A DNA stretch of 64,000 bases. It comes from Mobula hypostoma. Its lineage: Eukaryota. Shown one piece after another: positions 1 to 64,000 of the stretch (positions are counted from its first letter, which is position 1; each line of letters starts with the position of its first letter). The position numbers were made by a program, and so were the translations under genes. The stretch spans positions 26,846,001 to 26,910,000 of the forward strand of contig NC_086106.1 in the NCBI RefSeq assembly GCF_963921235.1, written 5' to 3'. Below the pieces are notes generated by a model, which worked only from the letters and a program-made list of their open reading frames with translations, was not told where the DNA came from and did not search any database.

Positions 1-290
1 CTATCCAAAAGTCTCTTAAAAATCCTGTCGTGTCCGCCTCCACCAGCGTTGCCGGCAGCCCATTCCACGCACTCACCACTCTCTGTGTAAAAAAAACTTA
101 CCCCTGATATCTCCTATACACCTATTCCCAAGCACCTTAAACCTGTGCCCTCTTGCGGCAGCCATTTCACCCCTGGGAAAAAGCCCCTGACTATCCACAC
201 GATCAATGCCTCTCATCATCTTACACTCCTCTATCAGGTCACCTCTCATCCTCCGTCGCTCCAAGGAGAAAACGTTGAGTTCGGTAAACC
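1..290 (-). mobile_element. CR1-type LINE 3' fragment (continues left of window)
   Basis: ORF 73..414(-) encodes LNVFSLERRRMRGDLIE..KMMRGIDRVD..LFPR..RGHRFKV, typical of the CR1 RT C-terminus; near-identical copy at 31590+. Confidence 0.8.
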
Positions 291-888
291 TGTTTTCATG
301 AGCCACATCCACACCCGTGCCTTTATCACAAAGTAACTTTAGGGAGCCTGGATGTGAATTTATAGCATGTAAAATGCTTTCACCTGAGAGTATTAACGTG
401 CAGGCGATGCTCACTGAGGTGTCTTCTGTTGCGTTCAGTTTCTTCCGATAGCATGAATCTCACTAAAATGAAACTGCACTCTTTTGGCAATTACATGCTA
501 ATCCAATTGAAATGATTGCTATGATTGGAGGTAATCGAGAGAACTGGGAGAGGCGCTGCAAAAGAAACATTCGATCGTTAGTTACTGCAAGGCAACGTCG
601 TATTTCCTCCCACTCCTTAGAGATAACCTACGTTTTGTCATTCCTGAACTTTCCTTTAGTTTAGTCTGAACAGAAACTTGTTCGTACTGGAATCCCCTAG
701 CAGTGCACTAAAAATGCATTCACTTGAACTGGAATTCCTGGCTCTGTACATTAGAAAACAAAATAAATCATTTACCTCTATTATTTATATGTTTTACTTC
801 ATTGCTGCTGCCATGCCTTTCAAAATAACTACAATTATATTAACTATTTATATTAATATAAAGATATAATACTGTTTGTTTAAATTTT

Positions 889-1180
889 GGGCGGCAGAGT
901 AGCGTCGCGATTACTTCGACTATATTACAGTTCTGGGAGTAATAGTTCGGAATTCAATCCTGGTTCATCTGTAACTAGTTTGTGTGTCCTCACCATGGAA
1001 TGCTAGGGTTTTCACCGACTGTTCTCGGATCCACCAACAGTTCAGAGACGAATTCCGTGGAATGATTAGTCATTGTAAGCTGTCCGATGATTGGGTTCCA
1101 GAAAAATCAGGGTTGCCAATGGTTTCTGGGGCGGTGCATTTCTCAGGGCTGGAATGCCTTATTCTGCGCTGCATCATGAA
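889..1180 (+). mobile_element. tRNA-derived SINE (V-SINE/HE1-like), decayed
   Basis: Begins gggcggcagagtagcgtcgc (A-box-like), gttcggaattcaatcc (B-box-like), central gtgtcctcaccatggaatgctagggttttcaccg resembling the V-SINE core; copies at 6793 and 32478. Confidence 0.6.
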
Positions 1181-1662
1181 ATTAACAACTAAGTACATCT
1201 TGCAAGGAATTTAAACAACATTTACTGATGAAGCCATACGGTACATAAACAAGTGCATAATCGATCGCCAACCAGACAGCAATGCTTAATATTATTTATT
1301 TTCTCTAGAAACACTGAAAGCCCATTTTGATTCTATCGCTTCTATACTGGGAATTTTATTTTACACTCATGGACAATTAGATCTGTCACAAGTATCGTTG
1401 CATGAAAATCTTCCCTACCAAATGCAATAAATATATACAACATTTGATCTCTCTGCGCCAGAAGAACACATTCTATAACACAACAGTCCATGTTTTATTA
1501 TTTCGTAAATTATTGTTGCACATTGGTAATTTATTATTGTGTATATTATTATTCTCTACTGTATTCTTAGCTAGTTCTGAATACTGCTAAGTGTATTTTA
1601 AACGTTGCTGCTGTAACGAAAGAAACTCCCACTCAGGAACAAGTTCTTCTTTTTCTTCTAAA

Positions 1663-1758
1663 TATTATTATTACTATTACTACTATTACTACTACTACTA
1701 CTGCTGCTGCTACTGCTACTATTACTACTGCTACTACTACGACTACTACTACTACTAC
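1663..1758. repeat. (TAC/TAT/TGC)n compound microsatellite
   Basis: Direct inspection; paralog at 33252-33353 is 6 bp longer; the position in copy B is an N gap. Confidence 0.95.
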
Positions 1759-1999
1759 ACTTGCTATATCGGTTCCGTTACGGCGATATTCAAAAGCAAC
1801 AGAAAGCAGTGTCAGTCATGATTTACATCAGCGATTAGTTTGCTTGGATTGTTGACATCCGTCCACAAGTCAAAATCTTCTCACAAAAGGACACATCCCG
1901 AAGTCCTGATCTGCTTTAATTTCTCGCGATGAAGATGCATGTTCTGAATAAAGATGGTTGTTCTGAATATATCCGTTGTCATGCCGAATGCACTGCATC

Positions 2000-2400
2000 A
2001 TGTATATAAGAACTGAGTCGGAGTTCGTAAAGTTTCCAAATGAACCGATGCGTGAGTGGCGGAAACTTCACCCGATAATGGAAAAGGTATGTTTTCACGC
2101 AGAGAGTCTGACAACATCACAGAATGGATAACGCATGCAGTTGGGGATATAATCAAAGAGAAAGAAAGTTTACCGAGGATTAATTGTGGTTATTTAATGT
2201 TTGGCACTCGGCTTATCAGTAATTTCCAACAAGTGTAGCAGTGCCTAAGAGGCTGAGTATCTTCATCCATCTCCGAGTATACCCAGTCCTGTATTCGCAT
2301 GATGACTGCAGTCAAGCGATTGATGCACATCAGCCCGTCATGATATGACAAATCAAAGTGTAACATTGCCTAGCACTGTATAATATAGTTTATCTAATTC
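2000..2400 (+). pseudogene. Candidate decayed leader + TCR V relic (copy A)
   Basis: ATG at 2000, 17 codons + 1 nt, then GTGAGT donor at 2052 (phase-1 leader geometry); acceptor ttttcacgcAG near 2102; downstream SDNITE..IKEKESLPRINCGY is FR1-like; no clear YYC or RSS. Confidence 0.3.
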
Positions 2401-2776
2401 CCAAATGATAAAGATGCATATGGCAGAGTGCTGAAAAATATTCCTGTACCACGTTTAGGTCATGGATTAAAAGACCATGTGGTTCAGTGATCCCAGTCGT
2501 GGATTGGGGACGTACGTTCACTTCTTTGCTCCAGCCGTCTCCATGCCTAGAGATCGTTGTCAATTCTGCGGTTTTTCCACGCAAGTTTGTGTGTGATATT
2601 CAACATTGCAGTGATATGTTTTGTTACGCACCAGCAGCGATAGATATGAAATTGTGTCGGGTTTTTATGAATAAACAACGAAGTGTATGAACATCTACTC
2701 AAAAAAAAGTAAAAGTAAACAAACTACTAACTGAAACGGAAGTTAACAGTGTTTTGCGTCTATATTTATCAAACAG

Positions 2777-3038
2777 TCGAACCCAGTGACAATTCTTAAC
2801 AAATCTTACCCAAACACAGTCTTAAGCTAGTAGTTCAAAGAGTCCAAGTGATTTATCAAATACGTGAGAAGAGAGACTTCCTGAACTACGGATGAAGTAA
2901 AGACGAATCTGCTGACGCAAATCCCCGCCGAGAAATGCCTTGTCCAAAGAGATCACGAAGAATAAGATTTCTCACAGTAACTGACCTTTCGCCGGAGCTG
3001 GTCACCGCACAACTGCCGAGACTGTGCAGAGGTTAACC
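2777..3038 (+). pseudogene. Decayed TCR V-delta-like pseudogene (copy A)
   Basis: Acceptor tctatatttatcaaacAG resembles tctacattcatacAG of the intact supporting V; TVL-x-C-like start, KNKISH..LT and cac/cgc-aca-gca/act-gcc..ac-tgt-gca (DTAxYYCA-like) end; frameshifted. Confidence 0.45.
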
Positions 3039-3039
3039 A

Positions 3040-6000
3040 AAAGTGTATGCCACAATACCCGTATGGACCATTCTCTCTCTCTCTCTCTCCCCCTCCCCCC
3101 TTCGACTACGTAACCACCGACTGTGACTCCCCCAACAAAACAACTAAGCAGCAAACTACGGTCTCCCCTTTTACACCGGTTGGAACATACCATCACGTGA
3201 CATCACATCACCCACTAACACGACACTTACATCATGGAAATATCACGAGACAATTACATCATACCAATATCACGAGACAATTACCTCATGCTCACGAGAT
3301 ACTCACGGGACAGGTAACCCCTCCCCTCAAGAAAAGAAAATATTGATCTGTGAAAACCAAGATTTTAACTACAATTTACAAAATATACAAATGCATAAAG
3401 TTTACAAAATGCACGATGCACACACAGTTATCATACAGTAGTAATATAACATGGCAGGAGTGTACACAAAGATCAAAATTCCACACTGTTATAAAATGGC
3501 ATTGCAAGTCCAACATCTGGTCAGATCGTCGGCAATTACAATATCTTTGCCATTAATGTGAGTTATTGAGAGATCATATTCTTGTAAAATAAACTAAAAT
3601 TTAGCAACTTCCTTTTTAGTTTTTCAGTTTACTCAGAAATACCAATGGGTTATGATCGGTGTAAACCCCTAGTGGTTTCTGAGTTGCGCCAACTTACACA
3701 TCAAAATTTTTCAGAGCTAAAATAAGGGATAATAATTCCTCTTCTATCGCCGAATAATTTCTTTGATGCCCGTTAAATTTCTTGGAATAGTAAGCCACGG
3801 GATGGTCAACATCATCATAATTATCCCTTTGTAGTAACACTGCTCCTGCAGCCTCGTCACTGGCATCCACAGCTAGGGAAAATGGCTTTTCAAAGTCAGG
3901 TGACCTGAGCAGAGGGTGGTGACATAGGATAACTTTCAACTTATCAAAGACCTCCTGACAAGGCTTTTTCCAAACACACTTCTCACTTTTCTTCAGGAGG
4001 TTAGTTAATGGAAGGGCAATCTCGGCATTTTTTTTACATAACTTACGGTAATATCCTACAATTCCCAAGAATCTTCTGAGAGTTTTTTTTTACCAGTTGA
4101 AGTGGGAACCTTCAAAATTGCCTGAACTTTTAAACAGGAGCCAACCTGCCTTGACCCACAACGTAACCAAGGTAGGTCACAGTAGCATGGCCAAATTCAC
4201 TTTTAGCTAAGTTAATAGTTAGGTTGGTTTGTGAAAGCCTTTCAAACATCTTTCCCACTGCAGATATATGTAATTGCCAACTGTTATTCCCTGTGACTAA
4301 ATCATCAATACAGGCATCTGTATGTTTTAATACTTGAATTGCAGAATGAATCTTTTTCTGGAAGGTTCCTGGAGAATTCTTCCTTCCAAATGGCAGGACA
4401 TTGTATTCATATAACCCAGATAGCGTTACAAATGCAGAAATATGTGTCAAGGGAACACACCAATATCCTTTGAACAGGTCGATCTCGTAGGAAACTTAGC
4501 TTTTCCAACGTTATCCACGAAGTAATCTACCCTTGGGATGGATACGCATCGGTTTCTGTTGCAGCATTCACCTTTCTGTGATCAGTACAAAACCGAATAC
4601 AACCTTCTCATTTAGGCAGCTAGACACAAGGTGACCTCCAATCCGAAGCAGAAGGTCGAATAATAACATTTTCTAACATATATTTTATTTCCTGTTCAGT
4701 GATTCTACATTTTTCCATGTCCATTGAAAATGGAAGTTGCTTTATGGATTTGACGTTCCCAACATCTACATCATGTTAGACGACTGTGCTTGTTTTGGGT
4801 ACGTCTGGAAATAACTCCCTAAATTTGATAATTAACTGCTTCATTTGCTTCCGCTGCTGTGGCTGTAGATGAGCCAATTTCTTATCAATATTTTCCAAAA
4901 TTGTCGAATTTGGTAGTCTGGCGGAAATAATCTTCGGTTTAAAATAAGCCTCAGATGGATCAGCTACCAAGTTCCAAGGCAGATTAGAATCATTGTCATT
5001 GACTGCAACAATCATAGCGGCAAACTGTATTTCATAATATGGTTTTATCACGTTTACCTGACAAAGCAGCGTGGGCCTCCTCGATTTGGTGTTTGTACCG
5101 CATAGACCGCATTATTACCTTAAGATATAATCTCGTAAGGACCATGAAATTTAGCTTTTATGGGTTTGTTTGCACAGGGGAAAAAACAACACCTTATTTC
5201 CCGACTCGAATGACCTCGTTCTAGCTTCCTCGTCATACCAACTTTTCATTCTTTCATGGGCAGATTATAAATTTTCCCATAATGAGCTGCAAGTTTTTGC
5301 AATCTTTCCTTAAATTTCAAGACATAATCCCACAAATTAGTATGGAGTTCTTTGTGAACACACTGTTCTTTTAACAATGCCAAAGGTCCTCAGACTCAAT
5401 GCCCAAACACAAGTTCAAAGGGGCTAAAGCCTAGGGACTACTGTACTAACTGTCTAACTGCAAATAAAAGCAAATGAACTACCGCATCCAAATAATTGTC
5501 ATTTTCGACACAGAACATCCTAATCATGGCTTTGAGGATAGAATGAAACCTTTCCAAGGCCCCCTGTGATTCTGAATGGTACTCAGACGATATAATCTGC
5601 TTGTCTCCCAGGTTATAAAGTACTTGCTGGAATAATCGCGGCATAAAATTACTTCCTTGATCAGACTAGATTTCTCCGGGGAACCTAAATAAAATAATCT
5701 TCATAAGAGCCTTCGTCACAGTTTTATCTTTTATATTCCTAAGAGGTATTGCTTCTGCAAACTCAGATGCTGTACATATGATGGTCAGCAAATCTTGATG
5801 TCCAGCTTTAGTTTTTGGCAATAGGCCAACACAATCTGCTCTAACTTTAGAAAACAATTCACTAAATGCAGGAATATGTTGCAATTGTGTTATTGGGTTG
5901 TCTTGATTAGGTACACCCACAACCTGATAAGTGTGACAAGTTCGGCAAAATGTCGCCACATCTTTCCTCAAACCAGGCCAGAAGAAGGGTTTTCTGACTT

Positions 6001-6350
6001 TGTTCACAGTTTTTTTCACACCTAGATGGCCACCTAAGGGCATACTATGAGCCAAAGTTAAAATTTCATTCCTACAGACCTGAGGGTCGACGACCTGGTG
6101 AACAGCTGCCCAATCCTCATTTGCAGGAATCTCAGGTGGTTTCCACTTTCTAATTAACACTACACTCTTGGAATAAAACCCTACTGTCACCTTCTAAATC
6201 TCGCTATCTGGGAGAGCGTTCTCTCTCAAGGTGACAATCTCAGGATCTCAGCTCTGCTCCACTATAATCTCCTTCTCAGAAATAGACAAGTGCTAATGGT
6301 CCGACTCACAACAAGAATCTTGATCAAACAAGGAAGGTAGGAAAGCTCCT
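3040..6350 (-). mobile_element. pol: Gmr1-like Gypsy LTR retrotransposon, copy A (3' LTR, RNase H, RT, integrase; 5' truncated)
   Basis: ORFs 3694-4068 (FLGIVGYYRK..PDFEKPFSLAVDASD), 4130-4450 (YEYNVLPFG..CIDD), 5438-6190 (integrase H..GGHLG..CxTC, HSESQGALER); PPT gaggggagggg (3318-3329) next to a TG LTR edge at 3312; many stops and frameshifts. Confidence 0.88.
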
Positions 6351-6792
6351 CCGATATCATGAATCTCATTAAAATGAAACTGCATTCTTTTGGCAATTAC
6401 GTGTTCATCCAATTAAAAGGATTGCTATAATTGGAGGTAATCGAGATAACTGGGAGACGTGCTGCTAAAGAAACATTCGATCGTTAGTTATTATAAGGCA
6501 ACGTCGTAATTCCTCCCACTCCTTAGAGATAACCTACGTTTTGTCATTCCTCGACTTTCCTTTAATCTGAGCAGAATCTTGTTCGTACTGGGATCCCCTA
6601 GCAGTGCACTAAAAAAAATGTGTTCACTTGAACTGGAATTCCTGGCTCTGTACAATGGAAAACAAAATAAATCATTTACCTCTATCATTTATATGTTTTG
6701 CTTCATTGCTGCTGCCATGCCTTTCAAAATAACTGCAATTATATTAATTATTTATATTAATATATAAATATAATACTGTGTTTTTAAATTTT

Positions 6793-7050
6793 GGGCGGCA
6801 TAGTAGCGTCGCGGTGAATTCGACTCTACTACAATTCTGGTTCATCTGTAACTAGTTTGTGTGTCCTCACCATGGAATGCCAGGGTTTTCACCGACTGTT
6901 CTCGGATCCACCAACAGTTCAGAGACAAACTCCGTGGAATGATTAGTCATTGTAAGCTGTCCGATGATTAGGTTCCGGAAAAATCAGGGTTGCCAATGGT
7001 TTCAGGGGTTGTTTCTCAGGGCTGGAATGCCTTATTCTGCGCTGCATAAT
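6793..7050 (+). mobile_element. tRNA-derived SINE, paralog of 889-1180
   Basis: gggcggcatagtagcgtcgc... aligned by eye to the copy A SINE. Confidence 0.6.
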
Positions 7051-7518
7051 GAAATAAACATCTAAGTACACCTTGCAAGGAATTAAAACAACATTTACTC
7101 ATGAAGCCATACGGTACGTAAACAGGTGCATAATCGATCGCCAGCCAGACAGTCATAGTTAATGCAATTTATTTTCTCTAGAAACACACAAAGCCCATTT
7201 TGATTCTGTCGCTTCCATACCGGGAATTTTATTTTAAACTCAATGGCCAATTAGACCTGTCACAAGTATCGTTGCATGAAAATCTTCCCTACCAAATGCG
7301 ATCAGTATATACAACATTTGATCTCTTGCGCCAGAAGAACACACTCCATAATACAACAGCCCATGTTTTATTATTTCGTACATTATTGTTGCACATTTTT
7401 GCACATTGGTAAATTATTGTTGTGTTTATTATTATTCTCTACTGTATTCTTAGCGATTTCTGAATACTGATAAGTGTATTTTAAGTGTTGCTGCTGTAAC
7501 GAAAGAAATTCCCACTCA

Positions 7519-7652
7519 NNNNNNNNNNNNNNNNNNNNNNNNNNNNNNNNNNNNNNNNNNNNNNNNNNNNNNNNNNNNNNNNNNNNNNNNNNNNNNNNNN
7601 NNNNNNNNNNNNNNNNNNNNNNNNNNNNNNNNNNNNNNNNNNNNNNNNNNNN
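7519..7652. other. Assembly gap (134 N)
   Basis: Run of N at the position occupied by the TAC microsatellite in copies A and C. Confidence 1.
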
Positions 7653-7881
7653 GTCCCATTACTGCGATATTCAAAAGCAATAGAAAGCAGTGTCAGTCAA
7701 GATTTACATCAGCGATTAGTTTGCCTGGATTGTTGACTTCCGTCCACAAGTCAAACTCTTCTCAGAAAAGAACACCGTCCCGAAGTCCTGATCTGCTTGA
7801 AGTTCTCGCAATGAAGATGCATGTCCTGAATTCAGATGGTTGTTCTCAATATATCCGTTGTCATGCCGAATGCACTGCATC

Positions 7882-8300
7882 ATGTAAATAAGAATTGAGT
7901 CAGAGTTCGTAAAGTTTCAAAATGAACCAATGCGTGAGTGGTGGAAAATTTACCCGAAAAGGGAAAAGATATGTTTTCACGCAGAGAGTCTGACAACATC
8001 AAAGAATGGATAACGCTTGAAGTTAGGGATATAATCAAAGGGAAAGAAAGTTTTTGGAGGATTAATTGTGGTTATGTGATGGTTGGTACTCGGCTTATCA
8101 GTAATCTCCACCAAGTGCAGCAATGCCTCAGAGGCTGAGTGTCCTCATCCATTTCCGAGTATACCCAGTCCTGTATTCGCATGACGACTGCAGTCAAGCG
8201 ATTGACGCACATCGTCCCGTCATGATATGACCGATCAAAGTGTAACATTGCCGAACACTGCATAATACAGTTTATCCAGTTCCCAAATGGTAAAGATGCA
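7882..8300 (+). pseudogene. Candidate decayed leader + V relic (copy B)
   Basis: Paralog of 2000-2400; keeps gc|GTGAGT, ttttcacgcAG and IKGKESFWRINCGY. Confidence 0.3.
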
Positions 8301-8303
8301 TTT

Positions 8304-10837
8304 GTCATGGAGTGAGGCTGAAGGAGTATACTTCCCGAGGGGAGAGAATTCTTCTACATTGAATCAGTTCCGACAAATCTCACTCCTGAATGTAGAAGGA
8401 AGATTATATTTGGCATTCTGGCAGAAAGAATATCTTCATTTGTGATTGACAATGGATCAGTAGATACATCTGTGCAGAAAGCAGAAATACCAGGCTTCCC
8501 AGGATGCATTGAACATTCTAGTATGATATGGCATACCATCCAGGAGTCAAAAAGGTTGAGAAGAAATCTGGCTGTAGTTTGGCTTGATCTGGCAAGTGCA
8601 TATGGTTCTGTTCCCCATGTCCTGATGGAGTTTGCGATGGAATTGCTATGGATTCCTGCTCAGGTGAGGAACTTTGTTCTGCAGTACTACAACAATTTCC
8701 GCATGAGGTTTTCCACTCAGCAGTTTACAACTAGGTGGCAGAGCTTGGATGTTGGAATCCCAATGGGATGTGCAATTTCACCCATCCTTTTTGTGTTAGC
8801 CATGGAGGTCATTGTGAGGGCTGCAGAATCAGTGGGACCAGGTGTTGCACTTGATGGCGGAGAGGAGTTACCACCAATACGAGCGTTCATGGATGATCTT
8901 ACCCTTTTGGGTCCCAGCACGGAGGCTGTGGAAAATGTACTATCTAGACTCGAGGAGCTAATGGATTGGGGAAGAATGAAGTTCAAGACCAAGAAGTCAA
9001 GGAGCCTTGTTCTTAGGAGAGGAAAGCTGGTTGACTTTCATTTCACCGTCTGTGGAGAGGAGATTCCATCCATTCAGGACCAACCAGTTAAGAGCCTCGG
9101 ACAATGGTACACAGAGGAGCTGAAGACACCAAGAGGGTTCAAGAGACAGAAGAACAGATCAGCACAGATCTGATGTCTGTTGACAAGTGTGGCTTGCCTG
9201 GCAAGTTGAAGTTGTGGTGCTTGCAGTACGGACTGATGCCACGGATAATGTGGCCACGAACTGTCTATGAAGTGGCAATGTCCCATGTTGAGACAATGGA
9301 ACAGAAGATCAACAAGTATGTGAAGAAGTGGCTTGGAGTACCGAGCAGCCTCATCAATGTTGCAATCCACAGTAGCCAGACAAAACTTACCATCCCAGTG
9401 CAATCCCTTGTTGAGGGGGTCAAGGTAGCCAAGGTAAGATCATTCTTGATGCTTCGAGACTCAAAAGACCATGTCATCAAGAACACCCAGCCAGACGTGG
9501 GATCATGCAGGAAGTGGTCAGCCCGTGTAGCAGTTGATGAGGCAGAGTCTAGATTGAAGCACAAGGAGACGGTTGGGGCTATCCAGCTAGGCCGCCAGGG
9601 ACTTGGATGGTCAACCCACAAGTGGTGGTCATCTTCTACAGGTAAGGAGCGCCGTGAGCTTGTAACGCAAGAAATACGAGAGGTAAAAGAGGAGAAGAGG
9701 TTAACTAAAACAGCTGGCCTGGCCAAACAAGTGGCGTGAACCCGGAAGAAAAGTTGAACAACGACACCTATCTTGGAATGTTCTGGGGCACATGGAACCA
9801 CTCGGCATTTCTTTTCTATGCATAGCAGCGTACGACCTGCTCCCAACACCTGCCAACATCAGCACCTGGTATGAGGATAAGGCAGACGGATGTGCTGCTT
9901 GTGGCGAGAAGGGAACACTTCAACATATCTTGAGTGCATGCAGAGTCAATCTTTCCAGCAACATGTACACTTGGAGACATAAGAACGTTCTCAAAGTTGT
10001 AACAGAAGCGGTTGAACAGAGAGTACTGCAGCACAATTTATCTCATGCCCCATGCTGCACAGAACATCGCATATCATTTGTGAAAGAAGGCTCCAAGTCA
10101 AGGGTGTACAGCGCAGGCTCACGATCAAGCATACTTTCTTCAGCCAATGATTGGTGTGTCAAGGCCGACCTGGACGAGAAAGGCAGTTTCCCGGAGCAAG
10201 TAGCTTTTACCACATTGCGTCCAGGTATACTCATAGGGTCTGACACCAGTAGATAAGCAGTTATTAGTGAACTCACAGTCCCCTGGGAAGACAACGTCAA
10301 TGAAGCCCATGAGCGCAAGTTAAACAAGTATGCAGAATTAAGATCAGAGTGCAGAGACAGAGGGTGGAGGGTCTCATGCTATCCATTCGAAGTAGGCTGC
10401 CGTGGGTTTACTGCGTTCACTCTCCAGAAGTGGCTGCGTGACCTTGACTTCACCAGAAGAGAGATCAAGTCAACCAGCAGGGCTGTAGCTGAGGCAGCAG
10501 AGAAAGGATCAGCATGGGTGTGGACCAAGTATGTCCAGAGGGGCCGTTAGTCAGACAGTGTATACATATCTTGCAAACCCTTCAGTAGTTGCATACACAC
10601 CTGAAGGGTAGACTATCTGTTGGATGGAAGTGACCAACAACTCTGATAGAGGCAGATGCCAAGTTTTTAAGCTCACCAGTGGGAGGTGGTGCTTTAGCAC
10701 TGCTGGCCCACCACCTCGAGGGAGTCTTGATCATAAGCGGGCCGAAACTCCTGAAGACAGGTGGCAGATCAACTGATGATCCCACTGGTGATAACACAGG
10801 ACAGTTAACATCTTAGTCCACGTGTATTTTGTAATTC
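8304..10837 (+). mobile_element. 5'-truncated HERO-like (RLE-clade) non-LTR retrotransposon
   Basis: RT (QFRQISLLNVEG, WLDLASAYGSVPH, GIPMGCAISPILF, AFMDDLT), CCHC knuckle CAACGEKGTLQHILSAC and restriction-like endonuclease RPG..ELTVPWED..HERKLNKYAEL..CYPFEVGCRGF; absent from paralogous sites in copies A and C; frameshifted. Confidence 0.85.
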
Positions 10838-11208
10838 TGGCATAGTGGTAAAAATATTCCTGTACCATGTTTAGGTCATAGACAAAATGACCAAGTGGTT
10901 CGGTGACTCCAGTCGTGGATTTGGGACGTACGTTCACTTCTTTACTCCAGCCGTCTCCATGCCTAGAGATCGTCGTGGATTCTGTGGTTTTCCCACGGAA
11001 GTTTGTGCTTGATAATCAACATTTCAGTGATATGTTTTGTTACGCACCAGCAGCAATAGATATGAAATTAAGTCGGGGTTTCTATGAATAAACAACGAAG
11101 TTTGTTAACCTCTACTCAATAACATAGAAAAGTAAGCAACCTTTTACTTAATTTTTAAGTAACTGAAACGGAAGTTAACAGTGTTTCACGTCTATAATTA
11201 TCACACAG

Positions 11209-11475
11209 TCGAACCTAGTGACAACTCTTGACAAATCTTACTCAAACACAGTCTTAATGTGGTAGTTCAAAGAGTGCAAGTGATGAAATACGTGAGAGGA
11301 GAGACTCACTGAACCACCGATGAAGAGAAGACGAAACTGCTGACGCAAATCCAAGCCGAGAAATGCCTTGTCCAAAGAGATCACGAAGAATAAGATTTCT
11401 CACAATAACCCATCTAACCAATCTTTCGCCGGAGGTTGTCACCACACAGCAGCCGAGACTATGCAGGGGTTAACC
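11209..11475 (+). pseudogene. Decayed TCR V-delta-like pseudogene (copy B)
   Basis: Paralog of 2777-3038; SKEITKNKISH and cac aca gca gcc gag ac tat gca. Confidence 0.45.
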
Positions 11476-11479
11476 AGAA

Positions 11480-14400
11480 GTGTATGCCACAATACTCGTA
11501 TGGACCATACCAAATGTCAATCACAGAACGCCGCTGATTTCTACCCAACACTTTGGGTTCGTCCGAGGCTGGCAATTCTTCTATCTCTCTCTCTCTCTCA
11601 CCTTCGATTACGTTAGCACCGATTGTGACTCCCCCAACAAAACAACTGAGCAGCAAACTGCGGTCTCCCCTTTTACACCGGTTGGAACATGCCATCACGT
11701 GACATCACATCACCCACTCACACGACACTTACATCATGGAAATATCACGAGACAATAACATCATAATAATATCACGAGACAATACATCATGCTCACGAGA
11801 TACTAACGGAGCAGGTAAAACCTGCCCTCAAGAAAAGAAAAATTTTGATCTATCAAAAGCAAAATTTTAACTACAATTTGCAAAATATACAATGCATAAA
11901 GTTTGCAAAATGCACGATACACACACAGTTGTCATACAGTACTAATATAACCTGGCAGGAGTGTACACAAATATCAAAATTCCACTCCATAAAAAAATTA
12001 CATTGCAAGTTCAACATCTGGACAGATAGTCGACAATTACATTATCTTTGCCTTTCATGTGAGTTATTGAGTTATCATATTCCTTCAAAATAAACTACAA
12101 TTTAGCAACCTTCTATGTTCGTTTTTCAGTTTACTCAAAAATACCAATGGGTTGTGATCGGTGCAAACCCCGAGTGGTTTCTGAGTTGCGCCAACTTACA
12201 CATCAAAAATTTTCAGAGCTAAAAGAAGGGATAATAATTCATCTTCTAATGCTGAATAATTTCTTTGATGCCCATTAAATTTCTTGGAAAAGTAAGCCAC
12301 GGGATGGTCAACATCATCATAATTATCCCTTTGTAGTAACACTGCTCCTGCAGCCTCGTCTCTGGCATCCACAGCTAGTGAAAATGGTTTTTCAAAGTCA
12401 GGTGACCTGAGCATAGGGTGGTGACGTAGGATATCTTTCAACTTATCAAAGGCCTCCTGAGAAGGCTTTTTCCAAACACACTTCTCACCTTACTTCAGGA
12501 AGTTAGTTAACGGAAGGGCAATCTCGGAAAATTTCTTACAGAACTTACGGTAATATCCTACCATTCCCAAGAATCTTCTGACAGATTTTTTTAACAGTTG
12601 AGGTAAGAATCTTTAAAATTGTCTGAACTTTTGAACAGGAACCAACCTGCCTTGACCCACAACGTAACCAAGATAGGTCACAGTAACATGGCCAAATTCA
12701 CTTTTAGCTAAATTAATAGTTATGTTGGCTTGTGAAAGCCTTTCAAACAGCTTTCCCACTGCAGATATATGTGCTTCGCAAGTGTTATTCCCTGTGACTA
12801 AATCATCATTACAGACATCTGTATGTTTTAACCCTTCAATTACAGAATTAATCATTTTCTGGTATTTTTCGCGGAGCATTCTTCATTCCAAATGGCAGGA
12901 CATTGTATTCATATAACCCGTATGGCGTTACAAATGCTGAAATATCTGTCAAAGGAACACACCAATATCCTTTGAACAGGTGGATCTTTGTACGAAACTG
13001 AGCTCTTCCAACCTTATCCACAAAATAATCTATCCTTGGGATTGGATATGCATCGGTTTTTGTTACAGCTTTCACCTTTCTGTAATCAGTTCAAAACCGA
13101 ATACTACCTTCTGGTTTAGGTACCAAGACACAAGGTGAACTCCAATCCGAAGCAGAAGGCCGAAGAATAACATTTTCTAACAAATATTCCATTCCTTGTT
13201 CAGCGATTTTATATTTTTCCATGTCCATTCGAAATGGAAGTTGCTTTATTGGTTTGACGATCCCAACACCTACATCATGTCAGGCAACTGCGGTTTTTTT
13301 GGAAGGTCTGGAAATAAAAACCGAAATTTGACAATTAACTGCTTCATTTGCTGCCGCGGCTGTGGCTGTAGATGAGCCAATTTCTTATCAAAATTTTCCA
13401 AACTTCGAATTTGGTAGTCTGGCAGAAATAATGTTCGGTTTAAAATAAGCCTCAGATGGATCAATTACCAAGTTCGCAGGAAGATCAGGCTCATTGTCAT
13501 TGACGACAACTATCATAGCGGCGAACTGTATTTCATAATATGGTTTTATCATATTTAAATGACAAAGCTGCGTGGGCCTCCTCGATTTGGTGTTTGTACC
13601 GCACAGACAGCATTATTACCTTAACTTTTATGGGTTCGTTTGCACAGGGGGAAAAAAAAACACCGTATTTCCCAACTCAAATGACTTCGTTCTAGCTACC
13701 TTGTCATTCCAATTTTTCATTCTTTCTTGAGTAAATTTTAAATTTTCCCTTGCTAAGTTGCAATCTTTATGCCATCTTTCCTTAAATGTTAAGACATAAT
13801 CTGGCAAATTAGTTTGTAGTTCTTTGTTGACACACTGCTCTTTTAACAATGCTAAATGTCCTCGGACTCAATGCCCGAATACAAGTTCAAAAGGCCTAAA
13901 GCCTAGGGACTCCTGCACTGACTCCCTTACAGCAAATAAAAGCAAATGAACTACCGCATTCCAATCCTTCTCGTTTTCGACACAGAGCATCCTAATCATG
14001 GCTTTGAAGATAGAATGAAACCTTTCTAAGGCCCCCTGTGGTTCTAGATGGTACGCAGAAGATATAATGTGCTTGGCTCCTAGGTTATAAACTACCTGCT
14101 AGAATAATCCAGACATAGATTTACTTCCTTGATCAGACTGGATTTCTTTAGGCAACCCAAATAAAGTAAAGATCTTCATGAGAGGCTTCGTCACAGTTTT
14201 ATCTTTTATATTCCCGAGAGGTATTTCTTCGGCAAATCTAGATGATGTACAGATGATGGTCACCAAATCTTGATGTCCAGCTTTAGCTTTTGGCAATGGG
14301 CAAACACAATCTACAATAACTTTAGAAAACGGTTCACCAAATGCAGGATTATGTTGCATTTGTGCCATTGGGTTGTCTTGGTTAGGTTCACCCACAACCT

Positions 14401-15700
14401 GAGAAGTGTGAAAAGTTCGGCAAAATGTCGCCACATCTTTCCTCAAACCAGGCCAGAATAAATGTTTCATGACTGTGTTCACAGTTTTCTTCACATCTAG
14501 ATGGCCACCTAAGGGCATACTATGAGCCAAAGTGAAAATTTCATTCCTACAGACCTGAGGGTCGACGACCTGGTGACCAGCTGCCCAGTCTTCATTTGCA
14601 GGAATCTCAGGTGGTTTCCACTTCCTCATTAACACTCTACTCTTGGAATAAAACCCTATTGTCACCTTCTAAATCTCGCTATCTGGGAGAGCGTTGTCTC
14701 TCAAGGTGGCAATCTCAGGATCTCTGCTCTGCACCGTTATAATCTCTTTCCTGGACCGAGACAAGTTTTTATGGTCAGGCTCACTATGAGTATCCTGATC
14801 AAACAAGGAATGTAGGAAAGCTTCTGAGAAATCGTCAAAATCTGAATCCCGATTTGAGCTGTCATAGGTACTAGATCTAGGTTGCACAGACCATTGCCTT
14901 GGAAGAATATTTCGGCATAGCTCGGGTTACCACACAGGAGGGATACATGTCAGCATCCATCTTTGGATCATCAGTGATTGGCTTAATGTTGAACTGCACT
15001 GCAGGAACAACTTTTCCATCTGCTAGGTCATTCCCTCACAATAAAGAAACACCATCCACCGGTAAACTGTGTCGTAGTCCGATTTTAACAGGTCCTGAAA
15101 CTATCTCTGACGTTAAAACTACTTTGTGCAGAGGTGCTGGCGTAAGATTACCCTCAATATCTGGTATAAAATTTACTTCAGCTGTCTCGGTCTCATTCCG
15201 AAACCCTAGAACACTGTCTAACGTAAGTGACAGAGAAGCCCCAGTATCCAGAACAACTTTTATTGGTATTTGAGTGAATGCTTCATTCAGGGAAACAAAT
15301 CCCTCTGACATAAAATGATCGAATCCCTTCCTAACTTGGTGAGACCATGTCAGAGCTTCCTTTGAATGTCCCGAACCCTGCGGGATTATGGTATTTCAAA
15401 GTGTTGGATACAGGCATCTGGAGCTGATGCATTTGCCTTCTCACTACTGAATCAACCTGCAAGTGGACTTCACGGCACCGTGCGCGAAGACTCCCATGTC
15501 CAGTTCCATCTCCGAATTTTGAATTTTCTTCCCATTTAGAAAGTACATACCATACACTTCCTGACTCTATGTTCCATTTACCACCTCTATGCTCATTCTC
15601 CAAATCTGCCTCAGTCCTCCTGTAGTCTTCCTGCTTCCTCAATACTAGCTTCCCTCCAGCCTCCTTTGTGTCATCAGCAATAATGTCTTAGCGCTTTCCT
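11480..15700 (-). mobile_element. pol: Gmr1-like Gypsy element, copy B (gag remnant, protease, integrase, RT, RNase H, 3' LTR)
   Basis: Protease VVLDTGASLSL (ORF 15036-15311), integrase 14099-14665, RT 12613-13075, RNase H 12196-12441; domain order PR-IN-RT-RH. Confidence 0.88.
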
Positions 15701-15929
15701 AGCGCCTTGTTGGCCTCGTCTTTATTGGTTTTCCATTATCCGGCCCAGTTCTTATCAAAAGTCGGGAAACGGTTCATCCGCTTCAGGGACTTCCCTCTTT
15801 ACTTGAGCCATTACCGCCGTTTGCCTCTCTTCACTTCTCACCATCACACATACACACATACGTCCATAAACGTACCTTTCTGCAAGTACTGAGTTAGAAC
15901 ACGCAGGTTTCACGGACAGCCTAGTTGTG

Positions 15930-16480
15930 CCGTTGCTCTTGACCTTGTTCTGTTCTACATCACCCGTTCACCTCCCTACAGCATCTTATGTGGTCAGGGG
16001 AGCGGGTGGCGGGTGGCGGGTTACTGTAGATATCTCCTTCACATCCCCGACCTCCGTCCCTGCTCATCATTATGGGCATCTTCAAATAATCGGCATCCAA
16101 CTCCAAACAACTCTCAATATCCGGACTGCACTCTGCTCGTTACCACCTATAGGAATTAACGCTCAAAGCTCCACGACCACGCTCCGCGGTACGGAAACAG
16201 ATTCCATCCCTCTTTCATGAGATTTCTGGACGGTCCATGAAACCGTAAAGTACGACTGCGCTTTTCGTTTTCTGCGCCGATTACTTATCTTATCCTCCAT
16301 TGCAATTTTGTATCCTTACACTTCAATCTTGTTACACCGGAACAAAGGTCCCGTCCTTACTCACTCTTTCTTCAGTTAGTCCTGACGAAGGGTCTCAGCC
16401 TGAAACGTCGACTGCACATCTTCCTAGAGATGCTGCCTGGCCTGCTGCGTTCACCAGCAACTTTTATGTGTGTTGCTACA
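15930..16480 (+). mobile_element. Penelope-like element 3' remnant
   Basis: Degenerate GIY-YIG C-terminal region, then cctgacgaagggtctcagcctgaaacgtcgac...gatgctgcctggcctgctgcgttcaccagc, the usual tail of this repeat family (also near 44900-45010 and 48170-48260). Confidence 0.55.
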
Positions 16481-16879
16481 AGACGAATAACGTTTGTACC
16501 TTTGAGTGGGCTTGGGTCATCACTGTATCCGATGTTCCCGATGCGCCCTCCTACATATGGGTGTGATTCAACCGCTTCGCCAATCACCTACTCTCCACCA
16601 CAAACAGTACGATCTCCTAATGGTCATCCATTTCAATTCTATTTCCCATTCCCACTCCGACATGTCAGTCCCGGAGGGGTCTGCGGATCCGATTGGCTAC
16701 CAAAATGCGTCGGACGGTGAGCGGATTGAGAAATGCAGTTAAACAGAATGGAACGACTGGAGTTATAAGCATCTCTGTCCAAGAAAATGCAAGCCATGTT
16801 AGGTGAAAATTTAACGCCGACAACAGAAGACAAGCCCGCGAAATATTTTGGGTAGTTATAAAACCAGTGTAAGCAAAAG

Positions 16880-17140
16880 CCCAAGGAATGCTCTTGAAAC
16901 GAAAGACCCCGCTCAGTGTCTGATGAACCACAACCGCTGTTCACTCGGTGCAGTATCAATTGATGTAGTGTATCACTGACCTCTTGTATCCCAGTGTTCG
17001 AGTATACCTCAAACTCCATTCCTGCAATCGCTTTCGATACTATTATCAAAACACCAAAAGCAAAGATTCGGTTTTATTGCAATGACTGAGTTTGTGTAAA
17101 GGCAGGGAAGCTGCCTTGGAGGTAGAATGCGATGTGCTAA
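16880..17140 (+). pseudogene. Decayed TCR V relic, family 3 copy a
   Basis: ctgacctcttgtatcccagtg (PDL-W-Y-R-Q-like) at ~16976-16996 and gca aag att cgg ttt (AK.RF) at 17060; homologous to 40028-40270 and, inverted, to 63530-63751. Confidence 0.4.
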
Positions 17141-18009
17141 CGTGAGAATCAACCTCAGAATCAGGTTCAATACGGCGGGAAATTTGATTTTTTGTTGACT
17201 CAGAAGGCATGTATACGCATGGACTGCATGTGAACAGTTAAAATTGCCCACGTTCGCAACTATTCTTTTGCAAATATCTGGTCTCTCTCAAGAAATTAGC
17301 TACTCTATATCTTGTCGACTAACTCTAGTAATGTAATCAGCCATCTCCTATTGCTCAGTTGCACCATGCAATTACGGTAGATAAGCCAACCTGTGTGTCC
17401 TGTCTGAGCATTGCAAAGCATTTCGCTCAATGTCACCCCGACCCTTGGGTACTTTGCCTCTGTCATATGTTAAACAAATGGAACGCCAGAACCCTGAGCT
17501 GCCTGTCCGGCCCCTCTAGCAACCAGGTGTCACTAATGGCTACAATATCACAATTCATGCGCGAAGCTCGTCTGCCTTACCTTCAATACTTTGCTTTAAC
17601 TGGCACAACTCTGAACATTCGTCCTGCAATGCTCGAAAACGCAGGAGAGAGTCTGGAGATGGGGAGAGGCCACAACTATTCAGAAGGCTCTCTTGTTCTC
17701 TTATTTTGCACCTTCTTGCAAGTCGGGCAATTTCTGCGCTGCCATGTATTCTGAAATCCGCCCCTCTCCATGGGTCGGATCTGAGCTGCTCTGTCAGGGA
17801 GCTGCTTGAGCTCACCGCAATCCGTCCGAACGCCAAACAGAAACTCCACTAACCAGTAAGGGATTTTGCAACAGGGCCTGAGGTTGAGTGGGTCAAGAAA
17901 AATCCATGAGAATTTGAAATTGAAAAAAAAAACATAGTTACTTAGCAGGCAGAAGACCTTCTAGTGAGAGAGAAATGGAATTAATATTTCAGATGCTCCA
18001 TCAGAAACA

Positions 18010-19990
18010 AGACAGGTGAGACACTCTCCAATTTCATCCTTTCTTCCTCTCTCTTTCTTTCTCTCTCTCTCCCACTCTCTCTGTCATTAACCTCTGTTTA
18101 GCCGCTCCCCCTTTCTTGCCCTCCCTACTGCATTTTCCCCAACCTCCCCATTGCTCCCTCACCACTCTCAAATACGCTGTTCCTCTTTCACACCGTCCCT
18201 CTATTTCTGCCATTCCCTTGTCTCATTCAACAGTCCCTCTTCCCCATTCTTTTCACTCTGACCTCCAACCCTCCATAGGTTCCCATTTCTTCCCCTGCCC
18301 CCACCGAACGCTCCAGAACGGAAACTGTACTCTCCACAAACATCAGCGGTCCTGCCGTCTCTTGCCCCTATCTAGATAGTGCAGTTTTGAGAGTTTTATA
18401 GTGAGTTGAAATGCTGGCACAGGGTGTAGGGGAGGTGGATTTAATTCACTGGGGAAAACCAGTCTCCCTGAGAAACACGTGGTAGATGTGTTGGAAGTGA
18501 GCCACATAAATCGTGTTGTCCGGAAGACCCGGGAACGACTGGGCTGAAATCAAATGCACGTTCGTCCCAGTGACCTGCAGGAAAAGAGTGGGAGGAAGGG
18601 CTGTCAGACGGGTATTTTACCACAGCATCCTCAAAAGGGACCTGGTCTCCCACCTGTAGCCTCACCGAGTACCTGTGGGGGCGGAAAAACAAAGAAAGTG
18701 AGCACTTGCTGGCGGGTCAAAGGTCACGACCTCGGGGAGGGTGAATCGGGACACCAACGTTGTCGACCTTTCGCACCAGTGTTTGCTTGGGGGTGCAAAG
18801 CCCCGGAGGAGGAGAGTGAACAGTGACCCTCTTCCTGTGCATTTATTTTTCATTTCTAACTTACATTCTCTTTATATTTTATTTTATTTCTACCCGTATC
18901 TGTCTCGTACTCTTTCGCACTACCGCCATTATTTCTCTTTCTCCCCCATTGCTTTTACTTACCCTTTGTTTTTAAGACATTTTCCTTCATTTCCTCATCG
19001 CTCTCCATCACACCATGTCTCTTCCCTCGCCATCTCTTTTTTCTTCCATCTCTCAATCCATCCCCCTTTCTACTCCACTCTTTTCCTCCTCGAAACTTCC
19101 ATCCTCTCTATTTTTCTCTTCCCGATCTTCCTCTCTGCCTCCCTCCATTCTTACAACTCTATCCGTCCTTACTTATCTCTCCCTCTATCTCCCCGCACTT
19201 TAACCCTCCATCTCCTTTTTCTCAGTGCATCTTCCCCCTTCCTTGTTTCTCCCATCTCTATCCCTCACTCTTACACTTTCAATCCTATTTCACTTCCAAC
19301 CACACATCTCTCCCTCCTTCTGCTCATCTTTTTCCATTCCCGGCCCACATATCTCTCTGTCCCCCCATCTCTCATTTCCCCTCTTCTCCATCCCTCCACT
19401 GTACCAGATCATACACTTTGATTTCAACCCAAACCACAAGACCTAGCTAGTGGACGTGGAGAAACACAAAGTTTCTACTGCGCTCCATGTCCCTGCCCAG
19501 TCTCTTGTAGGGACTGACAGTGATCAATGCAGTAAGACGCAGGATGTGGTGGTGAGAGAAGGACGACACTGTGTCCGGGTAAGCGAGAGATCCGAAATAA
19601 AAATCCTGACTTCAGAGACCTGCCGTCCTCTTGATCGATGTCGAAGTCCTGGCATCTGAAGAGGATGGGAGATGGAGGTGAAGGCATGGGGTCGTATTTA
19701 GATGGGGGAGAGAAAGATACGAAGAGGTAGAAAGTACTGAGGGAGAGGAGGAGAGGAATGACGGTGATGTGAAAGGGAGAGTAAAGGAAGGAAAGAGAAG
19801 TCTGGGAGGTAGAGGGACAGACGAGGAGTGAAGGAGATATAGGAGAAGAGAGAGACGAAGGGAGGAGAGAGAGGCGAGGCAGGGAAAGAGAGAGAGACGG
19901 GATGGGAAAGAGGCAGTGACAGGAGAGAGCGACGGTTGAGAAAGACGGAGCTCGGAAGGTGGAGTGATGGGGGAAGTAGAAAGAAGTTAT
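18010..19990. repeat. Long polypyrimidine/polypurine low-complexity tracts with interspersed decayed L1/Tx1-like fragments
   Basis: CT-rich 18040-18370 and 18830-19420, GA-rich 19660-19990; unique islands translate to YLWGRKNKESEHLLAGQRSRPRGG and TVINAVRRRMWW, loosely Tx1-like. Confidence 0.55.
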
Positions 19991-20560
19991 GTTGCAACTC
20001 GACAAATCTCTGGTGAGACCACACTTAGAATATTGCGTTCATTTCTGGTCACCTCATTATAAGACGGATGTGGAAGCTATGGAGACGGTGCAGAGGAGAT
20101 TTACCAGGATGTTGCCTGGATTGGAAAACAAGTCTTATGGGGCAAGGTTAGCAGAGCTGGAACTTTTCTCTTTGGAGCTTAAAAGGATGAGAGGGCACTT
20201 GATAGAGCTCTACAAGATTATGAGAGGGTTAGAAAAGGTGGATGGCCAGTACCTGTTTCACAGGGCACGAATAGCTAACACCAGAGGGCATATGTACAAA
20301 GATAAGGGAGGGACGTTCAGGGGAGACATCAGGGGTAAGTTTTTCCACAAAGGGTTGTAGGTGCCTGGAATGACTTGCCAGGGATGCTGGTGGAGGCTAA
20401 AACATTAGGGGTATTTCACTCTTGGACATGCACATGGACGAAAGAAAAATAGAGGGTTACTTGGACGTCTGGGTTTAGTACCTTTTTTAAGCAACGTTTG
20501 GGCCGGCACAACATCAAGGGTCGAGGGGAATGTACTGTGCTGTAGTATTCTAGTGTCTAG
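19989..20560 (+). mobile_element. CR1 LINE 3' end
   Basis: LVRPHLEYCVHFWSPHY..VQRRFTRMLPGL..LELFSLE..MRGHLIELYKIMRG..TRGH. Confidence 0.85.
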
Positions 20561-21189
20561 TGTCCAGTGAAAGGGGATAAGGAGCCACGGACTGTGAGGT
20601 TTAAAATAATCAGGAAGAGATGTAATGCTCGTGCTCGTAAACAGAAAGTACGGGTAATAATAATACGAATAAAAAAAACTGGACAATATATAAAGAAGGA
20701 TTGAGCATTTGTTTTTGCTTTCATAAGCGGAATCAAATCTGACGTACTTGAATGGAGGAAATTAACAGTGTACTGACAGTTAGTTGATGGTCTTTGTGAA
20801 TACTGATTGATGGTTCAGTTTAGTTTGTGGAATTTTACGAGAGAACTTTCAAAGACACTTGCTGGTAACTAAAACACAGCTTATATTTAAAAGAACAGTT
20901 AACATGAATGTATCAATGAAAACCGCAGCAGAGACGCAATTCAGTTGCGGTCCGGAATGAAATTCAGCGTGAAAAATTTACAACGTCTTCAACGGTAGCG
21001 GTCCGACTACAGAAACAAACAGCTGAGACAAACTGAAAACTCCTCAAACAAGGAGCACAATGTTTCAGTTCGAGGCAAATAGTCCTGGTGAGGAACTATG
21101 TTGGTAATCAAAAGCGTGTGTTTGAAAAGATTACGGGCAGAACTGGATAACTGCCCTGGACAGTAGGGATTATGTTCTATATTCACCGG

Positions 21190-21481
21190 AGACGACACAT
21201 TGAGCAATTGGGGAGATCAGAAACAATAGATAGAGAAGAAAGGACTCCAGTGAAGTCAGAAAAGCTTTCTTCATTCCCAGACTCAATGCCTATCACCCCC
21301 AAAGAGGAGGTCCCGAGCCTGATATTGCTTTATTGCAACAAATTTTACCTGTCAGGTACAATTATACTCCCACTAACCTTGACAAGAAAGAAGATATCCC
21401 ACAGGCATAGAAAATTATTGAGAGAGATTAAACCTGCAGGATTAAAAAGGGCAATTCAGACTTTACTGTGCTATGGATGAT
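21190..21481 (+). pseudogene. Decayed supporting-type TCR V-delta relic
   Basis: Upstream tctatattcac resembles the acceptor of the intact supporting V; IEQ..., PSLILLY, and ggc aat tca gac -tt tac tgt gct atg (G-D-S-x-Y-C-A-M-like, same CAM ending); RSS lost. Confidence 0.4.
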
Positions 21482-21799
21482 AACAGTTTAAATATATTGT
21501 TTGAACAAGCATTCTTTGTGTGGTTACATAACTGATTACATGTTTCATAAAATTAAGTGTATGAGCGGCAAAAGTCATTACGCCGCCCCATGAAAAGAAA
21601 ACACGAAGTAGAGACGCTTTCTTTGCTCCCGTTTGTTTCCTTAGATTATTATTGACTCAATAACAGTGAAATCGGACATCAATCATCAAGTGTTCCTTGG
21701 TGCAGGTTAGTGTTATCAGCGCCGTCTTCCACTCATCTCCCTAGCGATCACTGGCAATGTTTTAATGCACTATTGATCAAATGGTAAGTTTGGCATTTT

Positions 21800-23400
21800 T
21801 AATATTGATTTTGCCAAGTATAAAGTAGTGAATGCATGAATGAACACCACAATTTATTTTCTTTTCTTACACATAATGCCTGTTCACACCGGGGCTGAGG
21901 ACTGGGATTTTTGAATGCAGGCATTCGGTAGCGCATTGGAAATATAATCTTCAAGGCTCGGGTCTCAGGATGGCAGAGGTATAACAGTTGAAATCGGGGA
22001 GGGGTGATTCCCAGGAGTTGTGATCGGTGAGGCAGCAGAATGCAGACTTCCGTTTTACTGAAGGCAATGGCTAAGTAAGTGTATTCCTGAGGGAATTTGA
22101 TAAGGTTCTGAGATTTACCTGGTGACGTCAAATGAAGTTGCAGGTAGCTGGCTTCCCCAGCTCTTCAGCGAGCCGGATGACTAGGCGAAATGAGGGTGGC
22201 AACTCAAAATGAAAAGACTTTTGGGTGAGTCGGTAAGTACGAATTTGTGGACATGACCTGCTCTCCGATGCTCACGTCCACAGGTCTTTTGGGCGTTTCG
22301 ACCATCCTGGACCAAACGGGAAGTCCATCACGTTCCGTCTATGCAGAGGGGGTAGAGATCAGCTGGATAGGGAATCGAACTTGCACATAGAGAAACATTT
22401 CCAGAAAGTTGCCTACTGCACAGAGTCCATTATGGACTTCTATATACCTAGAGCGGTCGAGGTGTGGAGGATGACAGATTGAGAGAATCAGGCTTTGTTA
22501 CTGGAAGGACAAAGAAGGAAACTCGACTCCACCTGCTTGCGCCGTTTCCTGGACGAAGTGGAAGAAGGATGTGTGGGTGATCGGAGGCTGCGCAGTAAGG
22601 GCAAATTATGTTACTGCACTAGTCCCTCATACTCTTGGGGGTGGGAGCTGTATGAGTCTGGGCATTAAGCGATCTCCTGCTACTAACGTTGGTTCTGTAC
22701 GCCTTGATGATGAGGATCCTACAGCCTGAAATATTTGTGGGAACGAAGCAAGCTTTCTGGCTGATATTTTAGAGGGTCGTACCATCAGCAAGTTGTAAAT
22801 TATGAAGGCTAGAGTTTAGAAGTCTTTGTGTTCGTTGGGCTTCTCAGTGGTGTACAAATCGCATAGGCACCCTTATATACTCTGATTCTAATAGGCGAAT
22901 AGCGCTTCCGCAATCCAGTCCTAAAATCGAGGATATCATCGAGGACCGAGCATGAAACACAGCAGGCGAAGTATATGATATTGTAATCACTTTCTACTTC
23001 CTTGATGGTCCAATAGCGGACGAAACTCATCAGTGTATTAATAATATTTATTTCAGATAACGGTTTTATTTTCCCAATTAAAGGTGGCCCTGACGGAGTC
23101 GCCAAGTTTGCAGAGACTTTAGGAGGGCTGTCTTGGTTCTGTACATGGAATACAGAGATGGCAGGAGCTCGAAGTGTAAGATGCACCCGGACAGGAAGTT
23201 CCAACATCGTATTGCAGATCTGTTGAAGCGTTCGTGTGTTGCAACGTTCTTCTCAGAGCTAGGAGATAGAATGGCGTGGTGTTTCTGTTGCGATATGAAA
23301 GGTTGTTTGAAATTACCGATCATGTGATCAATGGTTACTGCTACTTTGGGATCGTGCGCTCCTGTCGACGGTTGATTTTCTTTTGGAGACCATATTTTAT
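21800..23400 (-). mobile_element. Decayed L1/Tx1-like LINE fragment
   Basis: Minus-strand PPLIGKI..INIINTL..YFACC resembles the L1/Tx1 post-RT region; many stops. Confidence 0.4.
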
Positions 23401-23499
23401 TAGGTCAACAACTGGTTCGCCCATCCTGTCAGAAATGTAGAACAGGCTTCAGCTAAACATCAGAGCAGCGGATGCGATTTACCAGTACCGTAAACGCCC

Positions 23500-25280
23500 A
23501 CACCAATCTGAACATAACACATCCAAATATTCAATTAATGATGGAGATGAAGAAGAATAGTTGACTCCCGATCGTGGGCATTCTAATACGACTGGCACCG
23601 GATGCTAGCATTGGGCATGGTGTCTGTTGGATGCCAAATAACACGGACTTATACATCAAAATTACAGTCGCCATCAGGCAACGCAACTTGGAGCAGTGTT
23701 TTCAATGTTGATTAACCATGGGAAAACTATATCGGAACAGGAGACAATTGAGCACGATTTTCCTGCAGAATGCTTATCGTGGGAATAAAATTACTCGGGG
23801 CCTTAACAGGGAAGACGGGAAAAAAAAAACAGGGCACATCAAATCGTGGAAGAATCTACCGCCTATCTTTCCTACTTCCCCGTTGGTTCTGAAAAGTCTC
23901 CAGGATCCAGTAAAGTCTCCAAGTAAGGGCATCCGGCGCATCATTCTCTAAATTTTGATTGCTAACATTGTCTGAAATGTTATCAACGTCTGTCTTTCTA
24001 CCATCTTTCGGAGTAGGATATTGCTCCCTTTCTAAATTAATTGCGGGTACTCGGGATGTGCGCGGCATAACTGGCGGATGTGTTTACAGACATTTTTAAT
24101 CTCTCCGTCTCCCAATGTAGACTGTCCTCCTGCTTCAAAACTTCGGTCATTGTTCCTGTACCTAAAAAGACCAAGGTAACATCTCCGAACGACTGGCGTA
24201 CTGTTGAACTCTCCTCAGTAACAAGCAAATGCTTTGAATGGTTGGTCAGGGACTACATCTGCGGCATGCTACAACCCACACTGGACCCCCTACAGGTCAC
24301 CTATCGACATAACGGTCCAATAGATGACGCAATAGCCACAGCTCCATACACTGTCCTTACACATCTAGAGAAGCGGGGTGCTTATGTATCAATGCTCTTT
24401 TTGGACTGCAATTCAGCATTCAAAACTGTATTTCTCTCCAGGCTCCACCAGAAGATCAGAGACCTTGCCCTTCACCCTGCCTTGTGTATCTGGATCCTGG
24501 ACTTTCTGTCAGATCGCCGCAGGTGGTAAGAAAGGGCTCTCTCACCATTGCTCCTCTGACCCTGAACACAGGTGCCTCAGGTCTGTATGCGAAGCCTCCT
24601 CCTTTACTCTTTGATTGCCAATTACTGTGTCCCTACCTAGATCTCCAATCCGCTAATTAATTTTGCTGAGGACACAACATGATGGATCTAATCTCATACA
24701 ATAATGAGGGACCCTAAGGAGAAGAATTCACCACACTTACTCGGTTGCATCAAGAAAACAACTTCTCTCCCAATGTCGCAGAACAAAAAAAAAACAACAA
24801 CAACAAAGGAGCTGGTTGTGGACTACAGGCAGAATGGACTCAGGCTAAACACTATTGACATCAATGGAACTTTAAACCTCAAGTTCTTCGGCATACACAT
24901 CACTGAGGATCTGACCTGTTCGGTAAATACCGGTTGTGTGGACTGGCTTCATCACTGCCTGGTGTTGGAACTGTACTTCCCTCAATCGCTGAACTCTGCA
25001 GAAAGTGGTGCGAACCACGCATCTGTAGATGCGACCTGCACAATATTCAGGACATATACAAAGAGAGGTGTGTAAAACGGGCCCGAAGGATCATTAAAGA
25101 CCCGAGACACCCCAAGCACACAATGGTCCAGCTGCTTCCATCCGGGATACCGGACTGCAGCATGATATCCTGGACCAATAGGCTCCGGAACAGCTTCCTC
25201 CACCAAGAGTTCAGACGGATTAAATCATACCGATACAATTGTATTTCTATGTTATTTTGACTGTCCTTCTGTAAATCGTA
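23500..25280 (+). mobile_element. Rex1/Babar-like LINE, decayed
   Basis: FTDIFNLSVSQ..CFKTSVIVPVPKK..NDWRTVELSS..KCFEWLV..LDPLQ..MLFLDCNSAFKT; 3' end RIIKDPRHP..LLPSG..RLRNSF. Confidence 0.8.
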
Positions 25281-25519
25281 TTTATTATAAATTATTATAA
25301 GTTGCACATTGCATATTTAAACGGAACTGTAACGTGAAGATATGTACTCCTCATATAAATGAAGAATGTAGGTAATAAAGTCAATTCTATTCGATTCAAT
25401 TCATATGTCTTCTCCCTCACAGAAACAGACTCGATGCCTGAGTGTACACGGCTGTGATGTTTCTCTGCTACCTCATGCCCCCAGCATTATCCAAAGTAGC
25501 ATATCTGTTGTTGAGGAAG

Positions 25520-25760
25520 ATTTCCACAGGGCACTCTGCACTGGCTGTTTAAGTCCTTTGTCTTTCTTGTCACCCACTTTCCTGCCTCCGGTAACTCTGG
25601 TGCAGCCACCATCTTTATGCCCAATCTATCACGCACTCAGCCTTTCGAATAATCCAGCGTTCATCCAGTTCCAGCTTCCGCTCCATAAAACGGTGTGTAA
25701 GAATCTGAAATTGCATGAATTTCTTCCATGAGTCGTCGTCAGTGATACTGGGAAACTCCG
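25520..25760 (-). mobile_element. CR1 ORF1 fragment
   Basis: QILTHRFMERKLELDERWIIRKAECVID resembles the CR1 ORF1 coiled-coil segment (ELELELDELRIIREAEGVID). Confidence 0.45.
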
Positions 25761-27751
25761 AGTCTTCCAATATCTGGCAAGGAGTATATGCAAATATTAA
25801 GGTCCCGATAATGATTCCGGCCAGACACGCCGAATGCTTACTCATTCCCATACATGCCGCGTTGCCTGCTGAGTTAGTACTCCATTTTTTTGTGTGTATT
25901 GCGTTCAAGTATTCTGCCTGTCATACTTACAGTTCATGCTGAGAAAATGTAAAGAATGAAAAAAGTAACAATAACTAAACTATGGTAAAATAAATTTGCC
26001 TGCTACATTTCGCATTCTCTCACTCACACCTACTCTCGCTAAAACATCGAAGAAGCAATTCCTCAAGTTCACTTTGTAACACTGTCGACTCCACCGACGG
26101 CCCACCGCTTTCCCCTACCTTTTTTCCAATTTGTTCTTGTCTATCAATCCATATCACTTTTCAAAACACGAAAATGCGGCGAATTGGTGGATTATGCATT
26201 CCAATCGGCGAACGTGAGAGAGCTCCGTCTTATCATCTTTGCGATCTCAGATGGGCAGCAATTTTAAATACCAAACAGTCGCGAGTAGATGCCTTATTTT
26301 CTCAATCGGCGAACATTTCAGCGCTATGTCTTCTGCCGCTTTGTATCTCCGATAAGATCTGGTTGAAATCGGGGAGGAGAAAATGGCAGCGTGCCTGCGT
26401 GTGCGCCGCCCTCCCGTGAAAAATGATATCGTATCTTTTAAATAGGGGCCGTGGACAATTACGATTTGATGGAGAATGGAAGTGACAGCACAGAGGAACA
26501 TCTGGAGAAATTTCTGAAAAGCCCGTCTGCTGCTCTCGTTTCTGTGTGGTCGGGAATCTTTCGGAGGGTAGGCCTAAAAATTCCCAGCCTTGCCTGCTTT
26601 TGACGACCGAGAAGGAGGTCGAATCGTTTGGGCAGAGATTGCGCTCAGGCCCTGGTGTCGGAGAGCTGATCAGAGCTCGACGTTTTCGTTTTGCCTTGCC
26701 AGGTTGCTTCAGGTAGAACAGAGAAAATAGTACAGTACGGCATAACATTGAGACTTCGGAGTACGGTGCGGTGCAGACCGATGTAAATCACTTCATGATC
26801 CTTCTAACGTTTCGCCACACCCTGCACTTAACTTTGTTCTCCATTTATCCTATATCGATACGGCAGCAATTCTCTCTAATATCAGTTTATCAGTCTCTAC
26901 TCGCAGCAGTTGCTGCAGAGTCTAGAATTTTACAGGAGGTTGGCACTGGAATTCCCTAATAATAATAATAATAATAATAACAATAAAGTAATAATAATAC
27001 GATATAACTACTGACATCTCACTAAAACCGTCTTCCACTCAACTTACTGCAAAGCTGCTGTCTCTTGCTCTGTCTTTTGCGGCAGTGGATATGAACTTAA
27101 TTTTATCTAAAACAGTCTTCCAGATTTTCCAAACCCCTGGACACAAACGACAAGATTGACATCGAATGTGAATAGAAAGGACAGAAGGGTTGTTTGTTTT
27201 ACGCCGTTGGTCAAGCACACTCAGTTTGAAACTGCTTGGTGGCAGATTTCCTCTCATCTATACTTTATAAAAGTAGCCATCAAGGATTGGTGCGTCCAAA
27301 GTCTGAATGTGCCATCACACTCTTCCTAGGCTGAGGGAGAGTTTGTTAGCTCGTCCCGCGTACATGCCGTCAAGATCAGAGCACAGACTGATTTCTGTCA
27401 CAAAATATCAGAACTGAAGCATACTTGAAAACTCGGGGCGCACGTCACAACATCAATAAAGAACAAACAACCATATATTTTTGGGGGGAAAAAAAAGTGT
27501 CCTGTTCAAGACTAATGATTCAGACTCATCAATTTATAGGTCATCTCCGTCACACAGGTTGAAAGATAGGAAGTCATGGGTGGGGCTTCCTCACTCGGTT
27601 CAAAGACACGACATAGAATCAAAACTAACAACTGCCCCTCAGCAAACCTGTTGATAAAAGTTCACTGTCCAACTCTGAAGTACATTCTGCCATAACTTTG
27701 CAGAACGTGAGCTCCATCTCCTCGTCACTTCAGCAATATTCCTTGTTGACG

Positions 27752-27794
27752 ATGGGGGTCTTCTTTGTTTTCACACTCTGGCTCTGCTTACGGC
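27752..27794 (+). CDS. NAR-TCR V leader exon (MGVFFVFTLWLCLR)
   Basis: ATG 27752, 14 hydrophobic codons + 1 nt, GTGAGT donor at 27795; phase-1 intron of 139 bp to pyrimidine tract + tAG at 27933. Confidence 0.9.
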
Positions 27795-27933
27795 GTGAGT
27801 ACCTTTCACACATCCACATTATATTTACTTTAAATCTGTTTCAGCCCTCAGAGATGCAACCGGCGGAGATTATTCATGTGATTCGTCTATGACTACAACT
27901 CAATTTTCTCCGTGTTTTTTTTTTCAATCCTAG

Positions 27934-28227
27934 GTTCAATGAGTCAGTCGGTGACTCAGAGCCCGTCCATTGTAAACTTGAATGAGTGTCAGACTGCCAC
28001 TATCACCTGCAATTTCCAGCCTGGTTTTTCTGGTGAATATCGCTTTCACACTGGAAAATTCTTCAGGCAGACCAACTCAGCGGCCGAACGGAAAGAAGTC
28101 ACCCGCGGGGGGAGATTTGTTCCTTCGATTAAGAAAACTGATATGCAGTTTTCTTTGGCAATTCGGGACCTGCGAGTGGAAGACAGCGGCACCTATTACT
28201 GTCAAGCTGTGTACAAATGGCGTGCAA
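27934..28227 (+). CDS. NTCRV: NAR-TCR variable segment (IgNAR-like V)
   Basis: Open frame QSVTQSPSIVNLNECQTATITC..FFRQ..VTRGGRFVPSIKKTDMQFSLAIRDLRVEDSGTYYCQA; short HV2 and GGRF..S..K...FSL.I.DLRVEDSGTYYC match VNAR-type domains; followed by an RSS. Confidence 0.88.
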
Positions 28228-28265
28228 CACAATGATGGGCTTCGGCTTCGCGCTGTACAAAAACT
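28228..28265 (+). other. V recombination signal: CACAATG - 22 bp - ACAAAAACT
   Basis: Counted directly: heptamer 28228-34, spacer 28235-56, nonamer 28257-65. Confidence 0.92.
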
Positions 28266-28589
28266 TTCGCTGTAGCTTATTCCTGATTCAGACGGAGCAG
28301 AATGGATCTGCGGGTTTAGTTCATATTCTTGTCTCGCTGTGGATGCGTCCTGCAGTCCAGCTAACTGCCATTTTTTTTCTTATCATGTACAGTCTTTATG
28401 TTTCCGCCTCGCGTGTGCGCAGATGTTGTTCCCTACCCCGAGGTATGTGTCAATAAATGACGACAGAGAATTAAGAAATGCACATTCTTGTAGCCAAGTA
28501 CGGACGGAATTGTTCATGAACACTTGGAAACGGAAAATGCCAGCGCTGTGAATTTAATTCCTGCTCGACTCTTTCATGGATTCGCCAGC

Positions 28590-28617
28590 AGATTTGATAT
28601 TGATGTAAGGTACTGTG
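28590..28617 (-). other. 5' RSS of D (nonamer agatttgat - 12 bp - TACTGTG), degenerate
   Basis: Heptamer 6/7; nonamer 5/9 vs GGTTTTTGT at 12-bp spacing. Confidence 0.65.
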
Positions 28618-28633
28618 TACAGTTTGGGACAAA
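28618..28633 (+). CDS. NTCRD: NAR-TCR D segment TACAGTTTGGGACAAA
   Basis: 16 bp between opposing heptamers; open in all three frames (YSLGQ / TVWDK / QFGT). Confidence 0.88.
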
Positions 28634-28661
28634 CACAGTGGAAGAGATCTGAACAAAAACA
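28634..28661 (+). other. 3' RSS of D: CACAGTG - 12 bp - ACAAAAACA
   Basis: Consensus heptamer, 12-bp spacer gaagagatctga, 8/9 nonamer. Confidence 0.93.
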
Positions 28662-28997
28662 GAATATAATAAATATATAAATAAATCATATTTAAACGAT
28701 ATATTCTCCATATCCCATGGAAAAAAATACAAACCTGGCGATGTTCACCGTCTAATCTGTTTAATTTCCATATTGCATATGCATTTTTGATTGACAGGTA
28801 TGCTATGTTTTTTTTTCTTCTCGGAATTGATCTGCGGTGCGTGTTCCTGTTTTATTTTACTTTGGTCTTGCTTTCCTACAACGAACATATCGGCTTGCCA
28901 CCAAATGGGGAATATTGCATGCTATGTGTTGCATTAACAACCCTGGAAACATTGGGAAGCCTATCGTAGCGTTTCCTAACCAGATTCACGTGAGTGT

Positions 28998-29036
28998 AGT
29001 TGTTGTATGGTGGAAACTGAGAACAGGATCATTGTG
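28998..29036 (-). other. J RSS: AGTTGTTGT - 23 bp - CATTGTG
   Basis: Nonamer 28998-29006 (7/9), spacer 29007-29029, heptamer 29030-36 (6/7). Confidence 0.88.
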
Positions 29037-29094
29037 TATGAATGGACGACTCATACTCTAGATGGAACAGGGACAAAGGTCACCGTCAGGTCCG
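29037..29094 (+). CDS. NTCRJ: NAR-TCR J segment (YEWTTHTLDGTGTKVTVRS)
   Basis: GxGTKVTV motif; phase-1 GTAAGT donor at 29095; splices in frame to 30468. Confidence 0.9.
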
Positions 29095-30467
29095 GTAAGT
29101 ATCCACAAACATCGACGATTCGTCAAGTATCTCAGCCATATAAGTATCACTTGATAGATGATCGATTGATTTAAAATCATTAAAATTTAAATGGGTCTGC
29201 TGTCAAACCTAATTTCTACAAAGTGTGCCAGAGAGGACGTAAGTGCAGGGTGCCTTTTCAGGATGAGCCGTTCTTGTAAAAATATTCAACACATCAGAAC
29301 GTCTCGCATTCGTGCTGCTGGTGAACAATACATGTTGATAGTGCCAATAACGCCCCAACAGCAAAACTGAGGAAATAAAGAATGGAAAATCAGGTGCACC
29401 GGCCCGAAAGGAAGTAGACTGAGAGGAGGCAGGTTCATTCGCAGAATGTGAGGGATGCATTTATTTTCCACTGCAGTAGGTTTTAGAGAGCTGTATCGAT
29501 GCACAGCTCTTCACTGTTGAAAGAGAGTGACTGGAATTTTATAGTTTGTCTTTTGTGGTGTGAATCTGTAGACTGAATCTACACTCACTGTATAGAAAGG
29601 CAAGGTGGTAAACTGAATTAACAGAGTCAGATAGAGAGGGAAATTTCTGCTATGGGCAAGGAATAAATGCTGGTGTAATCTTCGCAGAATGAATCCATCA
29701 GACTGCTGTCAGACTGTGGGAAATATTGTTAGAACTTAAGGCATTAACCGCCGGCAGAATATATATATATATGAATGAGTCACAGAGATGCAAGAAATAA
29801 TCAAACTTGTTTTCTACAAATTATTCTCAAATAGTACCGCGAATTGCACACCCCATTGATGAAAAAAATAAAAAAAAGGGAAGGGTATAAAACATCTATA
29901 TCGGCTGCTAAAATCCAGTCGAAAATAAACCTTCGCCGTCAGCAGCTTTGAAAATTATCTGACCAGTCTGTACCGTTCAATCTCATTACTGTGATGAGCA
30001 TGTTATAATGCAAATGTGTAACTTATGGGGGGAAATTTATATTAAAAAAACATCTGGATGGAGCATCTATCAATTCGGGACAAAAAAAAACTCTCACCCA
30101 TTATTTTTCGGAATTAAACTGACGTTTAAATTAAACACCACAAAACTGAGAAAAAGGAATTCGGCCCATTATATGCTTGTAGGCTCTCTGCAATTGTTCC
30201 ATGAAATTAGTTCTGCTTTCCACAAAGCTGTCCAAAATATGAAAGATGTTTTAAAAATCGCAAGTTATCCGCAATTTACCATTGAGTCCCTGATTTTATT
30301 TCACTGCAGCAATTCCTTATAATAATTGTCAACGACAATAAATATTGTTTACTCAGATTTGAAATGAAACAAGTTTGTGTGCAACAAAAATCTCCTTATC
30401 ATATTCGGGATGTTTTTTCTGACAGTTATCGGTAAATCAGCAGTAATATTCCTCTACATTCATACAG

Positions 30468-30761
30468 AATCCATTTCTCAGAGTCCTGAACTACAAACTA
30501 CACTTGCCGACACCGTAATTTTAAACTGTGGATATGACGCGTATTGTCGCAACACAATACACTGGTATCGCCAGCTTCCAGGGCAGGCACCCATATTCCT
30601 GCTCCAGGGACAAACATTTGGAGCAGAAGATAAGAAAAAAAATGCCGGAGAACGAATTACTGGTTTTGTCGATCCTGGTAAGAAAATCAGCCAGCTGACG
30701 ATCTCCAAAGTGCAACTGGGTGACGCTGCTGTGTATTACTGTGCAATGAGTCGGTATACAG
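30468..30761 (+). CDS. STCRDV: Supporting TCR-delta V segment of NAR-TCR
   Basis: Acceptor catacAG at 30467; ESISQSPELQTTLADTVILNCGYDAYCRNTIHWYRQLPGQAPIFLLQ..KKISQLTISKVQLGDAAVYYCAM; canonical C/W/C plus a CDR1 Cys. Confidence 0.9.
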
Positions 30762-30800
30762 CACTGTGATGCCGCGCATGGACAGCGCTGTTCAAGAACT
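30762..30800 (+). other. Proximal 23-RSS of supporting V: CACTGTG - 23 bp - TCAAGAACT
   Basis: Directly abuts the V coding end; heptamer 6/7, nonamer 6/9. Confidence 0.8.
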
Positions 30801-30822
30801 AGAGTGATTCTCGTTACAAGCA

Positions 30823-30861
30823 CACAGTGCTAGGAAGCAGCGAGGGAACAATACAAAAACT
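30823..30861 (+). other. Second, near-consensus 23-RSS: CACAGTG - 23 bp - ACAAAAACT
   Basis: Heptamer 30823-29, spacer 30830-52, nonamer 30853-61; not adjacent to any coding segment. Confidence 0.85.
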
Positions 30862-31459
30862 CATTTGGTTTTATCATATAAATACACCACTGCCGAGAAC
30901 GGAGACAAACGGCAAGAAACCGCAGTGTGGTGGGATTTTTAGTAGAATGATGATAGAGAAAATAAAAGCACCTCAATCAACACCCAAAATACGCTGGGCG
31001 AAATCATTATGTCATAACGGAAGTTCTTCGGTTCGAAACATCATTTCCTTGAAAGCTGCCGGATCTACCGATTCCTCTCATTTCTACTGATAGAAGACAC
31101 ACAACTCTCAAGAATATATTCCCGGAGTGAAAAGGCATCATTGCCTTCAGGGAATTCGCATTTTAGATCAGAAGTGCCTCAGACATAGCAACAGAATTGG
31201 GCCAATCAGCCTATCGAGGGTGCCCCGCCATTCCATCATTATTATTTCCGGATCCCAATACATTCACCAGTATATCCGTGTGGTACAGGCAATCTACCAG
31301 ACATTTTAAATGAAGGATCGTCGCAAATCCGTTTGCGCCGTGTAAACAGCGCAGAAAAGTAACGGACATTGAAATGTTACAAATTCCAAACAATAAATGC
31401 ATAATCTATTGTTTTGGAAATGTACGGCATCACGAACTACAGATCTCATTACGATTTTA

Positions 31460-31880
31460 GAAACATAGGAACATAGAAAACCTACAGCACAATACAGGCC
31501 CTTAGGCCCACAAAGTTGTGCCGAACATGTCACTACCTTAGAAATTACGAGGGTTACCCATAGCCTCTATTATTCTAAGCTCCATGTACCTATCCAAAAG
31601 TCTCTTAAAAATCCTGTCGTGTCCGCCTCCACCAGCGTTGCCGGCAGCCCATTCCACGCACTCACCACTCTCTGTGTAAAAAAAACTTACCCCTGATATC
31701 TCCTATACACCTATTTCCAAGCACCTTAAACCTGTGCCCTCTTGCGGCAGCCATTTCACCCCTGGGAAAAAGCCTCTGACTATCCACACGATCAATGCCT
31801 CTCATCATCTTACACTCCTCTATCAGGTCACCTCTCATCCTCCGTCGCTCCAAGGAGAAAACGTTGAGTTCGGTTAACCT
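31460..31880 (-). mobile_element. CR1 LINE 3' end with (catagaaa)n-type tail
   Basis: Tail gaaacataggaacatagaaaa at ~31460; ORF 31662-32003 nearly identical to 73-414. Confidence 0.85.
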
Positions 31881-32477
31881 GTTTTCATGAGCCACATCCA
31901 CACCCGTGCCTTTATCACAAAGCAACTTTAGGGAGCCTGGATGTGAATTTATAGCATGTAAAATGCTTTCACCTGAGAGTATTAACGTGCAGGCGATGCT
32001 CACTGAGGTGTCTTCTGTTGCGTTCAGTTTCTTCCGATAGCATGAATCTCATTAAAATGAAACTGCACTCTTTTGGCAATTACATGCTAATCCAATTGAA
32101 ATGATTGCTATGATTGGAGGTAATCGAGAGAACTGGGAGAGGAGCTGCAAAAGAAACATTCGATCGTTAGTTACTACAAGGCAACGTCGTATTTCCTCCC
32201 ACTCCTTAGAGATAACCTACGTTTTGCCATTCCTGAACTTTCCTTTAGTTTAGTCTGAACAGAAACTTGTTCGTACTGGAATCCCCTAGCAGTGCACTAA
32301 AAATGCATTCACTTGAACTGGAATTCCTGGCTCTGTACATTAGAAAACAAAATAAATCATTTACCTCTATTATTTATATGTTTTACTTCATTGCTGCTGC
32401 CATGCCTTTCAAAATAACTACAATTATATTAACTATTTATATTAATATAAAGATATAATACTGTTTGTTTAAATTTT

Positions 32478-32765
32478 GGGCGGCATAGTAGCGTCGCGAT
32501 TACTTCGACTATATTACAGTTCTGGGAGTAATAGTTCGGAATTCAATCCTGGTTCATCTGTAACTAGTTTGTGTGTCCTCACCATGGAATGCTAGGGTTT
32601 TCACCGACTGTTCTCGGATCCACCAACAGTTCAGAGAAGAATTCCGTGGAATGATTAGTCATTGTAAGCTGTCCGATGATTAGGTTCCAGAAAAATCAGG
32701 GTTGCCAATGGTTTCTGGGGCGGTGCATTTCTCAAGGCTGGAATGCCTTATTCTGCGCTGCATCA
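32478..32765 (+). mobile_element. tRNA-derived SINE, paralog of 889-1180
   Basis: Near-identical to the copy A SINE. Confidence 0.6.
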
Positions 32766-33251
32766 TGAAATTAACAACTAAGTACATCTTGCAAGGAATT
32801 TAAACAACATTTACTGATGAAGCCATACGGTACATAAACAAGTGCATAATCGATCGCCAACCAGACAGCAATGCTTAATATTATTTATTTTCTCTAGAAA
32901 CACTGAAAGCCCATTTTGATTCTATCGCTTCTATACTGGGAATTTTATTTTACACTCATGGACAATTAGATCTGTCACAAGTATCGTTGCATGAAAATCT
33001 TCCCTACCAAATGCAATAAATATATACAACATTTGATCTCTCTGCGCCAGAAGAACACATTCTATAACACAACAGTCCATGTTTTATTATTTCGTAAATT
33101 ATTGTTGCACATTGGTAATTTATTATTGTGTATATTATTATTCTCTACTGTATTCTTAGCTAGTTCTGAATACTGCTAAGTGTATTTTAAGCGTTGCTGC
33201 TGTAACGAAAGAAACTCCCACTCAGGAACAAGTTCTTCTTTTTCTTCTAAA

Positions 33252-33353
33252 TATTATTATTACTATTACTACTATTACTACTACTACTACTACTGCTGCT
33301 GCTGCCACTGCTACTATTACTACTGCTACTACTACGACTATTACTACTACTAC
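33252..33353. repeat. (TAC/TAT/TGC)n microsatellite
   Basis: Direct inspection. Confidence 0.95.
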
Positions 33354-34370
33354 ACTTGCTATATCGGTTCCGTTACGGCGATATTCAAAAGCAACAGAAA
33401 GCAGTGTCAGTCATGATTTACATCAGCGATTAGTTTGCTTGGATTGTTGACATCCGTCCACAAGTCAAACTCTTCTCACAAAAGGACACATCCCGAAGTC
33501 CTGATCTGCTTGAAGTTCTCGCAATGAAGATGCATGTTATGAATTCAAATGGTTGTTCTGAATATATCCGTTGTCATGCCGAATGCACTGCATCATGTAT
33601 ATAAGAACTGAGTCGGAGATCGTAAACTTTCCAAATGAACCGATGAGTGAATGGCGGAACACTCACCCGAAAATGGAAAACATATGTTTTCACGCAGAGA
33701 GTCTGACAACATCACAGAATGGATAACGCTTGAAGTTAGGGATATAATCAAAGAAAAAGAAAGTTTATCCAGGATTAATTGTGGTTATATGATGTTTGGT
33801 ACTCGGCTTATCAGTAATTTCCACCAAGTGTAGCAGTGCCTAAGTGGCCGAGTGTCTTCATCCATTTCCGAGTATACCCAGTCCTGTATTCGCATGTCGA
33901 CTGCAGTCAAGCGATTGAAGCACATTATCCCGTCACGATATGACTGATGGAGGTGTAACATTGCCTAACATTATATACTATAGTTTATCGAATTCCCAAA
34001 TGATAAAGATGCTTTTGGTAGAGTGGTGAACAATATGCCTGTAACACGTTTAGGTCAGAGACTAAATGACCAAGGGGTTCGGTGACCCCAGTCTTGGATT
34101 GGGGACGTACGTTCACTTCTTTGCTCCAGCCGCCTCCATGCCTAGAGATCGTTGTGAATTCTCTGGTTTTCCCACTGAAGTTTGTGCTTGATATTCAACA
34201 TTTCAGTGATATGTTTTGTTACGCACCAGCAGCAATAAATATGAAATTGAGTCGGGTTTTTATGAATAAACAACGAAATTTATTAACCTCTACTCAAAAA
34301 CATAGAAAGTAAACAAACTACTAACTGAAACGGAAGTTAACACTGTTATGCATCTATAATTATCAAACAG

Positions 34371-34632
34371 TCGAACCTAGTGACAATTGTTAACAAATCT
34401 TACTCAAACACGGTCTTAAGGTTGTAATTCAAAGAGTCCAAGTGATTTATGAAATACGTGAGAGGAGAGACTTCTTGAACCACCGATGAAGAGAAGACGA
34501 ATCTGCTGAGGCAAATCCCAGCCGAGTAATGCCTTGTCAAAAGAGATCACGAAGAATCAGATTTCTCACAGTAACTGACCTTTCGCCGGAGCTGGTCACC
34601 ACACAACAGCCGAGACTATTCAGGGGTTAACC
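34371..34632 (+). pseudogene. Decayed TCR V-delta-like pseudogene (copy C)
   Basis: Paralog of 2777-3038 and 11209-11475. Confidence 0.45.
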
Positions 34633-34639
34633 TAAAGTG

Positions 34640-37600
34640 TATGCCACAATACACGTATGTACCATACCGAATCTCAATTACAGAACGCCGCTGATTTCTA
34701 CCCAACACTTTGGTTCGTCCCAGGCTGGTAAATCTTCTCTCTCTCTCTCTCTCTCTCAGACACACACACACTCTCTCTCTCTCTCGCTCTCCCGCTCTCT
34801 CTTTCTCCTTCGAATGCGTAAACACCCGCTGTGAACGTGACTCCCCCAACAAAACAACTAATCAAGAAACTGTGTCCTCATCCTTTATACCGGTTGGAAC
34901 ATGCCATCGCGTGACATCACATCACCCACTATCACGACACTTATATCATGGAAATATCACGAGACAATTACATCATACCGATATCACGAGACAATTATAT
35001 CATGCTCACGAGATACTCACGGGACAAGTAACACCTGCCCTCAAGAAAAGAAAATATTGATCTGTCAAAAGCAAAATTTAAACTACAATTTACAAAATAT
35101 ACAGATGCATAAAGTTTACAAAATGCACGATGCACACACAGTTATCATACAGTACCAATATAACATGGCAGGAGTGTACACAAATATCAAAATTCCACTC
35201 CATTTAAAAATTACATTGCAAGTTCCACATCTGGACAGATAGTCGGCAATTACATTATATTTGCCTTTAATGTGAGTTATTCAGAGATCATATTCTTCTG
35301 AAAATTAACTACAATTTAGTAACCTTCTATTTTGGTTTTTCAGTTTACTCAAAAATACCAATGGATTATGATCGGTGTAAACCCCTAGTGGTTTCTAAGT
35401 TGCGCCAACTTACACATCAAAAATTTTCAGAGCTAAAATAAGGGATAATAATTCCTCTTCTATCGCTGAATAATTTCTTTGATGCCCATTAAATTTCTCG
35501 GAAAAGTAAGCCACGGGATGATCAACATCATCATAATTATCCCGTTATAGTAATACTCCTCTTGCAGCCTCGTCTCTGGCATCCACAGCTAGGGAAAATG
35601 GCTTTTCAAAGTCAGGTGACCTGAGCACAGGGTGGCGACATAGGATAGCTTTCAACTTATCAAAGGCCTCCTGAGAAGGCTTTTTCCAAACACACTTCTC
35701 AACTTTCTTCAGGAGGTTAGTTAATGGAAGGGCAATCTCGGCAAATTTCTTACAGAACTTACCGTAATATCCTACCATTCCCAGGAATCTTCTGAGAGTT
35801 TTCTACTAGCTGAAGTTTGAACCTTCAAAATTGTCTGAACTTTTGAACAGGAGTGAACCTGCGTTGACCCACCACGTAACCAAGGTCGGTCACAGTCGCA
35901 TGGCCAAATTCACTTTTAGCTAAATTAATAGTTAGGTTGGCTTGTGAAAGCCTTTCAAACAGCTTTCCCACTGCAGTTGTGTGTGCTTTCCAAATGTTAT
36001 TACCTGTGATTAATCATCAATACAGGCATCTGTATGTTTTAACCCTTGAATTACAGAATTAATCATTCTCTGTAAGGTTCCAGGAGAATTCTTCATTCCA
36101 AATAGCAGGACGTTGTATTCATTTAACCCAGCATGCATTACAAATGCAGAAATATCTCTACATTTATCTGTCCAGGGAACACACCAATATCCTTTTAACT
36201 GGTCGATCTTTGTACGAAACTTAGCTTTTCCAGCTCTATCCACAAAGTAATCTACCCTTGGGATTGGATACATATCGGTTTATGTTACAGCATTTACCTT
36301 TGTATAATCTGTACAAAACGAATACTACTTTCTGGCGTCATCGGAAGTCATTCCTGCCTATGGCCATCAAACTTTACAGCTCCTCCCTTGGAGGGTCAGA
36401 CACCCTGAGCCAATAGGCTCATCCTGGGCTTATTTCCTGGCATAATTTACATTTTACTATTTAATTATTTATGGTTGTATTACTATTTAATTATTTATGG
36501 ATCAACTATAACGAAAACCAATTTCCCCTGGGATCAATAAAGTATGACCATGACTATGACTATGACTATGACTATGGTTTGGTCACCAAGACTCAAGGTG
36601 TACTCCAATCCGAAGCAGAAGGTCGAATAATAATATTTTCTAACATATATTCCATTTCTTGTTCAGTGCTTTTACATTTTTCCATGTCCATTCGAATGGA
36701 AGTTGCTTTATGGGTTTGACGTTCCCAACATCTACATCATGTGAGGCGACTGTGGTTCCTTTTGGAACGTCTGGAAGTAAATCCAAAACTTTGATAATTA
36801 ACTGCTTTATTTGCTGCCGCTGCTGTGGCTGTATATGAGCCAATTTCTTATCAATAGTTTCCAAAATTGTCGAATTTGGAAGTCTGGTGGAAATAATGTT
36901 CGGTTTAAAATTAGCCTCAGATGGATCAGGTACCAAGTTCCCAGGCAGCTCAGACTCAGTGTCATTGACAACAACAGTCATAGCGGCGATCTGGTTTTCA
37001 TAATATGTTTTTCTCATATTTACATGACAAAGCAGCGTAGGCCTCCTCGATTTGGAGTTTGTACCGCATAGACCGCATTATTACCTTAAGATATAATTTC
37101 GTAAGGGCCGTGAAATTTAGCTTTTATTGGTTCGTTTGCACAGTGGAAAAAACAGCACCTTATTTCCCGACTTAAATGACCTCGTTCTAGCTTCCTTGTC
37201 ATACCATGTTTCCATTCTTTCCTGAGTAGATTTTAAAATTTCCCAACTTAACTGCAAGCTTTTTGCAATACTTCCGTAAATTTCAAGACATAATCCCGCA
37301 AATTAGTCTGTAGTTCTTTGTTAACACACTGTTGTTTTAACAATGCCAAAGGTCCTCGGACTGAATTACCAAACACAAGTTCAAAGGGGCTAAAGCCTAG
37401 GGACTCCTGCACTGACTCCCTTACTGCAAATAAAAGCAAATGAACTACCGCATCCCAATCATTCTCCATTTCGACGCAGAATATCCTAAACATGGGTTTG
37501 AGGATAGAATGGAACCTTTCTAAGGCTCCCTCTGATTCTGAATGGTACGCAGACGATATAATCTGCTTGGCTCCCAGGTTATAAACTACTTGCTGGAATA

Positions 37601-39130
37601 AACCAGGCATAAAATTACTTCTTTGAAGACTGCATTTTTTAGGCAACCCAAATACAATAAAGATCTTCATAAGAGCCTTCGTCACAGTTTTAGCTCTTAT
37701 TTTCCTGTGAGGTATTGCTGCTGCAAACTCAGAATCTGTACACATGATGGTCAGCAAATCTTGATGTCCTGCTTTAGCTTTTGGCAATGGGCAAACACAA
37801 TCTACAATAACTTTAGAAAACGGTTCACCAAATGCAGGAATATTTTGCATTTGTGCCATTGGGTTGTCTTGGTTAGGTTCACCCACAACCTGACAGTGTG
37901 ACAAGTTCGAAAAAATGTCGCCACATCTTTCCTCAAACCAGGCCAGAAGAAGTGTTGCATAACTTTGTTCACAGTTTTACTCACACCTACATGGCCACCT
38001 AAGGGGCATACTATGAGCCAAAGGTAAAATTACATTTCTACAGACCTTGGAAACGACTAATTGGTGAACAGCTGCCCAATCCTCATTTGCAAGAATCTCA
38101 GGTGGTCTCCACTTTCTCGTTAACACTCCACTCTGGAAATCAAACCCTACTGGCACATTCTCAATCTCGCTATCTGGGAAAGCGTTCTCTCTGAACGTGG
38201 CAACCTCAAGATCTCTGCTCTGCTCTGCTCTGCTATAATCTCTTTCCTGGCATAGACAAGTTTTTATAGTCAGACTCACTACAAGTATCCTGATCGAACA
38301 AGGATGATAGGAAAGCTCCTGGCAAATCATCAAAAGCTGAATCTCGATTTGAGCTGTCATGGGTAGTAGACCAATGCTGCACAGAACCATCTGCCTTGGC
38401 AGAATATTTCGGCATAGCTCCGGTTACTACACAGGAGGGATACATGTCAACATCCATCTTTGGATCATCAGTGATTGGCTTATTTGTCAGCTGCACTGCA
38501 GGAACAACCTTTCCATCTGCTCGGTCATTCCCTAATATAAAGAAAGACCATCCACCGGTAGACTGTGTTGTAGTCCGATATTAACAGGTCCTGAATCTGT
38601 CCCTGACATTAAAACTGCTTTGTGCAGAGGTGCAGGCGTAAAGTTACCCTCAATACCTCGTATAAAATTTACTGCACCGTGTCAGTCTCATCGCTAAACC
38701 CTAGAACACTGTCGAACATAAGTGACAGAGAAGCCCCTGTATCCCTAAGAAATTTTATTGGTACTGGAGAGGACCCTTTATTCAGGGCATAAATCCCTCT
38801 GACGTAAAATGATCGAATCCCTTCCTAACTCGGTCAGACTGTGTCAGACCTTCCTTTGAATGTCGCAAACCTGCGGGTTTATGGGTATTTCAAAGTGTTG
38901 TACACAGCCATCTGGAACTGATGCATTTGCCTTCTCACCACTGAATCAACCTGCTAGTTGAGGTTTACGGCACCGTGCGCGAAGACTCCCATGTCCATTT
39001 CCATCTCCGATTTTTCAATTTTCTTCCCATTTTGAAAGTGCATACCATACACTGCCTCTTTCCTGCCTCTTTCAGTGACTTGCTTCCTCGAACTGGACCG
39101 CCCGGTTGTAACAATATTCAAACTATAATT
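34640..39130 (-). mobile_element. pol: Gmr1-like Gypsy element, copy C
   Basis: Integrase ORFs 37248-38390, RT 36010-36273, RNase H 35545-35778; same PR-IN-RT-RH order. Confidence 0.88.
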
Positions 39131-39857
39131 TCGGGTTTTAATCTTCCACGAAAATAGATACGCCACATTTCACCACCCTGAACTTCATCGGCTATTAGTC
39201 GCCCGAAGTAAAAGCCTGCATATACCTGATACAGCCGATTATTTTTCGATTCTCCGTTCCCCGTTCAAGTCATTGCACGTGGCAAGAATTGTGTAAATTT
39301 ATCTAAAACATAACACTACATGATTTAAAATATTTTGTACGAATCCAAGGGGAAAATAACAATTCTAATATATTTTCATCAGATTCATCTGAACAGACAA
39401 ACATCCTCATTGCGAGCGTTTCGTTTTTCGTTGCATTTCCAGCAGCACGGTTTCCTCTCTTTCATTCTATCCAAACGCATTTCACAGTGAATTTCTTCTA
39501 TTTCCAGATAACAACTTGCAGCCCCGAGAGCTCAGCACAGATTTCCTCTCCAAATATCCACCCCAGAATTTCCAAATTTAACCAGTCATTCACTTTTGCT
39601 TTCTATTTGCAAACTCAAGACAGGAACTGGAGCATCATGGAGATTTCAGTCTGATCCAACTCACAACACATCGTTGACCTACCTGGGACTGCAAATACCA
39701 CAAACATTGGGTAATAATAGTACTCGTATGGTAGGTGCCTACTCCGAATCATTTTATGTCGAGGTGAGCACTATGCGCAGGCATACAAATTCGGTTCCAC
39801 TGTTATACGAATTGGGCACCGGCGGATGTATATATTTATAATATAAGTTAAAACAAT

Positions 39858-40270
39858 ATGAGAGTAGGACATCATCTCCTTGCGGATTTCTATTTCAAAT
39901 AAGTTTTCAGCTCCGTGTTAAATTCAATAATTCCTTTCATTAAACAAACACCAGCTGAGTGTTAAACAAACAATAGAAACCGAAAAATTGCATTTTAATT
40001 TACGTTTCAAAGGTCCATGCGTTCCAGGTTCTTTGCGAGTACGGACCTGCCGTGGAAATATGAACATCAAGATCAAATTAACGGATGCAATATATCCCTG
40101 ACCTCTTGTACCCCAGTGTCCTATTGCAATTCAAACGCCTTTTCTATACAATCGCTTACCATACGACTACCAAAGCATGGAAAGCAAAGAATCGATTTTA
40201 CTGAAGTGAGAGAGTTTGTGTAAATGCAGGGAAGATGCACTTAAGGTAGAATCCAGTGTGATAGCATTTG
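39858..40270 (+). pseudogene. Decayed leader + TCR V relic, family 3 copy b
   Basis: ATG 39858 (MRVGHHLLA..), acceptor ttccAG at 40027, GNMNIK..DAIYP-DL-(W)Y(R)QCP at ~40050-40122, gca aag aat cga ttt (AKNRF) at 40184; 3' end replaced by the atcagaatcagg repeat. Confidence 0.45.
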
Positions 40271-40429
40271 GGTCAAAATCAGAATCAGGTTTAATATGTC
40301 TTGAAATTTGTTCTTTTGCAACGGCAGTACATTGCAATATGTAAGAATGAAAACTATATATTGCTGTAAAATGTATATATAAAAATAAAATGTTAAATTA
40401 ATTTTGCCTTGCAAAAAGAGAGGAAAAGT

Positions 40430-41166
40430 ACTGAGGGAGTGTTCATGGGTTCTTTGTCAATGCAGAAATCTTACGGCGGAGGGGAAGAAGCTGTTCCTGA
40501 AAAGTTGAGCGTGTGTCTTCCGACTGCTGCCCGTCCTCCTTGACGGAAGCAATGAGAAGAGGACGTGACACGAGCGACGGGGATTCTTAATGATGGGTGC
40601 TACCTTTTAGTCAAATCGCCTTTTGAAAGTGTCCTGGATACTGCAGAGACTATTGCCCATGATGAAGTGGGCAGAGTTTACATATTTCTGCAGCATTTTC
40701 AGATCCTGTGCATTAGCCGCTCCGCACCAGACGTAATGTACGCAGCCGAGGTCACCACTATGGTCAGAATGGTCTCCTCATAACAGCCAATATGTCATCA
40801 TATCACTCTTCATTAACTGTAGTATTTAAATAACACTGACGTCACTTTATCTAAACTACGCTTGACTCCTCTAGGCTTGGCCATTCAATGCACTAATCCC
40901 TTTCAGAAAAGATTGGCCAAGATAATACTTGATAATGCCACAGCACTCACTGGAGTCTTTTGTGCAACGGTGAAAGCTCAAAGTCAGTTTATTTTCAAAG
41001 TGCATATATGTCACCATATACAATCATGAGATTAATTTTTACGGGCATTCACAATAAATCCGTAATAAAATAATCTCTTTAATAGAATAAACGAAAGACC
41101 GCACCGACATGGCCATTGAACCAGTCTGCAAAAGACAAAAATCTATGCAGGTACAAAAAAGAAGGA

Positions 41167-41208
<42 letters not shown>

Positions 41209-43520
41209 AATAAACAATAAATACCGAGACTATGAGCCGAATAGTCCTTGAAAGTGAGTCTATAGGTTTGAGAACATTTCAATGATGAGGCAAGAGAAGA
41301 TGTGGACAGGTATCGACTTTGGTTCAGGAGCCAGATGACTGAGGGGCAATAACTGTTCCTGAACATGGTGGCGTGAGTCCTGTGGCTCCTGTTCCTTCTT
41401 GCCGACGGCATCAAAGAGAAAGGAATATGACCTAGGTTGTTGGGGTCCCTGATGATGGATGGTGCTTTTGTAATGAGCTCTGCGGGCCCATGTGGGGAGC
41501 TAGAGACAGTTGGGCTCCGGGCTTTTTGGAGCACCTGAATTGGTTAATTCTTGTTTATCGAGACCCATTAATCCTTGATGCTTTCCGTTTAACCTTGTTT
41601 ATCACATTTATTTTCGGGGATTTCTTGTTACTTAAATTATTTCAAGTGGACGTTCTGTTAGCAGAATCACGTGGTCCACGTTTTGAGAATGATGTATGTC
41701 GCGGTGCGGTTTGGCCGAGAAACCAATGTTCTGTCGGAATCCTTGTGTATCAACTCTTGTCGCCGTCTCCACATGGGTGTCTGTCTTTCCTCTGCACTGG
41801 GTCCCGTCATTGCCAGCGCACATCGTGATAGCTGTCCTGCGATTACGGTACGCGTAGATGTGTTTAATGCTGGGGAGAGCTTTACCAATGATGTGCTGGG
41901 TCATATCGGCCACTTTTTATAGAACTTTCCGTTCGGTAGACCAGAAGCCATAGGAGCATTGGCCATTCGCCCCGTCGAGTCTGCTCCGCCATTCTATCGT
42001 GGCTGACCCAGGATGCCATACATCCCCGTACACTTGCCTTCTTGCCATAGACTTTGATGCCCTGACCAATCAGGAAACTATCAACTTCCGCCTTAAATAT
42101 GCATGGACTTGACCTCCACCGCAGTCTGTGTCAGAACAGTCCACAGGTTCACTGCTGTCTGGCTAAATAAAAATCCTCCTTAGTTCTTTTCTGAAAGGTT
42201 GATCCTCAATTTTGAGGCTATTCATTCTAGATCTGGATAATCCCACCACAGGAATCATCCTCTCCACAACCACCCTGCTTACTCCTTTCAATATTCAGCA
42301 CGTTTCAAAGAGATCCCCCCGTATTCTTCTAATCCAGTGAGTACAGACCTAAAGCTCCCAAACATTCCATATATGTTAATCTCTTCAGTCCCGGAATCAT
42401 CCTCGTGAACCACCTCTGGACTCTTTCCAGTGACAACACATCAATTCTGAGATATGGGGCCCGAAGCTGTTGACAATACTCCAGTTACGGCCTGACGAGT
42501 GTCTTGTAAAGTCTTGTTCAAGGGTATTGGTGTTTTCATAACAGGCTGTAATGCAACCAGTCAATACTACGCATCTCTGGAAAGTTTGGTAAAGCTTTAG
42601 ATTTTATGTTGAATCTTCACAAACTCACAAGGACGTGTACGTGAATACAATTATCTGTCGAGCCCAGGACATGTCTTCTGAAACGCTAACACCGAGGAAT
42701 TTAAATTTGCTGACCCTGTCCACCAGTAATCCTCCGATGAGGACTGGCTCATAGACCACTGGTTTCCTCCTCCAGAAGTCAATAATCAGCTCCTTGGTCT
42801 TGCTGACATTCTATAAGAGTTTTTCGCTGTGACACCACTCAGCCAGATAGTCAGTTTCCCTCCGTTATGCTGCGTCTTGATTCGGCCAAGACGGTGGTGG
42901 CGTTAGCAAACATAAATATGGTATCCGGAATGTGCATAGCCACACGGTCATAAGTGTAAAGTGAGTCGTGCAGTGGGATGACCACACGGTTTTGTCGTCC
43001 ACCTGTACTGATGGATATTGTGGCGGAGATGTTGCTGCCAATCCGAAATGACTGGGGCCTGCAAGTGAGGAATTAGATGATCCTATTGCAGCAGGAGTTA
43101 CTGAGGTCAAGGCCTTGAAGCTTATTAACACACTGAAACTAATTGACTATTTTTGAGCTGATGATGTATTGAATGGCGAGTTGTACTCGATAAGAGGGTG
43201 CTGATTTATGCATCATTTCTGCCCAGATGTTGCAGGGTTGAGTGAAGATCCAATGAGATGCCATCTGTTGTGACAGGTTGCTCCGGTTGGCAAACTGGAA
43301 AGTATCCAAGTTGCTTCTTAAGCAGAAGTTGTTAAATTTGATCACCAACCACTCAGAACACCATATCACTGTGTATGTAAGTGCGACTGGACAATAGCCA
43401 TTGAGACAGGTTTCTACGTGCAAGTGATGTCTGTTTGAAGACGGTGGTACCTGAGACTACTGAATCGAGAGGTTAAATATCTCAGTGAACATTCCAGCCA
43501 ATTGATCAGCACAGATCTTT
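40430..43520 (-). mobile_element. Cluster of decayed Rex1-like and CR1 LINE fragments
   Basis: Minus-strand PSIIRDPNNLGH..LMPSARR..FRNSY (41079-41534), CR1 tail 41930-42520, HVETCLNGYCPVALT..DTFQFANR (43139-43423). Confidence 0.65.
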
Positions 43521-43899
43521 AGATCCTGTGACATTTGAATTAGCCTCATTGATGCATATTGTGTCCGGAATTGCCAGTTCGCCCGAGAGGTAGCTTTCCA
43601 GGCTGCAATCAGAACCAATGCACTATTCGAGATGTAATAATTGTTCGCTCGACAACAGAAATCAATTTCAACTTATGCTTATTCCACGGTCTAGTGTTTA
43701 TATTATCGTCACAGGGACGTTCAACGCAGAAAATGGGTCTTCAGTCATCAACCAACCTTAATCTTCAGTAACACTATTGATAAACAATAAATTTCTATCC
43801 CATTTTGCCACACATCTGATTTTCTCCTTGTGTTCCCTTGCATTTCATGTGTTGCTCAAGCTTCTCATTTGCTCCTTGGTGCTTGTACTTGCTAGGCAG

Positions 43900-44380
43900 C
43901 CCTTATTCTTCTTAACCAGGACCAGAATACCCCTTTTAAACCAATATTCCCTGAACCACCTCGTCATACCTTACAGTACTATCCCAGTGCTTTCAGTATT
44001 TTCCGTTTGAAAACTTCCCCCTTGCTAGTCACCCGCTTTCCAGAAAATAATCTGTTCAAATCCACACCTGTTTGATTCTTTCTGGTGCTAGCAATGTTGG
44101 ACTGTTTCCAATTTGGAATATTAACGCGAAGTCTAATCCTATCCTTCTCCATAATTATCCAGAAACTAATGGATTTCTGATCATCCCTCACCTGCCTTAT
44201 CTCTTTTCGTAATAGGGGGCCCAATATCGAACCCTCTTCAGCAGGGACCGTTACATAGTGATTAAGGAACTTCTCCTGGGTGTATTTAACAAACTCCATA
44301 CTATCCAGTCCTTCTATATCACGAGACTCCCATTCAATACGTGGAAAGTTAAAAGCACCCGACATTCGCATCCTTACTTT
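43900..44380 (-). mobile_element. CR1 endonuclease/linker fragment
   Basis: GAFNFPRIEWE..EFVKYTQEKFLNHYV..EGSILG..RVNIPNWK. Confidence 0.7.
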
Positions 44381-44419
44381 TCTTGCAACTATCTAGTCTC
44401 TCTTCCCACAAATCTGTTC

Positions 44420-45010
44420 CTCTATATCTTGCCGACGAACACCAGTAATGTGATCAGAAATTTCTTGTTCCCAGTTTCCGCCACGTAGCTATCGTAGACG
44501 AGCCCTTCAGTCTGTCCTGTCGGAGCACCGCCGTGGTATTTCGCTGACTGGTCATGACATCCATACTCCTTAAATACGTTAGCGTCTGGGTAGCCCACAA
44601 CTGACTGGCATGAGCATCGATTTCTCGAACTTCCAGTCTCCTTCACCGTTCCCTATCCCTGTTTCACTCTCTCACTTTATCTCTCTATTTACCCATCACC
44701 TCTCCATGGTTCTCCTTCCCATTCCCTTTCTTCCACGGTCTTCTGTCCTCTGCTAACTGATTCCCATATTTTCAGCCCTATATTTCTTTCACCAATTAAA
44801 TTCTCAGCTCTTGACTTCATCCCCTCATCCCATCCCTCACCCCCTATCACCTGCCACTTTGTACGTCCTTCTTCCCTTCCCTGATAAATTTGACTTCTCC
44901 CCCTCCATTACCGTCCTGAAGAGGAGTCTCGGCCCGAAACGTCCACTGATTTCACTTTTCCATCGATGCTGCCTGTTCTGCTGAGTTCCTCCAGCGTTCT
45001 GTGAGTGTTT
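44420..45010 (+). mobile_element. Penelope-like 3' remnant
   Basis: cgtctgggtagcccacaactgactggcatgagcatcgatttctc (RLGSxQPxGMxIDF-like), pyrimidine tract and cctgaagaggagtctcggcccgaaacgt tail. Confidence 0.6.
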
Positions 45011-45049
45011 CTCTCGTCAAGACCCTGGAATTCAGCGTTCTCCCCACTG

Positions 45050-46050
45050 AGTTTGATCGTCGTAAACATCTTTCTTTATTGTTTAGCGTTTAAACGACAG
45101 GCAGAAGATCGGGCAGATTTGTGGATAGCAGGGTGAGTTCGAATATAACATGCGAACAGAATCAAAAGGGTGATGAATACACAGGACTGAAAATATTATA
45201 TTTGAAAATAAGCAGTTTACAGAAGAAGGTAGATGATCATGTAGCGCAGTTAGAGAGTGGCAGGTGTGATGTTCTGGTCATCTCTGAGTTGTGGCTGAAG
45301 GAAGACCAAAGTTGGAAGCTTAAGATCCATACATAAGCCTTGTATCTAAAGAATACGTACTGCTGGGGAAAAAAATAAAATAAAATCCTCAGAAAGAGAT
45401 GACATGGGATCAAAAGATGCAGAATCCTTGCTTGTAGAGATCGGAAACTGCAAGGTTATAAATGCCCTAATAGAAATTACAAACCGACCCCCGAACAGAT
45501 GCCAGGATGTGAGATATAAATTTAACCTGGAAATAGAAAATGCATGTAATAAGGGCAATTTTATGACAGACTTGGGCTTTTCAATGTGCAGATAAATTAG
45601 GAACATTTGGTTGGTGCTGGATCCCAAGAGAAGGAATATTTAGAATGCTGTCGAAATGCAGGTGAAAGGAAATTCGGAAGTGTGTGCCATGTAATAAACC
45701 GGATTTCATTACGGAAATTAAGGTAAAGGAAACCTCACGACCCAGTGATCATAATTTGATAGAATGTTGCCTGCAGTCTGAGAGGGTGAAGCTAAAATCT
45801 GATACAAAGGTATGACAGCAGAGCAAAGGGAATTACAGAGTCATGAAAGAGGATCTGGCCAAATTTGATTAGAAGGTGACGCTATCACGGATTCTGGCAC
45901 AAGAGCAACGTATGGAGATTCTGGGAGCAAATCGGAAGACGCATGATAGATAGATACATTCCAAATCTGAAGAGGTACTCGAAATGGAAGTTGAGACAAC
46001 TGTGACTTACAAGGGAAATCAAAGACAGCGTAAAAGAAAAATAGAGTGTA
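45050..46050 (+). mobile_element. CR1 APE endonuclease fragment
   Basis: ILYLKISSLQKKVD..DVLVISELWL; ESLLVEIGN..NRPPN. Confidence 0.7.
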
Positions 46051-46079
46051 CGGGGGGAGGGGAGGAGAACTGAGTTGAG

Positions 46080-46530
46080 AGAGATAATAAATCAGCCATA
46101 ACACCATTCTATATTGGATTCGGCATATCGAGTCTGCTCCGATATTTCAACTCGGCTGATCCATTTCCCTCTCGGCCCCATTCTCCTGCCTTCTCCCCAA
46201 AACAATTCACGCCCTGACTATTCAAGAGCCTATCAACCTCCGCCTTAAATGCGCTGAATAACCTGGCCTTCGCATTCACATGTGGTAATGACTTCCACAG
46301 ACAGACCATCCTCTGGCGAAAGAAATTCCTCCTTATCTCTGTTGAAAATGAACGTCCGTATATTCTGAGACTATGCCCCCTGATCCTAGACCCCAACACG
46401 CACAGGAGACATTTTTTCGACATCGACTCTATCTAAGTCTTTCAACAGTCGATAGGTTTCAATGCGATCCCTTCTCATTCTTCTAAATTCCAACGAGTAA
46501 TGACCCAGAGCCATCAATGGTTGAAGACAA
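46080..46530 (-). mobile_element. CR1 3' end
   Basis: SRIRGHSLRI..RRNFFRQRMVCLWKSLP..FKAEVDR. Confidence 0.75.
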
Positions 46531-46899
46531 ACACGAGACGGTTTTCATTCCAGGAATCTTTCTCATGAGCCTTCTCCGAACCTTCTCCAATGTCGGCACA
46601 TTCTCAGTCAAACAAGAGGCCTAAAACTGCTCACAATGTTCCAAGCCTCACTAGTGTCTTAAAAGGCATTCGTGTGACATCCACAAAATGCTGGAGGAAC
46701 TTAGCAGACCAGGCAGCATTTATTGAGAAAAAAAGTATACTCAAGGTTTCGGACCGAGACCCTTCGGCAGGACTGGAGAAAAAAAAAAGATGAGGAGTAA
46801 ATTGAGAAGGTGGGCGGGGGGTGGGGAGTGGACAGAGAAATGCAAGGTGATAGGTGAAAGCGGGAGGTGTAAGGAAGAAGTAGAGAACTGGGAAATTGA

Positions 46900-47960
46900 T
46901 TGGTGAAAGAGATACAGGGCTGCAGAACGGGGATGTAACAAAACACATTGATGAAGGTAGAGTAGTAGATGTAGTGGAAATGGATTTCAGTAAGGAATTT
47001 AGTAACGTTCCCCATAAAAAGCTCATTCAGAAAGTGAGGAGACATGGGATCCAAGGAGACCTTTCTTTGTGCATCTAGAGTTGACTTGCCCACAGAAGGC
47101 AAGGAGTAGTTGTAGATGGTCATATTCTGCGTGGAAGTCGGTGAACCAGTGGTGTTCCGTAGTGATCTGTTCTGGGAACCCTCCTGTTTGTGATTTTTTA
47201 TAAATGACCTGGTAGAGGAAGCAGAAGGGTGGGTTGATAAGTGTGCTAATGACACAAAAGTTGGGGTTGTTGTAGATAGTCTGGATAGTCAGAGGTTACA
47301 GCGGGACAATGATAGATGCAGAACAGGACTGAGAAGTGGCAGATGGAGTTCAACCCAGACAAGTGTGAAGTGGCTCATTTCGGTCCGACAAATTTGAAGA
47401 CAGAATATAATATTATTGGTAAGACTCTTGGCAGAGTGGAGGATCGGAGAGATCTTGGAGTCTGTGTCCATAGGACACTCAAAGCTGTTGCGCAGGTTGA
47501 CAGTGTTGTTCAGAAGGCGTATGGTGTGTTCACCTTCATTAACCGTGAGATTGAGATCAAGAGCCGTGAAGTAATGTTGCAACTCTGTAAGACTTTAGTT
47601 CGGTCGCGCTTGCGGTACTGAGTTCAGTTCTGGTCACCTCACTACAGGAAGGATGTGCAAACTATAGAAAGGGTGCAGTGGAGATTTACAAGGATGCTGC
47701 CTGGATTGAAGAGTGTGCCTTATGAGAATAGGTTGAGTGAATTGACCTTTACTACCTGAAGTGACGGAGGATGAGAGGAGACCTAATAGAGGTGTATAAG
47801 ATGACGGGAGGCATTGATCGTCTGGATAGCCAGGGACCTTTTTCCAGGGCTGAAATGGCTATCACGAGGGGGCATAGATTTAAGGTGCTTGGAAAAAGGT
47901 GGTGGGGGCAATGTGAAAAGTAAATTTTTCACACAGAGAACAGTGGGTGCGTGGAATGCA
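46900..47960 (+). mobile_element. CR1 RT fragment
   Basis: VDVVEMDFSKEF..VPHKKL; WQMEFNPDKCEV..DLGV..YCVQFWSPHY. Confidence 0.8.
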
Positions 47961-48499
47961 CTGCCAGCGACGGTAGGGAACTTCTCGGCAGTTTGTCGGG
48001 TAGGTTACATAGTCGACACAGCTTTGTCGGCCGAAGGGTCTCAAATGTGCTGTAAATTTCTATGTTCTGTGTTCTATTTTCTATGTTCTCCCGGTTTCAC
48101 CCATCACCTTGTGTTTCTCTGTCCCCTCTCCCCACACTGTAAATCTATTCCTCATCTTCTTTTCTCCAGTCCGGCCGAAGGATCTTGGCCCGAAAAGTCG
48201 ACTGTATTATTATTGCCTGGCCTGCTGAGTTCCTCTAGCATTTTCTGTGTGCTGCTTGGATTTTCAGCATCCACAGATTTTTTCTTATCCATGTTACATC
48301 CTTGTTTCTATATTCCTGTCCTCTCCAAAGGAATGTTAACATTGCATTTGCCTTCCTCACCATCGTCTCAATATGCAAATTAACCTTTACAAAATTATGC
48401 ACGAGGACTCCCAAGTCCACTTGGAATTTTCTATACGTTTAAAAAATAGTCGATGCTTTTATTCCTTCTGTAAAGTGTATGACCAGACACGCCTCGGGT

Positions 48500-51400
48500 A
48501 TTCTATCTGTCACTTTCCCCCTGTTCTCCCAATCTGTCAAAGTTCTTCTTCAGCTTCCCTGCTTCCTCAATTATCTGGGCTGCAAAATACAAGCCTTGAT
48601 CTAACTTTATACTGTGACGTGATCCCGAGTGAGTGGGGAATCTTTCCAATAGGATTACTGCCGTGAATTTAGTCATGTTTGTCTTAATCAGGAAAGCTTC
48701 CACCCAATTGATAACAGTATCTACCACGATAAGATACGCATAACCTCCTGGAGTTGGTGGCAAAGATCCAACAAAATCTATCTCCGAATTAGACCAGGGC
48801 TCCTCCATGGTCTGGAATGTCAGAGGGCTCCTTACTTTAGATTTCCTTTTAATTTTGTACCTTCCTTCTATCCCTTGGGTTATACGTAACATAACCTGTT
48901 CAACCAACACGGACAAAATGCTGGACGAACCCAGCAAGCCAGGCAACATATATGGAACATCTAGTACAGTCGATGTTTCCGGCCGAGACCTTTCAACGGG
49001 ACTTTGGATTTCCAACCCCTGTAGATTTTCTCTTGTTTGTGACCTTAATCTGTTATTCCTTCTGCCTTCCAATCTCCCCAGTCTGTGGCTGCCATTCCTG
49101 CCCAACTAAAGCACCTTGCTTCGCCTGCACATCAACCTTCCTACTCCCCACAGGGGATAATTTTGAATGGGCATTCACCTTTCTGACACGCTTTGCCTTC
49201 TCAAAGATATTCCGCAATATAGCTACAAATGGAACAGGCGTTCTGTCAGCTGAAACACACAGAGGAAAACGTTCAGTAAGTCCATTACAAACGTACATAT
49301 TATCAAAGTGTATGACTGATCCAGGCAGACCACATTCTGGCTCGCTAACCACATAGGCCACAGCTGCCATTTAAGCTGCTTGTGCACTCATGGTGCTGGG
49401 TAACTTTAAGGCTATACGTTATATTTCCTAGCCATCTTCATCCTCTACATGTAGCCGGCAACCAGTTCTCCTCTCAGCCGTCTGTACTGACGAGAAGCTA
49501 TCTACAAAATAAAACAGGATTTTTCCTTCGTTGTCTGTGTCTTTGTTGTCGGGTATTGCTTTCTAATCTCCTTCCACCTCCTAGCTTATTATTTCGATAC
49601 AAATTGTCCATTGGGACCATTTGTTGTCATATCCCGATGCCCAGTAGGTTCTCTGGTACAATAGAGATTGGCTGCAAGTAAGATAGAAACCTTGACACCC
49701 CTTACAGCTACATCTCAACCCTGCAGTGTCAAGGAGGACTGACCAAGACATTTTAATTCAAACATCCAGCAGTAGCGAGATATTTGCGGAAATCCTGTTC
49801 AGACGAGTTCAATGTGTAAATTGAACTTCATTTGCACCTTCCATGACAAAATACGGGCTGTTTCAACCCTATTTTCCAAGGGATCTCAAAATCAAAATCA
49901 ATATCTCAAAAGTCTTGAGCATCATCTTCTATATTCTGTAAAAAAAAAGCAATTTTGTTAGTAAAAGCAACTTTTAGTATTGGTCCCCAAAAATTACAAT
50001 CTTTCCAATAAGTTAAATTGAATTCCAAATTTAACTGCCCACCAATAGGCAATTTCCCTGAATGCTCATTTCCGTTTGAAATGTGGGCATCTCATATCCG
50101 GCATAGAGTTGCGCAAAGTTCCATCTGAACTTAGATTACACGTGGCCAGTGTGGAATTCAGGTGCCCCTAAGATCAATTCCATGGAAAACAAATATACAC
50201 AAGCATTAAATAAAAGAACAAGACAAAACTCAAAAATCCATGCTTGCACTTCCATCAAAAACTTCCATCTGCAAATAACTGTAAAACTTAGAACAAACAG
50301 CTAATTCCCACCATGAAAACCTTTTACACATTTTCCAGAGAACCAAGGAAAGTAAAAAAAAAAAACCGCTGGCTGAGGGCCCCGTCACGTTAACACATTG
50401 ATGTTAAAGCCGCCTTTGTGCTCTCTCGCAGACACACAACCTTTGAACTGAACTGACACGTGCCAGAATTGACAGAATAAAACATGCAAACCATTCACAC
50501 TTTAAACCACTTCCAGAAATTCTTCAAACCTTTGCCAAAATATTTAACATCGATGCGGTTACATCAAGGAAATACGGTATTCTGAAACAAATAAATGTGG
50601 AAGTTATTCATCATGAATAAATAGTCAACATTCAACAAGTTAAAGCATGAAATCTCCACGTTAAACAAAATTCCAACATATTTTAACCCTTCTGTAACTC
50701 CACTCTCTGATTTTAAACAGTCCGCTGTACAGTTCCGGACATAATGACCCATGTGTCTAGATCTGAAACAGCAGGTCTGAGTGCTGTACTGCCCCCGACA
50801 ACATCTTCCCCGATGGGACCAAGCCGCGTTCCAGCGCTGTGTTACTTTTCTTCTACAATCTCTCTGCTGGCTCTGCCCTGACTCGCATTTCCCCAGACGA
50901 TAACCCAAAGGGAAACGTCTTAGTTGCCTCTGTATATAACCCTTTGAACACCAGCCACAGACCAGAAGCAAATGCACCTTTAATAACATCTACGTCAGTC
51001 ATCTGTTGGGTCCCCCGCTGTATTACCCATAATCTTCAGTATCGCTTTCTTTATTTCCTCATTTGTTCCCCTGCATGTCGCCATGTTTCTGGCAATGTGG
51101 AGTATAAGTTTCGATGCAAGCATCAACCTTCTTTGTTCGGGTTCGCCTCCTCCATGTACTGCTTTCTGGTACCTACTCGCTTGGAACAGTTTCCTAAGAT
51201 CATTCGCGGGCAGGTATGTCCCGATATCCTCAGCATTTTCTCTAAGCTGTTCTACTCCAAGCGGCGTAGTGTATGTAATATTCTGGTTTTAATCTCTTGG
51301 CCCGGTTCCTTCCTCTCTGACAGAAACTTGGGGAGTCAATTGTGTCGTCATTTTGATTGTCCACAGATGGAGCTCCTCATGGCAATATCTGGTCGCCTTA

Positions 51401-52650
51401 TCTGCTAAAACATGTCAATCTGTATCTGAATATTTACCCTCATTCCCTCTTTCAGATCCGAAAGCACTTAAATTATTCATCTTTGCATCAAGTTCGCTCT
51501 GCGGCGTTTGTATTTGTTGCACTACAGTTTGTGTGATCTCCAGTCTTCTATTTCTTTTCGGAAATTGATTTCTGTATTACCCCTATAGCTGCTATTTCTT
51601 CGCAAACATCCACCAAAACAGAGAAGTGCCCCAAAGAATGAAACTCAAAGTTGCCCCCAGCTCCCCTCCCTCCCGCGTGTAAGTGGCATCGAGCAAAAAT
51701 CACCCCTCCCAATTTCTTTCACTAATTTCACGCATTTCAGCTGAAATTGATTCATGTGCACCAAATCCATACTTCTCTGCCCCTGTAAAGCTATAATATT
51801 TCCCTTCAGAGTTTCTCACTCCTTTCGGAGCCTTCTGTTTCCGTCGTCTAATTTATCTCGCTCGGCATCAACATTTGCCGATATCCTTTTAAATCCTCAT
51901 GAGGCAGGCCACTGCTACTGGCTTCAGTAGCTGTGTAAATTTCCTGTCTGGCAACTTACCTCTGGCAAATTTGAAAAGAGCTTTACTGCCTTTACCGCTG
52001 GTGTGTCCAGCATATTCTCCATATTGTGGTCATTTCCCTAATACGCACTACTGTACGGTTCCTCTCCACTCAAAACAATCCCAGTCGTCCGAACTTACTG
52101 ACTTCCCTGAAATCTTTAACCTGGGTCTGTGCTAACAAATTACCCAGCCCCAGATCTCGCTGTTTCTCAACCACGTGGTCCGAATCAAGTCTCCCACTGC
52201 TTCAGCGGAAATATTTACTGCCGAGCCCACAACAAGAACGCCAATTCTGTCGCAGGAATTGCAATAACGATCAGAGAGGAGCACAGAGAGATGTAATTAC
52301 CGATAAGTACCTTTATTGTCTAAAATATCAAGTACGTCAACTCATACACTAAATGCCTTATATGCACACCAACTAAGTGTTCTTTACTTTCTATTGGCAG
52401 TCAAAACACAAGAGAGCTATTGCCAGTTACAAAGGCGTTTCTGCTGCTGGCCACATGTTCCTCGTATTTCCGTTTCGAATATCCACATGGCCGTGGGCAC
52501 CTAAGGGCCACCATAGTTGTTCTCATACTGAGTTACCGCTGCCAGCAAACTCGAAGTGTCTGTGTTTATATTCATTTCTTTTCAATTGAAATATGCAGAC
52601 CATTGTCATTAGCTGAAGTCCTGCGTCTGACCTTTAACCCTTAACACCTT
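48500..52650 (-). mobile_element. Old, heavily decayed Gypsy-type LTR element (gag coiled-coil/capsid/zinc knuckle, integrase remnant, putative 5' LTR)
   Basis: Integrase PWSNSEIDFVGSLP..YLIVVDTVINWVEAF..DQG (48503-49105); knuckle CFRSRHMGHYVRNC (~50720-50770); capsid-like YTTPLGVEQLRENAEDIG; TGGCG PBS-like start at 52243 beside a TG edge at 52248. Confidence 0.6.
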
Positions 52651-53127
52651 ATTAGCTCTGCTCCAGGTCAGCATCCATGATATTGCGTTTTCCTGGCAAG
52701 TGGCAATTGGTCATTTACGGCTGTTTTTTCCAATCACCTTGAATGACACAGACCAGATACAGAACAATATTCAAAAACCCGCATGTTATACCCAACCAAA
52801 GAACGCCTCACAAATAACGTCTTATTTGTACATTATCTCAAGATCAGCCGTTTACCCGAGGCCTTAATGTTCATTCTGTAAAACACTGATCAAGAAGCTT
52901 AAGCTCACAAAATGGAGAACGTATAAAGTGCCACAAAATGGCAGCCTCAATCTCCAAACACATGGCAGGAACAGAGGCAGCTGGTCATTGATTCATTCGA
53001 ATTTATCCATTCATAGGCTGCAGTTTTCTGGCCAATATCTCCCTCCTCTTGATCCAAAAATATTCATCTTAGGATCACTATTTCCTCTGTTCTATTGACT
53101 ACTTATCGGACTGCAATGAACCCCCAG

Positions 53128-53723
53128 TGTCGTGGTTTCTCGTTTCTTACAAACAACAAGGAGACGCCGAAAATTCTTCAAGACGTTTTAAACTTTAATT
53201 TGCAAATCAAGGCTGAGACAATCAGAAAGCTAGTAGCTGACTGCCCATCAAGGCTTGTACACAGCATTCTTTATAGCAATCTCCTATCTTAGCTACATTA
53301 TCATATCCAGACGGCCTGTGATCACATATCATCAATACATCCGCTCTCGACCTTCCACTATTGTTTTACTCCCCAATTTAATTATGTCCTAGTTTACTTT
53401 TTAGACCAGGTGTCCCCTCATCCCTAACCACAGTTATTTCTTAATTGGTCTTGTTTTGACATACTGCCACATATTTCATTACCTTACTCGCCACCGTTAT
53501 CTTCCTACTTGGTTTCATTCTAGTTCTCTTCATGAATTAATAGTGATTCGGTCAAAAGTCATGGCTACATAGTGAATACCCTCTATTCAGCTAGCAGTGG
53601 TTACATAGTAAATATAGAAAATATAATGTGTGCATTTGAGTAAATACTGAAATACTGTTGAGTAAATTTTGTAAATACTGTAATACATAGAAAATGCAAT
53701 GTATGGGTTTACATTTTCCAATA
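53128..53723 (-). repeat. ERV 3' LTR (596 bp)
   Basis: 11 substitutions counted by eye versus 60623-61218, no indels seen. Confidence 0.95.
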
Positions 53724-53726
53724 TAA

Positions 53727-53736
53727 TCCACCCTTT
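53727..53736 (-). promoter_or_regulatory. ERV polypurine tract (aaagggtgga)
   Basis: Purine-rich run 3 nt upstream of the 3' LTR on the viral strand. Confidence 0.75.
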
Positions 53737-53953
53737 GAGACCCACAGGGTCTCATACAGAGAGAGAGAGAGGACTGAGAGTCTATGCACAAAAGCTCAAA
53801 TAAAGCCACGCATTTACTCCCAAATTTGGGTTAAACTATAGTTTCCTGTGCTTAAGACTCACAGTGTTCTCTCCCTAACTCCCTAGGCCGCTGAGCCAAA
53901 AACCCATCCCTTCGTATCTGAGACAGGGAAAAAGACTCAGGAGCCTTCACAGC

Positions 53954-55576
53954 CTAATCCCCACATATCTCATCTCTCTCCTGTTCGTCTTGCGTGTCTC
54001 GTAGACTGTACGAATACATCATCGGTATCTCCTTCTCCATAGGGCTCGACCCAACAATTTCCAGGAGCATCGGAAACCGTTTCATTGCAGCACGCACTAC
54101 AAGCGACTTGAGGCATGGAAGAAAACAGCACAGAATGACCACACAGCTTAGCAATACAATACCGATGGTTACTGCAATCTTGGTCAGCCATGCTCCCCAT
54201 CCTCCTAGTCTATTGTTTAACCAGTCAAAGAACTGGTGTCCAAACCCTGCATTTTGTTTAACTTCCTTTCTTAAATGTTTCAGTTTATTCATTGCTCTGG
54301 TAAACGATCCCTCCGGACTAGTATTATTCGGTATAAAAGTACAGCACTGTTCCCCAAACATTACACAAACTCCTCCTTTCTCTGCCAATAGCCAGTCTAG
54401 TACCTGTCTATTTTGCCACGCCACTCTACTGGTTGCATCTAGATGCTGCCCCAAGGCCTCTAGTGCATCATCAGTGTAGTTAATGAATCTCTGTTGATTA
54501 TAATATATATAATTTATCCATTCAACATTTTTACTAACCCCTATTATAGGAGTAAGTGCCTTCCAGCCCGCAGCAATCTCATTTCTTGCCCTAAATTCGT
54601 TAGGTATACCTCTCGGCTGTTCTATACTGTCGATTTGGATTGTTGGATCAGGTTCATATTTTCTCTTCCTTCGTCGCAGTATCTGCTGCTTCAGAGCGTC
54701 AAATTGTACTCAGGGGATACTACAACTTGTTGTATCAGCATAACTCGTGTACATGTACCTGTCCAACCGAGGGGAAGCGTGGATCTCAGATCTCCCTCCT
54801 TCCCACAGAGCCACCAGGTATCTGCTAACGGGACGGTCTGGGCATCCAGTGCACCATCGGGCGGAGGGGTACCTGTCTTGTATCTCTGGCTTGGGGTTAC
54901 ATTCCAAGTGTCAGCACAGTTACCACTGAAATGTCCAACCAAGAGATCACCCGTCCGTGTGAAACATTCATAACTCAAATGCTCCTGCACTTTGAGCTTT
55001 CCCAAAGTGGGTGTCTGGCTTCTTTTATTCATAGCCCGCGGTAATTACAGTTAGAGGCAAGCTTAATTTGATCATACTGCGAGGAAGCCTGGTATAACAT
55101 ACACCAATAAGGGCACGTTGGTGTGTTATCAATACATTTCCGATAACAAGGATCTATCCCGCTACAAGTTCCCATACTGCAGGTCTTGACTATACTTGGA
55201 CACTGCTGCGCACACTGCCCCCTCCGCTCCTTTCGCCATTGCGCGCAGGTGGGAAAGTTGTATGGCATGGGGACTACATACTGTGCTGGATTTGCTCTTG
55301 AGCATACATAACAATTCTGTCTCTTCATCATCCCTGCTGTATAGTTTGCCCATTGGTACCACATGTTCTGGTACCATGGTACGGAGGTAACCATTGTGCT
55401 CCTATTACTCCTTTCTCTCAGATTTGGTGGGATCCTAACATCCCATTCCACATCTGCCAAATTAATGGTCTCCAAATCTGCACAAGAGTATCTGAGTGTA
55501 TCCTCCCAGGGGGCGGGACTGGTCGCCCCCAAATCGTCCCCATTATCTGAAAGAGTACTACCATCCATAACCCCAT
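53954..55576 (-). pseudogene. env: ERV envelope (signal peptide, SU, furin site, TM), frameshifted
   Basis: Signal-like MGLWMVVLFQIMGTIWG (ATG 55576); SU NMWYQW..CYVC; WWLCG..GWTGTC; furin RRRKR; ISD QNRQVLDWLLAEKGGVC, CX6CC and TM anchor in ORF 53954-54454. Confidence 0.9.
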
Positions 55577-58050
55577 CCTTAGGGTCTTCGGGCCTGTCCT
55601 CAGGACCAAAAATTTCCCTTATTACTTGGTCAAGTTCCTGCGGTTCAGTGTCAGCTTCTTGTTGCTCTTGCCTGCCCCCTACTGTTTGTTCCTCTTCACC
55701 ACTTACCTCGGTTGGCCCACCTGACTGTACCTGGGGGATTGCTCTAGTGCAGTGATTGAGATGATACCAGGTGGAGCGTCCTTCCACTTGAACTGCGGTG
55801 GGTGATGCTTTGGTTACTGTAAAGGGCCCTTCCCTTCTGGGTTCGTTCCACTTTCTTCGAAACGCTCGCACGTAGACCTGATCGCCTGGCTTGATAGGTC
55901 CTTCCCCTTCATCAATCTCTAGCTCTTTCTGTTTTTCCTGTACATAAATAGACTTATGCATCATAGTTAATTGCCGCAGGCATTGTTTTAATTCCAATTC
56001 CAGTTGTTTTAAACTAGGCCCTTTATATGGTCCTCTCCATCGGGGCACTGGCATGGGCCTTCCGGTTAGCATTTCATGCGGTGTTAGACACGTCACCCGA
56101 TTAGTCTGCACGCGGTAACTCATTAATGCTAACGGTAGTGCATCGACCCAATTAAGTTTAGTATCTGCACAGATTTTGTTTAGTTCGGTTTCTAAGTTCC
56201 CGTTAATTCTTTCCACCATACCCTGCGACTGAGGGTGATACACACATCCAAATCTCTGCTTTATTGTCAGTGATCGCAGAACTAACTTGACCACTTTTTA
56301 AATGAAAGCTGAACCATTGTCTGAGCTAATTTCTGTCGGTATCCCAAACCTTGGGATCACTTCGTTTGTCAGGAATTTCACCACTGTTCCTGCCCCTTTG
56401 ATCTTTCGAGGGTACTGCCTCTACCCATCTGCTGAATCTGTCGATTACCATCAACATGTATCTTTTCCCTCTTACTGTTTTTATCATGTCTACATAGTCA
56501 ATCACTAGGTGTTTAAATGGCCCTTCAGGTACGGGCATATGACCTATTGGGGTTGTAATTCCTTTCCGATTATTATTCTGCACACATACCTCGCACTGTG
56601 ACAACACATGGTCTACTGAAGCCTGTACATAAGGCGACCAAAATCCATCCTTTTTTTATTTTTCTTATTACTTTCCCCCTTGCATAATGATCCATCCCAT
56701 GTGCTTCTGAGATCAGGATAGTCAGTAAAGGGGTGGGAGCTACCAGTAGGCTATCTTCCGTGGTCCATAGGCCTTCTGGGATTTGCTTGCCCCCCGCCCC
56801 CCCACCTTCGTCTCCACAGTGTTTGTTCTGCCAAAGTTGCCTTTCCCTGTATTTCAATTAGGTCCTCTACCATAGGTTCCGGCTCTAGACTTACCTGGGG
56901 TGCTCTGACAACGGATGTACACCCTGACGCTTTCCTGGCTGCTTCATCTGCAGCTTGATTTCCCTTTGTTACTGTATCGTTTCCTTTTTTATGTGCCTGG
57001 CATTTTACTATAGCCAGTGCTTTAGGTTTCATCAGCGCTTTTATTAGATCTAAAATCTGAATACAGTGCTGAATGGGATCTCCATTGCTCTTTTTAAAAC
57101 CTCTCTGTTTCCACACTGTAAATTACTCCCCAAGCTTGTATGTCCTGCTTCCTTCATTATTTTCCTTAGTGGCGTTACAATTTCAGCATATTCCCCAATC
57201 CAATCTGAACTATATCCTGTCAGTCCCAGAAATGTCATCATCTGTCTCACTGTCTGGGGCTTGGGAGCTTTAGTTATAGCCTCAATTTGATCCGGCGCTA
57301 TCGCCTTCACTCCCTTGGATATCACTCTACCTAGGTATTCTACCTGTTGCTTGCAAAATTGCAGTTTCTTTCTGGATACCTTATGCCCTCCATGCGCCAG
57401 TCTCTCTAAAAGGGTTATGGTATCCTATTCACACTGTCCCTCACTTTCGGAGCAAATCAACAAATCATCCACATACTGTATCAATGTACTTTCCAACGAT
57501 GTGCCCTCTCGGTCCGCCTTTCACACTTGATTAAGTACGTGTGGTGAATGTTTAAATACTTGAGGCATTCTAGTGTAGGTATACTGGTTGTCTCTGTATG
57601 TAAATGCAAATAGGTACTGACACTGATCTGCCAGGGGAACGCTGAAAAAAGCCGAACACAAATCAATCACCGAAAAATAGTCTGCCTCTGGTGGAACATT
57701 AGTCAAGAGCGTGTGTGGGTTGGGAACTACCGCTGGCCAGTCCTCCATTACCTCATTCACCGCTCGCAAGTCATGCACCAGTCTCCATTTAGATTTATCC
57801 GCTTTAAGGACAGGTAACAGTGGGGTATTACATGGGCTGTCTGTCCTTAAGTACTCCTGCCTCCAGTAGCCCCTGTATCGTTAGCACTATTCCCTCTTCT
57901 GCCTCTGGTTTCAGGTGATATTGTAGTCTCCTGGGTGGAACTGCTCCCTTTTTCAGCTTTATTTCTACCGGACTAGTTGTTCTTATTTTCCCTACATCTG
58001 TGTCATGTTGTGACCACAGAATAGATGGTAACCTATCTAACCTGTTATCT
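55500..58050 (-). pseudogene. pol: ERV pol (RT, partial RNase H, integrase) with internal deletions and frameshifts
   Basis: LWSQHDTDVG, IDLCSAFFSVPL, YTRMPQ, QYVDD (~57465); AHKKG..GNQAAD; integrase IDYVDM..VIDRFSRWVEA..HPQSQGMVERIN. Confidence 0.92.
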
Positions 58051-59964
58051 CTCTGCCCCCTTCCTTGGGATTTCCAGTCCTGTCTGGGCTGCTGTTTAAA
58101 TTTATTCTGTCCCTGATAGGGCATTTGCGGGAAAAGCTCCCCCAAAGACGTTTATTATTGGCATGCGGTTTTCCGGACTCTGTCTTACGGCACGACCGGT
58201 CCCTCCATATAGTGGCATTTCATTCATTTCAACGGCTGTGCTTAAATCGGTCATTGCTGGCTGCATCTTCTTGCCTTTTTATTTTTACTTCTTTTTAAGT
58301 TCTTTAAGCTGCGTTTGTATCAGCTTTCTTTGCTTCTTGCTGCTCAGTCAACTTTCGTTTGTCTTTTCGATATTTTTCGACCGTATGGGCTACGTGGTCC
58401 CTGAATTCCTGTGGGATCATTGACACCAGTCCGGCCACTTCCTCGAGTTTAGACTTAACTTGGGAAGGCATCGCATCCAAAACAGCACTTCGGAACATTC
58501 AGGTCATAAACGAGTTGCCTTCCATCTCTTGTTCAATTTCCAGTCTCCACCTTTTCAACTGATTTTCTATGTAGGCTACTGGATTTTCAGTGTCTCCCAG
58601 TCGATCCACTTTCATGGTTTTGGGGTCCATTTTGGGGGGATAGAGCTCCCTGAGGGCCCCCTATACCCTCTGCCTCACTGTGTCAAATCTGGCCCCGTCA
58701 ATCAGTGTGCTGTCCGGATTTTGTATGCTAGCCGCTTCCATCAGCTCTCGCAGTCCGGAGGTTCCCATCAGCTTCATCAGCAGCGCCTTCAAATCTCCCA
58801 TAGCCAATATTCGTCCCGTGGTTTCTTCCTCAAATGCCCTAATCCATTTCCCTGCACCCTCATGTAGGCTGGGCAGGGTGTTTTTCAGCCCTTCCAGGTC
58901 CTGGGATCTCCAAGGAATATACTGTACTTGTCCCAATCCTTTTACTAATAACGGCATCATTCTCCCTTTCCTTTCCCACATCTCCTGACTCTCCTCCTCG
59001 CCTGACTCCCCATCTGTTTCTGAGCACGTTTTCACTGGCTGCCACATGATTCTTTCCGGGGTTTCCTTTCTCCCTTGGCCTCCTCGTGGAGTTCTTTCTT
59101 TCTGCCTTGAGCTAGCATTTGCTTTGCCCCATGCGAAATCCTCAAACTCCCGTTGGAAATTCAGTCTCCGCTGTAATTCCCTAATCTCTCCCTCTGTTTC
59201 TAATATCTGCCTTTTCACTCTCTCTTTTTCCCCTTCAAGACTCCTGTCTCCTATCCTCTGCCTACATTCTCCTGCACTCTCTCTTTCGCTACTTAACTCT
59301 TGCCCACCAGACAAGTTACCTTCTGCTCTAGCCTGCTCAGCTCCGTGTCCATGTAACAAAGATTTCTCTTCATCCCTTTTCGCTTTTAATTCCTGTAACC
59401 CTTTGATCTCTTCTTCTATTTTCCTTTCCTCCTGCTGCTTTTCGTGATTCTCTCTTTCCTCTTCGGTATCCCAGACTTTAATTTCTCCATTTAGATCAAC
59501 TCTTCCTGTTATCATCGGACACTGCTTAAGGGTTTCTTTCTCATAATAGGGAGGAGGTTTTTCTACGTCTTTCAGGTCTGGGTATAGAGCCGAAGCCGGC
59601 TCCCTGTTATGCTTTTCCTTTTCTTTATCAGCCTGCTTGTTTCGTTTCTCAGTGTCTTTTTTACTTACTATTAATATACCTCCCGTCTTTCTTAATCTTT
59701 CTCCCTCCATCCTAAAGAGTTTTAACACTTCCATTTCTTGTTCCCTTTTTCCTTCTCTTTTCTTAGATTTATCTTTGGGTTTGTGATTTTTAATTAGCCC
59801 TTCCATTTCCTCACATAAGCTTACATCAAACGTTCCTTCTCTTGGCCATTTCGTGACCGTTCTTTGGTTCTTTTTCCCCATTTTTCTGAAATTTCCATGA
59901 TCTTACCTTGACACACCGGGAATTTTCTGCTCAATATTTCTACTGCTGTTCCTTTCTCTGTCAT
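58050..59964 (-). pseudogene. gag: ERV gag (406-aa ORF 58661-59881 plus frameshifted flanks)
   Basis: ATG 59964 MTEKGTAVEILSRKFPV; KWPREGTFD; PPPY late motif; QYIPW..DLEGL..LPSLHEGAGKWIRAFEE capsid motif of fish ERVs. Confidence 0.88.
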
Positions 59965-60600
59965 GTTGCTCTCTTTTTCCTTTTTCTATTATGGTATTTT
60001 TAGAATCTCACTACTTGCCTACTTAATAGTACTATTTTTCTAACTCTATTTCTATGCCTAGCCTTATGGTTTATCTCACCAGCGTCTGAATTCTCTATCA
60101 AACTATCTTTGTCTCTTACTACGTTCTGCCTGTGCAGACCCCTACTTAGGGCGGTATCCACAGAACGTTTTACACCTCGCCTATGCAGACCCTTACACTT
60201 CTTAAGGCGGTATTCACGAGGATTTTTAATTCTCCTTCCCTGCCTGTTCAGACCTTCCTTTCGTGCGAAGCGGTATCCACATGGACTTACCAACACCACG
60301 TAGAATTTTCTTACTTAACTTGTACTTACCCCCACTGCCGTGCTCTTGATTAATCCTCTGACCCTCCTTTTATGCCCGATTCTGCCAGATTCTTTGGATC
60401 GGAGAGACCTTTCTGCAGTTGCTTCACACTTCTGAGTCCCCGAGACCCCCCAAAACCAACAGAATTCTTAGTCCGAATTATCGCAAAAAGCGCTCACTTT
60501 TATCTTTGGGTGCACCTTTAATTCTGTTAGCCCCGTGAGGGTCCCCGAGGACCAGGAAGCGTCCCAATCTGCCGTTCCCTTCCTCGCGGGTCTCTATCCG

Positions 60601-60618
60601 ATCCTGTTCGTGACACCA
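60601..60618 (-). promoter_or_regulatory. ERV primer-binding site TGGTGTCACGAACAGGAT (tRNA-Ser(CGA)-like)
   Basis: 18 nt starting TGG, 4 nt after the LTR CA; matches 17/18 to my recollection of a vertebrate tRNA-Ser(CGA) 3' end (ATCCTGTTCGTGACGCCA); tRNA identity unverified. Confidence 0.75.
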
Positions 60619-60622
60619 ATTT

Positions 60623-61218
60623 TGTCGTGGTTTCTCCTTTCTTACAAACAACAAGGAGACGCAGAAAATCCTTCAAGACGTTTTAAACTTTAATTTGCAA
60701 ATCAAAGCTGAGACAATCAGAAAGCTAGTAGCTGACTGCCCATCGAGGCTTCTACACAGCATTTTTTATAGCAATCTCCTATCTTAGCTACATTATCATA
60801 TCCAGACGGCCTGTGATCACATATCATCAATACATCCGCTCTCGACCTTCCACTATTGTTTTACTCCCCAATTTAATTATGTCCTAGTTTACTTTTTAGA
60901 CCAGGTGTCCCCTCATCCCTAACCACAGTTATTTCTTAATTGGTCTTGTTTTGACATACTGCCACATATTTCATTACCTTACTCGCCGCCGTTATCTTCC
61001 TACTTGGTTTCATTCTAGTTCTCTTCATGAATTAATAGTGATTCGGTCAAAAGTCATGGCTACATAGTGAATACCCTCTATTCAGCTAGCAGTGGTTACA
61101 TAGTAAATATAGAAAATATAATGTGTGCATTTGAGTAAATACTGAAATACTGTTGAGTAAATATTGTAAATACTGTAATACATAGAAAATACAATGTATG
61201 CGTTTACATTTTCCAATA
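60623..61218 (-). repeat. ERV 5' LTR (596 bp)
   Basis: Paired with 53128-53723; flanked by the PBS and the TSD. Confidence 0.95.
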
Positions 61219-62169
61219 CCAGCAGGTGTGCATCACTTAAATTATGAAAATATAAGGGCACCATTTACTTACTGAATTGAAACATGGCAGGAAAAAAGAC
61301 AACTGATCCATCTGTTTCCGCTACCCTGTATTAATTCGAATCTACCGATTCGCGGAATGTAGCTCCTTCTGGTTAACAAAATTAAACAGTTAAATTAAAA
61401 ATAGCGCAGAAACAAAAATAATATTTTAAAAATAAGGCAGTGTTCATGGGTATAATGGCAATGGCAGAGGGGAAAATAGCTGTACCTGAATCGCCGAGTG
61501 TGTGGCTTCGGGCTTCTGTACCTCCTTCCTTGCGGTAACAATGAGAAGAGGGCATGTCCTGACAGATGAGGTCCTTAATGATGGACGCCACCTTTCTGAG
61601 ATACTGCTTTTGAAGATGTCTTAGATACTACGGAGGCTAGTACTCAAGGTGGAGCTGACTAATTGTACAATCTTCTGTAGCCTGTTTTGATCCTGCGCAG
61701 TAGCCCCCACCCCCACATACCAGACGGTGATGCAGCCTCTCAGATTGATCTCCAGGGTATTCCTGCAGTAGTGTTCGAATGTTTTACCTTACAAATCTCT
61801 TCAAACTCCTAATGAAATATAGTGGCTGCCTTGGTTTCATTGTTGCTGCATTGATTTGCTGGGACCGGGTTAGATCCTGAGAGGTCTTGACACCCAGGAA
61901 CTTCAATTTTTTTGTTTCAACGGTGATTGAAACCCGGGACAAAATCTCCACATCATGACCAACTATGGGGCCATATTCATTTTTATGAAGGAGTATTTAA
62001 ACATATCCTTCAAGGAGAGCGAGAGGAATAGATCCACAATTGAATTGACAGTAGGAAGCTAAGGATGACGATGAAATGGTGTTTTCTGTTTCAACTGGAG
62101 CCCATGGGAGACGGAACGGAATTACGTTCTCTAGAGATAGATTCCAAACCTTCTGAAATATACAGATAG

Positions 62170-62250
62170 AGTTCTGTGCAAAAGTCGAAAGCACATATAC
62201 AAAAATCTTAGGCAAAATCTAGGATGCCTTAAACTTTTGAACAGTACTGT
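62170..62250. mobile_element. Tc1/mariner-type MITE remnant
   Basis: Imperfect TIRs gagttctgtgcaaaagtc / aacttttgaacagtactg. Confidence 0.5.
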
Positions 62251-62630
62251 ATTTGTCAACGTAGACTGGAGACCAAGTTGTACTTTAAGCGGGAAGAAAG
62301 AATGCTGGAGATAGCGAGAGTAGGGCGCCGCTGGGGGAATGCGGGACAGATGGCAGGGAAGGAATGCCAGGAGCAAGGGGTGGCACAGGGGTACTATTTA
62401 ATTCCAAACAGTTGGTTTATTGATCGTTACAGAATGTCTCTCTGGAGCTTCCCGCTCCATCCCTTCTTCCTTTCGCTTTTCCCAACAATGGTACCCCTCT
62501 CCTTGCCCCCTTCGCACTGTCAGTACACAATAGAGACCCATATCAGAATCAGGTTTATCTTCACTCACATGTGACATGAAATTTGTTTTCTTTTCAGCAG
62601 CAGCACGGTGTAATATATAAAAAAATGCTA

Positions 62631-62685
62631 CAGTACTGCGCAAAATTCTTGGGGGGGGGGTGCCTCAGACTTTAGCAATGTACTG
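62631..62685. mobile_element. Tc1/mariner-type MITE remnant, second copy
   Basis: ta-cagtactgcgcaaaatt ... agactttagcaatgtactg imperfect inverted repeat. Confidence 0.5.
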
Positions 62686-63319
62686 AATATCAATGACGAA
62701 TAATAATGTACAAGGAATTACTGGCAACATTTCAAAATGGCGCTGAAATAAATTGTGGCATGTATATTGAATCTGGTCTTTAGGGATGACAGCAGGGCTT
62801 TGATCATCTAGATAATTTTATCAAGGAATCAGAAATGGAGTTGCTTTCCGATGAATACGAGATGTTGGGTTATCACTGGAAGACCAGAACACCGCCCTGG
62901 GATTGTTGCAGAACAGAAGTAATCCCGGGATCAAGTACACGATTCCTTAAAAGTCACAGATAGTCTGGGTGATAGCGAATGCTTTGGCACAATGGTTTTC
63001 ATTGGTCATGGAACTCGGCGTTATATTGCTGTTCCACAAGAGTAATAAATATGGAGAAATTAGCAATAGAGAACATGCAGACGGGCGTCAGGGGTGTTTC
63101 TTGAAAAGAAGGTCTTCAGTTTCAAAGAACGATAGAGATTCATTTTAATGGAATTTAATGCGCCGAATGTTGACCAAACATAGGCCAATAAAGTTACGTC
63201 TAGCGTGGACTTGGAAGGTTATCTTTCCTAAAACGTTTTCCGCAAACAATGGAGACCAGAACTCGAGAACATGAACTTCAGTTGAGTCAAGAGAATTTTA
63301 AATAAGAACAGAGGCATCA

Positions 63320-63528
63320 GCTATTCGGCAGGTTGTTGTTGTTGCTGCTCCACATCTCGCCCTCTGACGGATCGGGCGACTTTTTGCCGTTTCCGTAGCA
63401 CCTGACAGTTATTTTACGAGGCCGAGTTGCCAGCTAGACGCTCAACCCTGTGCGGATAGAACCGGCCGGATTCTAACTCGGGAACATTTGCCTCGAAGTC
63501 CGGTGCTGATACCACTACACCACTGGCC
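63320..63528 (-). mobile_element. tRNA-derived SINE
   Basis: Minus strand begins ggccagtggtgtagtggtatcagc (A box), gagttagaatcc (B box), ends in a (caa)n tail. Confidence 0.65.
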
Positions 63529-63529
63529 A

Positions 63530-64000
63530 AGGGCATGGATTTGGAAGATTATCTTTCCCAAGATGTGGGAAGTTATGATTGACGAAATTGTTGGAGTACC
63601 TAAGAGTATAAGTGAATGCAGGACCGCATTTTAAAGGAATAAAGTTTGAATTCTGCTCGGATACCGAAGTACAAGAGTTACAGTTGCATTGCAGAGGTTC
63701 AGGTGGTCTTGTTATTCTAATTTCCACGACACGTCCGTACTCACAAAGAACCTGGAAAGTATGAACCTTTGAAACTTCAATTAAAATGTAATTTTCCAGT
63801 TACATTGTTTCGTGAGTGCTCAGCTGGTGGTTGTGTAAATTGCGGTGTTAATAATAAAACTGATTACTCGATATAACACGATCTGAGCAGGTATTTGGAA
63901 TAGAAATCCGTAGTGAAATGACCTCGTATTCCCAAATGGTATTTACTTGCAATATAAGTATACATGTACCCAGACACCCAATTTGTACAACAGCGGAATG
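63530..64000 (-). pseudogene. Inverted paralog of 39790-40150 (family 3 V relic, copy c)
   Basis: Reverse complement of 63720-63830 aligns to 39950-40055 (caccagctgag..ttcaaaggt.cat...ttccaggttctttg.gagtacggac..g.cgtggaaa); acceptor at 63752. Confidence 0.5.

What the first reader, a model, noticed from the sequence alone, without database searches (positions are those of the whole stretch)
30762..30861. Two tandem same-orientation 23-RSS behind the supporting V: possible built-in second chance or decoy
The V abuts a suboptimal RSS (CACTGTG/TCAAGAACT). A near-consensus RSS (CACAGTG-23-ACAAAAACT) with an unrelated spacer begins 22 bp after the first ends. Joining at the stronger distal RSS would keep an in-frame TGA (30767-69), so it would be non-productive, but it would leave the proximal RSS intact for a second rearrangement. 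Inference: a two-step or editing mechanism, a way to tune NAR-TCR frequency, or the leftover RSS of a deleted V. I know of no description of this arrangement in NAR-TCR, but could not search.
Basis: partly seen in the sequence, partly recalled or inferred. Interest (0 to 1): 0.75.

Follow-up and report, generated by a model that had tools for sequence, protein, structure and literature searches.

The report
Tandem recombination signals behind NAR-TCR V
Behind the second variable-gene segment of a ray's two-headed T-cell receptor lie three head-to-tail copies of one 61-base unit, each derived from a whole RAG cutting signal; sharks and other rays have the same repeat, so it is old and not chance, but whether the extra signal is ever cut is not known.

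Summary
The supporting V ends at 30761. A 23-RSS starts at 30762 (CACTGTG/TCAAGAACT) and a near-consensus one at 30823 (CACAGTG/ACAAAAACT), 61 bp apart, and TGA 30767-69 is in frame.

The two signals are units 1 and 2 of a 61-bp head-to-tail repeat (39-bp RSS plus 22-bp flank). A decayed unit 3 lies at 30885-30945.

A second RSS-like unit sits at exactly +61 behind seven supporting V genes (this ray, sawfish, thorny skate), and two shark loci carry five-unit arrays. Five conventional V genes and one Heptranchias cassette have none.

The distal signal aligns with sawfish unit 2. Its heptamer and nonamer are better kept than the rest of the unit (15/16 against 19-31 of 45-46; p from below 0.001 to 0.06). 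In skates and other sawfish cassettes unit 2 has decayed.

The "leftover of a deleted V" reading is refuted.

By published assays the proximal heptamer is not weak; only its nonamer is (G at position 5).

The scan found this feature before on other DNA of this genome: the sister cassette and one 1.76 Mb away. I found no published description, but the main NAR-TCR papers were not held.

The parts
27752..27794 (+). Leader exon of the NAR-TCR cassette (context)
   Evidence: ATG at 27752 and GT donor at 27795, read.
27934..28227 (+). NAR-TCR V exon (context). Its own RSS is 28228-28265, CACAATG, 22-bp spacer, ACAAAAACT.
   Evidence: tblastn matches to the NAR V of sawfish, Hemiscyllium and Heptranchias.
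28618..28633 (+). NAR-TCR D, flanked by 12-RSSs (3' RSS at 28634-28661)
29037..29094 (+). NAR-TCR J. Its 23-RSS lies at 28998-29036 on the minus strand, and a GT donor follows at 29095.
30468..30761 (+). Leaderless supporting TCR-delta V exon. AG acceptor at 30466-67, Cys in CDR1, YYC at 30734-30742.
   Evidence: 55-60% protein identity to sawfish and skate supporting V.
30762..30822 (+). Repeat unit 1: proximal 23-RSS (heptamer 30762-68, nonamer 30792-800) plus 22-bp flank. It abuts the V.
   Evidence: Hit by a unit HMM built without window sequence, E 1.6e-5.
30767..30769 (+). In-frame TGA formed by heptamer positions 6-7 and the first spacer base
   Evidence: The same codon position carries TGA in four sawfish cassettes, Amblyraja and the shark contig L007.
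30823..30884 (+). Repeat unit 2: distal near-consensus 23-RSS (heptamer 30823-29, nonamer 30853-61) plus flank
   Evidence: Aligns column for column with sawfish unit 2, 69-74% identity, 15/16 in heptamer plus nonamer. HMM hit alone is weak, E 0.1.
30885..30945 (+). Repeat unit 3, decayed: heptamer lost (CACCACT), spacer about 21 bp, A-rich nonamer remnant CAAGAAACC, flank kept
   Evidence: HMM hit E 0.0018. Aligned with sawfish unit 3.

Best explanation
The two signals are the first two units of an old 61-bp head-to-tail repeat. Each unit is a complete V-type 23-RSS (7+23+9) plus a 22-bp flank, and a third, decayed unit follows. The repeat is a trait of the NAR-TCR supporting V-delta family in sharks and batoids.

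Unit 1 abuts the V and is the signal that can make productive joints. Unit 2 in this ray still looks like a fully competent RAG target, and its heptamer and nonamer seem to be kept by selection.

Inferred steps, none shown: RAG sometimes cuts at 30823. The coding end then carries 61 extra bases with an in-frame TGA, so the joint is sterile. Unit 1 stays intact inside that joint and can later recombine with a 12-RSS further downstream (another D or a J), which deletes the sterile joint. The net effect is competition for RAG plus a possible second try. The structural part is shown (I hold it at about 0.95). Cutting at unit 2 and any benefit from it are inferred, and the confidence given is for the whole statement.
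For: Structure: the coordinates and the 61-bp period. A unit HMM built from 25 units of other species hits the window head to tail at 30762, 30823 and 30885, with nothing comparable elsewhere except the NAR V RSS.

Family-wide: a second RSS-like unit lies at exactly +61 behind seven supporting V genes. It is intact in this ray and four sawfish cassettes (L001 at 4180 and 15982, L009 at 13125 and 1245) and decayed in Amblyraja L002 and sawfish L008. Five-unit arrays follow the V in Hemiscyllium L004 and in shark contig L007, where four units carry CACAGTG and near-consensus nonamers. Five conventional V genes in the same loci have none.

Orthology: window unit 2 is closest to sawfish unit 2 (74%, 69%) and at background identity to window unit 1 (52%).

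Constraint: heptamer plus nonamer of unit 2 are 15/16 identical between the ray and three of the four sawfish cassettes (12-14/16 in the fourth, L009 at 1245). The rest of the unit is 19-22/45 without gaps (Fisher p at or below 0.001 for the three, 0.047 for L009 at 1245), or 28-31/46 with gaps (p 0.01-0.06).

Competence: CACAGTG+CT is a top-class heptamer context, scoring 1.150 (PMC9723617). ACAAAAACT keeps purine-A/T-purine at nonamer positions 4-6 (PMC12711392).

Sterile outcome: TGA at 30767-69.
Against: Unit 2 has decayed in three skates, in two other sawfish cassettes and in Hemiscyllium. It is therefore dispensable for a working cassette.

The selection test rests on a single ray-sawfish contrast, and with gaps allowed it weakens to p 0.01-0.06.

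In L007 the intact distal units show no contrast between signal and non-signal positions (p 0.24). Their intactness may only reflect recent expansion.
Confidence: 0.5

Rival explanations
1. Neutral relic. An old slippage or unequal-crossover duplication of the RSS region simply persists in slowly evolving elasmobranch DNA. Unit 2 is near consensus in this ray by retention and has no role. If RAG cuts it at all, the result is only wasted joints.
For: Unit 2 decays freely in skates, in sawfish L008-type cassettes and in Hemiscyllium, and unit 3 has decayed everywhere in batoids. Shark arrays differ in copy number and look recently homogenised (units 79-90% alike, no signal-specific conservation). 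Alignable non-coding stretches further downstream keep roughly 45-50% identity between ray and sawfish, so 57-69% in the units is not a large excess. The Heptranchias cassette has a single RSS.
Against: 15/16 signal positions of unit 2 are shared between the ray and three of four sawfish cassettes, while the spacer and flank diverged. The 61-bp register has stayed free of indels in units 1 and 2 of five cassettes. Cassettes with a weakened unit 1 nonamer are the ones that keep a good unit 2.
Confidence: 0.3
2. Accessibility or docking element. The array works without being cut at the distal units. Repeated A-rich nonamers at 61-bp intervals keep nucleosomes off, or hold the RAG1 nonamer-binding domain near the V. 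This raises use of unit 1 by a V that must compete with many conventional V genes.
For: Unit 3 has lost its heptamer in all batoid cassettes but keeps the A-tract followed by CC. Functional nonamers are reported to act partly through nucleosome repulsion (PMC12711392 abstract). The whole unit, including the 22-bp flank, is conserved from sharks to batoids.
Against: There are no chromatin or binding data. A-tracts may persist for mutational reasons. This reading does not explain why the unit 2 heptamer is also kept in the ray and sawfish. Skates manage with a decayed array.
Confidence: 0.12
3. The distal RSS is the orphaned signal of a V (or D) segment that was deleted, or a footprint of germline RAG activity.
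For: A lone good RSS preceded by 22 bp of non-coding sequence could look like this in a single genome.
Against: The same 61-bp period recurs as 2-5 head-to-tail units in several species. The 22 bp before the heptamer is the repeat's own flank, not a V end. No oppositely oriented partner signal and no target-site duplication are present. No 12-RSS lies on its 5' side, so it is not a D.
Confidence: 0.02
4. Chance match or assembly artefact.
For: None beyond the fact that RSS-like strings occur at random. One three-mismatch hit at 19567 is of that kind.
Against: 0.0017 sites of this quality are expected per window. The units are too diverged (52%) to be a collapsed or duplicated assembly read. 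The same layout is found in four independent assemblies and one metagenome contig.
Confidence: 0.01

Closest known systems
Canonical V-type 23-RSS of TCR alpha/delta V segments
   Same: Each of units 1 and 2 has a CAC-led heptamer, a 23-bp spacer and an A-rich nonamer, oriented with the heptamer towards the V. The spacer resembles that of conventional V genes in the same loci.
   Different: Normal V segments carry one RSS. Here the whole RSS plus 22 bp is repeated head to tail 2-5 times, and only the first copy abuts coding sequence.
NAR-TCR doubly rearranging cassette (Criscitiello et al. 2006; features as summarised in PMC1845163 and PMC12227049)
   Same: Leader, NAR V, D and J, spliced onto a leaderless supporting V-delta with a Cys in CDR1.
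   Different: The accounts I could read do not mention more than one RSS behind the supporting V. The primary papers were not held, so I cannot say that it was never shown.
Cryptic RSS used in receptor editing or VH replacement (from general knowledge)
   Same: A second RAG target on the same V allows a further rearrangement after a first joint.
   Different: The VH-replacement signal is a heptamer embedded in the V coding end, with no proper nonamer, and lies upstream of the joint. Here the extra signal is a complete consensus RSS downstream, and the one kept for the second try is the regular V RSS.
Isolated deleting elements such as delta-Rec or the kappa-deleting element (from general knowledge)
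   Same: A good RSS not attached to a usable coding segment, whose use gives a non-productive product.
   Different: Those are single-copy elements that delete a constant region. This one sits 61 bp behind each supporting V, is part of a repeat, and no deleting role is evident.
Minisatellite or tandem repeat
   Same: Constant 61-bp period, head-to-tail copies, copy number varying among taxa (1 to 5), and within-array similarity in a shark (79-90%).
   Different: The repeated unit is a functional recombination signal. In batoids the copies are old and positionally orthologous rather than homogenised.

Membership tests
V-type 23-RSS (unit 1, 30762-30800) | Heptamer starts with CAC and abuts the coding end | tested here: met
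   CACTGTG at 30762, directly after the V end at 30761.
V-type 23-RSS (unit 1, 30762-30800) | Spacer of 23 +/- 1 bp and a nonamer with purine-A/T-purine at positions 4-6 | tested here: inconclusive
   The spacer is 23 bp. The nonamer TCAAGAACT has G at position 5, and C or G there is predicted to lose RAG1 R391 contacts (PMC12711392).
V-type 23-RSS (unit 1, 30762-30800) | Used by RAG in vivo | not testable with these tools
V-type 23-RSS (unit 2, 30823-30861) | CAC-led heptamer, 23-bp spacer, consensus-like nonamer, same orientation as the V RSS | tested here: met
   CACAGTG, 23 bp, ACAAAAACT, 15/16 to consensus.
V-type 23-RSS (unit 2, 30823-30861) | Abuts a usable coding segment | tested here: not met
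   It is preceded by unit 1 (61 bp), which holds an in-frame TGA.
V-type 23-RSS (unit 2, 30823-30861) | Used by RAG in vivo | not testable with these tools
Tandem repeat of the RSS unit | Head-to-tail copies with a constant period | tested here: met
   Starts at 30762, 30823 and 30885. Period 61 in sawfish (4119/4180, 15921/15982, 13064/13125, 1184/1245), Amblyraja (15303/15364), L004 and L007.
Tandem repeat of the RSS unit | Copies homologous beyond the heptamer and nonamer | tested here: met
   Not visible inside the window (28/61; TRF finds nothing). Shown through other species: sawfish unit 2 hits the shark-unit HMM at E 2e-5, window unit 2 is 74% identical to sawfish unit 2, and the window hits.
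NAR-TCR supporting V-delta | No leader exon, splice acceptor at the V start, preceded by NAR V-D-J in the same cassette, Cys in CDR1 | tested here: met
   Features as listed in PMC1845163.
RAG transposition footprint | Pair of oppositely oriented 12- and 23-RSS-like ends with a short target-site duplication | tested here: not met
   Both signals have the same orientation and the same spacer class, and there is no partner signal.
D segment | Short coding stretch flanked by a 5' 12-RSS and a 3' 23-RSS | tested here: not met
   No 12-RSS lies upstream of 30801-30822. The upstream element is a 23-RSS in the same orientation.

The most novel reading that the evidence does not exclude
The 61-bp array is a selected cis-element peculiar to the NAR-TCR supporting V. 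It would be a natural queue of complete RSSs that sets how often, and in how many tries, this V rearranges. Two mechanisms are possible: sterile distal joints followed by rescue from the proximal signal, or a nucleosome-free RAG docking pad. Lineages would keep a strong distal unit when the proximal nonamer weakens.
Probability: 0.25. Interest if true: 0.8.

Novelty: new variant of a known kind. Interest (0 to 1): 0.55.

Why it matters
V(D)J recombination is described as one signal per gene-segment side. Here a whole V family carries 2-5 complete signals in tandem across sharks, sawfish, skates and a ray. That is a natural competition substrate for RAG.

It bears on several questions: how RSS strength and position decide usage in chromatin, whether sterile joints followed by rescue occur outside artificial constructs, and how the frequency of the two-V-domain NAR-TCR chain is set.

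It also affects annotation. Gene predictors read through these arrays and report false C-terminal tails on supporting V genes.

Tried and rejected
- Tandem Repeats Finder on 30600-31200 found nothing, and in-register identity inside the window is at background. The repeat cannot be proved from this genome alone and needed other species.
No RNA or DNA reads could be laid on the site, so use of 30823 against 30762 was not tested.
- Rfam scan of 27000-32000: no family.
- The look-up of encoding contigs returned no DNA for Hemiscyllium P0009, Heterodontus P0012 and Carcharodon P0013. For those species, and for Rhincodon, Stegostoma, Chiloscyllium and Pristiophorus, only protein tails that read through the RSS were available.
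- Literature: searches for NAR-TCR with RSS terms and for 'tandem/duplicated/double RSS' found no description. The key papers PMC1458790, PMC7039070, PMC7909615 and PMC3222143 are not held.
- Readings rejected: a minus-strand RSS at the proximal heptamer (no nonamer at 12 or 23 bp); a D-like element between the signals (no 5' 12-RSS); a deleted-V relic; a RAG transposition footprint; chance; assembly artefact.
- The hit at 19567 is a chance match in non-V sequence.
- The supporting-V tree did not resolve whether cassettes with intact unit 2 form one lineage. The window V sits on a long branch.

Full report
**What is in the window.** The window holds one NAR-TCR cassette:
- leader exon 27752-27794
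- NAR V exon 27934-28227, with its RSS at 28228-28265
- D 28618-28633, between 12-RSSs
- J 29037-29094, with its 23-RSS on the minus strand at 28998-29036
- after an intron, a leaderless supporting V-delta exon 30468-30761

No other V is present. Positions 1-6260 repeat 31590-38225, so a sister cassette must lie just left of the window.

**The observation.** It is exact. CACTGTG (30762-68), 23 bp and TCAAGAACT (30792-800) are followed by 22 bp, and then by CACAGTG (30823-29), 23 bp and ACAAAAACT (30853-61). TGA 30767-69 is in the V frame. A 23-RSS with at most one mismatch is expected 0.0017 times per window and 1.3e-6 times within 100 nt, and it is the only one present. The proximal signal is ordinary in quality, but its place at the V end is not chance (about 1.7e-4).

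**What it is.** The start-to-start distance is 61 bp. Inside the window the two 61-mers share 28 positions, nearly all in the heptamer and nonamer, and Tandem Repeats Finder sees nothing. A note from an earlier follow-up on the sister cassette (s1-142028) suggested a 61-bp repeat, and I tested that independently.

Protein searches with the supporting V found two-V gene models in many elasmobranchs, and I fetched the DNA of nine loci. The results by species:
- **Sawfish (Pristis pectinata).** Four related cassettes have a second 23-RSS exactly 61 bp after the first: 4119/4180 and 15921/15982 in L001, and 13064/13125 and 1184/1245 in L009.
- **Thorny skate (Amblyraja).** The proximal RSS is near consensus. 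At +61 lies a decayed copy, CACAGCA/CCGAGAACC. Leucoraja and Rhinoraja are similar but further damaged.
- **A divergent sawfish cassette (L008).** It has a good unit 1 and decayed units 2 and 3.
- **Epaulette shark (L004).** Five units follow the V, and the first is a perfect consensus RSS.
- **Shark contig L007.** This 1007-nt contig from a metagenome assembly is nearest Mustelus by V tree. It has five units of exactly 61 bp, four of them with CACAGTG and near-consensus nonamers.
- **Protein tails only.** Gene models that read through the RSS show the same periodic pattern in Rhincodon, Stegostoma, Chiloscyllium and Pristiophorus.
- **Without the repeat.** Five conventional V genes in the same loci have a single RSS and no repeat. 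The Heptranchias cassette (L005) also has only one.

A profile built from 25 units of the other species, with no window sequence, hits the window at 30762 (E 1.6e-5), 30885 (E 0.0018) and 30823 (E 0.1). The only other hit of similar strength is the NAR V RSS. The window therefore holds three head-to-tail units, the third decayed: heptamer lost, A-rich nonamer remnant and flank kept.

**Orthology and constraint.** A batoid alignment places units 1, 2 and 3 in the same columns, without indels in units 1 and 2 of the ray, four sawfish cassettes and Amblyraja. Window unit 2 is most like sawfish unit 2 (74% and 69%) and at background identity to window unit 1 (52%). The duplication therefore predates the split of these batoids, and the copies have not been homogenised since. 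In the shark contig the units are 79-90% alike, which points to recent expansion or homogenisation.

Between the ray and three of the four sawfish cassettes, the unit 2 heptamer and nonamer are 15/16 identical (12-14/16 in the fourth, L009 at 1245). The other positions are 19-22/45 identical without gaps (Fisher p at or below 0.001 for the three, 0.047 for the fourth) or 28-31/46 with gaps (p 0.01-0.06). Unit 1 shows no such contrast. This is suggestive of purifying selection on the distal signal in this lineage. It is one phylogenetic contrast only, and unit 2 has clearly decayed in skates, in L008-type sawfish cassettes and in Hemiscyllium.

Cassettes with a weakened unit 1 nonamer (T or G at position 5) are the ones that keep a good unit 2. 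That pattern is not phylogenetically independent.

**Predicted competence.** In a high-throughput plasmid assay, heptamer position 4 is the least discriminating. CACTGTG+AT (unit 1 here) scores 1.093 against 1.144 for CACAGTG+AT, and CACAGTG+CT (unit 2 here) scores 1.150 (PMC9723617, Table 1; 12-RSS context, mouse RAG). The proximal heptamer is therefore not weak.

Functional nonamers share purine-A/T-purine at positions 4-6, and C or G at position 5 is predicted to lose the RAG1 R391 contacts (PMC12711392). Unit 1 has G there, and unit 2 is consensus. Unit 2 should bind RAG better, and both should be cleavable.

**Consequence of using each.** A joint at 30762 gives a normal V end. A joint at 30823 adds 61 bases with TGA at codon 10 after the Cys, so it is sterile. 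The same TGA position is found in the sawfish L001 and L009 cassettes, Amblyraja and L007, while L008 and L004 have open frames there. After such a joint unit 1 remains intact with its heptamer against the V. By the 12/23 rule it could pair with any 12-RSS left downstream (a further D or a J), which would delete the sterile joint. This is inference.

I could not check it, and RNA would in any case under-report stop-containing joints. Two cDNA-like shark proteins (P0041, P0062) continue from the V end straight into J and C, which is consistent with unit 1 use in sharks.

**Rivals.**
- A neutral relic remains well possible, given the free decay of unit 2 in several lineages.
- A role without cutting is hinted at by unit 3, which keeps its A-tract after losing the heptamer. 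The A-rich nonamers could exclude nucleosomes or dock the RAG1 nonamer-binding domain (PMC12711392).
- A deleted-V relic, a transposition footprint, a D element, chance and assembly error are all contradicted.

**Novelty.** RSSs and NAR-TCR are known. A conserved tandem array of complete RSSs behind one V family is not described in any paper I could search. The primary NAR-TCR papers were not held, so prior description cannot be excluded. The scan itself had already noted the feature on the sister cassette and on a cassette 1.76 Mb away. I rate it a new variant of a known kind and moderately interesting, with the function open.

Noticed in passing
window 1-6260, 6347-14734, 31590-38225: The stretch downstream of the cassette is present three times: 1-6260 and 31590-38225 (99% identical at the start, about 90% further on), plus a partial third copy at 6347-14734 that contains the N gap 7519-7652. 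This implies a 31.6-kb tandem duplication carrying a sister cassette left of the window.
   Followed up: partly
window 28228-28265; L001 1545, 13339, 25179: The NAR V RSS has a 22-bp rather than 23-bp spacer in the ray and in three sawfish cassettes, so the short spacer is conserved.
   Followed up: no
window 30377-30469: An open frame runs from a leader-like hydrophobic stretch (MFFLTVIGKSAVIFLYIHT) straight into the supposedly leaderless supporting V. This is the subject of another first-stage note.
   Followed up: no
window 30885-30945 and sawfish unit 3 (L001 4241, 16043; L009 13186, 1306): Unit 3 has lost its heptamer in every batoid cassette but keeps an A-tract followed by CC and the 22-bp flank. 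The flank (with GGATTA in sharks) is conserved from sharks to batoids.
   Followed up: partly
L002 about 15480-15550, L003 about 17370 onward, L006 about 13100 onward: In the three skates GT or GA microsatellites begin where unit 3 would be.
   Followed up: no
L007 (ENA ERZ27276711 k141_5642): A contig in a metagenome assembly is shark genomic DNA. It is a supporting V nearest Mustelus, followed by five 61-bp units, four of them with CACAGTG heptamers and near-consensus nonamers.
   Followed up: partly
proteins P0009-P0011, P0044, P0059, P0072, P0078 and others: Automatic gene models of supporting V genes read through the RSS array and carry false C-terminal tails of 20-60 residues. Others splice the V directly to the TCR constant region.
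   Followed up: no
window 24131-24409 (+), 57620-57832 (-), 9939-10157 (+): Reverse-transcriptase-like open frames show that the cassette is embedded in retroelement-rich DNA.
   Followed up: no
L006 12860-12910; L003 17150-17200: The Leucoraja supporting V has lost the Cys frame (frameshift) and has an extra base in the heptamer. The Rhinoraja copy has YHC and a shortened spacer. Both are likely pseudogenes.
   Followed up: no
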